Below, one piece after another: positions 1 through 64,000 of a DNA stretch of 64,000 nucleotides. The notes beneath the pieces were generated by a model that saw only the letters and a program-made list of their open reading frames with translations, had not been told where the DNA came from and searched no databases. The translations under genes were made by a program, and so were the position numbers. Every line of letters begins with the position of its first letter. Within the stretch, counting starts at the first letter, position 1. The stretch covers positions 38,504,001 through 38,568,000 of the forward strand of contig CM119371.1 of the NCBI GenBank assembly GCA_051294905.1, read 5' to 3'. The stretch comes from Botryllus schlosseri (taxonomy: Eukaryota).

Positions 1-95
1 TTTTATAATATCCCGTTTGAAATAATCGTTGAAAACAATTCAGTAGTTCGTTGATCACAGCGCCAGTGCAATGATGATTGCGAAAATAATTTTTC

Positions 96-445
96 CAGGG
101 TTATCATACGTCTTCTTCTAAGAGGATTTGTCCTCTGTTCTGGAAGTTTTGGTTAGATGTATGTGAAATTGGACTGAGATATAAGAAATCTGCACTCAAA
201 GAACAGTCCGGCGGGACGTCCAGGAGTTGATCCAGAGAGACGACCTGTTTTTCAAGTCAACTAACGGAAAACCACATGGGATGTGGGTATTTCAGGAGTC
301 GAGTCGAAAAGTTGACCTTTTTTTAGTCAATCATCTACAAACTTGAGTACATTTACCACTTTTTCCGCACTTTTCGACGGTATTTTAAGTCTGAAAATTT
401 TGAAAAGGTGTCCTCTTTTTAGATTCCCAAAATATGGTAACCCTA
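96..445. mobile_element. hAT (Blackjack-like) MITE
   Basis: TIR (C/T)AGGGTTA(T/C)CATA; related copies at 42928-43238 and 59039-59278; no clean TSD. Confidence 0.6.
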
Positions 446-1858
446 ATTTATTAGACTAAATCCTCCACACTTTTCGATATTACGTAGTCACACGTGCTCA
501 ATCACTCGTGAACTCAATTTCGCAAACACTCATCGTCTTACGTTCAAATGCATCGGAATTCCTTCAGACATGAGCTGGTCTCAACCATCTTGAGGTTGTC
601 TGAGTTTAGCAATCTCGGCTTCAAAATTGCATTTTATCGGGATTAGGCCGTTCGCGCTGTGTCACCGTGGAGCAATTTAGGAATGTATCATCTTACTCCA
701 GCAATCATTACCTTACTGATCGATCAGTGCTCATACTAATTGAAAACTTCAAGTTGGCTCGCTAAGTTCATAATGGACTGCGAATTCTTCGCCCCTAATC
801 CGCTGGCGTCTCAGCAAAGAGCGCATACATTTAACGGTGATCATTATAGGCACCCGTCGCTACTGCGTTGAAGTAGAAATTCCTTTATTGACTCGCGTTT
901 ATCCACGTAATTACGGCGTAATCAATTCCGCAATACTTCATTGATTATGGCTTTTCGCGTCGCAGTAATTTCGCCCTGTAAATCCAATCCGCTTCAAGGT
1001 ACGATTTTAAAAACCTTGTCCAGAAAACCTGCGAAAAGGCCGAATGACTGTGATAGCTCCAGTATACACCTTGATAGAGATGACAATCTGACGATACGAG
1101 GGCAGTCGAGAAATGAGTGTATCACATCTTGCCATGGCTGTTTCGATAGAAATCTGGATAGAAATGCATAGCTTAGGTTTGATCAGATCATATGAGTTCA
1201 TCTCACTGTACTATGACGGAGTTATTCTTAACCGGGGCTCACACGAACCCGACGGTTTCGACGTACCGGTCTCGTGGTTTAACCGAAGGTCAAGACTAAC
1301 ACCCGACTGGTACACCAGGTCATAATGATTTGCAGTACTTAATCATAATAGTCATTTTGTTTCGAGTAAATATCATGTTGTATTGGTTTTGTCCCTTTAA
1401 CACTGTTTACTGTAGGCTACAACAATTCATTTTGTGCTCTAGTAATGTATTAGAGGTGTAATGTGTAAACTGTGAAAAATTGAACGCAACCAAAATGTAA
1501 TATCGGATACTTCATTCGATGCTACCTTTTCATATCAGATATTTAAACGTGGTTCTATTGAAGTTTACGCAAGGCGTATAGCTAGTAAAGTCCTGTAATG
1601 TCTACTAACTTCATAGTGATGGTTTTGCGACATTGCTGTTTGCTATGGCCTATACTGACAAGGGTCGGTTTATCGCACTGTCGATATTTAATGAAGATTC
1701 TTTATACGTCAACGTGTATAGCTTTGATGTCACTTGTCCGAAATGAGTTTTAGGTTACAGTTTAGTACAATACTTGCACCATTTTACATGAGTTCATAAC
1801 AGACCATGAACTCACTATTAAGCTACCGTGCAGAAACATACGTTACAAACTTCTAAAG

Positions 1859-2425
1859 CAGTGGTTCTTAACCTTGCGATTTTGAAGGGGCGATATGGGG
1901 GGCGCTGGGATCAGGGGGCGATACGGGGGGGGCGCTTAAGAAGAATGGCTTCGCAGTAGATGATATAGTAGTAGGACACATCCCTAATGAGTATTCAGAG
2001 CAAATTAACATTCCACAAAATATGTCAAATCCCGAAATTTTTGCGCGACGATGTTTTATACATATGTTTTCAGAAATGTAGTGAGTTATTCTAATTCATC
2101 TAAACTGAATTGCGCGTACTTTTAGACCGTTTATTTCCCGTTAAAACACTGCCGTCACGCTTGCTAGAGTTACTTTCAACAAAATGTTTCGAACTAGGTC
2201 ATATATCCTGCAGCGCACGATGCGACGCGACGCCCCCAGAAGTTTTGTTTATCACGCTATGGGTGCGCAAGAGAATGGTTTTTAGGGGGGCTGACGAAGT
2301 GATGTTACGGCTATCCCTCTTAAGCATTGTCTCTATTACAGTCCTTACAAAATGGGGGTGGGGGGCGCTGGAGCGCGATAATTTTTGAAAGGGGGCGCTG
2401 GAGGAAAAAAGGTTAGGAACCACTG
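1859..2425. mobile_element. hAT (Charlie-like) MITE
   Basis: TIR CAGTGGTTC(T/C)TAACCT; imperfect TSD TTCTAAAG/TTTTAAAT; GGGGGCG subterminal repeats. Confidence 0.75.
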
Positions 2426-3370
2426 TTTTAAATCAATTGAAAGTTTGGTGATTTGTCTCTCAAATTTATGGACAAGCTTTCAACATTTAGCATTTTGGAA
2501 TTGAGATATAAAATTAGAATATAATTGGCAAATACTGGCTGTTGAGAACCACTGTTATAGGTTATTTGAGCTTGGACAATAAATTCGATCAAGAAATCTT
2601 TGCTGAGGACATCACCAAGTTGCAATGCATTGGCCGGTATATTAGGTAGGCCAGGTCATTTGTGAACAGAATCAAATCCTCCCAATTATTCTATTATATT
2701 TCCGCGTGGACTCACTACTGAACGAATCGATGTCAATGCCTTGTGACATCTGCCTGTCCTAACTAAGCAGATTACAAGCTTCCCGGAGGATTATGCGGAT
2801 TCAATTAGAAGCTCGCATTATAAACTAAGCGTAACATTAGAACTCTTAGGAAAATGGACTTGTGCTGCCTTGTTTACGTTCTGCGGAAGGAGGACTTGCT
2901 TGGGACTTGTCACTGAGTAAATGAGTATGGAACTAACGTTGCGCATACGCAGCTTAAGTCTGGTATTTATTTTAGAGTTACTTAAAAGCTTAATTAACCA
3001 GATTCGCGGAGCAAAGTACAACAGGAAAGGGTAACATTGGTGATTACGTGTATAAAACAAAACACTACGCCCTTGAGTAATTTTCAGCCGAAATTTGTGG
3101 CAATCGTATACATATACAATATAAATGCAATGCGTGCACCAGCGCCATATGTGGAATTCGCTTTGATAAAACAGAACATAACATATGGGTGGGGACAAGA
3201 TGGGTATTTATTCTTATTATAATCTGTGACTCAAAACTTCGCCTTTGCATAACATGCGTCCTGTGTTACGTATCAGACCGTGTTTATGTACGATCTTTTC
3301 AAGATATTACGTTCTCATGCTAGCCGCAGAATGTTCCCTCAATATCGATGATAGTTTTCGAAACACTGTG

Positions 3371-3484
3371 ATGAACCAGGAGTCTGCGATCGCAGCGGCT
3401 ACAACGGCGGAAGTCGGAATTACGAGCTCTCGAATCGACCACAAAATGTCCTCCATGAGCTCGCTAGACCTCGAAGATTCGCAG
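3371..3484 (+). CDS. Candidate first coding exon 1a of the DPP6/10-like gene ([38 protein letters not shown])
   Basis: ATG plus 38 open codons ending CAG|GTATGT in phase 0, compatible with the exon-2 acceptor at 26574. Confidence 0.65.
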
Positions 3485-6400
3485 GTATGTATTGCGACTA
3501 GGCTTGTCAAAATCCAGTGGGACATGATCTCACATCCTGGAATGCAGTCGGAAACATTCAATTAAATAGTATATTCTTATTGAAATGAACCAGAATATTT
3601 TCGGCTGACACTCGTCAGGGGTAATCGTCAGCAACTAGCAGAGAATTGGAAAGAACATTGTATATCTTTCCAATTCTCTACTAGTTGCTGACGATTACCC
3701 CTGACGAGTGTCAGCCGAAAATATTCGGGTTCATTTCAATATGAATATACTATTTAATTGTATACTGAAGTTCTGTACCTCCAAGAAGCTTTTCGGAAAC
3801 ATTCGATCCAAAAACATCTCGAACTAATCTGATGTTAAGCGAGAGTAATTTTCTGGATTAAATTTATTTTTCAAGCTTTTGCGAATAAATTCAAGTGACC
3901 TGATTCAATCTTGTGACAGCTCATCAGTGTCACTGCCTTTGAGCCACCCGTCATTTCGAGTCACCGCGAATTTTATCTCGAATCAAGTAATTTCAAAAAT
4001 TTGTTAGTGAAGTCACGCAAATTTTCAAAGTAACTCGAGTGAAGTTAGCACATCTCAGATTATCAGATTGTCAGATTTTGAGTCAATTTTAAGTCATCAA
4101 AGTTTGTGTAGTTTGATTCGAATTTACAAATGCACGTGCACAATTGTATACCGCTTACAACCATGTCGAATACCCAACCTTGGATGCTAAGCCAGATCAG
4201 TGACTCTGGCGAAGTCAAGTCATTCAGAAAAGGTGACTCAAGTTTAGTTACGACTCGAGTGATGCAACCACGTTGTCACACTACAACAAACGGCGACATA
4301 GCGTGGTGGTACGTCACGCAGTCGTGACTTCCCACAGTTGCGGGTTCGAGTCTGATCGAGTTCGACTCCAGAATTACAACCTAAGTGTCGGAGTTTTATC
4401 TTTGCTCCTCCAACACTTGGGTTTGAAACTTGAGTCAACCGCGGTCGGACCTGAGCCTGTAACCCATTGTTCTTGAAGCCGAGGATTATATCACTACGTT
4501 ATGTCGCTCGCTACACGTAAGAAGAGTCTTAAAAAAGCCTAGAAGTGGGTCGTGCTACAAGTCGGCAAATACGGAATCATAATAAAGAATATCGGCCTGG
4601 TGTAAAAGGACCAATGTAGTCGAAACACCATGAAGATGAAACAACAACGCTACAAGTGGGTTTACGTCGGTTTATTAGATGATTTAATGCCGACAATATA
4701 GTGTATAATACAATCTTTGTCATCTTATTTCATTGCGTACTATTCCGCTAGGGGGCGCTAAGAGTCATTTATTATACTACGTCCTCGTTGCGAAGTTCTT
4801 TTAACTCTGTTTTCCCACGAGACATCGCATGGACTTAAACCGGCTGAATAATTCATGTGGTGCACACCCCTCCGAGAATGGTCTTCAATGACTAGTGCGA
4901 TGTAAACCCCAGTATTTTAGAGGAATAAAGGTCACCAATCAACACAAATTAGTTCTTCATCATTCCCGACACGACTGGAAACTTAGAAATCATGAATAGA
5001 TCCGTTTGAAAATCGAGTCCAATTGTAATGATTCATTTTCGGTTGTTTGCGAGAACCGAAAAGATTATTAAATCGACGGAAAATATACTTTTGTTGCTTT
5101 ATTTTCACCGTCGGAACGTAGAACGTAGATGTAGGACGTAGAACATGCACACTGCACAGGGATACGAAGCCTCAAGTTGCCACACTGTAACTATGGCCTA
5201 GTACAATGGTTCTCGACCTTTTTTAGACACGTCCCCCTTTATGATAGTGAAACATTTCGCGCCCCATTATCGTCATATCACAAAATCCAACAGGGATGCT
5301 AGCAACCCCAACAGATTGTTTGATGGCATGGAAGGTTATGACTGTTTATGAGAGAATTCCAAAATATGAAATTCGGTCTATATATAGAGAAACACGGTTA
5401 GGCTTCTTCGCACCCTCTTCAGATGCTTTCGCGCCCCCAAGGTTGAGAACCATTGGTCTAGTAGAAGTAGGAAGTATTTTAGATTACGTGTTACTGGAGG
5501 TCAAGGTTCGCCGACTTTTACATCATAAGTCACTATGATGTAAAATTTAATTAAATATCGTTGTTTTTGGTAGGAAAATCATTTATTTATGTTTTTTCTT
5601 TAAACACTGCCGTGGATGCAGTTCATACAGTGTACCAGTATTCATTAGTAATGCATCAGATTTCGAATGTGGTAGATTATTTTGTGAGATTGCGAAAATT
5701 TGTGGCGCACCGAAAGCTGGCCGATTAGTGTAAGCCTGGTTACCAAAGGTTAACAGACACCGGACTAAACGCAAAGTTCATCGGGCGCAATCGCATCTCA
5801 AACGAAAACAGTTCATTTCATTTCAGCAGTGCTGAATAATTGATATTCGCGGGTCGAATTCGCCCGTGTTTTATCAGAAGCGTACACGCCAGAGTAACAA
5901 TAGTGTCGTTTTGATGTAAACTGTACTTTGCGACTGACGACCGTGACGTTAATGAGCTCGACTCGAAGAAATAAGAGGCTTAATGGACCATTATTGACTG
6001 CATCTATGTTTAAAATAAAGTGGGGGTATCTCAATTATATGTCTTTTTCGAAATACTTAATGTACTACCCCGTATGGTATCAATTAGTCGTTTGGTGAAA
6101 TATGATAATCAGGAGTATATTGTAAATATATGCTTTGAAAATCAATGTATTTACTGTACCATGTATCATAGGGTAGTACTCCCTGGTAACAAAATTATGT
6201 ACCACATTTTTGCACTTTCCTGGTACGATACACGAAAAATCAATCCTGTGCACCCCTATATGATATATCAAGGGGTGGTAAATACCAAAGTAGGCCTCCT
6301 ACTACTACGTTCTCACTGTACACACGTAGCTTAAGCATATATAGAAGCAGTATACTCAAAACGACACGTGGCACTCAAAACGGCACGTGGGTAACTTTTC

Positions 6401-9400
6401 AAATCTTGTATAGAGACCGCAGGCCGCATGCATTCTATATCGAGATAAAATAGACCACATAGTCTGAAAAGCGCATTTCGAAACGTAACGTCGGTACGAC
6501 GCTGCGCTCTCTAAAATGGGCGAAGGGCATAGTTTCCACGAGAGAAATACAACAATATGCAACAAACATATCAGGATCATCATCTCACTTCTATTAGGAA
6601 CTATGAGCGGCGCACGATGACGTACACCGGCGACCAGAGGATCAATATTGGGGTTAGCTAGACACGGTATACGTGCTGGAAAACTAGCTCCCTGTAACGC
6701 TTGATCTCGTGGAAAATGTTGTTTTACAGTGGACAGGTCAAAAATGGACGATACCAATCATGGTTTCTCTAATCAGAATCGAGATGATCAATAGACAGTA
6801 AATGTCAACCATGCAGTAAATTTAGATAACTAGAAAAATAAATTCCTAATGGTCTAATTAAACCAAAGGTGGGCAAACTTTTCAGCCCGCGGGCCGCATT
6901 CAACATTTGAAATCATTCGCGGGCCGCACTATATTGAATATATATATATATATATTGTGAATATTAGCTAAAATGCAATATTTATGTATATAGAGACCGG
7001 GAATTTATGCAGATGATATCTATGTATAAATTTAAAAACAAATCAAACAATAATTTCATGATAACGTACCCGCGTCGGAAACATTGCTAGATTTTTCTAG
7101 CTGGTCATCCTTAATAACCAATTCGGTAAAATTTGGGATGAAAGACCGCTGTGCCGACTTTTAGACGCGGCTGTAAATTTGAATCAATGAGGAACCATCT
7201 GTTCGGAGATTTGCTAATCCTGCCTTTGGCTCACCTCCAAGATGGACAATGCTGACAACATCTTATATACGCTTCTATACAATATAAGCTAATAAAAATA
7301 TATAATACTTCTACACATATTGAGGACATACCTATACCTAACACACACGGGAATCGGTGTCCCAAATACAGTAACAAAAGTAATAAAATTGCTGGAGTTG
7401 CCAATTTTAATTCGCACTCATGATCCGGATTATGGTATTTTCGTTTTGAATTTCTGTGATGTTTACCAACTGAAACCTATGGAAATGCGTGGACCTTGAT
7501 ATCAGGCTACTGCGTCAGCAATAAAAGAAGCATCATAGCAAGACTACATCTTATCATTGTCGTGGGGGGATATATTAAGAAAACGTATTGCCAATTTATA
7601 GCAAAAATTACATTGTTAGTACGCATAATATTTTCTTGGTGCTTTCACGGGTTGCAGAAAACGGTGTTCCGCGCCGCACGCGGCCCGCGGACAGTGGTTT
7701 GCCCACCCCTGAATTAAACGAATTAGAACGTATGGCCGGTAATCTAATCCTAATATAATTTTAAACTGTTTCTATACTCTAATTTTAACTCAAGTCTATT
7801 GTTATCCTGGAAATGCTACAGAATATCTGTGCCGTGCAAAAATGGCCAAGCTTGGTGCACTTGAACATACATTTGTCCTCGACAAGCTTATAAAAATGAG
7901 CTTTGATTTTATATGAACTGTGAACTTGTTTTTTTTGTACATCAATCGAATTAGAAATTTAATCAAATTTCCAAGTTTTTGATCTAATTTTGAAAAGCTG
8001 TATATTTTCTTGTCGTCCAGCTTTTGTGTCACTTTACTATCTCTGATATCCGGGACTCCGTTGTGGCGTGATACAAGTATAGTCCGCCACTGCATGTACA
8101 ATATCGATCGCTTCTCGCGCTGTGACTATTTGGATCTCACCGCATTGCATGGGCGGAAATATGAGCATTATTGATTTATTGGGTTGGCTGTGTAGAGTAT
8201 ACATTACGAGCGTAACGCGAGGAATATGGATATATTAGACTTTTTTAAGGTCGACTCTGCGCCGGACTGTAATTACTGACCGATTGCCGGCAAAACAAGG
8301 TTCTCTAATACGAATCGCATGAGAGGTCGCCAAAGTATAGTTACCGATAGAAATCAAGTAGAAGTAACGCGGAAAATTTATTTACCCAAGACCAAGTGAA
8401 CATGAAGGTTTTAAGACGGTGGTTCTCAACCTATTTGTCTTCGCGAACCCCTTGTGAGCCGTCACAGACCCCCGCAGACCTCAACGTTTTAGTTAAAATT
8501 TAGCTCTATTATCGTGCAACCGTCATCTGTCCTGTGCAAATATCGGCTATAGAATATTGATGAACGGCAACAAAACGACCATTCTTGAAAATATCATCAT
8601 AGCCTACTATTCTGTAATTTCAAAACGAATTATTTGAAAATATGGTTGGCGATACTAAACTTGAGTATTGCTCTCACAACTACATTCATTGCAGTAAAGA
8701 ATTTATTAACTCGAAGACTTTTCGTGTGCCCCTTATCGAGAGTTAACGGCACAATAACAATCATACAGAACGAGATTCAAACAAAAACCAAATTGGCAAA
8801 GTATGACGTAATAATACAATAATAAAATTTTTAACGCTAGGCAAAGTCAGCTGTACCGGTAGTCATAACAAGAGACGAGAGAAAATCAAATTATACAATA
8901 ATACACGGAAGACAACACACAGACAAATAGCGGCATAGCGTAAAAAATTTTATCATTGTGTTATTACTTCATACTTTGCTAATTTGGTTTTGGTTTGAAT
9001 CTCTTTCTGTATGCTTGTTATTGTGCCGTTATCTCTCGATAAGGGGTACACGAAAGTCTTCGAGTTAATAAATTCTTTAATGCAATGAATGTTGTTGTGA
9101 AACAATACTCAAAACGAATTATGTAGGTAAATTTATTGAAATAGACGGTCGTGTCTTGAAATTCCGCGTCGTCAATTTGATATGAACGAAAATCCATTTC
9201 CACAAATATAGGGGATGGTGAATGTGGTAATAACACGCAACACTTCAGACGAGGCCTTTGGGTATGATCGCAACATATATATGACGCCTTCATTGAGAAA
9301 TACATTCTCAGTGAACATATTACGTCCAGCATAGTCATTTCTATCTAGCAGATCATCTTGAAGTTATTCTGGAATAGCGTTTACGTATATCACAGGAAAC

Positions 9401-12400
9401 TATGGATTTTTGCAACCAATTCTGTTACAAAGCCCCAACAAAACATCTCTAAACAGCAAGTTGTTTCTATCAGAAGGCAATAAGAAGTTTGACAATTTAA
9501 TTGAGTTTGCACAGTATAATATTTTATCTCAGACGGCCATTCTGTTTATGTGAGTTATGAAGTTTTAGGACTTATGAAGCGAAACTGACTCGTGATTACT
9601 AATTTCATACATAAAAATTAGGCTATTATCCATTCTTCAAATTTTGATATTTCGCGAACCCCCTGAAGATGCTTCGCGGGTCCCTAAGTGTCCGGGGGCC
9701 CCGGTTGAAAACCACTGTTTTAAGACATGTCAAAACTAATTAAAGAGGAAGTAGTAATGAAGGTATATAACTTACCAATAGTTTCAAAGAATCTGGTCAA
9801 GGGTTTGAACGCACTTATAAGTTAGTCTGAGCTACGGTCTAAGTGAAAAGAGCGTGTATTTCCACTCGTGTACCACCCCTGATATAGGGGTGTGACTATA
9901 CACCCATGGCATACGCAACAACAACCTAACTAAGAATTCTACCGCGGTATTAATCGAGCACAATCGAGCACAATTTTGCATGCATGTATAGAGACGTAGG
10001 AAGTTATGCACGTATTCACGTAGGATTTATGGCCGCGATATAATTCTGAGGTAGGCTCTGTTCTCGTGAACCACCCTCTTCGGCCCTTTAGGTGTGCAAT
10101 TGTGCATACACGGTCTTTTCCTCATGAGTTTGGTAACCTTCCAAACAACAGCTTACATCTTCGCGATAAACTGATGGCACTGCATACAGTGGTAATTTCG
10201 ATTATAAATCAAGTTACCGTGTAACAGATGCGATTCTTTTTTGCCTGACAATAAAATGACGCATACATACCCAAACAATACTATCTACTGCTCAAAGTGT
10301 ACAAAGTCAGTAGTTTTTCCGAACAACTTTCGAGCAGAAGTGGAATTATTCTGAAAACATAACCTTTCGAGTAAGAGTAAGTGTATGGAGATGCGGGTTA
10401 AACCTCTTTGAGTAGGCCTACTTCGAAAAAGCAGACGGACTTCACTAAAATGACAGCCTCTGTGTTCGGTGTGTCAAGCCCGCGTAATTACCCAGTCGAT
10501 TTCTCGTTACCGCCGTAATTACCTCGCAATATCAAGTCGACATTGATGCTTATCCGAAATTAATAATTATTTATTAGAGACGAATCGTATCGGCATTGTG
10601 TGCAGGTTTTGAATCGAGCTGTCCTCGAGTTATTGATCGTATAGTTTTGAATCCGCATCGGATGCGTTTCGTATGTTCTCTATCCATTAAGGATTATATA
10701 TGGGTGTTGTCAGAGACGCGCTGTTGACGGGGAGTATTCCGCTGAGACTTTCACGGTTTCTGATTCCACGGTGAATGAATGTCCAGCAACGTTATGTAGT
10801 GTTGTTCGTGATCACCGGAGGTTGAGGAATGATATGGAAACAGGGACATTTATGGTGCGTGTTTCGATTGAGGACAGCAGGAGTAAAACTGGAATTTGAA
10901 CCAAGCCGGCAGGGTTGTAATCAAGTTGCGAGGACCTTACTTTTATAGTTTTGACTCGAATCTAGGTTAGCAATATTCAAATTCGCCGCCGACTCATATT
11001 CCATGCCGAATCGGAGTGCAGTGGGTCGAGTCTTACTCATATTGTGATGCGTCAGGTTTAAATATCATTTTGAAAACTCTCGGGTGATATCGAGTGCCTC
11101 GCATTCAAAATATACTTATTTTTCTCACTCTTAACATGTTTGTTCTAGCAGATAACGGACAGTTTATGGGTCTATTTTTCAAGTATCGAACCTGATACAC
11201 GATCATGTCACATAGAGCAGTGCTCTTCAACCTTTTTCGACGTGGTACACTGTTTTAACGTGTGCTCAAAACTCGTACACCCCTGTTCATTAGGGGTCTT
11301 CAAAAATGACTTTTTTTCTCAAATCGTACTGGCTACTTGATAAAATTGTTAGGTTACCTAACTTAAGCCTACACACCAAATTTGGTTCAATTCCAACCGG
11401 TAGCCGCATTGCTACGGGAGAAGAAAGTTTCTATTTATTATATAAAATAAATAACGAAAAATTTGAAATTTTACTGTTCACCCATGAAAGTATTAGGTTG
11501 TCTATAAAAACGATGTTATTCAAATTTGGTTCAATTCCGACCAGTAGAAGCGGAGTTAAAAAATTTGGATTTGAATAAAATAGTATTTGGTCACAGAGTC
11601 TATTCGCAGCCAGTTAAGCCGCCCGCCACGCAAATTGGAATTTATTTCGTGTCAGCCCCAAAACAGCATGACATTACGAACGATAATCAACCTAAATGTA
11701 ACAGTATTGGGGAGAGAGCAGGTAAAGTTACTGCTGCAGAAGCGGTAATTCAGATCAGCGATGATAGCAGGCGCACCAGCCTACTGCGTATCAGGCCTGC
11801 CCCACACCACACCAGTGGCGTAGCCAGAGAGGGGCGAAAGGGGCGATCGCCCCCCCCCCCCCAAATTTTTGGAAAATTTTCGTGAAATCAATAGATATAT
11901 TAGAGTATTTTGGGCAGATGAATGCAACCTAAAATTTTTCTTCGCGCTTCGCGCGATTTAGTGTCCGTATATGTCTTGATTTCGTTATCGTTATCCCAAA
12001 AGAAATTTCTTCTGCAAATACCAAATACCGAAATTAGATTTAGCTGCATCTTCAATTATAAGAATACAACAGTACAAGCAGATACACTAGAGTAGCCAGA
12101 GGTCGTTAGATTGATTGAGTCCAGGGTTGTCAGTTCAGTATGGGAGTTGGGGAATGTTAGTTCCGGCAATTTCCGTTCCGGGACACACGAAGACATGTAA
12201 AGTAGGCCACACGCGCTTCCGCAAAGTGACGGTCATAAAACCGACGCATGTATTCAGAAGCCCAATATATATTTTCGGGTGCTTAAATGGCTGGCGCCTA
12301 ATCATCCTGTCCCTGCAATTAGACCCCTCCGACATTAATGCGACTGGCACAGGAAAATATCACCACCCCGTTAAAAAGTGCTGATTTGAAATCGCACGAG

Positions 12401-15400
12401 TTTTTTTAATTGGTCTGGTATGTATCAGCGATTCCAATCTTGAAAGTAGCGCCAATCTTTACCAGGGGTTACTAAATAACCGTGCTTCAACGAAGTAAAG
12501 TAATAACAATGGACGCCACTTGCTGCTCATATACACGCTCCAATATTATTGATCAAATTCTTCCATTTATTGAAAAAAATTTCCGCTCCGCGCGACTAGG
12601 CCCGAAATTCACACTGATTGTTCGTCACCTATAGTGTCAGCGATTTGGACTCGTCCGTGAAACGATCGCCCAATAAGCTATAGTTGGCAACAGGGAGCTT
12701 CCATAGGGTATGTGTGTGTGTGTGTGTGCGTCTAAGAATCGTATGTATAAAGGGTAGTGATGAAATTGCCCATGGAAGGATATACAGTTCTGCGAGGTGT
12801 TCCCACAGGAGAGCTTCGCTAAACTGCCCCCTCCAAAAAAAAAAAGTTTTTTCTGGCTACAACCTTGCATGTGAGCGATCTTTTGAGTGATGACTGCTTT
12901 CTCCGTAAGTCATGAAGTAACAGCAATAAATGAAAATAAAATGAATGAAGGGGGGCACGAAGCTTCGGTCAACTGAAAAAAAATTTCGCGCTCGGCGCGA
13001 TTTATCTCCGATTCGTGGTTATTGCTATGTGTATAGTCCGAATTTCAAATTTGTGAATTCTCTCATCAACAGTCATATAACCTTCCATGCCATCAAACAA
13101 TCCGTTGGGATTGCTCGCATTCTTGTTGCATTTTGTGATATGACGATAAGGGGGACGCGAAATTTTCCACTGTCATAAAGGGGGGCGTGTCGAAAAAAGA
13201 AACTCATAAATAGTCTTGCCGTGTGGTATGAACATAGTTCAAGATGTATATAATTAAGTGTCCCCTGAATGTTCGATGACACCACTTCTATTAGCCATAC
13301 CGGTAAATCTGAAAAGGAAAACGTATTTGCAATATGCAAGTAACAATATAATGAACCAATTTCATTCATTAACCATGAAAAATTTTCGCGCTTCGCGCGA
13401 ATGTGTTGACGCCTGAGTTTTCCACAATCATTATATTATTACTAGCAGTTTATGTCTGTGAGTGGAATATATGTGTAACGATCGCCCCAGATGTTGTGTT
13501 AATCATCCAATAAGGGCCCTAAGACCATCGTCTTTTACGTATTTTCTCCTTACCTTTAGGGGAGCGGTTCATTTACGTCATCGAATTTTTCGCCCCCCCC
13601 CCCAAATATTTTTTCTGGCTACGCCCATGCACCACACACAGTCGATAGTAGCACTTGGGCTGCAAGAGATGTCAGTAACCTCAGATCGTATGCCGCTATA
13701 CACAGTCTATTGTCGCTAATTTGCATCACTAATAACAAAATACTAAATTGCAAATGCATGGCGAAATATTGGACATAAAATCGGCATTTTAAAACAAAAG
13801 GTTTTCGATTTCAACATGGAAGCTGTTTCGACCCTGGCTGGCCACGTCACTTCATTTATGTGCATTGCGGTATTTATTAACGTCGGGTAGGAAGTACCGA
13901 TTCAAGAAATCTGAGCTATCGCGGCGGTTCCCTCAAAGATCACTAAAAGACAAATGACTAGCTGAAAACATGTTTGTTAACTGCATACTTTCCAACACCA
14001 AACGGATCCATTGGTCTATTGCCGACGGCTAAATGAATAGGAGAAATGCTTATGACATCACAATCAAGCGGTGTACAGTATTACACTTGAGATAACATCG
14101 TACCATATTGCTCATTAACCTGTGCGTCAACCTGTACTGGCCCATAAACCTGCCTTTGTGATAGCTAGCCATCGGCTCATTGTAATTCGGATCTGGTACA
14201 CCCCTGTACACCCCATCCGAGTGGTACACCCTTTGCAAATTCTGGTACACCCCAGGGTGTACGACAACCCCGGTTGAAGAGCACATATATAGAGTGTCTT
14301 GACTCATATGACTCTTGCCCAGTTCATGTTCAAAGTCTATAGTATAAGTCAGCTCAATGCACCAAGGGACTCAAGTCGAGGGATTTTCCATTTTTGCCGA
14401 TTTCATTGTTTTCACCGTTCAGTTACGAGCTCGAGTCAAGTTAAACATGCAATTTTACACCCCCCTACCTGGGTGATATCGAATGCCTCGAATTCATAAT
14501 ATCCGAATTTTTCTCGCTCTTAACATTTATTAGCCTTGTTGTTCAAGAACCAGTACTAACAGACAAAATATCAATAATGTGGTAACCTTACCAATCCTCG
14601 AATTGTCAAAGAATGTTGATCTCGCCGCCCGGGGCTTGAATACTATGACTTAATTGAGTATTGCGCAATGACTCGTGTAAAAGTCGATTCAATACACAGA
14701 GTGACTCAAGTCGATTAAATCGCCGTGTTCAAGAAATGACCTCTTATCAAGTCGAGTCATCAAAAATCGCGTCTCGAGTCGGCTTGATTTAGTGTATTAC
14801 AACTCTGCAAGGAGGTATTCCAGTTATGGCTGGGTACTATGATTAGAGTGCTTAAATCCGTGCAGCGTTCGAAACAAGTCACGTTCGCATCGCTATAGTC
14901 AATTGGAGTCATTGCAAATTTTTAACCAAGTCAAGTCACTCATTGTTTGGGAAAGAAGTTGCAGATATCTAAATATATCCGTGCATTCGTATCAGCGTAT
15001 TTTTGCAATATCTCCGGGAATACAAATGAAGCAGGTGTGCGTATGAGTAATTGATAGATTTGTGAAAATTAACACCATCCGCTGAATAATTGAACAAATA
15101 CATCTAGAGCCGTGACGTTGTAATGACTCCGAGCATTTTTGTAAATTTCCATGGCGTATGCATGCTGATAACAATTATTTGATAAGTACCAGGTAGCAAT
15201 AATCTGAATAATAATCGTAGATAAATACTCCGTGCCGGTTTATCCATGCTATAAAAGCAAAGACTCTGTGACCTATTATCACCTAGTATTAAAGGAAATC
15301 CATCTTCAAAACACAGGGTTGATGCCATGTATAGAGTGAGTGAACGCGAGATATAATGCCTAGCGTGGGCTACCATATCCCTATCATCATGTTGTGATGT

Positions 15401-18400
15401 GCAATCAATTTGTATTGATATGCAGAAGGTATCGGGCATGGCGAGTTATTAACTGCAGACGGGAGTACAATGCTATTTTCTATTCTAAAGACAAGTGTGA
15501 CATATATCACCAATAAGCTCAGTTTCGATTATTTTTAAATCGTCCACGATGTTTGCGTCTGCCGTTAGTACACTAATCTTAAATCAGTGTTAGTGAGCAG
15601 AATCAGCGTAAAAATGGAGAAGTATCGCAGAAGCCGACGATTTACTCTGGGCGGAAGGAGAAACACGCCGATTTTGAAGATCGCAAAAATGCAAGGGAAT
15701 TTATTGGTAAGGAAATGTTAGGGTGTGGAATCCTTCTGGAAAGCAGGGTAACTGTATGAGATTTTATATGGATTTTTCCACATGAACATCACAAAATTAT
15801 TTCTGATAATATCGGCTTTTCAAAAGCACAGGGTTAAAGTTTTAAATGGGAGTGGTTTCGACCCAAAAATACTCCATAGCTACGCCACTGTTAGCAGTGA
15901 CGGCTCTGAGTGAACAATGGATACAAGAGCATCGTAAAACACAGACTCTGACAAAGAGATAATTCGATTTGTCTAGATTAATTAGAGCAAGATGCCGGTA
16001 ATCCAATTTAATCAAATCGAATATATGAAACGAATATATGCTTTCATTTTCATTATAGCCGAGTTTCTGATTTACCTGAAAATGTTGTATACTGTGAAAC
16101 GAACCAGCGCTTGCTGTGCAGACATTTGCCATTCGCGTGCCATATGAGAATAAACCCTGGTTTGATACGAACCGAACATGATTCGATTTCGCTTTCGCAA
16201 ATTCAGTAATTCCAATTCTAGTCAAATTTGAAAAATAAGTTCGTAGCTATCATTCTAATTCTCGTCTAACTCGGGAAAAACTGTCTAGCTATAATTTTAC
16301 TTCCACCCTCATTTCGAAAAGCTGAAAATCTTCCGAGTTACCAAACTCTGATGGAACACACCACCGGCGTCACGATGCACGCCAAATGATGACGCGTGTT
16401 TGCTAGTTGCCCTGTTGCCCTGCAACTAATTTATTTTCTAATTACTCAACTGTAGAACTAGAACGAGAACTACTGACTTTTGAAGATCAGCTGCTTGAAC
16501 TAAAACTAGAACTACTCAAAAAATAGTAGTTGATGGACAGTCAACTGGCAACAATAATTTTCACAATTCTCGTCGTAACACAAACACTCTGTTTGTCTAA
16601 CGACAATGCCACGGCTTGCATACCACTTACCTAATTACGATAGTAGCAGGCATGACACTATATAATCAAGGGTGAAAGCGTAATATGTAATGAATGCATT
16701 GGGGGCACGTTCCAGCGCACGTGACTGCGACCTCAATGAGCAACATATCAGCAGGGGTTCGTCAAAGGTCCCCCGTAATCCGTTTAACGGCCGGGAAACG
16801 CTCAGCTGTCGCGGCGCTAACTCGATGTGTTTCTGCAAAGTTAATTGCGGAGATTACGATCGATACAGAGCATTTTTTCGTGTTTTGTAAATTCTGGGAA
16901 ATGTGGGACTTTTCGTGGGCGAGCGGGAGAGCACTTAAGCAGAGACAATGTCGCTGTGAGATTATATCAGTTGCCGCGCTACGGTGGGATGAGTCCTTTG
17001 GCAATGTTAGGGTTCATGGTGTAAGTCAGTCATTTTATTTAAATTTACATCCGCTAAAACGCCATGAGATTGCGATATAGAGAAAAGGTAGAAAGGTGTC
17101 GAAACGACTTGGAGTGGTCGTGACTTTCCGAATACGCGGTGAGAAGTTAAACCGGTACAGAAATTGCTCAGCGAATGATATTTGGTCAGTACATACGAAT
17201 TTAAGGTTGTGTAAATTTGGGTTCTACTATAACATAGTTATCTTGTTACACGTCCGTTCATGTTTAGATTGAACCGGGCGTTATTCTTGTTGCTTCGTGA
17301 CTAGGGGAAACAATTTCCGACCTGCAAGTCGAATATTTAGACATTTAGACATTTTTTACTTTTCATAATATATAACTTTATAATTTTGACATGATACAGT
17401 TTACATGACGTACTTTGTGGTGCAATTATCCGGATTTTCCTTCATTATTTAGAACAGGGCTTGTGTTGATTTGAGCTCGATGCCATGGACAGCGTACTAA
17501 ACCTTTTTATACATTGCTTCTTTGTACAGTTGCAATTATACTTTTCGATATCCTCACCTTTGGCGCTCATACATCTTTTTCATGCCAGGTCGATAATTCA
17601 CATGGTAGTTCGACCGCATTTAATTCAACTATAAAGGTGTCGTCTCATTTATTATTCCTCGTTCTTTACATGCGATATGATCACTCTAGCGCTTGAAATA
17701 CTTCGAAGGGAGAGTCCGTTGCGTAGCGAATTATAAATGCATTTTTAGTGACGTACGAAGACGTACATGCTGAACGTAACCTTTATTATTGAGGATGCGT
17801 TGAAAATATCCTTACCGCGTGTTTGGAAATAATTGGTTGAGCAACTGTTCGTATAGTCATTGGTTCAGGAGTCTGTAGTGTGGTCTTAGTAGTAGAGTAT
17901 CATGAAAGCTATATCAGTTAGACAACGGTGCGTAGGTCGACTGTTCTGTGGAACAAGTCTGACCATCGGAGAGTGCATGACGTTCTGCCATTGTCAAACG
18001 TGTAATTTTTAATCTTGTTTGTGTGGAAAATTACCGAAATGACAAATTTTGCGTCGTCGCAACACCCCGTTCATTTTTCCATTGACGTACCTCGGAGTCA
18101 ACTTTTATCAAAATGCGCCACCCTAGCTTTTGCGAACAAAAGGAGTTCGTGTGTATCCTAAAAATAGTACTTTGAGCTTACGTCATCCGTTTGCCCGTAT
18201 TACTTCAATTGTAATGCCGGTGACGTCTTATTCGGTGCTACCATTGTTGATATACAATGTTCTTTTCAATCTTTTACAAAAGTAGCTGACGATTATCCGT
18301 GACGAGTGTCAGTCGAAAATATTCAATTTTATTCACATTGAATATATTATCCAGTTTTAAGCTATTCCATTCTATATCCAAAGCAGTGGATGTATATATT

Positions 18401-21400
18401 TGCACCCAAATTGTGGTGATTTGCATTTACTCCCTACATGGTGTATAACCAATATTTCCACCCACTATCGATTGGAAAAGTTTTTCTCTCTATAATGCCA
18501 TTCCTCCCACCAATCACTGACTAATATGGAACTCTTGTAGCTTAAATTGTTGTAAAATGTTATTGTGAGCCGCATCGGGTTAAACGTTAAATATTTAGGT
18601 TTTCTTTGGAGAGTGGCCAATCGATTGCATCGATTTGTTTTGCAAAATTCGGAAATAAATCTCGCTAGAGGAGCAGTTAGGAAGATAGTTGACGCGCGGT
18701 CGCGAGTCGTTTTAATAAATTATTCCACACAAGAATAATATAATAGTACGCAAGCAGTTAATGATAGGCACAAGGACGTACCTTTTATTGGGTCGCAGCG
18801 AACCATTTGTTTTTCAATACTGAGTTTCATAATTGAAGTAAATGTTTGTTTACATATCAGACTTATTGGATATATGAAATGTTATACATGTACAATTGTA
18901 CAATGTACATGTTATGTCAGTCTGTCATATTTGCGAATATCTAGCCTACTATAGTCCTACTAGTTTTTCGACTACATGCCTCATCTTACAATAAAACTGG
19001 CAATGTGGATGAAATGCAATGAAAACTAAATCGCATTTGAATCAGATGGAGAAAAATCCAAACCGTTGCGATGCTTGAATTTATGAATTTTTTTTCGACC
19101 CCCACATCGATTTGCTCCGACCTTCGTGGCAAAACGTATAGATTCGTCCTTTAACATGCGAATAAATATTTGAATACAACCAAATTCCAGGGAGAGAAGG
19201 CTGTATATCACGATTTGATGTTTGAAGCATAACGAGCCCCGCAAGAGCAGTAACGACCAGCAGAACAGATCCAGAATTGTGAATTGAGGATGTCAGTCTG
19301 CTCGACAGCTATCTATGTGTCTGGGACTTAATTTTTGCAGATTCACGTTAGCTGAGGTGGCAATCTATGTCGACGAATTCAGATAATTCATAATCTTGTG
19401 TTTGACAGTGCGAAGAAATCGCTATCCAATAATTTTACTATACTTTTTATATGAATCAGATAAAATGTAGCGATATATGTGACATTCAAATTCTGGACTC
19501 AGGCATTTCAGACGAGTGCGTTACGATACCGAAAGGCTTCAAACAATAAGTGGAAAAGTCTCAGTGCGGTACATACCTGCCTGTCAACGCGGTATTCAGT
19601 TAATCATTCGAGGCACTGGAAAATATTTGAGAAGTGCAAGATTTATAGTTTTGGTTACATCGTATGAAGATCAAGTGGTTGAAAGTTAGATCGTCCGTTG
19701 TTTAGGAACTATCTAATCTCCAAGACAAGACACGGCAATTTTAAATAAGCAGGTTTAGTGCCCACCTGATAAGCGAAGTCAGCAGAACGATCAGTTTACT
19801 TGAGGCAGTACATTGGCGTGTTTCTCGCATAGATAGTTGCAAGAAATCTATATTTTCTCGCATGTTAAAGGTATAGTGTCCATCCAATCCGTCTCATCAT
19901 GTTCAGCGGAACTGCCGAGTTACTGGGACCCATGTATGCGGTTGTTCCGTCCATGAGAGCGATAAATTCACGTACGCGCGCTGGAAACAATGCTGAATCA
20001 ATCCCCGGCGCAAAGGTAAATATGTTTGAAGTTAACAATGCGACGACACTTTCAACGGACAAACTGGCTCATAATAATCGCGCCAAAATACAATTTCTGT
20101 TACGAAAAAGTGTTAATAACTGATAACAATGCATTATTCTTCTCGTATATACATCTATCATAATTAGGCACAAACGGATTTACCAATATATTGCGTGTGA
20201 TCCGGATCGCCGGTAGATTCGCGCTGAAATATTCGAAACTGAAATATTAGCATGCTACACTTGAAAATATGTCTTAATAACCCAAAACTAACCTTGACTC
20301 CAAAATTAATCCTTCATAACCGTAACCCTGACCACTAACCCAACCCTATAACCCTATAACCCACATGCTCAAGTATCACATGCTCACAGTACCAATAATG
20401 ATCAATCAAAACGCGTTAGCTACCATTAGCTCTGTAGTTTTGAGCGCAACAAATATCCCTATTACCGAATTCCTCTGTTCCGTGGTACCGTTTAGTTATA
20501 CTTCGAAAGAAGTGAGCAATGATCGGCGCCGCCGTTATCGACGCAATTAACATGCAGGCCTCAGCGGCCCTTCCCCTGGTAGCTCGTGGAAAGCCGGGGC
20601 CAGCGAATACGCCCCAAGAGAAGGTGAGAATTACAATAGTCAAGTAATGAGGCCGCATGTTGGTTCGGAACGACAGTATATGTACAATGACAATATTAAT
20701 AGCCGACGATATAGCGTAATGGTAGAGCATCCGGCTTTTTCATCAGTAGGTCGTGGATTAAACCCTCGACCTGATGGGAAAAAGTACTATCAATGGCTTC
20801 CCGGCTTGGCGCTCAGCATTTTGGAATGATATGGACAATGGCTATATCTGTACCTTCCTTATTAGGCGACATACGCATATCATGTATAAATATGCCGCAA
20901 AAACGTCAAGGACAAAATATACCACGTCCTTCCCGATTACTTTTCTTACATATTCCTGTTGCATCTGGTAATCAGAGATTATGAGTGTTATGGACGAAAG
21001 ATAGGCAATATAAACACCAGTTACATTTCTTGAACATTCCGTGATTCCAGTTATTTCTACTCCAAGCGTTATTTAGCAAATGATGAGTGAGATTTAATGT
21101 TAAATAATACGGGTTGTTTTTGTGCGGTGGTCGGATTCTTGTGCTGCCGATTTCTAGGCGTACAAACCTGACTAATGGGTTGTCTATTGACGATAATCGA
21201 TGTAACTCACACACTTCTACCACGAGTTTAATATCAAATCATAGATGATATCCAAATGAACGTAGCAGACATGTAACAGCCTATGTGGTAGCAAGAAAGA
21301 GACGAATTAACGTATAGGAACGTAATAAAAACGTGAGAGAAGGTTTGCTTACAAATGATTGTTGATTACGAGCGCAAATAAAAGTGAATCAATACCATGC

Positions 21401-24400
21401 GTAATTGCCAACACGTGTATGCTGCATGTGCTACGAGCTGTTTTGTGCCCATTGTTGTCAGCTGTCTCCAAAATCACCGAAATAATGCAGACAAGAATGA
21501 TTCGTATCGACTTGTGGTGCCGTGAGTTGAGATCGTACAGTAACGAGGACTTTTTAATTATGTTAAAAATGTAACTGGAGATGCCGGGCATCGATCCCGG
21601 TGCCTCACACATGCTAAGCGTGCGCTCTACCACTTGAGCTACATCCCCGACATACTTTCAGGTATTCAAACTCAATCCATTGTTTAGTTGGATAACCGGA
21701 TAAACGTGAAGTGTTACGCGTTAATTATAAATTTATAGCAGTACAATCTCCGGTAACCAATCACTTACAGCCGCGGCGAGTTTTGTTATGATACGACCGC
21801 AGCCCCGTACGAGTACGTAGCGTCATATCCAACAGATCAGAACTAGATATCATGCGTGGGATAGATGATCTTTTGCAGGGGTGGCCAACCTGCGTCCGCA
21901 GGATGAAATTGGTGCGGCCGTCGACATGCAAAATAGAATTTACGAATTGACTGCTGCGATTCAGTGCGAATTTATTTTTCGATTTTAATATAGTTGTGCT
22001 CTTGCAATCGGAGCCACAAAGTACAGATGCGAACAGCAGCGAAAATGCTGCGCCCCATATAGAAATACCAACTTGGAATTGTGTGCTCCTCGCGAATAAA
22101 ATTTGTTTATAGTGCGTTTCCAGCACTCTTACACTGTACCGAGAATCCTGGTGGGAGGTCCATAATATCAACATGCAACTAATGACAAGAATAATAACAA
22201 TTGTGCCACACAAAGATGCGTTCATCATATATAGCTTGCGCTTAATTCCCGAAAACATCCCTCCGTCAACTTTACAGGTGAATCTGATCAGCTGGGCTGA
22301 GAGAGGATACAAATTTGATTGTTATATGTGAAACTACTAACATTAATGACGAAATTCATTCGTGAATATGATAAGATTTTCGCGCTTGGCGCGATCACAG
22401 CGTATCCCATGACTACTGACCTCTCATGATTTCGGTGCGTATAGTATGCCGATATCGAAAGTAGATTAGTTCGCAGAGTTTACCGGAAATGGAATTGGAC
22501 AGTTAATATTGGTATTTCGCATCCAGTTAGTTCATTACGGATATGCCCAGGAATGCGGCCGTGAATAGCTAAAAGGTTGGCCACCCCTGATCTTGTGGTT
22601 AGTGAAATAGTGTTCAAATTTGGATACACTGTGTATTGTAAAGGAAAACCATCGCCTAACAGCTACCAAGTTACAGAAAAATAAGATATATACAAGTCCT
22701 AACTATCCTGACGTGCTGATACGCTTCGTACACCCGGCGTAAATATGATTGTGCAAAGCAAATCCTCAAAATAAAATGGACGATGCTAAATCGTGTTCAG
22801 AAGTGCGCACGCCAACATCCTGCCTACACTGTAAAAAATAAAAACCTCGATTTACCGCGAAATGTTTGGAAGCACGGTAGCCAGACATTTCGTGGTAATC
22901 TAACATTACCGTTAGTCAATGTAAATTTAACTTACACTCGTCCGGTAATCTCACTTTACACGCCAGACTGTAATGTTACAGTCTCCTCCGCTATATCTAA
23001 TCTACATGTTGTCCTGTACATTTGCGATCGAGACTGTCATTTTACCGCCTACCTACCTACATGCTGTCCCTGTAAATCAGGATTACATACCAGCTTGTAA
23101 ATTCACGTACATCCATACCTATCGCAAAGCAACCCGATGCAAAAATATCGCAACATTTTCTTCACATCCCCAAAACGACATTGGAACTAACTGTATATTC
23201 ATTCATGATATCACGATGAAGTGGTATCGATGGAAAAATATTGCTGCTGGAGGTCTAATTCTTCTTTAGGAGACATGCAGTAACACGAGTGGTCTCAAGA
23301 AAACGTGAATTAATTCCACCACCGGCCAAACTTCCAATTGTTTCTTTTTCTCGTTCTCATTCCTTCTGTGTAAGTAGTATCTTGCAGTTCCACTAAAAAT
23401 AATTCATGCGTAAGTCGCTATATAAAGCAAAGTTCCTAACCTGGACAGTGGACATGACATTATAAAGACTAAGACAAATAGGCTAACAAAAATATAACAT
23501 GTTTTGAAGTACCGGTACTGGCACATTGTGTGATGACGGCTCCGCCTTTTACATGACATAGCAGAGATTCATGACTTTATCTCTGTATTGAAGCAAAAGG
23601 TTCCTAATTTAAGGTGGCATGTGTGGCAAACAAATCCAGCAGTGGATGAAAACATATCTATGCTACGGCCCGAAAATGACATTACCAAGCCAACAGTTTC
23701 AACTCCTCCGCAGCGGAGTATGTGGTCACTATGTATATAAGTCGACAAATATCCCAAAATAGAACAGAGAATGCGGCGAATGAAATATATCAATCATGAA
23801 ATCTAAGTCATCGAGGGCTGGTGCGCAGAGTCAGATATTCACGGTAACAAATACTATGTAGTACTGTATTACCTTTTAAGATGCGTATTCCATTCAGCAT
23901 TCCTAGGAATCTTCAACGATCGTGTCCACTTTCTTCAAGCACAACAAGCTTCGCACCACCCTTTGCTCAAATCTCACTAATGGCCACTGGCCAGACGACC
24001 CTCGAACGATTTCGAAGTAAACGGTATTCATCCGCTGACACATGACACCAATAATATTTACTGGCCACGTTATAATGTTTGATCTGGGTCGTTTTTTCCA
24101 TACAGAAACATTTATCATAGCATATAGTCCCTTTTTTCATCTAATTTCGTATAAATTGATATATGTTCCATGTGTTGTTCACTACTTACTGTACTTACGT
24201 AACCAGACGCTGCTTGTGATGTCACAGTTGTGCGTTGGTTGTTTACTACGAATCTCAGAAAAAGCAGTCACCTAATGTAACCGATTACAGGTCGCCTTGT
24301 CCGCCATTAACAAATGGTCAGCTGAGCATGCGGTGCTGATATTTCTAGTTCCCCCGAGCAATATTATACATCCTGAACTAATTTTCTAACTTATCAGCCT

Positions 24401-27400
24401 TATTCGTGACAACGAATGTAACCAGCGAGACTGGCCGTACAGCCATTGCCTTATAATATAATATGGCTACGGTGTACCACATTAGCTACGATTGTCAGTT
24501 ATTTCTTGTACCCTACTAAGCTTAAATTGATACTAGGGCCAACAGTTTCGGTATGACAGACCGCAGTCTCGCAAACGAGGTTCAATCAGGTCAAGTCACC
24601 TCTAGAATGATATATCAGTAACATTCAGTTCTACGTATACATTGGCTGCAGCGATTTTGAAGCTAATCAATTTTGCCAATAGCCCGGTAAACTGCAGTAA
24701 CGAGTAACTGTCAGTAATTATGCGAAGAAATTCTGGTAACTTACTTTACAGCTATATTAAGGTAATATTACATATTAAAATGTAAAATGACAAGCTACGC
24801 ACAGTAATTGGCTGCGACCGGTAATTTGTGGTAAAATTTACAGAGATTTCCCCGTAAATCTACCAGATTTTTTACAGTGTACATTTTAGCTGAATATCGG
24901 CTGTATCGAATAATCAAAATGTGGTCGCATTTGTCGTATATTCCAGTATCAAATAGGATTTAGTAGGTAATGGTGTCAATGTAGCAATTCGTGGAATTGG
25001 AAACGTGTAGCAACGTGGAAAGAAAAACACATCGTCTAAATGATCACGTAAATTATAGTGTCCTCGATTCAAGTGAACTCACGCACCTTAGACCCAAAGA
25101 AAAGCTCGTCCTTGAATCACCCCCTGAATATTAAGTTAGAACAGGTTTAAAGTCAGGAATTATGACAGTGACAAACACAATTTATGAATAATCCTGTTTG
25201 TACGAGACATTTTCGTCTGAGACCATTCAATCTTCCATTTTTGTACTTAAGAATCGACTTTGATCAAAATCTGACAACCGGTTAAGTGCATCTGTACGCC
25301 TGCATTATGAGAATTTTTATGCCGGTGACGTAATATTTTATGACGTGATTGTTGATGCACATTATTCTTGTCAATTCTCTAATAGTTGTTGACCAATACC
25401 GTCGAAGAATGTCAGAAAAATTATTCGGAGGTCAAGCACCAAGGATATAAACTAATACATACGTTGTCTTTGCCGCAATGCATTATAAAAAATAACTGGA
25501 GATGCCGGGCATCGATCCCGGTGCCTCACACATGCTAAGCGTGCGCTCTACCACTTGAGCTACATCCCCCACGACCAAGATCGCGGATACCATCATTACT
25601 AATTTGTGGTAGAGTGGTGAATCAAACAGATTTGGAGTGTTATCAGCATCAGACAACAACACAGCCCTCGACAACTCATCTCATACGATCGCCGTCAATT
25701 TAAATCGAAGGGAATGAAAGCCTCGATTGCGACAGCTGTCTGATTTGAGAGAACTGGAAATTATACAGTTCTAGCTGAGATTTTAGATATATATTGTTGA
25801 ATTTGTGCTATCACGGAACGACTTATATAACGTAGCTAATTGATATACATTGCATACAGTACACGGTATGATTGTGTATATCTCCGTATGTACGCTTTGT
25901 AAGTATAAATGAAAATTATGATTCGTCTAGGCGAATTCCGTATGTTTAACATACAAGTCCATGTCACTAACACGAAACGAAGGAGATATATTTGCTTGAT
26001 TCTTCTTGATTTACTCTTATAGACATGGTGCACAAATCATCCGTCATTTTCTTGAAATTTTTTTCGGACCGAAACATCACAAGACCGCGATATAATGGAA
26101 AGATAGGAGGGTTTCTAAACGACTTGCAGTAGACTGACAGTTTGAACAATATCAGCTGCACTGCATCATACATCTCTTCATTACAGAAAAAAAAACAATG
26201 GAATAGCATATTTAGATTGAAATGAACCCGAATATTTTCGGCTGACACTCGTCAGGGGTCAGCAACTTGGGGAAAAGAACATTGTGTCTCAACAATGGCA
26301 TCAAAAATATGACGTCACCGGCGATCGTTGATATACAATTTTCTTTCTTCACTCTACTAGTTGCTGACGATTACCCCCGACGAGTGTCAACCGAAAATAT
26401 TCGGGTTTATTTCAATATGAATATACTCTTCAATTGTATATTGAAGTTGTGTACCTCCAAAAAGCTCTTGCAAATGAAAAACCTATATACAAACGAAATT
26501 TGCTGTATAGTTGCTGTTGAACTAACACATCGTTTGCATGTTTCCGCAAATGAAACATTGTACAAAATTGCAGGAACTTGTTGGCAGCAATCCGGAAGAG
26601 CGGAACTGGACCGGAATCACCATTTCGTTGGGAGTCATCTTGACCGTCATCGGACTCGTGGTGCTGTCCGTGATTATACTGACGCCGGGTAAGAATTATT
26701 ATGAATGACTGACCTCACTCGACTAAAAATAGTTTTACAACTTGTCTTAATTACAGATAGGGTTGCATTTAAAATCAAACTTATAAAACAAACACGTTTG
26801 AAACATTGCCCTTGTTTAGAACCTGTCTTTGTTGTTGTTTTTGTGTTTTGTTAGCCATATCATCAGGAGTTCATATGAACGACTGTGCTAAAATGTATAT
26901 CGTCAGCATGAGTTCAAAATTTCAAACCATAATCCGATTTGTCTACCGGTCTACATTAAGTTGTTGTTAATCTCGTCGTTGTGTTTCAAACAAAAAAAAA
27001 CATGGTTTGTATCACTTGTCTACAAGACGTGAATGTATTCCTAGAAACAGGGACGACGAATTCATGAAATCACTGATGCTTGACAGAATTTCGAATTACT
27101 CCTAATATATTTTACATATGTGAGCTGTTTTGTGAATATGATACCGGTTCTTGCATGGATCCCGAAGTATTTCGATATGATGTTTTTCTACATAACCTCT
27201 AATGTTACATTTATTGGTAATTGACAGATTTGGCTCAATTTTTATTTGCATCGATAACCTATCTATTGACTTCTGAATGTAAAATTCCTATGTTAAATTC
27301 AGAAACGCGACTCACCGTCGTACCGAATGTGACTCTCTCGGCTATCGTGACGAAACCGTGGACTATCGCCGACGCGCAATGGGTTGGGAGTCATCTCATG

Positions 27401-30400
27401 TTTCAGGACACGGACATGAACGTGGTTGAGATCAGTGACGCGTCGAAGAAACGTATCGTAATTCCAAAGCATGTTATGGTAATTCGATTGCTCTATGTGT
27501 TATTAATATAGAGTGATCAGTAAGGAAGTATGCTTCTAATTTTCCAGTTATCAAATAGGCTCTGCATACTTGTAGGCTTACTACTTAGTACTTACCCAAG
27601 CGGATATGTATTTAGATTACTTCTACGGCAAGATATTTTGTAATTCAGTGGTTCCGAATGTGGGCGATATCGCCACTAGTGGGTGATATTGATAAACAGG
27701 AGGGCGAAAATGATAAAGGGGTAACTGCGGGAGGGGGCCGAGAGGAGTGAAAGTGTAAGAACGTTCAGTCAGATACAATTAGTTACCCGGCAACCGGATA
27801 CCGGTAGAAAATACAAGGATGAAACGCTTTAATGTGGAACTGCGGCGAAAGTTGACTAAAATGGTCAACTCGCCATAAATTGTCCTCAGATAGCGGGATC
27901 TCCGCGAAAGTGTTGATATTTATTGGTAGTCAATCTACCAGCGATCAAAATTAGCTGCATAAATTTTATATGTTCTATTTCTTGGATCCGAAAATATGGA
28001 TGGGCGATAAATATATGTCGACGTTGATGAAGTGGCGATGAGACGAAAAATGTTGGGAAACACAGATGTGGGTAGAAGTAAGCGTCTTTGAGTTTAGAAA
28101 AGAGGAGAGTTCTTTTGTGGGATGAGCTATCATTTTTATCAGCGGAATTATCAAAAGAATCGCGGTGACTGAATATATCACGGATGATTGCACCTGTTGG
28201 AAATGTCGTCATTCGTTTGGCTGTAGTGGCGCAGACACGTCTTATAATTTCGAAAGTGATTTTCTATAAACGGCTAAAAAATGCGACTCCTCGACCAAAT
28301 CTACTTTTTGAAAATACATACTTCAGTACTTCACATACTTTTGATCAGGGTCGAAATTTTTCGTTGACTCGACTTGAATTGAGTCACATCCACAAAAAAT
28401 GGAAAATGACTCGACTCGGCTTGAGTCAATTTGCGTATTGATTCGATCTGTACTGGAGTAAGGGTTGCAATTGAAAAAAAAACGGTGTTTTCAAACACTT
28501 TGTTCAAAACTTGTTTTAAACAGTGTTTTAAACAAAGACCTTAAATTGAGTTTGACATGACATCACTGTGGCACCATCTATAGTCAGATTTTATAATTCA
28601 CATGAATCAATGCTTCCTTTGCAGAAAGACAATACGATCGAGGACTTTCGGATTTCACCGGATAGAAATTTTGCTCTGCTCGTGTTCAGGAAGAAGCCAT
28701 TGTACACGTACTCTTTCAACGTATCGTATTATCTTTACGATATCCGTAAGAGGTGAACGTTTCTTCGTACAAGTCAAAAACACAATCTAACGCTTGGTGT
28801 TCCAAACGTTTAGCATCGTAATGAAAAGGCCGCTATCTGGATCCCATGGCAATGAGTTCGAATACGTGGGGTTCGGAAAGGTTGGAAACTCGCTGATCTA
28901 TTACCATGGGGGCGATTTGTACTACATGAGAGGAGTAACTGCTAAAGCTGAAAGAATAACCTACGACGGAGTACATGGAGTTTATCAAAACGGATTTCCG
29001 GACTGGATTTACGAAGGTAAAGAAGATCCACTTGATATTCCTAGACATGTCAGAGTAGCGCTTAAAGTATTAATACGAATTGAAGGCGTGGAAAGTGCTG
29101 AAATAAGTAGTTTTAAAAAGTTGATTGTCTTTCGTGTAAACTGCACCTTTATGTCGGGATATATGGGGTCAAAAATATCGCATTTGTAAACTAGCAACTA
29201 TAGTTGTGTAGGTCTACGACAATATTCGCGCTAACAAGCTTTGCATAAACATTCAGAAGAGATATTCAAAGGATCGGTTGCTATTTGGTGGTCGCCAAGC
29301 GGTCGGTACCTCGCTTACGCCTCTTTTGACGACAGGAAGGTTGATAACAGCTCCATTACCGAGTACCATGAAGATGGATATCCGACCCCGGCACATTACA
29401 AATATCCTCTGGTAAGAAACCGCGTAGCATGCAGACTTGAACAACAAGATAATTATATTTGTCTAATTATATCGAATGCTGAAAAGCTAATTATGGAAAA
29501 TGTTACAGGAAAATTGTGTAATGCGGAACGAACCTAGCTCCATGTTCAAACATTTGTCATTCTTCTTCTCTTGCGAACGTACTCTGATATGATAGTCCTA
29601 GAGGCCTATTGGACTTGATTGTTGTTGTAGATCTTCCTAATTCGGAATTCAAATCAATATCCAAGTTTTTGCGAATTCCACTGTTCTGATCTTAATCTAA
29701 TTTGGAAAAAACTGTGTTGCTAATTCTCATACTAATCCGATTTGGAACCGCTACATATCTTCTAGTTTTCTAAATTCTAACGTGGTATCACGTTCACTGA
29801 GTTGGCTCCCCGCCAATCATAGATATTTGATTCCTAATCCAGCACTATTAGTTTTCCCAGGTGTTTTACTGCGTAATTGTGGTATACCACGTCCGTCGTA
29901 GAGTAAATCGTACGCAACATTAGATGATTGTAAATGTTTAGGGTTTGGAAGCATGTTCGATGAGATTGTTTAGATATTCTTGATCTTTATGCAACAATCG
30001 CATTCACAAATTCCTACATGGCTCATCTGCCTATGTTTCATGCAGGCGGGCGGTAAAATACCGATGGTGAAAGTTCATATTTACGATGTCGAAGCCATGT
30101 CAAAAGTACAGACGATTAGGAAAGATACGTGAGTGATTAAGTTCTTGTCCCGCTTGTGAGTATGCATGTCTTAAAGTAGCAGTTTATGCATTATTCTTGC
30201 TTTGTACGAACAGAGAGGTAAGTTTTCGCGTGACATTAGCTTACTAAAGGTGTGAATAAAGTAGTCGGCGTAGAATTAAAACAGTAAATAGCTACCAAAG
30301 TTGCGTTACTCATTTTCTCGAAAATACGGTAAAGCACTTGTCCGCCATCACTGCAGAAGAAAGTGGAACATTTAGTACCAATCCGATGCCAGAGGTTCCC

Positions 30401-33400
30401 ACTGTAACCCATTTGTGGAATCAATTTTCGCATTACCGCCTCAAGCATTGATTTGGGTACACGACCGTGTTTTATTCCGTCTTCGGACGCATCATTCTCT
30501 CCGAAACTCACATGTATACCATGTCACATGCTCGGAGACCCTCAATTGTGGAACGTGTGTCACCCCAGAAATAGCATTGCATGTTATATTATATTGTTCT
30601 CGATTTGATGTTCACCGTCGATTTCCGGTTGATTCGTGCAACTATTATAGCATCGCAATGTCACTGGAAAATGTTCTCACGTCTCCCCAATTGGTGGCCC
30701 AGGTGGTGGAATTTGTTTTATCGTGTGAGAAATACTTGTGAAATCCTGTCGATGCTAATCTTCACGCACGTGGCGCAAAATGCCTAATCGGTCATAAACG
30801 CCACTCTCCAAACAGTATTAACAATAATATTAATCTAATCAACTTCACGTAGAAGTAGTGATTCCCAATTCATGTCAATATTAATTCGAGTGACACAATA
30901 AAACGAAAGGCCCGACAAGTTATCAAGTAAGTAGTTTCAAAAAGTATATTTGATCGGCGGGCCGCAAGCGTTTTGTAATTAATTGACTAGTTTCGAAATT
31001 GCAAGATACATCCCCGTGACAAGCACAAGACTATTAATGACACAACAAATTGCTGTGATTTTCAAATGTACAGATACAGGAGCTATTTTGCACCTTTTCC
31101 ATAAAAATTCCACCCGTAAATACAACGCATAGCCTACATATGCTTGCACCGTGTAAAACAGTATGAAAACTGTAATTCACATTGCTAAATTGATTCTCAG
31201 TGGCAAGGAGCGTATAATTTCAGTAATCGAATAAATCATTTCTCACGACTCGAATTACTAGCATTATGACTTGGTTCGGATTCAAGTACTTCAATCATTG
31301 TGTCCAGCCCTACATAAGAAACGCGTTTCATTATCACATCATAATACCTATCGCTTGATTGTGCAATACCTATAGAAATTGCTTCTCCCGCTCCTGATGA
31401 AGATTATGAACATTTCGTTAACATTTTATCGCTAACAGAAAAAGGATGAAGGTTCTGCACACAGTCAGTTGGTCTGGCGACGAGGAGATTGTAATCACTT
31501 GGTCGGATCGCACGTTTACGGCACGTATGACTCAGAGATGCTCGCTGACGTCATGCAAGTCATCCTCCTCGAAAAATCGTAGTGACGCAGAAGAGGCCTG
31601 GAGGACAGACTTGGTACGATGCTGGAGATAAGTTTAGACTTAGATTCTCAGCACATGTGTTGAGAAGATGTGGCCAGATATAGTCAGGCAGTCAGTCCGC
31701 CTTTCTACTCAACTACGACTGCGAGTAATGCCGTAAATTGTTAACTGCATTCCAAAACGAATTCAACTTGATTAAAAAAATGAGAGGTCCGAAATATACT
31801 CACCTTTCACTTTTCAAATCAAAAAATGTAACAGGCAAGTAGCTATGGTAGATGTATGGTCGAAACGTACGCTAGGCCTAACCAGTTTATTAAGCAATGC
31901 AAGTGGGACACGGTTCTCATGGATCATCGATTGCTACAATTCTTTGCGAGTCATACAAATTCAATATTTCCATTCAGGACGAGACGCCAATCATAAGCAA
32001 TGAATCGAGGCTAGAGTTCTACGTCCTCCCGTACCGCCACGGTAAAAGCGGAAGCTTCAACCACATCGCAATGCTGAATTATTCTGAGGTATTGTTATCA
32101 TCAGGCCTCCTATGTCGCGTGACATTACTTACCGCTGGTCGTAATCATTGCAGCATCCCTCTCAACTGCTATTCTTAACTAGTGGCCATTGGGAAGTCAC
32201 GAAGTTATTGAAGTTCGACCCCGATACCTCATGGCTCTATTATATCAGTAACGAAGGAAGTCCCGGTTCGAGGCATATGTATCGGGTGAGTGCTGGGGAC
32301 ACGTTGAGGTTGTCGGCGTTTGTACTCAAGCAGATGTAAGAATAACTAGACAACTATCTACAAGATCACAAATACCACGTAGTGTTTACCTAAAAAATGT
32401 CGAAACTATTCTGGAAGTAGAAAATGCATCTATGACGAGATATTAAATAAGCAATGTCAAAAATTAGATTAAACGGAGAGCTCGCATACTTTTGCAGTGG
32501 CAATCGGATGTGGTTATTCACGGAATTGCGAGATTTATCTTTGCGACTAATGTAAAATTACTAATGACATTACAAATCGGTGTGGTATCCGCAAATAAGT
32601 TCAGTTTCCCTTGTGGGCCGATATAGTGCGACTGCGAAAGAGGGTTAGAATATTCCACGCATACACACATATATAGCTAGAGCTGTCCTATACTCGACAT
32701 CCCAAGTAGACGCGTATCTGTCTGCTATGTTGTTTATATTTTGTACAGACGGAACACGGTTTTCTGAAATAACGAAAACGTGGCGGAGCAACACAAATAA
32801 ACTGCCGTAGCGAATCAATTAAAATACGCTTATTTGACGGTGTTTCCTTGAGGACGGATATAAATTTAAACCAAAATATTATTAGACATTAATTTAGAAT
32901 GTATGAAAATTGCGATAAAAGGCGATTAATGATATACCAAGTATTCGTTACTGCTACATACATACATACATACATACATACATACAGGCAAGGAGTGCAA
33001 AACTGAACGAAAATCCATCATACAACAGTTACATCACAATGACAGTTTGAAGTTCACTGAGCCGAAATCTGAGCCGAAAGATCCTATATGAAGTCCGAAA
33101 TCTCGACTTCATATAGGAACTATTTCGCACAGTATTTATGACGATCTCGCACATAAAACTGTTGATATTATACCCAAAACCATGTTATACTTTGCGAAGG
33201 TAAAAGTCAAAAGTATCAATTTTTATTGAGATCTTAAAGAGTCTAAAAACTTCAATACTTGAGTAAGAGAGACATGCCGGTACTCTAAAAAGTAGAGGTA
33301 TTACTTCGTTACTATCATACGCTACCATTAAGATCCGTATCTTGATGATCTGGGGTGATAAACAGGCTTAGTGTGATTTTACGACTATACGTAACCGAAA

Positions 33401-36400
33401 AGTTAGTTGAATAATTTCCAACAGATTAACACGCGAAAAGAAAAGCAATGTGTGACGTGCCACTTCTCTTGGATCGGAGAAATATCCGGCGAACCGTGGA
33501 AGAAAATCGAGTATCGATGCGATTATTTTGAAGCAAGCTTCGGGGAATCCACGGAATGGTTCTACGCCAAGTGCCTAGGTGCGAGAATTGATTCGTCGTA
33601 TTTTTATTTGATAAAGCGAGAATAGGGAAATGCATGTCTCATATATTGCTATATGTCTTATAAGCGCATGTTCTTGTGACTAACAAACAAAATGGTGACC
33701 AGCCATGAAGTACTTGCTGACAGGGGTTTGATTTTAAAGAACCTCCTCTTCTACAAAACATATTTTCGACAAAACCACTTTCATTGTCCGTTTTGGAAAT
33801 TTTTAATGTAAAAAGTATTGGAATTGGTTTGTATCACTTTGATGAATGTGACCGTTATATCAACTTTGCAGAATTTAACCTTCACCTAGTAATCTGAATA
33901 TATATATCGAAATTGCATATATCAGTGCAGTGATTTATCATTTTACGTTAGCCGCATAAATGCATCTCGCAATTTTCAAAGTAGCCAACACCGATTGACT
34001 GCTATGTTTGTTAGGTGTACCCCTCAACAAATCTTTTGTACTTTAGTAATTTATATATCTTCATTTTCGACTTCCCCTTGAATTAGTTTTGACAAGTAGT
34101 TCTACTTGTAATTGCGTTGAAATGTTCTGCGAATAGCATATCCTTATACTTTAGTATCAACGCCGACAACTTTGACCACGTCTTGTGTCAATTACCCTAT
34201 AGGCCTAATCACCTGAGTTCCATCCGAGTGATATAGTAGATATAAATATATCAAGATCTATTTCCTATATAACGACAGTCTCCACGTCGCGGGTTTCATT
34301 CAAAGTGAAAGTTAAAAAGCGTTTCGTCAATATCAATTGAATCTTGCAGGCCCTGGTTTTCCGTTTGGAGGAATCGCAAAACTCAACGATACCGCCGTGC
34401 CTGCTACGATACGCGTCATGCAACCGACTGACCTCACCATTCAAAACATGGTGCTACCGAATCAGTCAAATCACGTCATCAGAACTGCATCCGGACACGG
34501 TAATAAATACCAACAGCAGAAGGCGGCGTTTCATAAATCAGCTAATCCTAGTGGCGTGTATTATCATCAGAGGAGGCCGGTAACGCAGTACTTTTTCGCA
34601 GTAATGAAATATAAGTTATCTATTCCAGTTGAATTCTAAAAGCGTGCCACGTCAGCACTCGGCCAAATCCATTTTTTCAGCTACATCCTGAACATACTTT
34701 GGGGACCTTTAATTTTAAATTCGCGTGAGGTATTTTCAGAACGTTTGCCTCCAATACTTGTAAAAGGGTACAACGTTGTTACATTATCCTACATCTATGG
34801 TTTCATTTAAAACAAACGGTGTTTTAAACTACTTTGTTTGAAACATGTTTTAAACATTGTTTTTAATAAAGGCCTTTAAAAAAATTGTGTTTTTTTAAAG
34901 TTGTAAAAGCATGCCATATTTGTGTAAATACTTTACAAAAAAACATGTTTTATGAGCCTACGGACAATTACCACCCGATGTAGCCGACGTTTATCGATAT
35001 GGGATGGTTGGAACCCTCAAAATACTCGTTTAAACAGCAATAGTACATATATTTCGTGAAAGGAGCTATTTTTACCCTATATTGTCAACTGTCAATGTCA
35101 ATCCACTATGACGTCTCAATTAAATATTCGTGACGTCATGACTTTTAAAAAGCCGTAAAAAACATGTTTTAAATTAGGGTATTGTTTTAAATATGTTTGT
35201 TTTAGATAGATTTTTGTTTTAAATGCAACCCTACCTATATCTGCCTGTGTAGCAATATGCTACTGACTGTTTCGTCCTGGAGTCGATTTGTAGCACTATG
35301 ATAACAGAGTCTTGCGAATCGCATCAATTCAATTCAATCAAAATATATGTCGGATTGTCCGTGGAACGTGGTCTTGAAAACATCTTTAGAATATTTCCTC
35401 ATTAACCTATGGATATTCCACCGGCAGAACTAAAGTTGTTAGTTTTGGCGAAAGTTTATTCTGATGAAGAAATTTTTGACGAAAATGTACAACTGGTCTT
35501 ACGTTACGACATCATGATGAGCGGTGAAAAGTACATAGATTACGGTAGTTCTGGATAGTATCGACGACCACGTTTAGGGGAACGTTTACGTATTACTGCT
35601 AGAGCTCGACAAAATGGAATTGCACAAAAACTGGAGATGCCGGGCATCGATCCCGGTGCCTCACACATGCTAAGCGTGCGCTCTACCACTTGAGCTACAT
35701 CCCCGATGATAACGAGTCATTATACGCTTTATGTATCTGGATGTAGCTACAAGTGCCCCTCATTATCAATGACAAGCGATAGCACTCATGAGGCGAATGA
35801 GGTTGCAACCTGATAGTTGCCTGCATTTATTGAGTTGTTGTTATATTAGTGTTGATGGTTCAACATCGATATTATCATTGATCATTTAACACCATTGCGA
35901 AGTTATTATTTATTATATTCATTTTGCTGCCGACTTAAATAACAAACCACGCTCGTTTTAGGTTGACGCGGATTGTATGGCGAATAAAAATCCAGACATC
36001 CATATAGGGTTTCTCAGATTGTAAGGTTCAATCGTTTGGTTTTACGCCCGGTCTGCCCTTTTCAGTCTTTTGCTATAGCGATAGAGTTGATTAACTGGAC
36101 GTTGATCAATCAATCCTATTATAAACTATAGGGTACGGTCCGATTTGAATAATCCGTCACATAGATTCTATTTTCAGATATCAGGATAAAAGCATTACTA
36201 CCAGCGAGCGTACACGCCGGAGAAAGGCCAGTCGTGTTCTTCAAGTAAATATATACATATCAGTATATGTTATTCTGATTTATACTAGGACGACGGAACC
36301 AAATTAACAGACCCATTACCATCAGTCAGCTACGTAAAAATTATTTCTCGCATTATCTTGCTTATGCATTATGCATTATCTTACTATCGAAAAGCAACAA

Positions 36401-39400
36401 TGTTAAAACATTAACTGTCTACTATAAATTCTACGTACGCGGCCATAAATGATACAATGTTATATCAACAAGCCTTATAATATGCATGCAATATTCAATT
36501 TTGGGGATAAGGCCCTACTAATTGCGTGGGCATGTTCCATAGTCACTTTCAAGTGGCGCGGTATACACCAATACGGTAGGCCTATATAGTGTCAACTATT
36601 TTATCTTCGCTCTATTTGCGATTGGTGCATCTATCTTCGTACATTGGTAATGTAATCACAAAACCAGTCTATCCAAGGCTTGTTATCTAGCGATAATATG
36701 CGAGCGCAGTAATTGAACATGCTTTGAATGTTAAAGCCTAAAATTGTACTGTGCTATGCAAGTCAACCGCTATACGGGAATAAAATAAAGTATATCAGAA
36801 TGGTGTAAATGACCATTGCATCTCAAAACACCATGAATACAACAAACAACGTTTTGTCATCGTGCTGTGTTGTTGTCACGTGGTCAGATAGTACATGATG
36901 GTGTTGGATTATTTACACAACGCGCCGCAGTTGCGTTATTGACCATTGTATTGCCATCCGATGCTGACAACACTCCAAATTAATCAAATTCCATCACTTG
37001 ACTACAATATCCATAGAGTTTATATCGCTGGGAAACTCTCGGGGATGTAGCTCAAGTGGTAGAGCGCACGCTTAGCATGTGTGAGGCACCGGGATCGATG
37101 CCCGGCATCTCCAGCTTTTACTTTCTGAATTAAATTGATGGTAAATGCAAAGGGATGCAATATATTACGAAATCATCAGGAATAAACAGGATTAGGGCAT
37201 AGATTTCAAACAAAATAAGGCTGTTTCATTCACAATACAAATGATTCAAATCAATCATCTGGCCCAAAAGCCAGCTTTGTGGATGATCCACTTAAATTGG
37301 TACGATGAACGTATGTGCATAGCAATGACCACGCGGTTCGGAGTGCTTAAAGTCATATGCAGAACCGTGACAGCACTTCGTCATCCCCCAAAACGTTGGT
37401 CTTGGGCCCCATAGGATGATAAACCGAACTTATGGGGGGCATCGCCCCCTCAGGCTACACGTTTTTTGCCGCTACTGATCATCCACATTGGGTGCTCATT
37501 TAGTGTGTACGCTTGTTTCGCCTAAACGAACGAAGCGCGAAAAACTTCTATAATTCATGATTGAATCGGTCAATATGATTGGGATTGCATATATATTCCT
37601 ATCAATTTTTATCCCCTCTCTGCTTACGTAATCAAGTTTACTGGTATAGCTGAGTGAGGTGTGTTGGAAAAGGTAGGACCCCTAAGTAAGATTTAAACAT
37701 CTTTGGGCGGACCCGTTCGGTTGGTATAATGACTTCGTTACATGATGCTATTTCGTGACCTCCTATATGCTATGTCAAAAGATATTGAAATCACCAAAAC
37801 GTAGTAAACTAAAAGACGTAGGCCCACACGCGATTTCAAATTGGTATTTCTTTGCTCGCAAACAATATTGCCTCGATCCTTTTCGGCCCAGCTCTTCTCG
37901 CTGCTGATCATTCTGCCACACTTCTCGGAGTCGCATGTTATATGGCCTATAATTTTAAATGTCTTGGTGCGTCGTGGCGCGGTAATGGCCGACGCCGAAG
38001 TGCCCTTTTCTATAAATCATGCGTATTTTGTTGGGGGAAGGGTACCCAATAATCAAGATATTTGACAGCATTAAATCGAGCGCAGGGCGAAAAACTTTTT
38101 GAACGAATTTTTGAAACATTTCCAAAAAAATACTCTATGATTTATTGCAATTCACGATATAATTTGGGGCCCCCTTCGAGCTCGAGCCCCCCGCAATTTG
38201 GGGGTTTGGGGTGTGGCAGTTACGGTCCTGGTTATATGAAACGATATTTTGGGCAAAACTGCATACTTTTCCAACCATGAAAATGTAAATATGCGGCGTT
38301 ACTTCCGCCTATACTTGAGTAGCAATACTGCCTACTTTTTGCACCCTGGTATGTAATCGATCTGAACAATTTCAGGGGTGACATCGGGTCTCAAACGGTT
38401 ACAGAAAAGTTCGATGTCGACCTTGCAACATACATCTCCAAGACAGTCGGTGCTATCGCTGTGTTCGTCGACGGAGCAGGTACGCTATTTAGGTATCTCC
38501 ATGTATATTTTATTTTATATTTAACGCTCTGTGATGCGATGATATTGCAGGTTCCGGTAAAAGAGGAGAGCTACTGCTCCGGGAATCGTTGAAAAAGTTA
38601 GGTGCTCCGGAAATAGAAGATATGGAGACTGTTGTCAGGTAGAACATAGACTATTCCGTTGTGCATTAATTAAGTAGGCCTATATAATATGCTTGGCAAT
38701 GCTTCGACATTTGTTACCAATTGATTTGTCTGTTGGGTTTGACAAAATGTTGGCTGCATGGAAGGATGTAGTATATATACTGAGCTCGATTACTGACTAT
38801 CGCACCTGTGATCACCACTTTTTGTAACAGTTCCTCTATTTTTGGAAATAAACTGCGATCAGCAATTCAGTATTTAAGACTCGAGTGTCGAAAATAATTT
38901 GAAATCGTGTGCCTATGGATCACATCAGAAGATGTTGAACTCCATTCACTTCCTTTAGTGATAAAAGTAGTCGGCCGTGGTACTGAAGTAGAAATAAATT
39001 AAGTAATGCCTTTAATTTATAGTCGATTATAAGTCGCGAAGTCGAAGTTTTCAATAGGTGTCGAAACCACTAGATATGGAAGTATAGAAGGGGTCCGAAA
39101 AATATTAACACCCTTCCAATGATTGGATATGAATCAAATGCGTCAATTGTAATGAACACAATGCAGTGGGTTCTTGCTTCATGCACTATCTCAAATCCCA
39201 AAAGGTGACAGGCCTACACGAAAACAGAACCCGCTAGCTCTGGGCTATATGTTCCTTGTTCATATAGAGACTGGTGCAATTGACTGTTTTTCAGCCTTCG
39301 GAAGGGCGTGAAATCACAAATAGGTACTTGGAAGTACAGTTTACCTGATACCCTGCGATAAGGTGAATTTAGTGAAAACATGTTTTCGTTAACAGTATAC

Positions 39401-41821
39401 ATGAATGTACCACATCTTTCGGCATTGATGCGTTAAATCGTACGTTGCAGATATCTATCGGCGGTATATCTCGAGAGAGTTGACCCCACAAGAGTCGGCA
39501 TCGTAGGAACAGGCGGATATGGCGGATACGTTGCAGGCCTCGCCACGACAAATGCTAACTTCAAATGCGGGGTGGCACGGTCCCCAGTCACGGACTGGAA
39601 GCTTTTCGGTAAGATATCGCGGCTTTCCCTGACTACTGACTTTTGGAAGTACAGTGTGTTGGTCTGAACGGCTTTACGAGCTAAATCAGCAGTCCAAAGC
39701 TAACGGTTTAAATAGGAGGTCATGGTGAATATCCTCAGTTTTGTATTCACATCTGCGAACATTATTAATTATCAGAGCAAAGCACGATCGTTAGTCGTGC
39801 GTCGTGATTCAATTTCACATTCTGTCGAGTCCCTTTGTCAAATTCACATCGTAGAATCGTTTGCTGCCGAACGCATTCTGGGAGCGCCATCAAGACAACA
39901 GATCAAGTACAGCGACAATAGTCTTCTAAAGAACGTCGTCAACATGCAAAAAGGCTCAAAATTGGGATTGTACCAGGGATTGCAGGACAGTGAGTTACAT
40001 TCCATAATATTATATATGGGACGAAATGGTGACGTAATATTCATGGTGGTATGTCTAGTTGCGAAATGCTGGGTTTTCTATGGCTTTGCTAATTCCTTTC
40101 CTACATCCCTCATTCACATGATTGTAATATGGCGTCGGGTGGTGCTGATTTAAATATTTGAAACAACACTGCACGCTTTGGTGGCTGGCAGCGCGTGAGC
40201 CCGGTTAGCTCAGTCGGTAGAGCGTTGGACTTTTAATCCAACGGTCAAGGGTTCAAGTCCCTTATCGGGCGTCTTTTTTCCTCTGTCATCCGCGAAATCA
40301 TAAGTGAGAACCACCAGAATTCGAGCAGTAAAAGTCCATTTATGTAGTGACGAACAACTCATTCTGCAGCATCCCATAGATAGAACATTCACAATCACTG
40401 TTCCCTCGAAGCTGCGCGCGCGCGCGGCCGCACACCGCTTTTAAAGTCACCGCGCACAGAAAAACGTGCACCGCCCACAAGAAAGCCGAAGTGATGAATT
40501 TTATTTCTTTTTTATTCGTTACGCACTGTTGTCCAAGGGACCGCGCAGTGAGTTGGTGAGTGCGCGCAGACTCGTGAAAATTAGAGTGAACGTTGTTCAC
40601 AATATTACATTAAATAGTAACACCATGTCGACCATGGTCTTTTCGTGCGTCAATCATACATGTTATGAGGAATCCAGAAATTGCCAGGTTTATGTATCAG
40701 TTCCCTTACGGTCACGGTTACGCAAAATCCTTATCTGCGGAACATAAAGCGCATAAGCAACTCGTTGCCGAACTGTCATATCACGAATTCCAGCAGAATA
40801 GAAGATATGGCTCAATCACGCGTGACGGATGGTTGCCCAACATGTGAGCATGCGACAAAATGAAAAACGACTGTTGAGCATAAGACACAGTAACACGGGT
40901 GCGCATTAGCATGATGAATGATGACACACGTGCACGGGGACACATCAACTTTGCGCCATATCAGCATGCGGACACCTGAGCATGGTGACACATTAGTGTG
41001 GGTGGGTATGTATCGGCATGGTGACACATTGGCAATAGGACATAAATGAGCATGGAGACTCATGAATATGGGGAAACATCCACATGGGGAGACTTGACAA
41101 TGTCTACATATGAGCATGGTTACAGAAGAGCATCGGGCCACAAGCATGGTGACAGTTTAGTATGCGGCATCTTCAGCGTTAGACACATTAGCATGCGACA
41201 ATTGACCATCACGACATCATGTCAAAATACAAGCAGGCTCTACTTAATGAATACTATAGTCAGCGCGCGAGGGTACCGGCCAACGACCTGGTATATTCAC
41301 GTCTCATATCGATATATATGCCGTGTCATCTTCATAGCTTCTCCATTTTATGTTATTTTCTTTTACTTGTATGTCGGTGTACAATGTACAATGTACATGC
41401 CTCTTACGTAGGCTACATTTTATAGCCCAAGGCGGCTTTCCGATTAAACGACTACTCCAAGTCGTTTCGACTCCTTCCCGTCATTTCATTTAATAATAAT
41501 CTCATGGGGTTTGGAAATGAAACTGAACTGCACTGGTGATGACATTGACGAAATAAATAATATATCTTTACAGGAAAAGTAAACATGCAACATTCAGTGC
41601 TGCTGAAGAAGGCCGCGCTACTCGAAAACGTTCCGATGGATGCAATTACTTTCACTTACCATACCAGTACTGGCGACAGAGGGTCGCGAAAATCGATATT
41701 GCTTGAATCAAAAGTTCTACAATCGATCAGCGCGTTTCTGAAAGGTTGTTTGCTGAAGGACTCTGACGAAAAATGGCGACAAATGAAGCTCTTTGATGCG
41801 AAGTATTTGACAGGAACTTGA
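3371..41821 (+). CDS. DPP6/DPP10: Inactive dipeptidyl peptidase 4-family (S9B) type II membrane protein, DPP6/DPP10-like; spliced, 18 coding exons, 831 aa with exon 1a
   Basis: Hand-spliced exons, all GT-AG and phase-consistent: 3371-3484, 26574-26688, 27303-27478, 28625-28752, 28814-29016, 29257-29411, 30046-30128, 31439-31613, 31978-32088, 32154-32285, 33425-33578, 34350-34499, 36178-36244, 38376-38479, 38551-38638, 39451-39608, 39855-39989, 41574-41821 (sum 2496 nt). Motifs: [15 protein letters not shown] plus TM helix (DPP6/10 juxtamembrane signature), [56 protein letters not shown]. The choice of first exon is less certain than exons 2-18. Confidence 0.92.
3560..3792 (+). mobile_element. 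Fold-back hammerhead-bearing insertion, family A (Penelope-like or retrozyme derivative)
   Basis: Inverted arms of about 100 bp, an extra tail on the right arm only, flanked by the direct repeat TCGGAAACATTC (3548-3559 and 3793-3804). Confidence 0.75.
3687..3730 (+). ncRNA. Minimal type I hammerhead ribozyme (family A), intact
   Basis: GCTGAC-gatt-ACCC-CTGACGA-G(TGTCAGC)C-GAAA-ATAT-TC-GGGT: canonical core CUGANGA/GAAA/UH, 4-bp stem I, palindromic stem III AAUAUU, loop II complementary to the upstream GCUGAC. Confidence 0.8.
5204..5455. mobile_element. hAT MITE
   Basis: TIR CAATGGTTCTC(G/A)ACCT; TSD GCCTAGTA/GTCTAGTA; internal fragment repeated inverted at about 13060-13200. Confidence 0.8.
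6864..7711. mobile_element. hAT non-autonomous element
   Basis: TIR CA(A/G)(A/G)GGTGGGCAAAC; perfect 8-bp TSD AATTAAAC; GCGGGCCGCA subterminal repeats. Confidence 0.85.
8634..9108 (-). mobile_element. Fold-back insertion, family B, with a 14-bp target duplication
   Basis: Inverted arms of about 175 bp (8663-8839 and 8936-9110), one-sided tail of about 28 nt, direct repeat TCAAAACGAATTAT at 8620-8633 and 9109-9122. Confidence 0.75.
8706..8753 (-). ncRNA. Variant-core minimal hammerhead ribozyme (family B, U3-A8)
   Basis: Reverse complement: TGTGCC-g-TTAACTC-TCGATAA-G(GGGCACA)C-GAAA-AGTCT-TC-GAGTTAA; 7-bp stem I; a second copy lies on + at 9022-9068. Confidence 0.6.
11218..14286. mobile_element. 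hAT non-autonomous element (outer member of a nest)
   Basis: TIR CAGTGCTCTTCAACC / GGTTGAAGAGCAC; TSD ACATAGAG/ATATAGAG; GTACAC subterminal repeats. Confidence 0.75.
11813..13629. mobile_element. hAT (Tip100-like) non-autonomous element, nested
   Basis: TIR CAGTGGCGTAGCCAGA / TCTGGCTACGCCCATG; perfect TSD CACCACAC. Confidence 0.85.
15614..15706 (+). CDS. Candidate alternative first exon 1b ([31 protein letters not shown])
   Basis: AAAATGG start context, 31 open codons, TTG|GTAAGG donor, phase 0. Confidence 0.5.
16901..17020 (+). CDS. Candidate alternative first exon 1c ([40 protein letters not shown])
   Basis: 40 open codons, GTAAGT donor in phase 0, preceded by a CpG-rich non-repeat stretch (about 16700-16830). 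Confidence 0.35.
18100..18350 (+). mobile_element. Family A copy, degenerate, single arm
   Basis: Similar to 55580-55810 (CAAAAGGAGTTCGTG...GCTGACGATTATCCGTGACGAGTGTCAGTCGAAAATATTC); boundaries approximate. Confidence 0.7.
19899..20015 (+). CDS. Candidate alternative first exon 1d ([39 protein letters not shown])
   Basis: 39 open codons, GC-elevated, AAG|GTAAAT donor, phase 0. Confidence 0.5.
20278..20395. repeat. Degenerate (TAACCC)n-like tract followed by CACATGCTCA repeats
   Basis: TAACCC/TAACCG/TAACCT units seen directly. Confidence 0.55.
20519..20623 (+). CDS. Candidate alternative first exon 1e ([35 protein letters not shown])
   Basis: 35 open codons, strongly GC-rich relative to flanks, AAG|GTGAGA donor, phase 0. 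Confidence 0.55.
20702..20950 (+). mobile_element. Same SINE family, diverged
   Basis: TAGCGTAATGGTAGAGC head, CTTCCCGGCTTGGCGCTCAGCATT body, TATGCCGCAAAAACGTCAAGGACAAAA 3' part. Confidence 0.7.
21576..21648 (-). tRNA. trnA-AGC: tRNA-Ala(AGC), copy 1
   Basis: 73-nt cloverleaf GGGGATGTAGCTCAAGTGGTAGAGCGCACGCTTAGCATGTGTGAGGCACCGGGATCGATGCCCGGCATCTCCA; anticodon loop TTAGCAT; downstream T-run terminator. Confidence 0.95.
21876..22589. mobile_element. hAT non-autonomous element
   Basis: TIR CAGGGGTGGCCAACCT; TSD ATCTTTTG/ATCTTGTG. Confidence 0.85.
22827..24879. mobile_element. CACTG-ended (EnSpm/CMC-like) non-autonomous element
   Basis: TIR CACTGTAAAAAAT at both ends with flanking TA; no transposase ORF recognised. 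Confidence 0.6.
25315..25430 (+). mobile_element. Family A fragment, highly decayed
   Basis: GGTGACGTAATATTTT...CAATTCTCTAATAGTTG matches the family A arm. Confidence 0.5.
25497..25569 (-). tRNA. trnA-AGC: tRNA-Ala(AGC), copy 2
   Basis: Identical to copy 1; T-run downstream. Confidence 0.95.
26200..26469 (+). mobile_element. Family A fold-back copy
   Basis: Inverted left arm, and a right arm ending GTACCTCCAAAAAGCTCTT. Confidence 0.75.
26226..26259 (-). ncRNA. Minimal hammerhead ribozyme core (family A)
   Basis: Reverse complement of ACCC-CTGACGA-GTGTCAGCC-GAAAATATTC-GGGT; the spacer to the pseudoknot strand is deleted. Confidence 0.65.
32955..32985. repeat. (TACA)n microsatellite
   Basis: Seen directly. 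Confidence 0.9.
35632..35704 (-). tRNA. trnA-AGC: tRNA-Ala(AGC), copy 3
   Basis: Identical to copy 1; GTTTTT downstream. Confidence 0.95.
37041..37113 (+). tRNA. trnA-AGC: tRNA-Ala(AGC), copy 4
   Basis: Identical to copy 1; GCTTTT downstream. Confidence 0.95.
37400..38230. mobile_element. Decayed Tip100-like hAT remnant(s)
   Basis: GGGCCCC/GCCCCC subterminal motifs and a GGCAGTTACGGTCCTG end; boundaries uncertain. Confidence 0.4.
40199..40271 (+). tRNA. trnK-UUU: tRNA-Lys(UUU)
   Basis: GCCCGGTTAGCTCAGTCGGTAGAGCG-TTGGA-CTTTTAA-TCCAA-CGGTCAAGGGTTCAAGTCCCTTATCGGGCG followed by a T6 terminator. Confidence 0.95.
40396..40595. mobile_element. hAT MITE, 200 bp
   Basis: TIR CACTGTTCCCTC / GAGTGAACGTTG; perfect TSD TTCACAAT; relative in the opposite orientation at 43401-43584. 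Confidence 0.8.
40900..41215. repeat. Degenerate minisatellite, period about 17 bp (GAGCATGGNGACACAT-like)
   Basis: Recurring AGCATG(G/C)NGACA units. Confidence 0.6.
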
Positions 41822-42927
41822 GTTGATCGAGTTACATCTAGTCGGATAGGCCTAAAGCGTATGTGAATATATTTCTGTGCGGAACTTACGATGATTTGTT
41901 ACCTGACAAGCCGTCACGCGAACGGGCGAAAAATTGTCCAGACCATCAATCGATTGATCGGTGCATTCATCCCGCTATCACCGCAAGCAAATGATGACTG
42001 CTACGTGACGAAAGAATAACGATTAGTAACTGTTATCTTGCCTAATGCTCATTGCTCATACATCAAATCATGTACTCATGGTTTGATGTGATGCTGTCGA
42101 CTGATTTTATGGTTATTATCTGCTGTTGAAGATCCCATGATACTACACAATATTGAAAATGTAATAGGCCTAGATGTTTTCAGATGGGCAGTATTGACAG
42201 CCGAATCTTTAGGCCCTGAGATAAGAAGTGACGTTGCCTATCTTATTGTCCTGTACTCACTAAATGTCCAGCATGAAGGTTATACAAATCCATCCGTAAT
42301 TGATGGGCTATCACATTATCCACCCACTGGAAAGATTCTACCATCGAGACGATTCCCTTTATATTCATAACGTGATCTACTTCAATAGAGAATCACTCCT
42401 GGTTGCATCACCGATCGTTGCATAGCCTATTGCTATCTTTTCGGATTCTATCAATGAACTATACAATTATACATGTCTGGCACAATTTTGATGCGATCTA
42501 TTGCAATAACGTATGTGTGTTTCACTTCATTTACAAACATAGCACTTCCAAGCGAAATTAAACTTTATTCCCTCTAATCTATTTTTGTTTGTCTGAAAAG
42601 TATACTCAATGATATTATTTATACAATGATTGGAAACTCCCACGCCCCTTAACGCTATAAGTTAGGTTTCCGCCGGAACCAGTCCGTCGCAAGAAACGGT
42701 TGAACGGAGGTACGAGATTGAGTTATGTCGACAGTGGAGAGTGCTGCAATCGACCTTGATATACTTGTACACGCTGTGTAGGACGTGTTGCTGAAAAAAG
42801 GTGTCGGCAATGGGATGGGTTTGCAATTGCAATAAAATGAGAATATTTCACAAGCCTATACAGAAGTCTTACTATGGAAGATAGGTATTTTGTCATCTTA
42901 GCCTCCGATATGACATTTAGACAATTC

Positions 42928-43238
42928 TAGGGTTACCATATTTCGGAAATATGAAAAGAGGAGACTTGTTCCAACTTCTCAGACTTACAATTCTGGGGGA
43001 AAATCCGCAAAAAGTGGTAATTTTTCCCGACGTTATGGTCGGTTGACTAAAAAAAGTCATTAGCCGCCGGAGCGTTACTACAGTGCTGATTTGATCTCAT
43101 TCAAATTTTACCCTATACTTAACAAAAATTCTCAAAAAAGAGGACAAAATCTCAAAAAATAGGACATTTGGGCGTCCTCCAAGGACACTTTCAAAAATGA
43201 GGACATATCCTCTTAAAGGAGGACGTATGGTAACCCCA
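42928..43238. mobile_element. hAT (Blackjack-like) MITE
   Basis: TAGGGTTACCATA...TATGGTAACCCCA; GAGGACA subterminal repeats. Confidence 0.7.
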
Positions 43239-43400
43239 GGGCCTGGACTAGACAATGCATATTGGTTATATGCAAGTAACGAAGATATAAATCTTTGTTT
43301 AGTAGCTGTGCATTTGCACTGCAGGTCCCCGTCTCGAGCAGCGTTGGCGCTTGTTATTTACAAATGACCCACTAATGAGACCCCTAATCCCAGTGGTGAC

Positions 43401-43584
43401 CAATCTTCCCTCTAATTTTGGACGAGACTGCGCACACTCACCAACTCACTGCGCAGACCATTGGACAACAGTGCGTAACGCCAAAAAAAGGTCAACACTT
43501 CAGATATTTTGTTCGCAACTTAGATTTTCTTTGCGCAGAGACCGTGTCCGCACTACGCATTTGCGCAGCTTAGAGGGAGCATTG
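43401..43584. mobile_element. hAT MITE, same family as 40396-40595
   Basis: CAATCTTCCCTCTAA / TTAGAGGGAGCATTG; TSD GTGGTGAC/GCGGCGAC. Confidence 0.7.
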
Positions 43585-43803
43585 GCGGCGACAACAACCT
43601 TGTAGCTATGATGAAAATGAACGAGAGAGATAGAGAGAATTATTGTGTGGCGACGACATTCTATATAATAGTTCATAGTAATGGTTTAGGGACGTGAAAT
43701 GTAAAGGCAATACTAAGCAGTCGAATAACTCGAATAATTTTGGTAGGGTCAAGATCAAATCGTTCCGTGTGACGTAGTTGGCGGAGGCCTACTTATTGAT
43801 TCA

Positions 43804-43930
43804 GTAGGAAAGAACGTAAGAAAGGACGGGAAGGACGTAGTTTGTTTTTGTCCTTGATGTTTTGCGGCATATAGGCCTACACTAACTCAATATATGCAAA
43901 ATATATATAGCCTACACATATGCGTACTAT
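43804..43930 (-). mobile_element. Same SINE family, 3' fragment
   Basis: Reverse complement of ATATGCCGCAAAACATCAAGGACAAAAAC...CCTTCC tail. Confidence 0.65.
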
Positions 43931-44682
43931 GAGTGCATGAGAAATTGTTTGTATTTCGGCTTGAAGGTGGACATGGTAGATGACTGTCGGATAGTCGGCG
44001 AGATATTGTTCCACAAACGAGGACCTGTATATTTGATAGAGCGAGGATCTTTTTTGTCTACCATATGGTAGTTGGTCAACGTGGACGCGCGTGTGACTCC
44101 GTGTGTCGTACTTATGCACTTTGGATACTGAGGTAAAGAAGTTGTTGAAGTTTTCGGAGCAGATCGAGGTGGATATTAGATTGAGACACCGTGCTTGGTC
44201 GTCTGGACATTCTCTTATCTGTTCAGTAAATCTTATTGTAGATTGTGTGTAACTGATAAAAATATTAGAACCACTGACTTTTAACTAATTTTAATTCGCT
44301 GTAACAGTGTTTCGCTATTCACTTTCGGTAGAAAGCTAATGAAATAATAAAGTAATTTAATGAAAAAGGCGGAGGGCATTCAATAATAATCTATTGTAGC
44401 GACGATATTCCCGAATGCCTTGATCCTTCCGTCGGATTCCGCAAATTATAGGAAACACATGTTTACCTGAAGAATTTTGCGTTCCCCGTTACACATGGCC
44501 AATTATAAGGGGAATTACCCAAGTATGAAAAGAATTTATTGATTCTTGGTTGAAACTGGGCTATCATAACATGTTATTCGCAGATATATTACTACTCCTG
44601 TTGACGTGAATCTGTAGGGACATAAAGACTTGCTCGTGATATGTAATTTATGAGTGACTTTTCGTCTTTGGTACGCTGAAAA

Positions 44683-47600
44683 ATGTCGAGAATAACCTCA
44701 GATGATGGCGAAGGCGAAAGAGGTACGGTAATTTACTCAACTCTTCATATTCTGGGTTAATAAATACCGCTACCATGTTATCAAAAAAGATTAGGGCAAT
44801 TGGTTATTTGGTTGATAACACATTTTGCAATTTCCGTTAACTATAGTGTTAGAATGCCTGTTGAAGGGAATGTCCTATCCTGACCTGATTTATATCATTT
44901 TTACTTAAGGCCTATATATAATACCATACTTTATAAAGCTTCATATCATATTCCGCTTGAATTTAGTCTTCTATGTAGACTTTAAGATATCTATGGTGCC
45001 ACGTTGAATACCTTGCTCCATACAGGATTGATCCTTTCGACTTGATGTTACCTTTACATACAAAAACTGAACAGGAATTTTTGTATTGACGAAATTGTGT
45101 CACTAGTTCAGTGGAACGATGCTGTTCAATGGACAATGGTTCCGTTCATGTCCAAACATAATGATAATTATATGACAGTTTGTCAATTCTAGACACTGTT
45201 CAGAATTTATCAACCCACAAATTACAATTTAATATTGCACTTGCATGCCTGTTTAATGTTTACAACTGCTGTAGGCCTAGAGAATGTGTGTTTCCGTTGA
45301 GCCTTGCTAGGAACAGAGTAATAGGCGTTCTGAACTATTTAATAATCATCTTGCCAATCTATCAAGATTTTACCTGTAAGAGTTTCTTCAAATTTGGTTA
45401 CCATAATTTTCCATGTATAATGCGCAAAATTTTACTGATTTTTGCCCTAAAATAGGGGGGTGCGTATTATACATGGGTACAGCAAGCCTTGAAAAAAAAA
45501 ATCCCTCAATCAAAAACTTGAAATCACACCTTTGTTCATGTTTGTTTAAATCGTGCATCACATCCAGCCATTGGGCCCCGTAATTCGTATTATAGAGTGT
45601 AACGCGCTGCCACATAGAGAAGCGTGTTGCCAATTAACGAAAAGCGTGTTTCTAATTAAAGAGAGTCGTCTGCAAAGCACGCGATCTCTTGCTGGGTTGG
45701 TTTGCAGTTTGTAGGCGAGCGACATCAGGTCGCTGATTGCTACAAGCGTGCGCGGCAATCCTTGTTGATTCATCGCGTCAACGACAGGCCTTAACAATCG
45801 CATAGGCCTACACAAGATCTGGTAATCGGTTGCATCTCCAACAGAACTGGTGCGCCCGACATAACCGTTGGCCTGAGCAATCGTATCTGTAATTGTAATA
45901 GGCCTCGTGCGCAAGATGTCGTGTGTCCCTAGCCTGAACTATCGCGTCGCCGACCTCACAGGCTTTGGCTACTATCTACTCTCGTTCAGATATAATGCCG
46001 TTAATTGTAATATGATTAGCGATCATTATGTCATGATTGTTCGACAGTGACATCGCAAAACAGAACGACATCGAATACTAAACCGGCCACTATTCATGTA
46101 CTCATGTACTGCGAATGCAGGGTGCGTACTATACATGGGTACAGGCTTTTTCCCGGAATATACACGCCATTTCAAGGGTGCGTATTATACATGGGGGCGC
46201 ACTTTATTCGAAAAATTACGGTAGTTGATTCGTATTTAATTTTATACTCAAAATATCCACACATTTCATATAATGGTCGGTATATTCCATTGTTGATAGT
46301 TTTCTGGCAACCATAGGCTGTTACTCACTCTTTGTTTGCTTTCAGTGGTTCAAAATGTCCTGAACAACATCATAAGAGTGAAGGAACTGACCGCCTCGAA
46401 AAACACGGACAAAGAACTCCTGCAAGCGCTAGTGGGCAATCCGATTGTCCAGTCTCTGGCAAAGGTAAGAGTTGGGTAACAATTTTCTGTTGGAGCAATG
46501 GGCCATACAAAATTTGACACTATATCAAGTAGCGGTTAGTTTATGAAGGCTTATCTGCTATTTAGTTGTGACTTTCGTGTGTGGTAAGGTTGATGTTGCA
46601 TTTATAAAACAGGCTTCACTACGGACGGAGATCATAAAATTAGCTGATCTGGGAGAATGCTAATGATGTGATTAAAAACTGCTAATCGGGACGCACTTTA
46701 GGCGGAGATCGTAAAGTTGGCTGATCCGGCAGAATGCAATCGTGGGATTAAAAACTACAAGTCGCGAAGCATTATGTTGATTGGTGTCCCTAGTTTTCAA
46801 TTAAGTGGTGTTATCTATTGCATCGTAATGCAAAAACGTGGTTTTGGATGTCGGTTGCTTTAGAAACTACTGGTATCATAGATTATAATCAGATTAATAG
46901 GAGAAACCACTTTTCAAGCCGAAACCTGGCCAAGTGTGGCACAAGTTTTGCACAGTAACCTGGCATCAATCTGCAATTACTCCCAGGCGCACACTGGGAT
47001 TACCGAGAAGAAAATCAAGCCAGTCGTGCTGGAAGCTTCCGAATTGTCTACCTCAATCTGTAATCTGCTGGATGACTCTACAGGGGACTTGTGTGTGGAA
47101 CTTAGCAGGGTCCTCAGCACGCCTCACATTGTGGTTTGTTTTAAGTTTGTTGATTTTAAGATTTGATCGAGTTGGATGAATTTAAGTGCATTGTCTGTTC
47201 AGTTAGAACCAGAGGTATTCCAGATCTAGTTTAGGCTGAAAATTGTGAACCGACACGATAACGTAATGGTGAAGGGTCCTGCTTCTTGATTGATATATCG
47301 GGGGTTCAATCCCCGTCCAGGTCAGACCGAAGACCTGATTAGTAATACTGGTATCCATGACTTCCTCGTTTGGCACTCAGCATTACCGTGTTAGCATGGA
47401 GAGATGGTACAAGACTCAGAAGGCCTTACACGGCTATATCTGCACCTTCCTTGTAGGTAGGCCTACTCGGAAAACAGGTTTCTGCGTCTACTTTCCGTTG
47501 AGCTGACCTTTTTTCAGTCAACTTTCTGGTCGTATGCAGAATAAGCCGTATTCACTTGCATTTTTTGGCTGTGTTGATTAAATATATCTCGCTGGACGTT

Positions 47601-50600
47601 TTAGCCCCCTTTGCTATTTTCGCCCACTTGTTTCTCAAAATCGCCCACTGGAGGATGGTATCGCTCACGTTGTGAACCACTGGTTTAGATTTTACTGCAT
47701 ATTCGCTTAGGCCTATCTATCATTTACAATCCATTTTGATTGCAGGCCTTGCTAGGCTGTCACGACTCGGTGGCTAAACGCAGCAATTTGACCCCAGGAA
47801 AATCAGACTCAAAGACATCAAATGGATCCAAGAGTCTTCCTACGAAGAGTAAGTTCCCTGTGGTGTTCTGCTCTATGAGGGCAGGTTTCAAAGTATGCAA
47901 AAATTGTCTGTGTTTGCAACTAGTCGAGAATTGAAAATAACTTTGTATATCAACAATCCTATCACCAACTATGATGACACTGATGTGAAAATTCGAGTAA
48001 TCCAGGCGAGCAGATAGCTTAAGATCAATCTACTATAGAGATTGTATCTATATTCCTGTTCCTAGAGCTTCTCGGAGGTAGAGGACTACAATATAGGCTA
48101 CCATTGAATAGTATATTCATATTGAAATGAACCCGTATATTTTCGGCTGATACTCGTCCAATGTTCTATATAATATTAATGAATAATATAGAATATACAA
48201 AGTTATTTCCAATTCTCTACTAGTTGCTGACGATTACTCCTGACGAGTGTCAGCCCAAAATATTCCGGTTCATTTTGATATGAATACACTATTCCGGTGC
48301 TTTTCAACCTTTTTGAGCTTCATTCGCACTTTTTTTGTAAAATTAATTTCATTCGCACAAACTAACCAGAAATTGTTATACAAAAAGTAGATGAAAATAC
48401 GACATTTATTTGTTCAGATGTGCAACAAATTGGCTACTATGTATCGTAAGTTATCAAGTGCCTCTTTAAAAAGGCTACCGGTACTATTTTCGCTCGTTTT
48501 GATTTCAACAATTTCACTAAAACCCCTTTCGGCCAAACAAGTTGTCGGGTTTTATACAAGAACGCCTACTAGTGCCTAGATGGCCAGGTCTTAAAATCTG
48601 TTCTGCACTCCTATCCAAAATACAACGTATTTTTCACGAGTGATAAATGCTTGCTGGAAGAAATCGATTTTGATAGCTGACAAAAAGGTCTAGGAGGCTC
48701 CAATATGTAGAACGGGTGAAAAACCCACTTGTTTGTATCGAGGCATTTGCCTCATGTCTTGGAAAATAAGGCCCAAACGATCAAGCAGAGTAGGCATTAG
48801 GCACATTAGAGTCCGCTACCTTATGATACGTTGCTCCAACTTTTTTTTCAATTTCCCATTTTCTGTCTCGCTAGTATATGTGGGAAGAGCAAATAAACTC
48901 ACGATACTGTGTGTTCTGCTCTTTAGCTCAATCTAACTTGAGAATTCATAACAGTTTAATAACGTTAAAGCAGCGTTTTAGATTAGGCCTACTACCAAAA
49001 TCTGAGTTTTTGCGGCATCTCGCAACCCGAGCCTCACCCATGAAACGGAATTCAATATCCATATTACAGTAGTATGCTACGATTTTACGGACATGTAGGC
49101 CTATGACATACAGAACGCGCACACCATAATTCTATCCAACACTGATCTACAAAATATGTCTGACGCACGCGATTTCAAATTAGGGTGAATTAAATTCCTC
49201 GGCGTGTCTACTGTCTACTCAGATTGCAAGAACGGGACTATTCCGTGCCGATAACGGAGCATATCTATACCGAATGGTTTGGTGATCCTGAATCGGTAAT
49301 TTTTGGCCAAGGTTCTGTCGACGCTCATGTTTTGGCACCGCATTTTATCAGCGGCTTGTTGGCCAAAACGTTACGTCGTCATGTGACCCGACGCAGACGG
49401 GGTTGGCCTCGAAATGAACGAGTTTCACAGACCCGAACTCGCTCGTTGCACATCTCTAGTCCCTACACTAGTTCATCCCAACGCTCTTTGACCATGTTTA
49501 CAAGTCGGACAAATCTTATCATGAATTCTCATGATAAAGTCATATTTTTTGCGTGTCACGCTTGCTGGCTACAGTACCCAACATAGTAACCTTGGATATG
49601 TAAAAACTATCGCAGCATTTCGTCATTCGCACTGAATTTTTTTCATTCGCACATGTGCGAACCGTCACACAGGTTGAAAAGCACTGCACTATTCTATTCT
49701 TATCACTTTATGAGCAAATGGTCAATCTCCACTTCATCATGTAGTATGGATATAAAAAATTATTATAGTTGGGAGTTGTCACTGCAGGCATTTTCAGGGT
49801 CTCAGTAATTCAATCAACCTATAAGGTGATATTTCATCAACTCATCATCAATTCTTGAGCAAAATATGTAACGCCCCAAATGTATATATAATGGTTTCTC
49901 TAAACACATGAACGTGTTTGGAATCATCTCAAGACTACTGCATTATTGTGCCTTGTAGTATGTCAGCATCCAAGGAATCATTCACCACCATTCAGTAGGC
50001 TACTGTAAGTAAATATGTCCCCTGAGATATACGTCATGCAACATTCCTTGTGTAGTATTGAGTCAATAGGCCTTTGACTTGTGTTGGTTTCTAAGACATT
50101 ATTCTGCCTATTGTGCAATGTGCATCCTAGATGTATCCTGTGCTGGTAGTAGGGTTCACTTGCGAAATTGTGTCCTTGTTTTCACTTCCTTGTTGTGGTA
50201 ATGTATAGGCCTACAATGTATAGACTTGCATGCATAACATATTATGTTCTGGTCCCACATTGCTGACTTAATTAGAGACTTTTCTATGCTGTGCTTAGTA
50301 ATTTGAAGACGCAGGGGAACCAGTACTTTCCTGTGTGGCTTATTATTATAATATGTTGTGTCATGACTTCAGCAGTGTTTAGTATACCATGTAAAATACA
50401 GTTACTGACCCAAATCCCATGGAATGGAGGATTGAATTAGTCTGAATGTTGATCGACTATATACATTTTGTTACAATTGGATTTGATTGAATAGTATATT
50501 CATATTGAAATAAACCGGATTGATTGGCTGACACTCTATAATATATATTTGTGATACGATTGTTGATATACAATGTTCTTTCCAATTCTCTACTAGTTGC

Positions 50601-53600
50601 TGACGATTACCCCTGACGAGTGTCAGCCGCAAATATATTTCAATATGAATATGCCATGCAATTGTATAATGTATATTGTATGTGTGTACCTCTAAATGTG
50701 TTTTTAAGAGTAATTTGAGTCTACTTCGATCAAATATTTAAACTTCAACTCTCAGAACTGGATATTCTCAGTTCTGAAAATTCCATTACACCGTTCACAA
50801 TGGTGATTGTGAAACATATTGATTCATCTGTGTAACCTGGCCAGGACCCTATTTACAGACAAGTGTTAATGAGTATTTCTGTGTGTTCCAGCCTCCAAAT
50901 GGGTTCTCGTATTTGGAATGTCTTGTTGACATTAGACACTGTCGCCGCCTAATTCAATATTCCCTAACACAGTTCACAGGACTGTGTCAATTTGCTGTTC
51001 TGTCTCAATATTTCATTGAAACTACTTCTTGCAATTGTTCTTTTAAGCTAAATTCTGAATTTGTATTGTGTTCATTTTACCGCATAGGGTAAATCTCTCA
51101 ATCAATGCATAGCAAACTTTTCAAAATACTCAAAATACTTCAAAATACTTTATATTGTTACAGTGACAGAAGAAACGCCGATGAGAGCTGTTAGAATGGT
51201 CGGGATGTACAAGAAGTCATGGGAGCCGTTGGTAAATAGATAACTCTATCTAACTAAGTGAAAGAATTGAGATTAACCCCCGGACGATTCCAAATCAATC
51301 CCTCAAAGTTAAGAAACATTCATGTATTGGATGTGTATTTTTAGACTCAAGTTCTGTAAGCCGAGAACAGGGGTCACCAACCTATTTGTAACCAAGAGCT
51401 AGTTATTTGGTACCGATTAATGCATGCAGGGTTATAACCAAGTAACAAGTCGAATTTACTTTCATAATTTTGACTCGAGTTCGAGTCATAGTGTTGTGAC
51501 TCGAGTCCAAGTCATTGTTTTCACTGTTCAATTTTGAGTTCCATCCGTTTCAACCCACTTTTTGCACTCTGCTCAAGTGATATACAATGGCTCGCAATTC
51601 ATAATACCGTCATTTTCCTCAGTCCTAACAGTTTCTGGCCCTATTTTCAGAGTATGAGGTCTGATAAACGAAATATCGATAATGTGGTGACTACTATTCT
51701 TCGAATTTGCAATGAAATATCTGTCTTGGCCGACCTAGTGTCGAGTCATATGACTTGTCTCGAGTCATGCACATTGACTCGAGTACAAGTCGAGTCAATA
51801 GACAAATTGACAGGAGTACTAGCCGAGTCATTTTACGCATTTGTAAAAATGACCTGAGTCAAGACGAGTCACAATAAAATTTGTGACTCAAGTCGAGTCA
51901 TGACTCAAGTCAATCCAACCCTGATTTTTCGGCCCCGTTAGTCGAATATATCTCACTGAACGTCCTAACATTTTCGCCCCCCCTTTGGTATTTTCGCCCC
52001 CTTGTTTCTCAGAATCGCTCGCGTGGCCTATCCAACCGATAACAAAAATATGTTTTTTTTCGATGCATTTCCAAAACTTATACTGACTAGTAACTAGTTT
52101 GACCATGTCTGCTCGTGTGCCACATACCTGTACTGTACTATTTCAGGGCATCACTGTCGTGAAAGAGGACAAGCAATTGAAGATAGCCAGGATACTTCAA
52201 GGCAGTGAGATTGATAAGAAGGGTCTACTGCACATTGGTATGTGTCACTTTTTATATCGGATTCGAGCATTGAATGTTGCTTAGGGAAATAGACTCTGGT
52301 GTTCCATCAAGGTAATTTTTGCGTTTCCTTCCTTCAAAATGTCTCTGCGTATTTGTAGTGTCGAACTATTGAAGCTGTGCTTTTCATTGCAGTATAACAA
52401 TGTCAATGCTAGCACGTAAATGAGTGGGAATATGGTTTTCTGTACACACTCGAGCAGTGTTTTTCAAAAGCGGTGTCCTTTTGAGGACCGCGAAGCATGT
52501 TCAAAAAATTCTAACGATCCAGAAAAATGATGTTTTGAAGCATGAAAGATTTTAGCAAACTTATTTTTTAAACCAAACTCGAATGTGGCCTGACAATCTA
52601 TTATTAAACAACGTGAAGTAGGATATTTTGTTGCACTGGGGCTACTTCTTCAAGGAGTGCCTCTGTAATACACTTCTGAGTCCTACTCAATTCCCAGTAT
52701 CACATGAATCTCTTGAAATTCAATATTCATACTGAAATGAACCCAAATATTTTCGGCTGACACTCGTGAGGGGTAATCGTCAGCAACTAGCTGAGAACTC
52801 AAAAGAGCATCGTATATCATCAATCGTATCACAAAATATGACGTCACCAGCATGAAATTTCGAATGAGAGAGCGTTCAATGTACTATTTTTAGGTGATAC
52901 ACGAACTCCTTTTGTCAACGAGTGTCAGCCGAAAATATTCAGGTTCATTTCAGTATGAATTCACTATTGAATTGTATATTGAAGTCCTGTTCTTCCAAGA
53001 AGCTGTTCAAATCTCCTGAACATGAATGAAAATTGTTGTGCAATACCAACGAAACCAGCTCGATCGCTGTGTAATTTTCCAGACGACATCATTCTGGAAG
53101 TGAACGGCACCGCGATAAACGGCGACCCAAAGATTTTGAAAGACTACTTGATCAAAGCCACGGGATCGATCGTATTCAAAATACTTCCGAGTTACGAGGA
53201 AAACCAAGTGCCCAAACTGGTAAGTGGAGGCGGGGTGGGATTATGTTGCGTCTGATCGGCAGACCTGTACAAATCACTGGATTTTCAAAATGCTTAACTA
53301 GAACTGGAACTACTCACTTTTGAAAATATGCGACAAGAGGTGGAACCACACAAAAAGCATTCGTTAGCTGAGCATCAGCTACCTAGATTAGTAGTTTGTA
53401 TGTGTATAAGTTTGCCTATCAGATGCTGTTTTTCAGGTCTTCTCACTCTCCGGGGTTGTAACCAAGTCGCAAGGTTCCAAATCTCAAGTCGACCTCATGT
53501 TTATAGTTTTGACTCGTGTCAAGTCGAGTCATTTTCAATTCACCACCGAGTCAAGTCCGAGTCCATAGTGTTCTACCTCGAGTCTAAGACACTGTTGAGT

Positions 53601-56600
53601 TCAGTTTCCAGTAAAATCCACTATTTTTAACTCTGTTCGAGTGATATAGAAAGGCTCGCATTCATGATATCGTAATTTTCCTCAGTCCTAACACTTTCTG
53701 GCCCTATTTTGCAAGTATCAGGACTGATAGACGAAATAGCAATTATGTGGTAGCTTTACTATTCTTCGAAGTTACAACGAAACATCTGTTTTGGCCTTCA
53801 TAGTCTCGAGTCATATGACTTAATTTCGAGTCATGCACAATGACTCTAGTATAAGTTGACTCGATACAAACATTGACTCAAGTCGAGTCATCACACCCTA
53901 CAACGAAAGTAATAAAATTGTAGATGTTTCTTTACCTCCCATGGCTGATACCAATATTTTTGGCAAAGTGTGATATCTACTCCATATTATCGGCAAACAG
54001 TCCTGACTCCGGTCATGCTTTCAAATCCTCACCGTGACAAACTGGGAAGGAAATTCTCTTTTGTTTCAGTTATACCTCAAGTGTCATATCGACTATGACC
54101 CGGAGAAGGACAAGCTCACTCCCTGCCACGAGGCCGGCCTTGGATTCGCGAGGGGTGAAATTTTGCAAGTCGTAGACCAGACCGATGCCGATTGGTGGCA
54201 GGTGCGTACTAAAAGACTTTGACTACGGGATAACAGCATTGTCACAAAGTGCTATGAGATATGCATGGTCAAAATATGCCAAATTATCTTCAACGTGATG
54301 CAGAACTTGACATTATATTTTTTGTGGTCATGTAAAAAGGTACATAGGTTCTTGAAATTTCCACATTTTTCATACTGTTGTGATGTCGCTATTAGTGATA
54401 CTCGAATACTAGATTCGAGGCTTAATACTAGATTCAGAATCAAATCACTCAGGTACTAGGTTTAACCTAGCCTTAATTGTGTCGCATCAAATATATTGAA
54501 TGAAGGGCGGCTTTACATACAGTGGTTCCCAACATTTTTGGCTTCGTTCCCCACTTCAGATTTATTCCGAGTCTTCATTCCCCACTACCCAAAACTCCTA
54601 TGCACCCTTTAAACTTTTTATAAATTCTGAAAGCTCAAAGAAAGCAGATAATTTTGAAGAATTTTCGGCTATTAATAATGTGTTGACTGAAAAAGAGGTC
54701 ATCAATTTCACTCGGCTCCTGATTTTTTACGAAACTCTGACGTTCGCCGCATCAGAGTCGCATTTTTCATGGCATTTCAGAGAAAACGAGGACAAATTCC
54801 CAAGAACGAGGAAATTTAGGCGTCCTTCGAGGACACTTTCAATTTATAATTTTGGATGCATAGTTTCCAGTGCAGTTAACTGGTAACGGTAATCGCACAT
54901 GTGTCTCCATGAATATTTCGACTATCCCGTATATAACGTTGAACAAATGGTTTTATTCCCCACCAGAAACCATTGAATTCCCCACCAGTTGGGAACCACT
55001 GGTCTGGTCTACAATGTATCGTAATTGTGTAAATCCTTTAACTGCAGGCGAGGCGTGTCAATAACAAAGGCGAACCTCGTGGTAGAGCAGGACTGATACC
55101 GAGCCAATCGCTGGAGGAAAAACGAAGGTCGATGCAAGAGATAAACTCCATCTTGCCAGAAGGTTGGTTCACTGAAAATACATTCATTTGTTGCCACTGA
55201 TATCCTGATATAAGTGAAATCATTTACGTTGTGCAGTATTCTCTTACCCACGAAAACATGGCGATCGCAAACCAGGGTTCCCTATGAACTAGTCAATATA
55301 TGTAGTGGTAGACCTACAGTGTTGCTTCTGACAACCTATCAATTTCGGGGGGTAGCCAGTGAAATTTGAGACATTTCCATGAATATTTTTATCAAATAAA
55401 TACAAAATTTTCTACAACCATAACTTTGCTCCAATCTAGTACTTCAACGTTCAACTAACTGCTGGTTTTTTGAGTGGTCCTAGTTCTGGTTGTGGATTTG
55501 AACGGCAGTTTGTACAAGAATACGTATAAATTTATGGTGTTTATAGTTGGCTCATATGGTTGGTGTATTTTGATAAAACTTTTATCAAAATACACCAACC
55601 AAAACTCTGTCAACAAAAGGAGTTCGTGTATCACCTAAAAATAGTACATTGAACGTTCTCTCATTCGAAATTTCATGCTGGTGACGTCATATTTTGTGAT
55701 ACGATTGTTGATATACAATGTTCTTTCCAATTCTCTACTAATTGCTGACGATTACCCCTGACGAGTGTCAGCCGAAAATATTCGGGTTCATTTCAATATG
55801 AATATACTATTTAATTGTATATTGAAGTTCTGTACCTCCAAGAAGCTCTTCAAATATTCTATCCTCAAAAACGCCAAGAACACGGACTGTTTCGCTCACC
55901 GTCTGAATTATTGGTGTTTCTTTGTGTGGGATTCATGGTGTCTGTCGACTGCAATGGTCACCAGGCTGATATTTCTTACTTTTTTATTCTGTATCTGTCG
56001 ACTTGTAGCACGGCCCACTTCTAGGCTTTTTTAAGACAACAGCCTAACCTCGAACGATAAACCTCGAACACTTAGGTAGAAATTCTGTAGTCGGACTCGA
56101 ACCCACAACCCATTGGTGTTGCGGCCGTTATTATATCAAAAAATTTCTATAAATTCAATTACTTATGTATATCTTGTTACAGATAGAAGGAGATCAAAAA
56201 AGAGAAGGTCCACGCGAAGAATGTACAGCGTGTCGCAGAATTCGGCTTTCGACAAGCACGACATTGCGGTGTATGAAGAGGTAGACTTTCAAATTTTGTT
56301 TGAATCTACTCTTACTGTTCGTGAAGTGATCTGATGACCTGAGGTGTTGAGAAGGACATTCGTTTGCTTTATCGGAGCACTCAAACATGATTTTTCTTAT
56401 TTGCACAGCGTAAAGTTGTAGATTTTACATCACTCCCGCTATGCCATTACTTGATAGGGTTGGAGTTCTTCCGATGCTGCTAGATCAGCTTTTCGACAAA
56501 ACTACTTCCTTCCTATATTTTTATCTTATTTTTGATACCATAAGACAATTTTGGGACAAGTTTGCTTCATTTTTACTGGTGAAATTGTCATAAGAACTTT

Positions 56601-59600
56601 GTATCGTAGTAACTGAATATATGTTCTGCAGGGTTGTAACCAAGTCACAAGGCTCACAATCACAAGCCAATCTCACTTATATAGTTTTGACTCGAGTCAA
56701 GTCGAGTCATTTTCAATTCACCACCGAGTCAAGTCAGGTCCTAGTGTTTTGACTCGAGTCAGAGTCCAAGTCATTACGTTCACTATTCAATTTCAAGTTC
56801 AATCCGGTTCAAGTCACTTTTTCAACTCTGCTCGAGTGACATAGAATGGCTCACATTCCTAATATCGTAATTTTCCTTAGTGCTAACAGTTTCTGGCCCT
56901 GTTTTCAAGTATCAGGACTGATAGACGAAATACCAACAATATTGTGGCGACTTCATCGGAGTTACAATGAAATGTCTGTCTTTGCCGTCGTAGTCTCGAG
57001 TTATACGACTTGGTTCGAGTCATGCACCATGACTCCAGTATAAGTCGAGTCAATACAAAAATTGACCCGTCGACTCATTTCATGCATTTCAAAAAATGAC
57101 TTGAGTCAAGTCGAGTCACCAAAAAAATCGTGACCCGAGTCATTAAAACCCTGCCTCCAACTAACTGCTAAAACTATCCTAGTACCCTAGAAGTCACTTG
57201 CATGTTTGTTTTTCAGACATGTCAATTTGTGGTTGCACTTGGAGTAGTTTTTGACATACCGCATCTTGCAATCGCTGCTAGTGTAGTAATTTTTTGGACA
57301 TTTCGCAGGTGGCTTGCATTCCTCCCATATCGAGAAAAACTATTGTCATTCTGATGCAAAGTATGTCAGCTGCAGAGACAGTCGCCAGGCGGATTGCGGA
57401 TTTAGAGCCGGAAGTCTACGGCATTGCCGACAACGGTCAGAAGCTATTATACTTCATATGTTTCAGTCATCACATGTGAAATGGATTGGTATATTCATAT
57501 GGAAACGAACCCGAATATTTTCGGACGACACTCGTCAGGGGTAATCGTCGGCAACTAGTAGAGAATCTCATGTGTGCCTTAAAGACAACGTTTGTCAAAA
57601 TACACCAGCCAAGGCTGGGCCAACAAAAGGAATACGTGTAGGCTACTATCTAAAAATAGTACATCGAACGCTCTCTTATTAGAAATTTCATGCTAGAGAC
57701 GTCATATTTCGAGATACGATTGTCGATGCACGATGCTCTTTCCAATTCTCTGCTAGTTGCTGACGATTACCCCTGACGAGTGTCAGGTGAAAATGTTTAA
57801 GTTCATTTCAATATGAATGTAGCCAAATAAATATTCAGTGCAATGTTTTCGTTAGCGTGAAAATTATACTTCAACAATTTTGTTCTTTCAACACTATGTT
57901 GAAGCAAAGTTCATATTCTAGTGCATCTGTAATCTTCAGTAATATGTTACATGTGTATTGTGGTAGGTTTTTGTTTTATGACTCACAAACAAATTAGGTT
58001 TTGCGAAGACTTGTAGATTAGCATAAGTTTGCGCAGGTTGGTTATGGTTTAGAACAGTGGTTCCCAACCTTTTTCGACCCATCGCCCCCTTTTCAAGGTC
58101 AACACCGATCATCGCCCCCCAAATTTTGTGTACCGAAAATTTGGCATACAAACTGTAATCACCGGCGGGTTGACTAAAAAAAAAAAAAAGGTCAAATTTT
58201 CGGCTCGACGTCTAATTTGACACACTTTTGTAACTAAATTTCCGTGGGTTGACTGAAAAAAAAAAAAAGGTCAACCGTTTTGACTCGTCATCGCCCCCCT
58301 GTCGCCCCCTTCGTCATTTTCGCCCCCCTACACTGCCAAATCGCCCCCTGGGGGGCGATATCGCCCACGTTGGGAACCACTGGTTTAGAAGCACTGGTCT
58401 AGATCTTATCCGAATTGGTTTTTATAATTTCATGATTTTTTTGTTTTTAGCGGCTACGCTTTCTCGAATGTCAACGCTTTCCAGATCAAAAGACGGCAGA
58501 GAAGAATTGAATGGTTGGTGTTATGACATCATTATCGGAGACGGACCACTAGAAAACTTCAGCTTTTCCAAATTTGTTTAGAATTAGAATTATAGTTACA
58601 TAGTGTACATTCCAAATTGTATTAGAATTATAACTACACATTTGAGTCGAACCATCCTTTTGGGTTGATTGCAGAGATGCTGACCGAATAGCCGGCTAAT
58701 CTCTGATCGCTCTAATTAGGCATAATATAATCCGCAAGTAAAGTCACCTGGTGGCCGTGTTGCACAAATGTCTGCGATTTGAACTATATCACTGGCTCAA
58801 ATTGACGCGAATGACGTGCGTCAGCATCATGCCTGGGGTGCGTTTGGACCGTGTTGCCCTTTTACCCTTCGTGGTATTTTTGGACTGATCATCGTGACAT
58901 GACATACCCAGCCTGGTGATTCGAATTTAGCAGATTAGAATTCTACGATTAGTGGCTAATCGTCATCTGTGGAACGGAGGCTGGACAATTACTGACATTT
59001 TAATCGGCGATCACGTTTGATTGGCATCTGCGTAACATTAGGGTTACCATATTTTAGAACCAGAAATGAAGGCATTTTTCACGAGCTGCAAAAGTGAATT
59101 TCATTGAGTTGACTAAAAAAAAAGTTAATTTTTCCAACTCAACTTTGGAAATACCCGGGTCTCGCCAATTCGGCTCACATTTACCGTAATTTGCGGTCTT
59201 TATGGGCATTTTAGGCCAAAAATAGAGATAAGCGATGGGTAAACGTTTCCTGAAAATTGAGAAAGTATGGCAACCCTATAGCCTACAACCAAGTCTTAGG
59301 ATGTTGTAATACTCCCTTGCCCTAATGTTTGAAGCGATTCTTGGACCGTCAAGATAGCGTGAGGGTTAAGCGTCCGGCTTCTTAATCGGTAGGTCGTGGG
59401 TTCGATTCCCGGCCGGGTCAGACCAAAGACCTGATTAGTAACAATGGTATCCATGACCTCCCTGCTTGGCGCTCATGCATTACTGGGATAGCATGGAGGG
59501 GTGGTGCATGACTTTGAAAGCTGTACAAGGCTATACCTTCACTTCCTTGTCCAGCAGCATATGCACATCACGCACTCATGGTATGCATATGCGCAGATCG

Positions 59601-61409
59601 TGTGTATGTGTATCATGAGTCGGTGTATATGCCGCAAAAACATCAAGGACAAAAATAAACTAAGTCTTCCTTCCTTACGTCCTTCCTTCTTGGAGGCACA
59701 GGACTTCAATATAGGCCTACATTTAAATTATAAGAATTCTTTTCAATTCTCTACTAGTTGCTGACGATTATCCTTGGTTTACTTTAAGTTGAATATATTA
59801 GTCAATTGTTCCAACGCTCCTACTTTCAGGAGAGCACGGAGACACAAGCACAGGAATGGAATTGTTGACGGCTCGTGAAATCATAGGATCAGGGAAAATT
59901 TGCATCTTGGTTGCGTCACCACAAGTGCGACTTTGCTTTTGATAAATCTTGTTATTCGTTCCGAGGCATTCGCACTTTCACGGTTTTGACTCGTCTCACA
60001 GTCATACTGTTCAGTGTTCTCTTACAAGCTCAGATCATTTTCAACTCGCTTTTTACAAATCTGCTTCAGTGATATGGAATGCCTCACATTTACAATATAG
60101 GCCTACTAATTTCCTTGCTCACTCTCACAGTTTCTGGCCCTATTTTCCAAGTACCAGTACTGATAGACAAATTACAAATATTGTGGTGACTTTACTATTC
60201 TTTGAAGTTACAATGAAATGCCTGTCCTGGCCGTCCGAGTCTCGAGTCATATGACTTGGCCGAGTCATGCATATTGACTCGAGTAGGCCTACAAGTTAGT
60301 CAATATACAAAGTTACCCGAGTCGAGTCATTTTTAGTAATTAAAAAAATGACTTGAGTCGAATCTCGAGGTAAATATTGTGCTGCAATGATTCGATTCTG
60401 AAAACAGAATTAGGAGATACTTGAAATATTGGAGTATCACTGATCATGAAATCGTAAGAGTATAAATGTCGAAATTTTGACTAGTTACCTTTTATTCTGC
60501 ATCACACTAACGCTCGTTTGGTGTTTTATGATAGCACCTAATTCATTGCGCTTTGTGACTATCCAGTGCGTTGATGACGACTTCCCCACCTACCAACATT
60601 AATATGACTAAACGAAAATAATAGTTGTTCTACATCATGTTTTCGATAATTTGGTGTCTTTTCGGCCGTATCATTTCCGTCGATATTTCCAGACGCTGAA
60701 AATTGTGCGGACCTCGGAGTTTTTGCCGTATGCAGTTTACGTTAAAGCAGACAGTGGGCACATGGAAAGCTTTGGAAAGGTAAGGCAAAACTTCGATATG
60801 CATCACATTGGGTATTTTGGACCAGGGGTCCCCAGCCTACGGGCCCTGAAAAAAATTTGAAAATGTATTAACTTTAAGTGTACTACTCAACTACAACAAA
60901 AGAAATAAATTAAAATCCTCTGAAAATACTGGTATAGCAATAGGCTCATTAATCTCGAGTTTATTTTATTTTCCACGCCACCAAACCAGCAATTAAGACA
61001 TCATCACTCATGTAGTTTTGACTCTAGTGAAGTCGAGTCATTTTCAATTAGCCACCAAGCCCAAGTCGGCAATCAGAGGGTCGATTCTGAATCTTAGTGT
61101 CTAGATAAAGTTATAGGCAACCCAACTTTTTACATCTATAATTGGGTGATATAGAATGTCTCGTATTCATAATGTAGTAATAAGCATCGAGCCGTAGTTT
61201 AGCTATCAATAATATATGGTAATTACACCTGCAATCCTGTGTTACAGAACTACGAACTGTCCAGCAAAGATATCGAACGGTACTACATGCAGTACATAGA
61301 TTCCGTGGTGGACTTCTCAAACTGGGACGACGTGGCAAAAACTATCATAGAACAAATGAAATCTCTGGAAACGCGACACCAATGGGTGCCCACAAGTTGG
61401 GTGTACTGA
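44683..61409 (+). CDS. MPP2/MPP6: MAGUK p55-subfamily scaffold (L27-L27-PDZ-SH3-HOOK-GK), MPP2/MPP6(PALS2)-like; 15 coding exons, 527 aa
   Basis: Exons: 44683-44722, 46346-46464, 46987-47133, 47746-47848, 51164-51231, 52147-52237, 53083-53219, 54070-54201, 55048-55162, 56183-56280, 57309-57435, 58451-58513, 59830-59924, 60693-60779, 61248-61409 (sum 1584 nt, phases consistent). Motifs: NPIVQSLAKAH (L27), AVRMVG..EPLGIT..IARILQGSEIDKKGLLHI (PDZ), [38 protein letters not shown] and GLIPSQSLEEKR (SH3), RTSEFLPY, C-terminal QWVPTSWVY*. Confidence 0.92.
45401..46221. mobile_element. Tc2/pogo-like MITE
   Basis: TA-flanked TIR CC(A/G)TAATTTT; internal repeats GGGTGCGTA(T/C)TATACATGGG near both ends. 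Confidence 0.7.
46620..46773. repeat. Diverged tandem duplication, 77-bp period
   Basis: CGGAGATC...GCTGATC...AGAATGC...GATTAAAAACT starts at 46626 and again at 46703. Confidence 0.7.
47248..47452 (+). mobile_element. Same SINE family, 3'-truncated
   Basis: Collinear with 59344-59550. Confidence 0.75.
48065..48294 (-). mobile_element. Family A fold-back copy, tail on the left, interrupted by a hAT MITE
   Basis: AGCTTCTCGGAGG tail followed by inverted arms. Confidence 0.7.
48295..49686. mobile_element. hAT non-autonomous element
   Basis: TIR C(G/A)GTGCTTTTCAACCT; perfect TSD CACTATTC; TCATTCGCAC subterminal repeats. Confidence 0.85.
50483..50693 (+). mobile_element. Family A fold-back copy
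   Basis: Short inverted left arm; the right arm has a mutated GAAA (GCAA). Confidence 0.7.
51427..51923. mobile_element. GACTCGAGTC-rich MITE copy
   Basis: CAGGGTTATAACCAAG...CAACCCTG; collinear with 56629-57153. Confidence 0.75.
52718..53009 (+). mobile_element. Family A fold-back copy
   Basis: Long left arm, short right arm with tail; flanking near-direct repeat AATCTCYTGAA (52707-52717, 53010-53020). Confidence 0.75.
53451..53900. mobile_element. GACTCGAGTC-rich MITE copy
   Basis: Collinear with 56629-57153. Confidence 0.75.
54520..55001. mobile_element. hAT MITE
   Basis: TIR CAGTGGTTCCCAAC at both ends; TSD not preserved. Confidence 0.65.
55558..55851 (+). mobile_element. Family A, longest single arm with a short 5' inversion
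   Basis: Hairpin GGTTGGTGTATTTTGATAAAA-C-TTTTATCAAAATACACCAACC, then an arm of about 270 bp ending CCAAGAAGCTCTTC. Confidence 0.8.
55744..55787 (+). ncRNA. Minimal type I hammerhead ribozyme (family A), intact
   Basis: Identical motif to 3687-3730. Confidence 0.8.
56629..57153. mobile_element. GACTCGAGTC-rich MITE family of about 500 bp (CAGGGTT...AACCCTG ends)
   Basis: Related copies at about 51427-51923, 53451-53900, 59985-60370, 10910-11217 plus 14295-14350, 14370-14807, 28290-28430, 61005-61170 and 3950-4470. Confidence 0.75.
57478..57820. mobile_element. Family A fold-back copy
   Basis: Inverted arms of unequal length; boundaries approximate. Confidence 0.75.
57509..57552 (-). ncRNA. 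Minimal hammerhead ribozyme (family A) with variant loop II
   Basis: Reverse complement reads GCCGAC-gatt-ACCC-CTGACGA-GTGTCGTCC-GAAAATATTC-GGGT; core intact. Confidence 0.65.
58055..58382. mobile_element. hAT MITE, young
   Basis: TIR CAGTGGTTCCCAAC; perfect TSD GTTTAGAA; TCGCCCCC repeats. Confidence 0.9.
59039..59278. mobile_element. hAT (Blackjack-like) MITE
   Basis: TAGGGTTACCATA / TATGGCAACCCTA. Confidence 0.7.
59344..59690 (+). mobile_element. tRNA-derived SINE, near full length
   Basis: A box TAGCGTGAGGG, B box GGTTCGATTCC, conserved body CCAAAGAC...CTCCCTGCTTGGCGCTCA, (CCTT)n tail. Confidence 0.8.
59684..59800 (-). mobile_element. Family A fold-back remnant abutting a SINE tail
   Basis: CTTCTTGGAGGCACAGGACTTCAATA tail plus CAATTCTCTACTAGTTGCTGACGATTA. 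Confidence 0.6.
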
Positions 61410-62607
61410 TATTCTGTTTTTACGGTTCATATTTCTTTGCTATTTCTTATGCTTATTAACTTTTTGTTTCAAACGTGCGATATAACACCCTTTTCTTTTT
61501 ATTTTGCGGAAATTGGACGCCATATTTGCCATTGACGAATCACAGCCAGAGGTGGTTAAAGTATTCAACTTTGCTGTTGAACTGGAAGCAGACTTCGAAA
61601 ACTAGAAAATATTCAGCTGAATTAGAATAGACTTTGAATAATAGCTACACATTTTTTCTAATCCGACTGGAATTAGAATTATAACTACAGTTTTTTCCGA
61701 ACTGGATTAGAATTCAGTTATTGAAATTGGTCGTTTAACGAAGGTCGCTTCATAAATAATAACCAGAGTTTATTCTCTAAGCATGAGAATAGCAAATTTC
61801 GTATCACCAAGCTAGGCTTGTTTCGCACGATACACTTAGCCAGTAATATTTTCAGGAAAACCAGAATTAAGAATTAACGTTGGAGCATGGAAACATTTCA
61901 CAAATTATATTAGAATTAGTTTACCGGTATTTTGCTGAAATTACTATAATTAGACAACCATAATGACCTTGTTGTCCAAGTGTGGTCCGAACAAATATTA
62001 GTCACTTGAGTAAGTGCAGCGAGTAGGTGAAGCTCAATGCATACTCTGTAAGAGTATAACGTCTTTGATGACCACCTCTGATCTTCGTCATGCATATTAC
62101 GTCAGCATCGATTTTATTTCATCTCTGTTTTTCATCTCGGTTTTCTTTGGTTTTTTATATGCCGAATTCATTATCTTTCGCTAATAACCCAAAATATCCG
62201 AAATCATTAACCGTGCGCAAGTGTTCCAGTGTTACATACCTAAACGTATCAAAAACCTGCCCACCAGACCTCATATATTCTGTACGGCCAATATTAATCA
62301 AACGAATATCCATTGGGTGAGATTAGCGTGCGCATTAATTGATGTTCTACAGTGCTACACCCACTCCAAAAGTGGTCATAAAATACATTCGGAACCAAAA
62401 TAATAAGCGAACCATTAATATTTTCACCGATGATAACAAGTCAATATCGCACTTTAAAAAAGATATAATTTTCGGCCATTGAAGATTAAAAAAGATCGCA
62501 CTATTTGTAAAGAGTCTCATTAGTATAATCTTGCTTGCTAGGCTGGGAATATTGCTCTGTTTCTTGCGTTGTATCGTTGTTGTTACTTGTATAGCCTACA
62601 TGTAATG

Positions 62608-63295
62608 CAGTGGTTCCCAACCTTTTTTGTCTCGTGCCCCCCTTGGCCGATATTTGAGCTAAAATTCCCCCCCTATGAGAAAGTTACCTGTTACTAAAAA
62701 TGTTCTTTTTAACGCTCAACCATTTGTTGACTGAGCCATTGATGGTCAAACATATTCAGATATGTTCGAACTATGGCGAATACGGACTGCACTAAACTTT
62801 GATAAAGTACAGTCGAATTTGACCTGTGTTGGGGCGGTATGGGTGGCCGCTGTCGAAAAATAAATCACCAAGTCTGCTTGCTATGGACTTGAGTTGAATC
62901 GATGAATTTGGTACGGTACGTTTTTCAGGTTAGCCCATATGTTGGCTTAAAAAGTTGAACAATTTCACTAGTGGCGTTGTGCTGAATTCGGCTTGACGTT
63001 TTCCTGCTCAGTAGCAATTTGATCGAGAGGCTGTCGCGGACCCAACGAAATCGTCTTGTTAGCCTCACTTTATCAGGGGGTAAAAAAGCTACTGAAGGCA
63101 TTTAAACGTACACCTAAATTGAAATCCGCCGACGAAACATACAATTGTAAAGAACGAATTTCTACTTAAGAGTTCTATACCATAAAAATCTAAAAACCTT
63201 GTGAACTCAGTGTATCTGCCTGATTTCCCCTTAAAAATTGAGCTAGATTCCACCCTAAAAATTTCAAAATTCCCCCCAAAGGTTGGGAACCACTG
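62608..63295. mobile_element. hAT non-autonomous element
   Basis: TIR CAGTGGTTCCCAACCTTT; TSD ATGTAATG/ATATAATG. Confidence 0.85.
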
Positions 63296-63606
63296 ATATA
63301 ATGGAAATGGTTCTTTTGTGTTGTAGACTCCTAGCATCGAATTCAATTTTGCTTGCACGAAACAATCAGAATTTGCCATTATACTGTGCTCAGTTTTACC
63401 CTGGTCGAGGAAACGCTTGCTCGAAATAACTGTCAGCAGAAGAACTAACGTGTCACGCTAACATGAATCGCCGGAAATATAAATTCTTTCGGAGAGTATG
63501 TGGATTTTCGTGTCCCACAGCAGGCAGATGAATATACGTTTGACATTTGGTGAATCAGCTGTTTGAGTGCAAGTTTTCATCAATTACCACCTCGCTGGTA
63601 TATGAC

Positions 63607-63931
63607 GGGGAGATAGCGTAGTGGTGACGAAAAGCGCCCCGGTTCAATTCCCGCCAGGGTCCATCTGGACTCTTATTCTCCAGACAGAGACCCGACGAAA
63701 GAAAGAACTCTCAAGGAATGAAAAGGGCCGTTGTTTCAAAAAGATCAACATCGATAAGAACTGTCACATCGGGCACTCTAGGCGGAGGTGGAAGTCAGTC
63801 TAACTAAAAGGATCACAACTAGCCTACGTGTCGTTCGATATCCTTCCATCCGCTCATGACATCGCATTGTACATTGTGTGTGACTTGTTTTGGTGAAAAA
63901 TGTAACCCAACGATTATTATTAGTATTATTA
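63607..63931 (+). mobile_element. Possible second SINE family
   Basis: A-box-like TAGCGTAGTGG, B-box-like GGTTCAATTCC, (ATT)n tail; single copy in this window. Confidence 0.45.
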
Positions 63932-64000
63932 AGCGGTTCGCTGTCGTGGTGCGACAATCTTCGAGAGTTTGAAATGAGAGTTGAATGTTTGAGTTGAGTT

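Follow-up and report, generated by a model that had tools for sequence, protein, structure and literature searches.

The analysed window is a stretch of 64,000 nucleotides from Botryllus schlosseri (contig CM119371.1, positions 38,504,001 to 38,568,000), in which the element at 3548-3804 appears as a palindrome of 208 bp with arms of 99 nt that are 96% complementary (Table 1). This "palindrome" is a standard insertion of a Penelope-like element (PLE), in which a 5'-truncated copy is accompanied by an inverted copy next to it, a one-sided tail and a 12-bp target-site duplication, and the combination of truncated copy, inverted copy and tail has been described as PLE insertion structure by Craig et al. 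(2021, PMC8557442), the tail also in PMC11167929. In a tblastn comparison, positions 3705-3812 match residues 1-36 of a stop-to-stop ORF at 83% identity. Each element of this kind possesses one long arm with tail, reaching to about unit position 135, and a short arm whose end varies, lying between unit positions 87 and 105; accordingly variable are the left ends of different copies, which read AATT.., TACAATT.. or ATATACAATT... Tail lengths across copies are between 29 and 34 nt, compared with 30-40 bp for the one-sided tail of canonical PLEs. Exact target duplications of 12-14 nt were established for 5 of 27 foldbacks, at a control maximum of 8 nt. Partial tandems (pseudo-LTRs), adjacent inverted 5'-truncated copies and one-sided tails were all found, with many inverted pairs genome-wide.

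Table 1. Features of the 3548-3804 insertion and of related copies in the window (positions refer to the window).
Feature	Position	Strand	Remark
Left 12-bp target-site duplication (TCGGAAACATTC)	3548..3559		Exact direct repeat; shifted-control maximum 8 nt
Inverted 5'-truncated PLE-end copy, short foldback arm	3560..3654	-	Outer end varies among copies
Second hammerhead-like motif, same element	3589..3632	-	U for G at position 1.1; missing from the earlier note
Junction of inverted and sense copies	3655..3664		Differs among copies by indels and extra bases (alignment columns 196-232)
Sense PLE-end copy	3665..3792	+	End of spacer, hammerhead motif, first 17 ORF codons, tail
Pseudoknot upstream strand GCUGAC	3687..3692	+	Pairs with loop II
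Linker GAUU	3693..3696	+	Between GCUGAC and helix I
Helix I 5' strand ACCC	3697..3700	+	C-G to U-A in family B
Core box CUGACGA, C3 to A9	3701..3707	+	C3-G8 to U3-A8 in family B
G10.1 (3708) and C11.1 (3716), closing 7-nt loop II	3708..3716	+	
U3709, unpaired in loop II, followed by GUCAGC	3709; 3710..3715	+	GUCAGC pairs with 3687-3692
G12 A13 A14, then self-complementary AAUAUU (15.1 to 16.1)	3717..3725	+	Minimal helix III
GAAA; AAUAUU palindrome	3717..3720; 3720..3725	+	
Predicted scissile bond after C17 (C3726)	3726..3727	+	From hammerhead numbering
Helix I 3' strand GGGU	3727..3730	+	
First ATG of PLE ORF	3741..3743	+	14 nt past predicted cut
One-sided tail, ORF-start sequence beyond palindrome	3764..3792	+	29 nt
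Right target-site duplication copy	3793..3804		
Old decayed copy	17984..18350	+	Endonuclease tail 52% identical to family A; motif C3 to G
Foldback copy	26195..26469		Minus-strand motif with 5-nt deletion between GCUGAC and core
Longer PLE-end copy	55560..55851	+	Last ~30 ORF codons, stop codon, spacer, motif, tail
TGACGTCA in spacer of longer copy	55682..55689	+	
Foldback copy	57489..57821		Sense arm reaches back into coding tail; motif 57509-57552(-)

The motif in the sense copy had been spelled out in an earlier note on this DNA (3687-3730, plus strand), and a position-by-position check found these letters to match the window base for base. All parts of a hammerhead core are present, that is, C3 U4 G5 A6 N7 G8 A9, G12 A13 A14, A15.1-U16.1 and H17 (3701-3707, 3717-3720 and 3725-3726), and the core blocks are ordered CUGANGA, GAAA, site (C-G-S), corresponding to type I. 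A non-circularly permuted hammerhead (SGC, CSG or GCS) is ruled out by this block order. As in the minimal hammerhead (min-HHR) of PLEs, a G10.1-C11.1 pair, a short helix I and a palindromic 15.2-16.2/loop 3 segment are found. Complementarity between the GCUGAC and GUCAGC hexamers is perfect. Other registers were rejected: taking the first CUGACGA (3688-3694) as core provides neither helix I nor an adjacent helix II, treating G3708 as an unpaired nucleotide leaves no G10.1, and a 7-bp register of GCUGACG with UGUCAGC leaves no linker beside the G10.1-C11.1 pair. A descriptor demanding the core, G10.1-C11.1, a 4-bp helix I and a UH site was matched in 3 of 300 random 64-kb sequences, giving a chance rate of 0.01 per window, and had four matches in the actual window, three of them also showing the upstream pairing.

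Allowing up to three mismatches, the 20-mer core is found 13 times in the window versus 0.02 times expected from 100 shuffles, with four exact matches at 3599-3618(-), 3701-3720(+), 26236-26255(-) and 55758-55777(+). The previous count of about ten repeat loci holds (3556, 18249, 25359, 26195, 47916/48099, 50486, 52723/52918, 55710, 57489/57730 and 59737). Among the copies which had been considered intact, the motif at 55744-55787(+) is indeed so. At 26226-26259(-), the core is exact, but 5 nt have been lost between GCUGAC and the core, so that the upstream pairing segment overlaps helix I. The motif of the copy at 57489..57821 is likewise present, but with two changes in loop II; here, the upstream partner is altered as well, with pair 6-30 going from U-A to C-G. 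The motif had also been described as the most conserved part of the repeat, which is only roughly right, as the whole block 3674-3749 is conserved at about 0.9 in an alignment of 88 genomic arms. Conservation over these arms is 0.909 for the core, 0.894 for the flanks and 0.944 for the other motif positions, and the least conserved positions within 3687-3730 are C3726 (0.75) and G3727 (0.80). The core together with all pairs is kept in only 16 of the 88 arms. Hence, an excess conservation of the core over the rest of the repeat, the lack of which the earlier note would have counted against a ribozyme, is not seen across these arms. This core-versus-flank test has little power, however, since inserted copies decay neutrally, and constraint does become evident when subfamilies or families are compared with one another.

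Longer copies extend from the repeat into a coding tail, and the full unit (family A) comprises about 2.7 kb, with one ORF for a reverse transcriptase (RT) followed by a C-terminal GIY-YIG endonuclease, which is the arrangement of canonical EN+ PLEs, and with a spacer of 145 nt from stop codon to ATG. The motif is located in this spacer between the stop codon and the start codon of the next unit, which is the pseudo-LTR location known for PLE min-hammerheads. At locus L067, a partial copy is followed head-to-tail by a unit with an open frame of 857 codons, in which YVDD and the GIY-YIG motif VVYEF..YVGRT can be read by eye. With this ORF, the Pfam profile RVT_1 scores above cut-off (32.2 bits), and GIY-YIG attains 15.6 bits, below its cut-off of 22.6. 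Among Atlas clusters, those closest to it consist of animal RT proteins, in one case with GIY-YIG on 27% of the members. The motif is present twice at this locus (1317-1366 and 4000-4049), 2683 bp apart in head-to-tail units, and with C17 at 1359 and ATG at 1374-1376 the predicted cut again lies 14 nt before the start codon. In the 495-Mb genome, the coding tail as query resulted in at least 7704 first-look candidates, of which all 150 that were scored matched, with open frames of up to 857 aa; only the best candidates were scored and the genome-wide counts given here are lower bounds. The repeat is thus the terminal part of a young and very abundant canonical PLE, and the motif is probably the min-hammerhead version of this element, with cleavage as a prediction. 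The element class named by the earlier note is borne out by the RT/GIY-YIG ORF and by the motif being placed where PLE hammerheads sit, but its distinct family of self-cleaving-RNA mobile elements has to be replaced by the end of an autonomous PLE.

The short unit is far more common than the ORF, with a read depth of 700-1900 over positions 1297-1431 of L067 and of 0-5 beyond 1431, and several arms are 100% identical to that of the window. Both observations would suit a non-autonomous family in its own right that resembles retrozymes or SINEs, has its own master copies and employs the PLE machinery, and a preprint has suggested that animal retrozymes are non-autonomous PLE sequences (bioRxiv 10.64898/2026.07.22.740005). 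Nevertheless, such an origin of the short foldbacks is very improbable: the short unit is collinear and near-identical with the place in full units where spacer and ORF meet, the points of 5' truncation extend as a series into the ORF, and junctions and outer ends vary among copies, which would be expected of foldbacks that each arise at their own insertion. Moreover, the copies are dispersed foldbacks and not head-to-tail arrays, which also speaks against an animal non-LTR retrozyme, built from head-to-tail non-coding units of 170-400 nt that each carry a type I hammerhead.

The same genome harbors a second PLE family (B, loci L069-L080; at least 6541 first-look candidates in the genome search), the endonuclease of which is 51% identical to that of family A over 179 aa and whose tail and ORF start are homologous to family A. 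Its motif has the same layout: the linker has 4 nt, helix I has 4 bp, a single nucleotide after G10.1 is unpaired and loop II pairs upstream. The spacer is about 200 nt long and the cut is predicted 24 nt before the ATG; further peculiarities are a U3-A8 core, five instead of six pseudoknot pairs, the outermost being absent, and a near-palindromic helix III of 7 nt. In an alignment of both families (A2), the motifs differ at 15 of 45 aligned positions, and U4, G5, A6, A9, G10.1, C11.1, G12, A13, A14, A15.1, U16.1 and C17 are identical. In this alignment, 94.6% of cells pair versus 20-45% when partners are slid, and 5 of 14 pairs show changes on both sides, namely two pseudoknot pairs between A and B, a further pseudoknot pair in one copy only, a pair of helix I and the exchange of C3-G8 for U3-A8. 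For the GCUGAC/GUCAGC helix, both-sided alterations affect three of six pairs across the alignment. Core, helix I, palindromic helix III and the pairing of loop II with the upstream strand, all recognized previously, have thus been kept in a diverged family by compensatory changes. These differences support both the hammerhead and the pseudoknot, with two independent lineages only. Between subfamilies B1 and B2, the upstream spacer is identical at 145 of 194 positions and the motif at 45 of 46. The family A motif is also retained in an older A subfamily, which differs in its 3'UTR and includes the relatives of the decayed copy near 18100-18355, and all A and B subfamilies examined retain the motif of their own family. 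A tblastn search of about 250 kb of DNA with both families revealed no third covarying lineage, its matches being confined to A, B and decayed A-like copies. Scanning metagenomes with the A/B consensus pattern yielded eight matches, none with a UH site or a matching downstream helix I, which by a rough estimate is about the number expected by chance.

A near-perfect palindrome of this size is MITE-like, and in Rfam only miRNA-like hairpin models match the region, so that a chance hammerhead look-alike within the terminal inverted repeat of a cut-and-paste element was considered. This explanation is hardly credible and is refuted by the continuity with the RT/GIY-YIG ORF and the covariation with family B, to which the low chance rate of the descriptor can be added. 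The MITE itself is ruled out by the ORF continuity, the asymmetric, one-sided unpaired tail, the unequal lengths of the duplications (e.g., 12 and 14 bp) and the variable outer end.

With respect to the helices of the PLE hammerhead, helix I has 4 bp and covaries between the families. As a hairpin, helix II is limited to 1 bp, and another 5-6 bp can be formed with the upstream sequence, covarying at two pairs between families. Helix III has 2 bp intramolecularly versus 6 bp in a dimer; its proper formation is only achieved between two motif copies. A self-complementary minimal helix III is a reported feature of PLE hammerheads (PMC4209133), and their palindromic helix III is also described in PMC6765202. 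In the proposed structure, loop II and the GCUGAC located 4 nt upstream of helix I would make up helix II beyond the single closing pair, resulting in a quasi-continuous helix of 1+6 bp with the lone U3709 crossing the groove. Computed energies are -8.1 kcal/mol for the GCUGAC/GUCAGC duplex and +5.3 kcal/mol for the nested hammerhead fold by itself. For the monomer, a fold of -10.5 kcal/mol is predicted in which CUGAC is paired with GUCAG and CCGAA with UUCGG, so that both core and cut site are buried. Tentatively, and with somewhat less confidence than the reading as a PLE hammerhead, helix II may have been rebuilt almost wholly as a pseudoknot in a tunicate PLE clade of two families with thousands of copies each, having a fixed 4-nt linker and one groove-crossing nucleotide. 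Such a change would represent a natural rearrangement within the CUGANGA block. The knot could be a folding switch deciding between cutting the RNA and keeping it as template, since the upstream strand is transcribed first and loop II of family A can pair with the core box instead. Rfam hammerhead models, which had been suggested as a check, gave no match: none at gathering score in the window, none even at E up to 10 for 3500-3800, where only hairpin (miRNA-like) models match, and nothing over cut-off with RF00163 among the 73 of 70463 genome candidates scored, the best of which reached 22.8 bits versus a cut-off of 34 and lies at another place.

Neither a drop in coverage nor a pile-up of ends was seen at the site in single-cell RNA reads, a library type poorly suited to seeing them. 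On both strands, read depth follows how many copies of the short unit there are, and 69% of placed reads continue into unlike sequence; these data are therefore hardly informative about the transcript of the element itself. As all genomic copies span the cut site, their templates were uncut. From the motif, cleavage is predicted after C3726. The transcription start may lie within the spacer, some 30 nt past the TGACGTCA/A+T-rich box, which is where most short copies begin, as marked by the step in read depth near position 1297 of L067. Two motifs, from tandem units or from two RNAs, would then form a double hammerhead, probably aided by the element's protein, which would cut after C17 upstream of the start codon. 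Reverse transcription might have an internal start some 66-70 nt past the cut site, yielding the tail, with uncut RNA as the likely source of most genomic copies. For the short foldbacks, the enzyme would copy the 5' leader only and then add an inverted copy.

Alternatively, the motif could be a non-cleaving descendant of a PLE hammerhead whose RNA structure has been retained as a signal in a different step, with binding of the RT/EN protein, positioning of internal reverse-transcription initiation or control of translation start as candidate roles. The reduction of helix II to one closing pair, the missing Rfam match, the concealed core and cut site in the monomer fold and the fact that every inserted copy spans the cut site, with no read ending there in the ill-suited library, all agree with such a loss of activity. 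The same applies to published observations: hammerhead mutants of the Anolis carolinensis Poseidon element PAc were without effect on in vitro insertion and the PAc site is devoid of RNA-seq read starts and ends (PMC11167929), and Naiad PLEs thrive without canonical hammerheads (PMC8557442). Still, we regard a non-cleaving motif as unlikely. None of the 15 differences between A and B affects a strictly required core nucleotide, the palindromic helix III is retained together with C17, and the swap of C3-G8 for U3-A8, a variant documented in PMC4209133, is sensible only for a hammerhead active site.

One consequence concerns annotation, as thousands of MITE-like palindromes of 200-250 bp in this genome are PLE insertion stubs and should be masked and classified accordingly. 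Published searches for PLE hammerheads relied on descriptors demanding a hairpin helix II (PMC4209133; PMC8557442), and hairpin-requiring descriptors as well as Rfam models overlook the pseudoknotted form; hence, a pseudoknotted hammerhead may be present in PLE families that have been listed as devoid of a canonical one. Provided that the motif cleaves, it would enlarge the hammerhead repertoire by a compact, covalently clamped design, with two covarying families as a natural system for testing it. No new kind of biology is opened by the motif.

Hammerheads in PLEs are already known, and the pseudoknotted helix II is what is new. The 20-mer core does not occur in the searched literature nor in two supplement files of PMC4209133, a pseudoknotted PLE hammerhead does not appear in the accessible parts of PMC8557442, PMC10085705 and PMC6765202, and the term pseudoknot has no occurrence in the 2026 retrozyme preprint (bioRxiv 10.64898/2026.07.22.740005); a study outside this comparison may bear on the matter (Lunse, Weinberg & Breaker, 2017, PMC5785218). 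With the PLE min-HHR (Cervera & De la Pena, 2014, PMC4209133), the motif shares the position in the spacer/pLTR just before the ORF, the type I block order, a 4-bp helix I, G10.1-C11.1, the palindromic 15.2-16.2/loop 3 implying dimer action, and thousands of dispersed, mostly truncated copies; the U3-A8 core variant of that study is here found in the sister family B. In contrast, the published hairpin helix II has 3-8 bp (6-8 bp in described consensus families) versus 1 bp here, where the remaining helix II comes from sequence upstream of helix I, and the unpaired nucleotide lies between A9 and G10.1 in the published form but after G10.1 in the present one. A hairpin helix II is seen in every row examined of the Fig. 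S3 alignment, Ciona intestinalis included, in the portion of that material considered. In PAc (PMC11167929), the hammerhead likewise overlaps the pLTR/ORF junction, insertions have a tail, reverse transcription starts internally downstream of the hammerhead and uncut RNA is the main template. However, its ORF starts inside the motif with the cut 26 bp after the start codon, in contrast to 14 nt before the ATG here, and its cleavage is demonstrated and protein-assisted, whereas ours is predicted from sequence.

Pseudoknots have precedents in other hammerheads. In the pseudoknotted type II hammerhead (2011, PMC3088659), a Watson-Crick pairing between loop and tail also holds stems I and II side by side, but this metagenome-derived ribozyme pairs loop I with the 3' tail after stem II, whereas in the type I motif of an animal retroelement the partner of loop II is the 5' tail preceding stem I, in combination with a dimer-type helix III. 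The SGC, CSG and GCS hammerheads (Eckert et al., 2023, PMC10085705) resemble it in having pseudoknots inside the ribozyme proper and a stem I strand joined to a stem II strand by a linker of 3-4 nt; unlike these, the Botryllus motif keeps the classic block order, only the distal 5' strand of helix II being displaced. Animal retrozymes (PMC7229834) and Sm-alpha-type SINE-like repeats (PMC6765202) are likewise short non-coding hammerhead retro-copies needing dimers, yet they are organized as head-to-tail tandems or as units combining a promoter with a ribozyme, helices I and II being canonical, whereas the copies described here represent foldbacks formed by the truncated ends of a coding PLE.

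The window sequence at 3687-3730(+) is identical to the motif claimed in the earlier note, GCUGAC-GAUU-ACCC-CUGACGA-G-U-GUCAGC-C-GAAA-AUAUUC-GGGU, and about 10 loci in the window carry the whole repeat, as had also been stated. At ≤3 mismatches, the 20-base core finds 13 matches in the window versus 0.02 expected, and a motif descriptor gives four matches versus 0.01 per 64 kb of random sequence with the window's composition (3/300). Motif copies are likewise present at 26226 and 57509, the former having lost 5 nt beside the core and the latter bearing an altered loop II. A second copy in the reference element, on the minus strand at 3589-3632 and with U at position 1.1, had been missed.

Coordinates of the motif parts, of spacer features at the family A tandem locus L067 and of tRNA genes
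Feature	Location	Strand	Remark
Core box C3-A9	window 3701-3707	+	hammerhead numbering
G10.1	window 3708	+	hammerhead numbering
C11.1	window 3716	+	hammerhead numbering
G12-A14	window 3717-3719	+	hammerhead numbering
A15.1 to U16.1	window 3720-3725	+	AAUAUU, self-complementary; hammerhead numbering
C17	window 3726	+	hammerhead numbering
Helix I	window 3697-3700 with 3727-3730	+	hammerhead numbering
Upstream ORF stop	L067 1226-1228
CRE-like palindrome and A+T-rich box	L067 1258-1272; window 55682-55698; family B L070-L080		TGCGTCATACTT in family B
Motif	L067 1320-1363
C17	L067 1359
First ATG of next ORF	L067 1374-1376
tRNA gene	window 21576-21648	-
tRNA gene	window 25497-25569	-
tRNA gene	window 35632-35704	-
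tRNA gene	window 37041-37113	+
tRNA gene	window 40199-40271	+

Longer copies of the repeat continue 5' into a coding tail, both in the window (55560-55851, 57567-57821 and 52790-52900) and at other genomic loci. Searching the 495-Mb genome with this tail resulted in 7704 first-look candidates, of which 150 were scored and all 150 matched, with open frames of up to 857 aa and many copies arranged as inverted pairs. At L067, a partial copy precedes a complete unit in head-to-tail arrangement. The 857-codon stop-to-stop frame of this unit bears YVDD and the GIY-YIG motif VVYEF..YVGRT..H; Pfam RVT_1 scores above its cut-off and GIY-YIG, at 15.6 bits, below, and the closest Atlas clusters are animal RT proteins. 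The motif occurs twice in this locus (1317-1366 and 4000-4049), spaced by 2683 bp. Family A, to which the repeat belongs, is a canonical endonuclease-bearing Penelope-like element (PLE). Hence, the proposal of a self-cleaving-RNA mobile element was right in kind, a PLE with a hammerhead, but wrongly framed, as the repeat is the stub of a PLE carrying an RT/GIY-YIG ORF. From the positions of stop, C17 and ATG in L067, the entire non-coding spacer comprises 145 nt, with 14 nt separating the predicted cut from the start codon downstream.

The copy at 3556-3763 (208 bp) is a 96% perfect foldback, yet asymmetric. In eight copies aligned with their flanks and in a survey of all arms, every element consists of a long arm, which extends about 30 bases further as a fixed tail ending in ..AAGAAGCTCTT, and a short arm with a variable outer end (unit positions 87-105, occasionally 127). 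The arm-arm junctions of the eight aligned copies show small indels differing from copy to copy. This tail represents the opening ~17 codons of the ORF, and the inserted copies cross the predicted cut site. Exact flanking duplications of 12-14 bp were found in five of 27 foldbacks tested (shifted controls, maximally 8 bp), among them the window copy with 12 bp on both flanks (3548-3559/3793-3804), and none at the same stringency in the remaining 22. The PLE insertion hallmarks described in passages of Craig et al. 2021 (PMC8557442) and PMC11167929 are high 5' truncation, partial tandems, an adjoining inverted copy with a truncated 5' end and a tail of 30-40 bp on one side only. Because the insertions show these hallmarks, the MITE-like palindrome is regarded as an ordinary PLE stub; the asymmetric arms, the tail and the variable end likewise speak against a MITE. 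The longer copy at 55560-55851 opens with a short inverted duplication (window 55561-55597, 18-nt arm TGGTGTATTTTGATAAAA versus its complement), so the inverted-copy junction arises at any truncation point.

Several observations concern the surroundings of the insertions. An ATG-led open stretch at window 3446-3490, ending CAG|GTATGT at 3484/3485, resembles a first exon with splice donor; if so, the foldback at 3560-3792 lies ~75 nt inside a host intron, and the full motif copy, with G at 1.1, shares the + strand with this stretch. Five tRNA genes are located within 19 kb, four of them identical with an AGC anticodon loop, read as Ala, and the fifth with UUU (Lys); a decayed PLE fragment at 25359-25428 is found ~70 bp from one of them. 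At locus L008 (~2495-2520), a family A copy misses the segment between ..GATTGTTG and TATTCGGGTTC..; the loss covers the spacer end and almost the entire motif, stopping a few bases short of the predicted cut site. This is probably a microhomology deletion, its end point beside the cut site being curious. A CGAGTC/GACTCG-rich foldback element adjoins PLE ends of family A and of a second, diverged PLE family of the same genome, family B (L069 ~930-1500; downstream parts of L079 and L082), and may be a MITE preferring such sites or a target preferred by the PLEs. The family B spacers of L074 and L077 are interrupted by the same unrelated repeat at sites ~12 nt apart or less; this repeat bears GAATTCGGCCC-type short repeats and ends in CCTAA/CCCTAA-like telomere-type repeats.

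Against a hammerhead stands that the Rfam hammerhead models, a check suggested in the earlier note, gave no match to the motif, even at E up to 10. The helix II hairpin amounts to one G-C pair, in contrast to the 6-8 bp in described consensus families of metazoan PLE min-hammerheads, which also possess an unpaired base ahead of G10.1 (PMC4209133); a hairpin helix II is present in all rows seen of its Fig. S3 alignment, Ciona included. The nested hammerhead fold by itself is predicted to be unstable (+5.3 kcal/mol), and the predicted monomer fold (-10.5 kcal/mol) hides core and cut site. Furthermore, the excess conservation of the core that had been set as a test is not seen among 88 arms taken from the best-scoring genomic copies and thus biased to the query, with means of 0.909 for the 12 core positions, 0.931 for the pseudoknot, 0.891 for helix I, 0.944 for other motif positions and 0.894 for the flanks. 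C17 and G1.1, together a CpG, reach 0.75 and 0.80, the exact 44-mer is found in 13 of the 88 arms, and core plus all pairs are intact in 16. This lack of core excess is the prediction of neutral decay of dead insertions. Copy-level conservation says nothing on active lineages, where constraint is visible in family and subfamily comparisons.

Family B (6541 first-look candidates; endonuclease 51% identical to that of family A over 179 aa) was sampled at L069 and 12 further downstream regions from its subfamilies. The full motif, GUGCC-G(U/A)UA-ACUC-UUGAAAA-G-A-GGCAC-C-C-GAAA-AGUCUUC-GAGU, is present in L069 and five of the 12, the spacer of the other seven being interrupted or masked ahead of it. 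Common to both families are the 4-nt linker, a helix I of 4 bp, G10.1 with a single unpaired base after it, C11.1, C17 and the pairing of loop II with the segment that precedes the linker, and helix III is near-palindromic in family B. By hand count, 15 of 45 motif columns differ in the alignment of both families. Eight of these form four compensatory pairs, two in the pseudoknot (C-G to G-C and A-U to C-G, from A to B), one in helix I (C-G to U-A) and one in the core (C3-G8 to U3-A8, a known variant of PLE hammerheads; PMC4209133), one difference disrupts the outermost pseudoknot pair, and six are at linker, N7, unpaired base and loop 3. Unchanged are U4, G5, A6, A9, G10.1, C11.1, G12, A13, A14, A15.1, U16.1 and C17. 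In the same alignment, 94.6% of cells are paired versus 20-45% with partners slid, and both sides have changed in five of 14 pairs, the fifth (U-A to C-G) only in the copy at 57506. Across subfamilies, the motif is retained as the spacer diverges: between B1 and B2 of family B, 145/194 upstream spacer positions are identical versus 45/46 in the motif, and the motif is unchanged in an older A subfamily whose 3'UTR differs by a 17-20-nt indel. At sequence level, the knotted helix II is thus supported by covariation, from two independent lineages, not many.

From general pseudoknot geometry, C11.1 would continue directly into the 3' strand GUCAGC of an H-type pseudoknot, with the lone U3709 spanning the deep groove of the 6-bp helix. 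In both families, C11.1-G12-A13-A14 is predicted to be able to pair with U16.2-U16.1-C17-G1.1 (CCGAA/UUCGG in A, window 3715-3728; CGAA/UUCG at the equivalent place in B, L073 minus strand), giving a small hairpin masking the cut site in the monomer; this hairpin may represent an off-state or simply follow from the hammerhead constraints.

The spacer harbors a second conserved island, in which an A+T-rich box comes after a palindrome resembling a CRE, TGACGTCA in family A and TGCGTCA in family B. Lying ~30 nt upstream of the start of most short copies, it is a candidate internal promoter. Single-cell RNA read depth rises about fourfold at L067 ~1297 and collapses past 1431, reflecting the starts and ends of genomic copies; the profile fits a template 5' end ~30 nt 3' of the A+T-rich box. 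No read-end pile-up was observed at the predicted cut site in this library, which is unsuited to reveal such ends; the same absence is reported for PAc, a Poseidon element with a hammerhead.

Starting from the established PLE identity, motif position, conserved architecture and copies spanning the predicted cut site, the following course is considered the most likely. Transcription would start from the putative spacer promoter, and two motifs, in tandem units or two RNAs, would pair via AAUAUU to a double hammerhead cutting after C17, probably slowly and helped by the element's protein as in PAc, to yield an RNA starting 14 nt upstream of the ATG. Reverse transcription would begin internally, ~66-70 nt 3' of the cut. 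In a spacer-initiated transcript, the first internal start would be only ~135 nt from the 5' end, which would explain why 135-nt leader copies, mostly doubled as foldbacks, are much commoner than full units.

With respect to known hammerheads, a non-circular permutation, as in the parts seen of Eckert et al. 2023 (PMC10085705), is ruled out because the core blocks are in classic order. Helix II as a pseudoknot is the sole feature absent from the PLE-hammerhead literature examined; a hammerhead whose loop pairs with a flanking tail, according to a section of PMC3088659 (2011), serves as steric comparison. The family A placement, in the pseudo-LTR near the ORF start, agrees with known PLE hammerheads, described as always present in pseudo-LTRs in PMC4209133 and in passages of PMC6765202. 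According to parts of PMC11167929, the PAc hammerhead lies across the pLTR/ORF junction; reverse transcription is initiated internally on its downstream side, which accounts for the tail, and mainly uses uncut RNA as template. Family A is a tunicate family of very high abundance and represents a system already known, the PLE with a hammerhead of its own.

Follow-up and report, generated by a model that had tools for sequence, protein, structure and literature searches.

Hammerhead Ribozymes of Retroelements and Their Pseudoknotted Relatives

Minimal hammerhead ribozymes of Penelope-like retroelements (PLEs), including a U3-A8 variant with about 1,300 hits in Schistosoma mansoni, were described by Cervera and De la Pena in 2014 (PMC4209133). 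In the sections of that paper covered here, the motifs are of type I, lie in the terminal repeat or 3′ region of an element encoding a reverse transcriptase (RT) and a GIY-YIG domain, number thousands of copies per genome, occur in pairs 100-700 bp apart on opposite strands, and have a tiny palindromic helix III that implies dimer formation. Their consensus, in the same sections, comprises a hairpin helix II of 6-8 bp, a bulged base after A9, and a helix I of 4-5 bp, and the activity of metazoan PLE hammerheads is given as very low in vitro, even as dimers. Craig et al. (PMC8557442) suggest that hammerheads may merely parasitize PLEs; PLE clades without hammerheads proliferate well. According to the same authors, PLE insertions are 5′-truncated, stand in tandem, next to an inverted truncated partner, or both, and bear a 30-40 bp tail at one end.

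Hammerheads in which stem II is reduced to one pair form another group. A design with a one-pair stem II and a 6-bp pseudoknot has been tested, and disruption lowered its activity more than 100-fold (PMC3088659, 2011, parts covered). That example and the Rfam family RF03152 share a single G-C stem II with a 7-nt loop and a Watson-Crick pseudoknot of roughly 6 bp, which replaces the loop-loop contact. As far as the covered material goes, these hammerheads come from bacteria, phages, or metagenomes and have a stable stem III; the 2011 example belongs to type II, and RF03152 has a hairpin upstream of helix I. Core variants are also on record. Section 8 of PMC3088659 (Perreault 2011) presents natural U3-A8 covariation, and a covered passage of the same paper, citing Ambros and Flores (1998), describes a viroid hammerhead with U4C, whose activity is considerably lower in vitro and in vivo is enough for infectivity. 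A comprehensive scan of single and double mutants of a type III hammerhead found, in the portion covered, that changes in the CUGA turn all gave low activity, except for the C3G/G8C swap (PMC9901934). Finally, the SGC and CSG non-circular permuted hammerheads of Eckert et al. (2023; PMC10085705, covered in part) have core helices drawn as pseudoknots, and a very short linker directly connects one side each of helices I and II.

A Pair of Penelope-Like 3′ Ends

The window analyzed here is a stretch of 64,000 nucleotides of Botryllus schlosseri DNA. Its positions 8634-9108 are occupied by an insertion that consists of a head-to-head pair of 5′-truncated PLE 3′ ends, about 230-250 nt each, both reading outwards. 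An identical 14-mer, detected by repeat search, directly abuts the insertion at both ends, as the left (8620-8633, TCAAAACGAATTAT) and right (9109-9122) copies of a target-site duplication; the duplication measures 11-14 bp, because the first three nucleotides (TCA) could be the element's own on the right side. The inverted-repeat arms are 91% complementary over 8720-8842/8933-9055 and 96% over 8674-8721/9053-9100. The 90 nt that separate them (8843-8932) form the junction of the two truncated copies, and the left copy extends slightly into it, since 8850-8860 is the reverse complement of CTGACTTTGCC, which is present upstream in longer copies.

The arm is repeated throughout the genome at 92-100% identity. 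A first look gave 1666 candidates; from these, 41 matches are listed, and many of the 41 are minus/plus pairs with a spacing of 0.5-5 kb. Single arms also occur alone, and the 3′ ends vary in length, with copies stopping either at ...GAAAGCAATA or about 32-36 nt beyond, at ...CCATATTTTCA(A). Comparison of copies shows that, in the window, only the 3′ end of the left copy carries the 32-nt 'tail' extension (8634-8665, minus strand), the right arm stopping at the short 3′ form.

Longer copies contain an open reading frame (ORF) that matches the RT profile RVT_1 (E-values of 2.8e-07 and 3.7e-10 for L031 and L032). Its homologues number 2816, many with PF00078. A direct Pfam search of the C-terminus in the window family gave no match, so that the GIY-YIG domain C-terminal to the RT is identified by homology, via the sequence P0008: the ORF C-terminus is 54% identical to it over 199 aa, and the aligned P0008 residues 575-613 pass the Pfam GIY-YIG profile (PF01541). 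In these copies, the motif described below lies about 200 nt past the ORF, in the same sense. Together with the inverted truncated partner, the one-sided tail, and the target duplication, all as in PMC8557442, this identifies the insertion as PLE 3′ ends, a context that the earlier note had missed.

Perfect mirror-image arms flanked by a direct repeat do look like a miniature inverted-repeat element (MITE), and the arms could, in principle, be terminal inverted repeats of a DNA transposon that resemble a hammerhead by chance. Nevertheless, the longer copies encode RT plus GIY-YIG and no transposase, the 3′ ends are variable in length, lone arms occur, the motif's skeleton is 27-fold enriched over a reversed control, and the helices covary between families. 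This reading, discarded once the RT and GIY-YIG ORFs turned up in longer copies, is extremely unlikely.

Anatomy of the Motif

Each arm contains a type I hammerhead-like motif with a 7-bp helix I. The left-arm motif (8706-8753, minus strand) agrees with the subfamily majority at all 48 nt. From its 5′ end, it opens with the pseudoknot strand UGUGCC (8748-8753), which pairs with GGCACA (8730-8725) in continuation of stem II, with a duplex energy of -8.5 kcal/mol. A spacer G (8747) leads to the 5′ strand of helix I, UUAACUC (8740-8746), which forms seven out of seven pairs with the 3′ strand GAGUUAA (8706-8712). The core strand UCGAUAA (8733-8739) reads U3 C4 G5 A6 U7 A8 A9. Stem II and its loop follow at 8724-8732, with G at 8732, GGGCACA at 8731-8725, and C at 8724; this G and C are invariant in the 21 aligned representatives, partly by construction of the search pattern. 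Positions 8713-8723, composed of GAAA (8723-8720) and AGUCU-UC (8719-8713), supply G12, A13, and A14, the helix III strand AAGUCUU, and C17, and the motif predicts a cleavage site between 8713 and 8712. The helix III strand can self-pair around a central U-U (-1.5 kcal/mol). Every segment is exactly as it had been read in the earlier note.

The right-arm motif (9022-9068, plus strand), which the same note had presented as a mirror of the left one, exists, but it is decayed at three places: its helix I strand is UUAUCUC, with one pair broken, its loop is GGGUACA, with one pair now G-U, and its GAAAA is short of one A (GAAA-GUCUUC).

Compared with the canonical core (C3 U4 G5 A6 N7 G8 A9/G12 A13 A14/A15.1-U16.1/H17), the window copy retains G5, A6, A9, G12-A14, A15.1, U16.1, and C17, and deviates at positions 3, 4, and 8 (U, C, and A). 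Sister families of the same geometry carry the canonical CUGANGA, and the assignment to the hammerhead family proposed at the outset is supported. The 3-8 change is compensatory, with documented counterparts, and U4C is the true deviation. U4 is part of the conserved U-turn. An alternative register of the core, with the last C of helix I as C3 and a bulged C, was rejected by eye, as it leaves G1.1 unpaired and places a G at position 17.

Helix II sets the window family apart from the PLE consensus. A9 and G12 are separated by just 9 nt, where the minimal PLE hammerhead has 6-8 bp and an unpaired base between A9 and G10.1; unlike in the covered parts of PMC4209133, stem II is a single pair and the remaining helix is given in trans by the 5′ flank. 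The palindromic positions 15.2-16.2 plus loop 3 of the dimer mode are present, as are the 3′ location, type I topology, high copy number, and opposite-strand pairing of the published PLE motifs. The single G-C stem II, 7-nt loop, and pseudoknot are those of the PMC3088659 example and RF03152. In RF03152, however, a hairpin precedes helix I, whereas here the partner is single-stranded and ends one nucleotide short of helix I, and there is no stem III. The very short linker and the pseudoknotted drawing also recall the Eckert types; a non-circular permutation, as defined in the covered parts of PMC10085705, was rejected, since the blocks keep the C-G-S order of type I and the helix II strand 10.2-10.7 alone is displaced.

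Spread and Covariation in the Genome

Across the genome, 12,371 instances of the 20-nt skeleton YYGANRAG-N7-CGAAA stand against 461 of the reversed pattern, an abundance beyond chance. The most abundant family (A) has a perfect core. As for the helices, helix I differs in sequence between families, stem II amounts to a single invariant pair alongside a 6-bp pseudoknot that covaries, and helix III is only a self-complementary strand, which is AAUAUU in family A, AAGCUU in A2, E, and E2, AAGUCUU in C and in the window's own family (B), and AAGCCUU in G.

The pseudoknot was examined in 20 families for whose selection only helix I was used. On average, 4.6 out of 6 positions pair in register, compared with 1.75-3.05 when shifted, and none of 5000 permutations reaches 4.6. 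In an alignment of 21 rows, which are related sequences of one genome with a skeleton fixed by the search pattern, and which include one row (E2) whose pairing was known beforehand, both partners vary in all six pseudoknot pairs, and the share of paired cells is 77.8%, as against 29-45% when slid. The pseudoknot is thus backed across families. The 'full' covariation claimed earlier between families A and B holds in part, since only three of the six pairs differ (G-C/U-A, C-G/G-C, and A-U/C-G) and three are identical.

Rfam models proved largely blind to these motifs. Searching the whole window in gathering mode yielded five tRNAs and no hammerhead, and at E ≤ 10, positions 7500-10500 gave two unrelated weak matches and, again, no hammerhead. 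In E-value mode, ten family representatives produced a sole weak match, to RAGATH-1, on L064, a sister copy with a canonical core, and none on the window-family copy L103. L064 aligns end to end with RF03152, whose consensus has a one-pair stem II closing 7 nt, at 20.0 bits (E-value of 2.3) versus a gathering threshold of 56.3, which none of the ten representatives reaches; family E of this genome aligns over the entire RF03152 model. A literature search on RAGATH-1 retrieved no description of its structure. The anticipation that strict-core searches would miss the motif is borne out by the Rfam hammerhead models, which leave the window-family copy without a match even at E ≤ 10; this absence, like the low score of L064, also weighs against the hammerhead reading.

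Core Variants and Their History

Copies were located by an anchor outside the ribozyme to determine whether UCGAUAA is a fixed core or a decayed one, the check proposed earlier. It is found in 32 of 33 independent, distinct genomic copies, the remaining one having UUGAUAA, and almost all of the 33 have an otherwise intact motif. UCGAUAA is, therefore, a fixed state of the subfamily and not decay of the window copy. In the wider lineage, the core is UUGAWAA (UUGAAAA in family C), and UUGANAA is counted 1,473 times in the genome versus 284 for UCGANAA, which is essentially confined to the window's subfamily in this genome. U3-A8 is accordingly the state of the lineage. In a tree, the 28 sequences with UCGAUAA make up a single shallow clade, with a mean identity of 0.94, which is nested within a set of 24 UUGAUAA sequences on long branches, whose mean identity is 0.69. 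As this tree is midpoint-rooted, with no outgroup, the direction U4 to C4 is one that we infer, and U4C appears to be a young, derived change of one subfamily.

The reading in the earlier note needs two qualifications. U3-A8 is not a new kind of core, natural U3-A8 covariation having been reported in 2011 and its occurrence in PLE hammerheads in 2014 (PMC3088659 and PMC4209133, parts covered), and U4C belongs to one young subfamily, the wider lineage keeping U4. U4C goes without mention in the covered parts of PMC4209133. In the literature covered, U3-A8 and U4C are documented singly in nature; here, they occur together, fixed in an amplified retroelement subfamily.

Other core states are also present. 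In the sister PLE family G (95-100% identity), the 3-8 pair is broken, as C3 with A8, in 20 out of 20 copies (stretches of 46 nt, sampled by flank similarity), and families with U3-G8 exist as well. As the fixed C3/A8 family also amplified recently, core integrity may be under relaxed constraint.

Does the Variant Core Cleave?

Reads of one bulk and three single-cell RNA runs were mapped to positions 3400-9200 of the window at 90% likeness. The library type is unsuited to cleavage ends, and the reads, therefore, bear neither way on cleavage: with these libraries, the arms of the insertion have a depth of about 1-9, with 2-9 on the family B copy, and no begin or end pile listed at 8712/8713, and family A at 3594-3787 likewise shows no end pile at a depth of 300-1000. 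Depth falls left of 3594; a preference of reads for the partner arm, which is better preserved, can account for this. At position 4 (8738), 59 of 78 reads have the U form (9/9, 15/21, 17/25, and 18/23 in the individual runs); these reads can derive from the far more numerous U4 relatives at 90% likeness.

The reading that we favor, and consider probable, is that of a dead PLE insertion with a pseudoknotted type I hammerhead of one-pair stem II, a U3-A8 lineage core, and a U4C change predicted to weaken it. Each of the two head-to-head 3′ ends carries a 3′-terminal hammerhead motif that reads in the same direction as the element's ORF. Pairing of the 7-nt loop with the hexamer one nucleotide upstream of helix I would prolong the single G-C stem II to a 7-bp stack, and probably also links helices I and II at their far ends. 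With helix III reduced to a lone quasi-palindromic strand, the cut after C17 (8713|8712) would need dimer pairing of two copies in a tandem or read-through transcript, as for other PLE hammerheads. The lineage uses U3-A8, and its youngest subfamily, that of the window copy, adds U4C, which is expected to weaken cleavage and not to define a new catalytic solution.

It is also possible, although somewhat short of an even prospect, that the motif is a hammerhead-derived relic, in which cleavage was lost or never needed and the structure is kept for another reason, for example, because the element's own reverse transcriptase recognizes it, or simply rides along. Three young families with imperfect cores (the window's, with C4; G, with C3/A8 in all 20 copies; and one with U3-G8) point in this direction, as do the very low in vitro activity of metazoan PLE hammerheads in the covered parts of PMC4209133 and the parasitism suggested by Craig et al. 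(PMC8557442). Likeness between families is 0.70 in the motif against 0.56 and 0.60 in its flanks, a contrast inflated by the search pattern, which fixes 12 of the 48 motif positions, and one that would fit selection on structure, not necessarily on catalysis. On the other hand, all catalytic positions besides 3, 4, and 8 are kept, including G5, G12, and C17, and the most abundant family A retains a perfect core.

Conversely, UCGAUAA could be a fully working alternative core, in which C4 is tolerated or compensated once the 3-8 pair is U-A, so that it cuts like its relatives. The C4 subfamily is the youngest and has amplified with C4 fixed, the remaining motif is intact in nearly all copies, and the viroid U4C was active enough in vivo for infectivity (covered part of PMC3088659). 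Nevertheless, amplification is no sign of cleavage, as the C3/A8 family has also amplified and hammerhead-less PLE clades proliferate (PMC8557442), UCGANAA is essentially limited to one subfamily, and both the in vitro effect of U4C (PMC3088659) and the mutational scan of the CUGA turn (PMC9901934), in their covered parts, speak against full activity. Such a core is rather unlikely. Unlikely, too, is the narrower proposal that UCGANAA works because a hammerhead can do without the U-turn uridine specifically where the 3-8 pair is U-A and a 6-bp pseudoknot clamps the scaffold; if true, it would explain the fixation of C4 in a recently amplified subfamily.

Significance

For annotation, roughly 12,000 hammerhead-type motifs in one animal-sized genome go unreported by Rfam models. 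Each oddity of the motif (U3-A8, U4C, and the one-pair stem II with pseudoknot) has precedent, and what seems new is the variant combination of U3-A8 with C4, fixed in an amplified retroelement subfamily. Some 150,000 PLE hammerhead variants have reportedly been found by Lunse, Weinberg and Breaker in 2017, and the one-pair-stem-II PLE build may already be shown in that work. The supplements of PMC4209133 and PMC8557442 may also already show it; in the literature covered, a one-pair stem II is documented for bacterial, phage, and metagenomic hammerheads, and not for PLEs.

The genome also offers a natural series on one scaffold, namely C3-G8, U3-G8, C3/A8, U3-A8, and U3-A8 with C4; each of these states is fixed in a separate retroelement family, and the relative ages of the families are known. 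This series makes it testable whether PLE hammerheads must cut for the element to spread and how much core change the pseudoknotted scaffold tolerates.

Elements Downstream of the Motif

A small hairpin, ACUGCA-AUGAA-UGUAGU, was read by eye downstream of the motif (8679-8695, minus strand). At the same place, other families have different sequences which, by inspection, are still self-complementary. An AAUAAA (8702-8707, minus strand) overlaps the end of helix I; its presence after helix I is common to families B, C, D, E, E2, and A2, and it may act as a poly(A) signal.

Retroelement Origin of the Flagged Region

The arm that carries the motif is a dispersed repeat in this eukaryotic genome (495 Mb, 219 contigs), with at least 41 matches at 92-100% identity listed from 1666 first-look candidates; many of the matches listed are minus/plus pairs spaced 0.5-5 kb apart. 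The ORF of the longer copies contains a reverse transcriptase domain (RVT_1), and its C-terminus is 54% identical to a homologue whose aligned stretch passes Pfam GIY-YIG; the Pfam search of the window family's own ORF sequence did not call GIY-YIG. A reverse transcriptase followed by GIY-YIG is the defining layout of a Penelope-like element (PLE). The motif follows the ORF at a distance of about 200 nt and in the same sense. Copies have either of two 3' ends: the short form stops at ...GAAAGCAATA, and the long form has about 32-36 nt more. In the window, only the left arm has the long-form tail (8665-8634), the right arm having the short-form 3' end, and the entire 475-bp unit (8634-9108) is bordered by an identical 14-mer on both sides. 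This resembles the PLE insertions described in a passage of Craig et al. (PMC8557442), which have an inverted 5'-truncated partner, a one-sided tail of 30-40 bp, and a target duplication. Similarly, PLE hammerheads paired 100-700 bp apart on opposite strands are described in a passage of Cervera and De la Pena (PMC4209133). Because the longer copies encode the RT/GIY-YIG pair and the insertion has these PLE-type features, the flagged motif is a retroelement tail and not a free-standing ribozyme gene, in an insertion that is itself truncated and dead.

On either side of the PLE insertion lies a copy of a different dispersed repeat (…GGTGGTTCTCAACC…TTCGCGAACCCC…), both in the same orientation (8397-8460 and 9651-9726); RNA reads map to this repeat, and pieces of it adjoin PLE tails at two other genomic loci (L142, L143).

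Motif Anatomy and Proposed Fold

Reading of the minus strand at 8753-8706 gives UGUGCC-G-UUAACUC-UCGAUAA-G-GGGCACA-C-GAAA-AGUCUUC-GAGUUAA, exactly the string that the earlier note reported. Helix I (8746-8740 with 8712-8706) is paired at 7/7 positions. In hammerhead numbering, the core strand is U3 C4 G5 A6 U7 A8 A9, G10.1 and C11.1 close a 7-nt loop, G12 A13 A14 follow, A15.1-A-G-U-C-U-U16.1 forms the helix III strand, and C17 precedes the predicted cut site between 8713 and 8712. Both motif copies lie within a long inverted repeat (8674-9100). The mirror copy at 9022-9068 is indeed present but defective in three places: a helix I pair is broken, the loop has undergone one transition, and GAAAA has lost one A.

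Stem II would begin with the pair G10.1-C11.1, the loop strand GGCACA leading directly into C11.1 and the upstream hexamer UGUGCC providing the missing 10.2-10.7 strand. As in H-type pseudoknots of the classical kind, the lone loop base following G10.1 would span the groove. The 1-nt linker between hexamer and helix I would hold the two helices, I and II, together at their far ends, which is usually the task of a loop-loop contact. Together, G10.1-C11.1 and the hexamer/loop pairs may stack as a 7-bp helix II, the length given for the PLE hammerhead hairpin in a passage of Cervera and De la Pena. By nearest-neighbour calculation, the pseudoknot helix has an energy of -8.5 kcal/mol, helix I one of -5.3 kcal/mol, and AAGUCUU self-pairing one of -1.5 kcal/mol, this last value fitting a helix III present only in the dimer. 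In all families the helix III strand is a palindrome or close to one (AAUAUU, AAGCUU, AAGUCUU, AAGCCUU), in keeping with the published dimer mode of PLE hammerheads.

An AAUAAA (8702-8707, minus strand) shares nucleotides with the end of helix I and is common to families B (that of the window copy), C, D, E, E2, and A2; the element's short-form 3' end lies about 36 nt beyond it, the spacing expected of a poly(A) site. About 17 nt downstream of helix I, a small hairpin (8679-8695, minus strand) keeps its pairing despite sequence differences at the corresponding position of families C, E, and H, and is possibly a 3'-end recognition element.

Architecture and Pseudoknot Covariation

The search pattern YYGANRAG-N7-CGAAA has 12,371 genome matches versus 461 for its reverse, and these divide into many sequence families. 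With pseudoknot strands given as upstream hexamer/loop positions 2-7, they include family A of the earlier note (core CUGACGA, GCUGAC/GUCAGC), E (CUGAUGA, ACUAAC/GUUAGU), E2 (CUGAUAA, ACUGAC/GUCAGU), H (CUGAAGA, ACUGGC/GCCAGU), the L106 type, named after one copy (UUGAUAA, CGUGUC/GGCACG), C (UUGAAAA, UGUGCC/GGCACC), and B (UCGAUAA, UGUGCC/GGCACA). Out of 114 distinct instances in fetched DNA, 65 were kept because helix I had 4 or more contiguous pairs, a filter that ignores the pseudoknot, and clustered into 20 families. Across these, a mean of 4.6/6 positions pair in register, versus 1.75-3.05 when shifted by 1-5 nt, and none of 5000 permutations that exchanged the hexamers between families reached the observed pairing. 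In the covariation alignment (21 rows: the 20 families and E2, which was added with prior knowledge that it pairs), all six pseudoknot pairs have changed on both sides, 77.8% of pseudoknot cells are paired versus 29-45% with the partner slid, and 0/500 shuffles reach the covariation score, the rows all coming from one genome, being related to each other, and having their skeleton preset by the search pattern. The covariation between families A and B, which had been called full, is partial, as 3 of the 6 pairs differ.

Family E aligns end to end with Rfam RF03152 (RAGATH-1 hammerhead), at only 20 bits; the RF03152 consensus has the same build, in which a stem II of a single pair encloses 7 nt. 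A passage of Perreault et al. (PMC3088659) puts pseudoknots in about 40% of hammerheads, with all three types represented. The one-pair-stem-II pseudoknot build inside PLEs was not found in print in a literature search that is incomplete for PLE hammerheads.

Fixation and Origin of the Variant Core

The unusual core could have been decay of the window copy alone, but UCGAUAA occurs in 32 of 33 distinct genomic copies located via an anchor outside the ribozyme, which rules this out; the exception, UUGAUAA, is the change expected from decay of the C4-G5 CpG. The wider lineage has U at position 4, unlike the UCGAUAA subfamily. Genome-wide skeleton matches, each class against its reversed-pattern control, number 1,473 for UUGANAA (control 76), 284 for UCGANAA (54; mostly the family B subfamily), 572 for CUGANAA (49), and 482 for UUGANGA (43), with CUGANGA and three C4 classes pooled in the other 9,560. 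There are 136 occurrences of the exact B-type 20-mer, the first 100 listed comprising 75 UC and 25 UU cores; the UU copies compared (20, plus three earlier) have flanks unlike B throughout, except two (L015 and L135). When the tree is rooted at its midpoint, the 28 UC sequences fall together in a single shallow clade (mean pairwise identity 0.94), which is nested among the UUGAAAA family and 24 UU sequences on long branches (mean identity 0.69). Given this nesting and the class counts, we infer that U3-A8 would be the lineage state and that U4C probably had a single origin, in the master element behind the youngest burst. A multi-copy PLE family of the same lineage has a U3-G8 wobble core (e.g., copy L118: UUGAUGA, loop GGUCAUA), which may represent a step between C-G and U-A.

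Natural U3-A8 covariation 'in several hammerhead ribozyme examples' is noted in a passage of Perreault et al. 2011 (PMC3088659), and a passage of Cervera and De la Pena 2014 gives U3-A8 in Schistosoma mansoni PLE hammerheads, with about 1,300 matches (PMC4209133), beyond which a full-text search for 'hammerhead' and 'U3-A8' returned nothing. U4C is cited in part of PMC3088659 as a viroid variant that lost much in vitro activity and is still infectious; the search for 'hammerhead' and 'U4C' returned nothing beyond that paper. The combination of U3-A8 and U4C was not found in print in the same incomplete search. The natural variant proposed earlier is a PLE hammerhead of pseudoknot/one-pair-stem-II build, with the geometry and the fixed UCGAUAA upheld; its U3-A8 pair is already documented, and U4C is subfamily-specific.

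Possible Cleavage by the C4 Form

It seems unlikely that the C4 form would cleave about as fast as its U4 relatives. Three points call for caution: C4 means loss of the U-turn uridine, imperfect-core families amplify, and PLE hammerheads of animals are described as poor cleavers. In a complete scan of single and double mutants of a type III hammerhead, CUGA-turn changes all have low activity except the C3G/G8C swap, according to a passage of PMC9901934. In the sister PLE family G (loci L071 and L144-L163), the core pair is broken, C3 facing A8, in 20/20 copies sampled by flank similarity with the core disregarded. The copies of this family, 95-100% identical, lie on one contig (C68, 13.6-51.9 kb), partly in a tandem array of period about 3.8 kb, and at 40 other places; with the multi-copy U3-G8 family, it indicates that imperfect-core elements do amplify in this genome. 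Metazoan PLE hammerheads are described as poor cleavers in vitro in part of PMC4209133, and PLE clades without hammerheads as spreading well in part of PMC8557442. In favour of cleavage, the catalytic positions other than the core deviations are intact in nearly all B copies. Between-family likeness is 0.70 for the motif versus 0.56 and 0.60 for the flanks, a contrast that is inflated because the search pattern preset 12/48 motif positions. RNA reads aligned to the B arms (depth about 1-9) had no pile of read ends listed at the predicted cut, nor did the far deeper family A, and these reads argue neither for nor against cleavage.

Other Features of the Window

Family A, too, consists here of two truncated PLE tails joined head to head (3545-3790; canonical CUGACGA, helix III AAUAUU), by far the best-covered stretch in RNA reads (depth 300-1000 versus 0-30 around). 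Five tRNA matches were found, at 21576-21648, 25497-25569, and 35632-35704 on the minus strand and at 37041-37113 and 40199-40271 on the plus strand; four share one score (53.2 bits), pointing to either a tRNA gene present in repeated copies or a repeat derived from a tRNA.

Follow-up and report, generated by a model that had tools for sequence, protein, structure and literature searches.

Scattered through the window (the whole 64-kb stretch of DNA that was analysed) are 33 short words in which a core of GGCC (18 sites), GGC (7) or GCC (8) stands between two TA dinucleotides. These words are probably excision footprints of a cut-and-paste element of the Tc1/mariner type (IS630-Tc1-mariner, ITm) with GG(C) ends. 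They are enriched in the window, are derived insertions at TA with a fixed core and biased flanks, and recur in other animal-like DNA.

Abundance in the window and in metagenome contigs

An exact search of the 64 kb gave 18 copies of the eight-letter palindrome TAGGCCTA, all at coordinates listed earlier, bearing out the hand count of about 18 against about one expected in the initial annotation. In 100 dinucleotide shuffles of the window the mean was 0.26 ± 0.46 (maximum 2), and a second-order Markov model predicts 0.38-0.46. Among the 256 palindromic 8-mers of the window TAGGCCTA ranks first (z 28.7), and 10 of its 18 copies lie inside 10 kb (p 0.005). The seven-letter forms, TAGGCTA (n=7) and TAGCCTA (n=8), total 15 against 4.0-4.6 expected (Poisson p 9e-5); by chance alone, about 4 of the 15 would be expected.

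Both orientations occur among the 33 sites, the core being fixed and the flanks unrelated. The words are found at 33 of 4864 TAs (0.7%), and about 0.3% of the window consists of them. None falls within the 716 bp of Pfam-matched exon, a span too small to judge exon avoidance. The sites favour R-TA-Y: C directly follows TA at 32 of 66 site sides against a background of 21% (p 1e-6), a pyrimidine at 54 of 66 (p 8e-6) and G at only five. No 7-bp form occurs in the window. Neither the window nor the metagenome pool described below contains TAGGCGCCTA, which GGC ends would give if joined with no overlap. TAGGTA/TACCTA, expected from GG ends, is enriched in neither (21 vs 25 and 98 vs 89, respectively).

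The same signature was found in a pool of 73 animal-like loci out of 120 metagenome loci (302 kb), which were chosen by motif and had the selecting matches masked; L081-L120, with short flanks, and seven bacterial-like, GC-rich or tandem-array loci were left out. In this pool TAGGCCTA occurs 193 times against 2.5 expected, the 5-bp form 142 times against 24 and the 7-bp form, which could be slippage, 19 times against 1.0, with a pyrimidine after TA at 288 of 386 sides. A strict pool of 61 loci, from which 12 more were dropped and 300 bp masked on each side, gave 125 against 1.7, 88 against 17.6 and 14 against 0.7, respectively. Cores of CATG and CCGG are likewise enriched in the metagenome pool. 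Six-letter gaps at the motif were seen relative to partner contigs at L018:5025, L030:4882, L041:1702 and L016:2040, and one motif is common to L068 and L077 at an aligned site. Some metagenome loci contain tandem arrays. The pool had no blastn match to the window, nor did a family A probe match the metagenome and viral contigs. Seventeen viral-contig matches to the triple motif, mostly lacking surrounding enrichment, were left out.

Insertion state of the sites

Alignments to sibling repeat copies within the window cover seven of the 33 sites:

43872..43879, no strand: TAGGCCTA in a SINE-like copy, 6 bp longer than one clean sibling (59623, reverse)
43908..43914, + strand: TAGCCTA, unsupported as an insertion, one sibling also having GCCTA there
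48094..48100, + strand: TAGGCTA in repeat family A, clean gain of 5 bp over four clean siblings
57639..57645, + strand: TAGGCTA in repeat family A, net gain of 5 bp, right junction untidy
59712..59719, no strand: TAGGCCTA in a family A fragment, gain of 6 bp, same position as 48094
60098..60105, no strand: TAGGCCTA in repeat family B, net gain of 6 bp, junction untidy
60284..60291, no strand: TAGGCCTA in repeat family B, clean gain of 6 bp over four siblings

Six of the seven are 5-6 bp longer than their siblings with the TA retained, four cleanly and two untidily. At these six, as at the four metagenome-contig sites, the empty site is a TA that appears duplicated around the insert. The insertion at 59712 has an exact left flank and a short, diverged right flank. 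The site at 43908 was dropped as an insertion, given the GCCTA in a sibling at the same spot. At 48099, loose ends of 220 (run X1) and 254 (run X3) genomic contigs have an upstream consensus without the insert. Thus the micro-insertions at TA described initially from sibling comparison stand cleanly at 43872, 48094, 59712 and 60284, while 57639 is a net 5-bp gain with an untidy junction. The contrary possibility raised at that time, that the motif is ancestral in the repeat consensus, is contradicted at the four clean sites by siblings lacking the insert, and also by the 220-254 contigs. The alignments therefore support the view that the words are derived insertions at TA.

Contigs from sequencing runs were placed at a likeness of 88, and many of these placements are repeat copies. 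Runs X1-X3 come from a single sample, from which the assembly may also derive; run X5 (share 0.06) was left out, its pieces matching at 85-95% only with one edge overlap at 47708. Five motifs are bridged by X1 contigs with no other letters and no gaps, and contigs of X2 and X3 span them as well. As the motifs are present in run contigs, they are not an assembly artefact. The other 26 sites, which have no sibling in the window, are:

1408..1419, + strand: TACTG-TAGGCTA, possible compound scar
8600..8606, + strand: TAGCCTA
9619..9625, + strand: TAGGCTA
10413..10420, no strand: TAGGCCTA
18942..18948, + strand: TAGCCTA
23479..23485, + strand: TAGGCTA
31130..31136, + strand: TAGCCTA
31873..31880, no strand: TAGGCCTA
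34200..34207, no strand: TAGGCCTA
36572..36584, + strand: TACGG-TAGGCCTA, possibly a compound scar
38675..38682, no strand: TAGGCCTA, spanned by a diverged contig, which could not accommodate a clean loss of 6 letters if its gaps are counted in letters
41409..41415, + strand: TAGGCTA, bridged in three runs; SNP-bearing contig without gap
41847..41854, no strand: TAGGCCTA, bridged in three runs; SNP-bearing contig without gap
42165..42172, no strand: TAGGCCTA, bridged in three runs; SNP-bearing contig without gap
42423..42429, + strand: TAGCCTA
45272..45279, no strand: TAGGCCTA, bridged by an X1 contig with 0 differences
45803..45810, no strand: TAGGCCTA within a TA-flanked element (45401-46221)
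47454..47465, + strand: TAGG-TAGGCCTA, just beyond a SINE-like copy
47708..47715, no strand: TAGGCCTA
48984..48991, no strand: TAGGCCTA
49096..49103, no strand: TAGGCCTA
49996..50007, + strand: TAGGCTA-CTGTA, possible compound scar, on a half-depth contig in three runs
50206..50220, + strand: TAGGCCTA-CAATGTA, possible compound scar
59279..59285, + strand: TAGCCTA ending an inverted-repeat element
62592..62604, + strand: TAGCCTA-CATGTA, possible compound scar
63820..63826, + strand: TAGCCTA

A contig of the alternative haplotype carries seven SNPs and no gaps across three motifs, and these three sites look common to both haplotypes. Neither a polymorphic motif nor a filled allele was seen among the 12 of 50 indels listed (contigs of one sample). 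The transposon was initially proposed to be "very active", a description left unsupported by the three motifs without a gap in the seven-SNP contig, no motif having been seen to be polymorphic. Record 13 of run X2 (44102-45401) has room for a 6-letter loss, and the contig-end distances disfavour 45272 if counted in contig letters.

Probable excision and alternative explanations

Germ-line excision of an ITm-type element with ends starting GG, most simply GGC, would produce these words. Such an element would insert at TA, favouring R-TA-Y, and duplicate the TA; on excision, the transposase would leave 3' overhangs of the element's first bases, to be sealed by end joining. With 3-nt GGC overhangs, full overlap would give TA-GGC-TA or TA-GCC-TA. 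TA-GGCC-TA would arise when the self-complementary GC at the termini pairs, and TA-GGCCC-TA or TA-GGGCC-TA from an overlap of 1 nt, so that this one overhang would account for the 5-, 6- and 7-bp inserts alike; overhangs of 2 nt (GG) or 4 nt (GGCC) fit as well. As every scar adds one TA, scar sites would be open to repeat hits. We infer the transposon, its family, its ends and its overhang length from the words. The ends could be GGC, GG or GGCC. GGC ends with a 3-nt overhang are somewhat favoured, GG ends with a 2-nt overhang are a lesser possibility and GGCC ends with a 4-nt overhang are unlikely.

In published footprints, two TAs enclose 2-4 terminal bases of the element, from its beginning or its end (PMC6943129, PMC3878927). 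The canonical footprints of Sleeping Beauty and Frog Prince, TACAGTA and TACTGTA (PMC6943129, PMC3878927), like the words here (TAGGCTA 7, TAGCCTA 8), have three fixed bases between TAs in two reverse-complementary forms; they differ in that the core here is GGC/GCC, the 6-bp palindromic form is commoner and the parent is missing. Excision of Tc1 in C. elegans leaves 2-nt 3' overhangs (PMC4490562), and two such overhangs filled in give TA-xx-yy-TA, so that GG ends would yield TAGGCCTA; however, the 4-bp forms TAGGTA/TACCTA expected on this scheme are unenriched here. Minos footprints are six bp, four end bases plus TA, the same length as the 6-bp insert here, and GGCC ends could produce TAGGCCTA whichever strand is read; the Minos scheme does not readily yield a 5-bp class, which here is about 60% as large as the 6-bp one. 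In plants, Stowaway/Mariner footprints likewise keep the TA duplication plus end bases, excision being a natural source of small indels, whereas most excision sites in rice carry deletions or filler and not one fixed word (PMC4561436, PMC4423477).

Several observations count against the footprint reading. Excision repair in C. elegans germ cells, with 26 products in 103 animals (PMC4490562), and in rice (PMC4423477) is much more varied than here. The parent is missing: neither the 64-kb window nor the 120 metagenome loci yielded an inverted-repeat element with TA flanks and GG ends, and window searches for such repeats returned only internal parts of other repeats. The TA-targeting transposon with GGC...GCC ends proposed initially is matched by derived TA insertions and by a fixed core as in published Tc1/mariner footprints, while the element itself, searched for by its TA flanks and GGC/GCC ends, was not found. 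The candidate at 37819-37949 was rejected because of a poor alignment between its two ends and because the loose-end consensuses at 37959 point to a repeat that continues beyond it; the one mariner-like element of the loci, in L070, was rejected for its CAC ends. Since the search covered 64 kb of this genome, the missing parent weighs little. Also on the negative side, 26 of the 33 sites have no empty-site control, two of the six supported sites are untidy and 43908 fails; TAGGCGCCTA is absent and TAGGTA/TACCTA unenriched; no motif was seen to be polymorphic and three sites look common to both haplotypes; and the pool was picked by motif, the 7-bp form is missing from the window and L068 and L077 share an aligned motif. 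In favour, a CCG-ended TA-flanked element and a matching TACCGGTA sit in the same window.

A non-ITm cut-and-paste element that likewise duplicates its TA target and leaves terminal bases of its own behind is an improbable source of the footprints. The missing parent agrees with that idea, as does the TA-flanked element with CACTG ends at 22827-24879 of the window, since TA flanks are thus not confined to ITm, and PHIS elements make 0-4 bp duplications (PMC10045372). However, Harbinger/Tourist excision is mostly precise, and hAT footprints copy the flank and vary by site (PMC4561436), whereas here the same core, rather than a flank palindrome differing by site, is present at every site. TA alone is repeated at the clean sites, and not the 3 bp of PIF/Harbinger (PMC4561436). 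Zator targets TAG, a poor fit here, where only 5 of 66 site sides have a G next to the TA, and TAGGGCCTAG-type words are absent from the window. The 3-bp duplication of Zator (PMC10045372) was not seen. An element-less process, in which breaks at R-TA-Y sites receive GGC(C)TA through a repair route or through a nuclease of the host or of domesticated origin, would suit the missing parent and highly uniform, clustered products (10 of 18 in 10 kb) that recur in unrelated animal-like DNA. It is nonetheless slightly less probable still, as polymerase-theta inserts copy nearby sequence (PMC4490562) and would not yield a single fixed core, and the CATG and CCGG cores of the pool are what differing transposon ends predict. 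We regard with the same scepticism a host-encoded or domesticated mechanism common to distant animals, writing GGC(C)TA at R-TA-Y as a mutational signature of its own.

Three further origins of the word are together very unlikely: ancestry within repeats, selection as a binding site, and slippage. In their favour, L068 and L077 share a motif, 48094 and 59712 may go back to a single event, the copy at 45803 may be inherited within its element and tandem arrays occur among the pool loci. Against them, the word is lacking in siblings and in 220-254 contigs, empty sites hold no local template for GGCC and the flanks of the 18 TAGGCCTA copies are mutually unrelated. That the word stems from sequencing or assembly, for example from a ligation junction, is scarcely credible. 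It is palindromic, with a restriction-type core of six bases at its centre, and X1-X3 may be the assembly's source, but X1 contigs bridge five motifs without differences, X2 and X3 span them too, the flanks run collinear with those of siblings to left and right, 5-bp and decayed forms exist, and unrelated data sets carry the same signature.

Returning to the footprints, they could tentatively be assigned to an undescribed, widespread lineage of GG(C)-ended TA-targeting transposons, which is likelier than a parentless host mechanism. Literature searches on TAGGCCTA, TACATGTA, genome-wide footprints and GGC ends in ITm elements, covering listings and abstracts, found no paper on TAGGCCTA. In the text excerpts of PMC7386202, PMC8533490, PMC10379824, PMC11071193, PMC4455052 and PMC9976928, GGC ends are named nowhere; Sailor ends are given among them as GT or CC. 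Excision footprints have been known chiefly from laboratory assays. If the footprint reading is true, earlier excision events would have contributed measurably to the small insertions of non-coding DNA, the range of insert lengths would be a natural record of an unseen transposase's cutting, and the word could serve as a direct query for the element. The gain is modest, given that the mechanism class is textbook and the parent missing.

Other candidate scars

TGTACA runs, suggested initially as a second footprint type, are statistically weak: the window has 30 TGTACA against 24 expected and two TACATGTA against 1.6. TACAATGTA occurs five times against 1.2, yet three of the five fall inside the two runs:

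18885..18912, + strand: TGTACA run, which may be a short tandem duplication or a series of scars
41378..41399, + strand: TGTACAA tandem run

A better candidate is TACCGGTA, with six copies against 0.6 (8854, 13298, 23510, 27799, 48476 and 61922). The copy at 61922 is ancestral in its own repeat and that at 27799 lies in an ACCGG-rich stretch, leaving four against 0.65 (p 0.004). One element of the window is a candidate parent for TACCGGTA:

45399..46223, no strand: TA-flanked element with imperfect terminal inverted repeats, CCG right end and CCA left, high read depth

We take this element to be pogo/Tc2-like. Two of the four TACAGTGTA/TACACTGTA occurrences are element ends and not scars.

TA-bounded words and their target sites

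Animal DNA of 40% G+C, the window has short exons that match dipeptidyl peptidase IV, PDZ and SH3 domains, as well as tRNA-like genes and numerous short repeats. Its features include:

21566-21651, 25487-25572, 35626-35706 and 37039-37119: four scattered tRNA-like copies, nearly identical, some in each orientation (by eye)
about 40198-40270: a further tRNA-like gene (by eye)
8661-9112: a near-perfect palindromic element of ~450 bp with 180 bp arms

The initial annotation had counted about 18 copies of the palindromic TA-GGCC-TA word TAGGCCTA (6-bp form), and both number and positions were confirmed: 18 are present against a shuffle mean of 0.26 (maximum 2), the strongest excess among the 256 palindromic 8-mers of the window. 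The 5-bp form is likewise in excess (TAGGCTA 7 and TAGCCTA 8, 15 in total versus 4.0-4.6 expected). The window has no enrichment of TAGGTA/TACCTA (21 versus 25 expected) and no occurrence of TAGGCGCCTA or of the 7-bp form, TAGGGCCTA/TAGGCCCTA. Ten of the 18 copies of TAGGCCTA fall inside 10 kb (p 0.005 versus random TAs), and the seven-letter words do not cluster in the window (p 0.83).

Flanks were scored with the insert removed, on the 66 sides of the 33 sites. C follows the TA at 32 sides (p 1e-6 against a 21% background) and a pyrimidine at 54 (p 8e-6), while an additional TA lies within five bases on 62% of sides versus 43% (p 0.001). We infer that 1408, 36572, 49996, 50206 and 62592 are chains of TA-bounded units. 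The suggestion that two TGTACA runs represent a second footprint type was not upheld, with TGTACA at 30 versus 24 expected and TACATGTA at 2 versus 1.6 in the window; the runs are short tandem units, which could stem from slippage or from serial scars.

Insertion into repeats and presence in run contigs

Seven of the 33 sites lie within repeats having alignable siblings (other copies of the same repeat), among them the fold-back family A:

3553-3815: a family A copy, with at least 10 further copies, internal parts variable

Where sites 43872, 48094, 60284 and 59712 read TA-GGCC-TA or TA-GGC-TA, their siblings have just one TA. Sites 57639 and 60098 carry five and six extra bases, respectively, at junctions with additional mismatches. 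Insertion at 43908 is unsupported, GCCTA being present in one sibling as well. Family A records from public sequencing runs X1 (220) and X3 (254) align up to 48099, with an upstream consensus lacking the insert. On whether the motif is ancestral in the repeats, which the initial annotation had named as refuting its reading, the siblings and these contigs thus favour insertion. Family A depth in X1 is ~130,000-190,000 versus ~17 for single-copy DNA, suggesting a copy number in the thousands, although depth does not measure copy number directly.

The 48094 and 59712 copies may record a single event followed by a 1-bp change, or two hits; the two are indistinguishable because the upstream variant they have in common also occurs in a third, insert-free copy. 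Per-column identity among the host repeat copies is 73-77%, and one-mismatch variants number 17 versus 12.1 expected in the window (p 0.11), from which scar decay is estimated at about 3% per base, under about 10%. The scars are therefore younger than their host repeats, which concerns relative age and not present-day activity.

Runs X1-X4 derive from one sample, possibly the assembly's source. Contig coverage was examined over 37130-52700, containing 16 motif sites; among the pieces listed, six sites have a bridge of 31 letters or more and three lie at a piece edge, the remaining seven falling outside any listed piece. X1 contigs bridge five sites with no other letters and no gaps. Since an X2 contig (40973-42357) with seven SNPs crosses 41409, 41847 and 42165 without gaps, there is a hint that these sites are common to both haplotypes, though contigs mix alleles. 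No polymorphic motif site was found among the 12 indels listed, of 50, in these contigs. Haplotype divergence is uneven, at ~5% plus 15 gap letters over 38128-39026 and ~0.5% over 40973-42357, and half-depth contigs cover 49663-50213. On the plus strand, 41501-42370 is a decayed reading frame in single-copy DNA with several stops and two TAGGCCTA that keep the frame; two stop-free pieces of it have no Pfam match, and its Atlas matches are all below 0.9.

Recurrence in metagenome loci

Three consecutive motifs, used as the criterion of a scan, picked out at least 120 metagenome loci and 17 viral-collection loci. From 73 of the 120 metagenome loci listed, with selecting matches masked, a 302 kb pool was made, which, being picked on the motif, indicates recurrence and not prevalence. 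It contains TAGGCCTA 193 times (2.5 expected), the 5-bp form 142 (24), the 7-bp form 19 (1.0), TACATGTA 34 (6.9) and TACCGGTA, a parallel word with a CCGG core, 12 (2.1); TAGGTA/TACCTA are not enriched (98 versus 89) and TAGGCGCCTA is absent. A stricter pool (61 loci, 234 kb) gives 125 versus 1.7 for TAGGCCTA, 88 versus 17.6 and 14 versus 0.7 for the 5-bp and 7-bp forms, and 69 versus 65 for TAGGTA/TACCTA. At 288 of 386 sides the base next to the motif is a pyrimidine.

The loci look animal, with a rhodopsin-family receptor match and a TA-flanked mariner-like element, and have no blastn match to the window. Four of 29 six-letter gaps between loci are TAGGCC at TA, three of them outside the selecting match. 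Loci L016 and L120 have two motifs in common and a third in one alone, an aligned pair (L068/L077) has the motif in both, and tandem-array loci gave a mixed outcome. Of the 120 listed, themselves motif-selected, 14 contain TAGGCCTAGGCCTA and 17 contain TAGGCCTATAGGCCTA, as would follow from successive hits to a single TA or to TATA. The mariner-like element, which is decayed and has CAC ends, lies at L070:2257-3494.

Probable excision and candidate parent elements

Transposases of the Tc1/mariner type cleave the non-transferred strand within the element, leaving 3' overhangs, and end joining keeps the first or last 2-4 element bases between two TAs, as in the TACAGTA or TACTGTA footprints of Sleeping Beauty (PMC6943129, PMC3878927). 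By the same route, GGC ends with 3-nt overhangs would yield TAGGCTA and TAGCCTA from a 3-nt overlap, TAGGCCTA from a 2-nt overlap via self-complementary GC, and the 7-bp form from a 1-nt overlap; all three are in the pool, and the window has only the first two. GG ends with 2-nt overhangs, as in Tc1 (PMC4490562), would likewise yield the 6-bp and 5-bp forms, yet predict 4-bp forms, which are not enriched. GGCC ends with a 4-nt cut account for the 6-bp form and only poorly for the large 5-bp class. The fixed core fits badly with hAT footprints, which copy flank, and with Harbinger elements, which excise mostly cleanly (PMC4561436). In worm germ cells and in rice, measured repair after excision gives a wider range of products than is found here, although a word count is blind to messy ones.

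The words are real and are probably transposon excision scars. As proposed initially, insertion is at TA; the GGC-ended parent did not materialize, as searches of the window and of the 120 listed metagenome loci turned up no TA-flanked inverted-repeat element with GG ends. For that reason we say that the words work like a Tc1/mariner footprint, short of saying that they are one. At the level of abstracts, we found no paper on TAGGCCTA and no GGC-ended element of the IS630-Tc1-mariner group, and within that scope the core of the scars is unreported.

Two TA-flanked elements with other ends lie in the window:

45399-46223: CCG/CCA ends, in bins where contig depth is very high; possible parent of TACCGGTA
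22827-24879: ~2 kb, CACTGTAAAAA-type inverted ends, TA on both sides

With TACCGGTA enriched in the window (6 versus 0.6 expected; 4 without two doubtful sites), the first offers a partial internal control for the footprint reading, a parallel weakened because TACCGTA/TACGGTA are not enriched there (7 versus 6.2). The second is presumably EnSpm-like.
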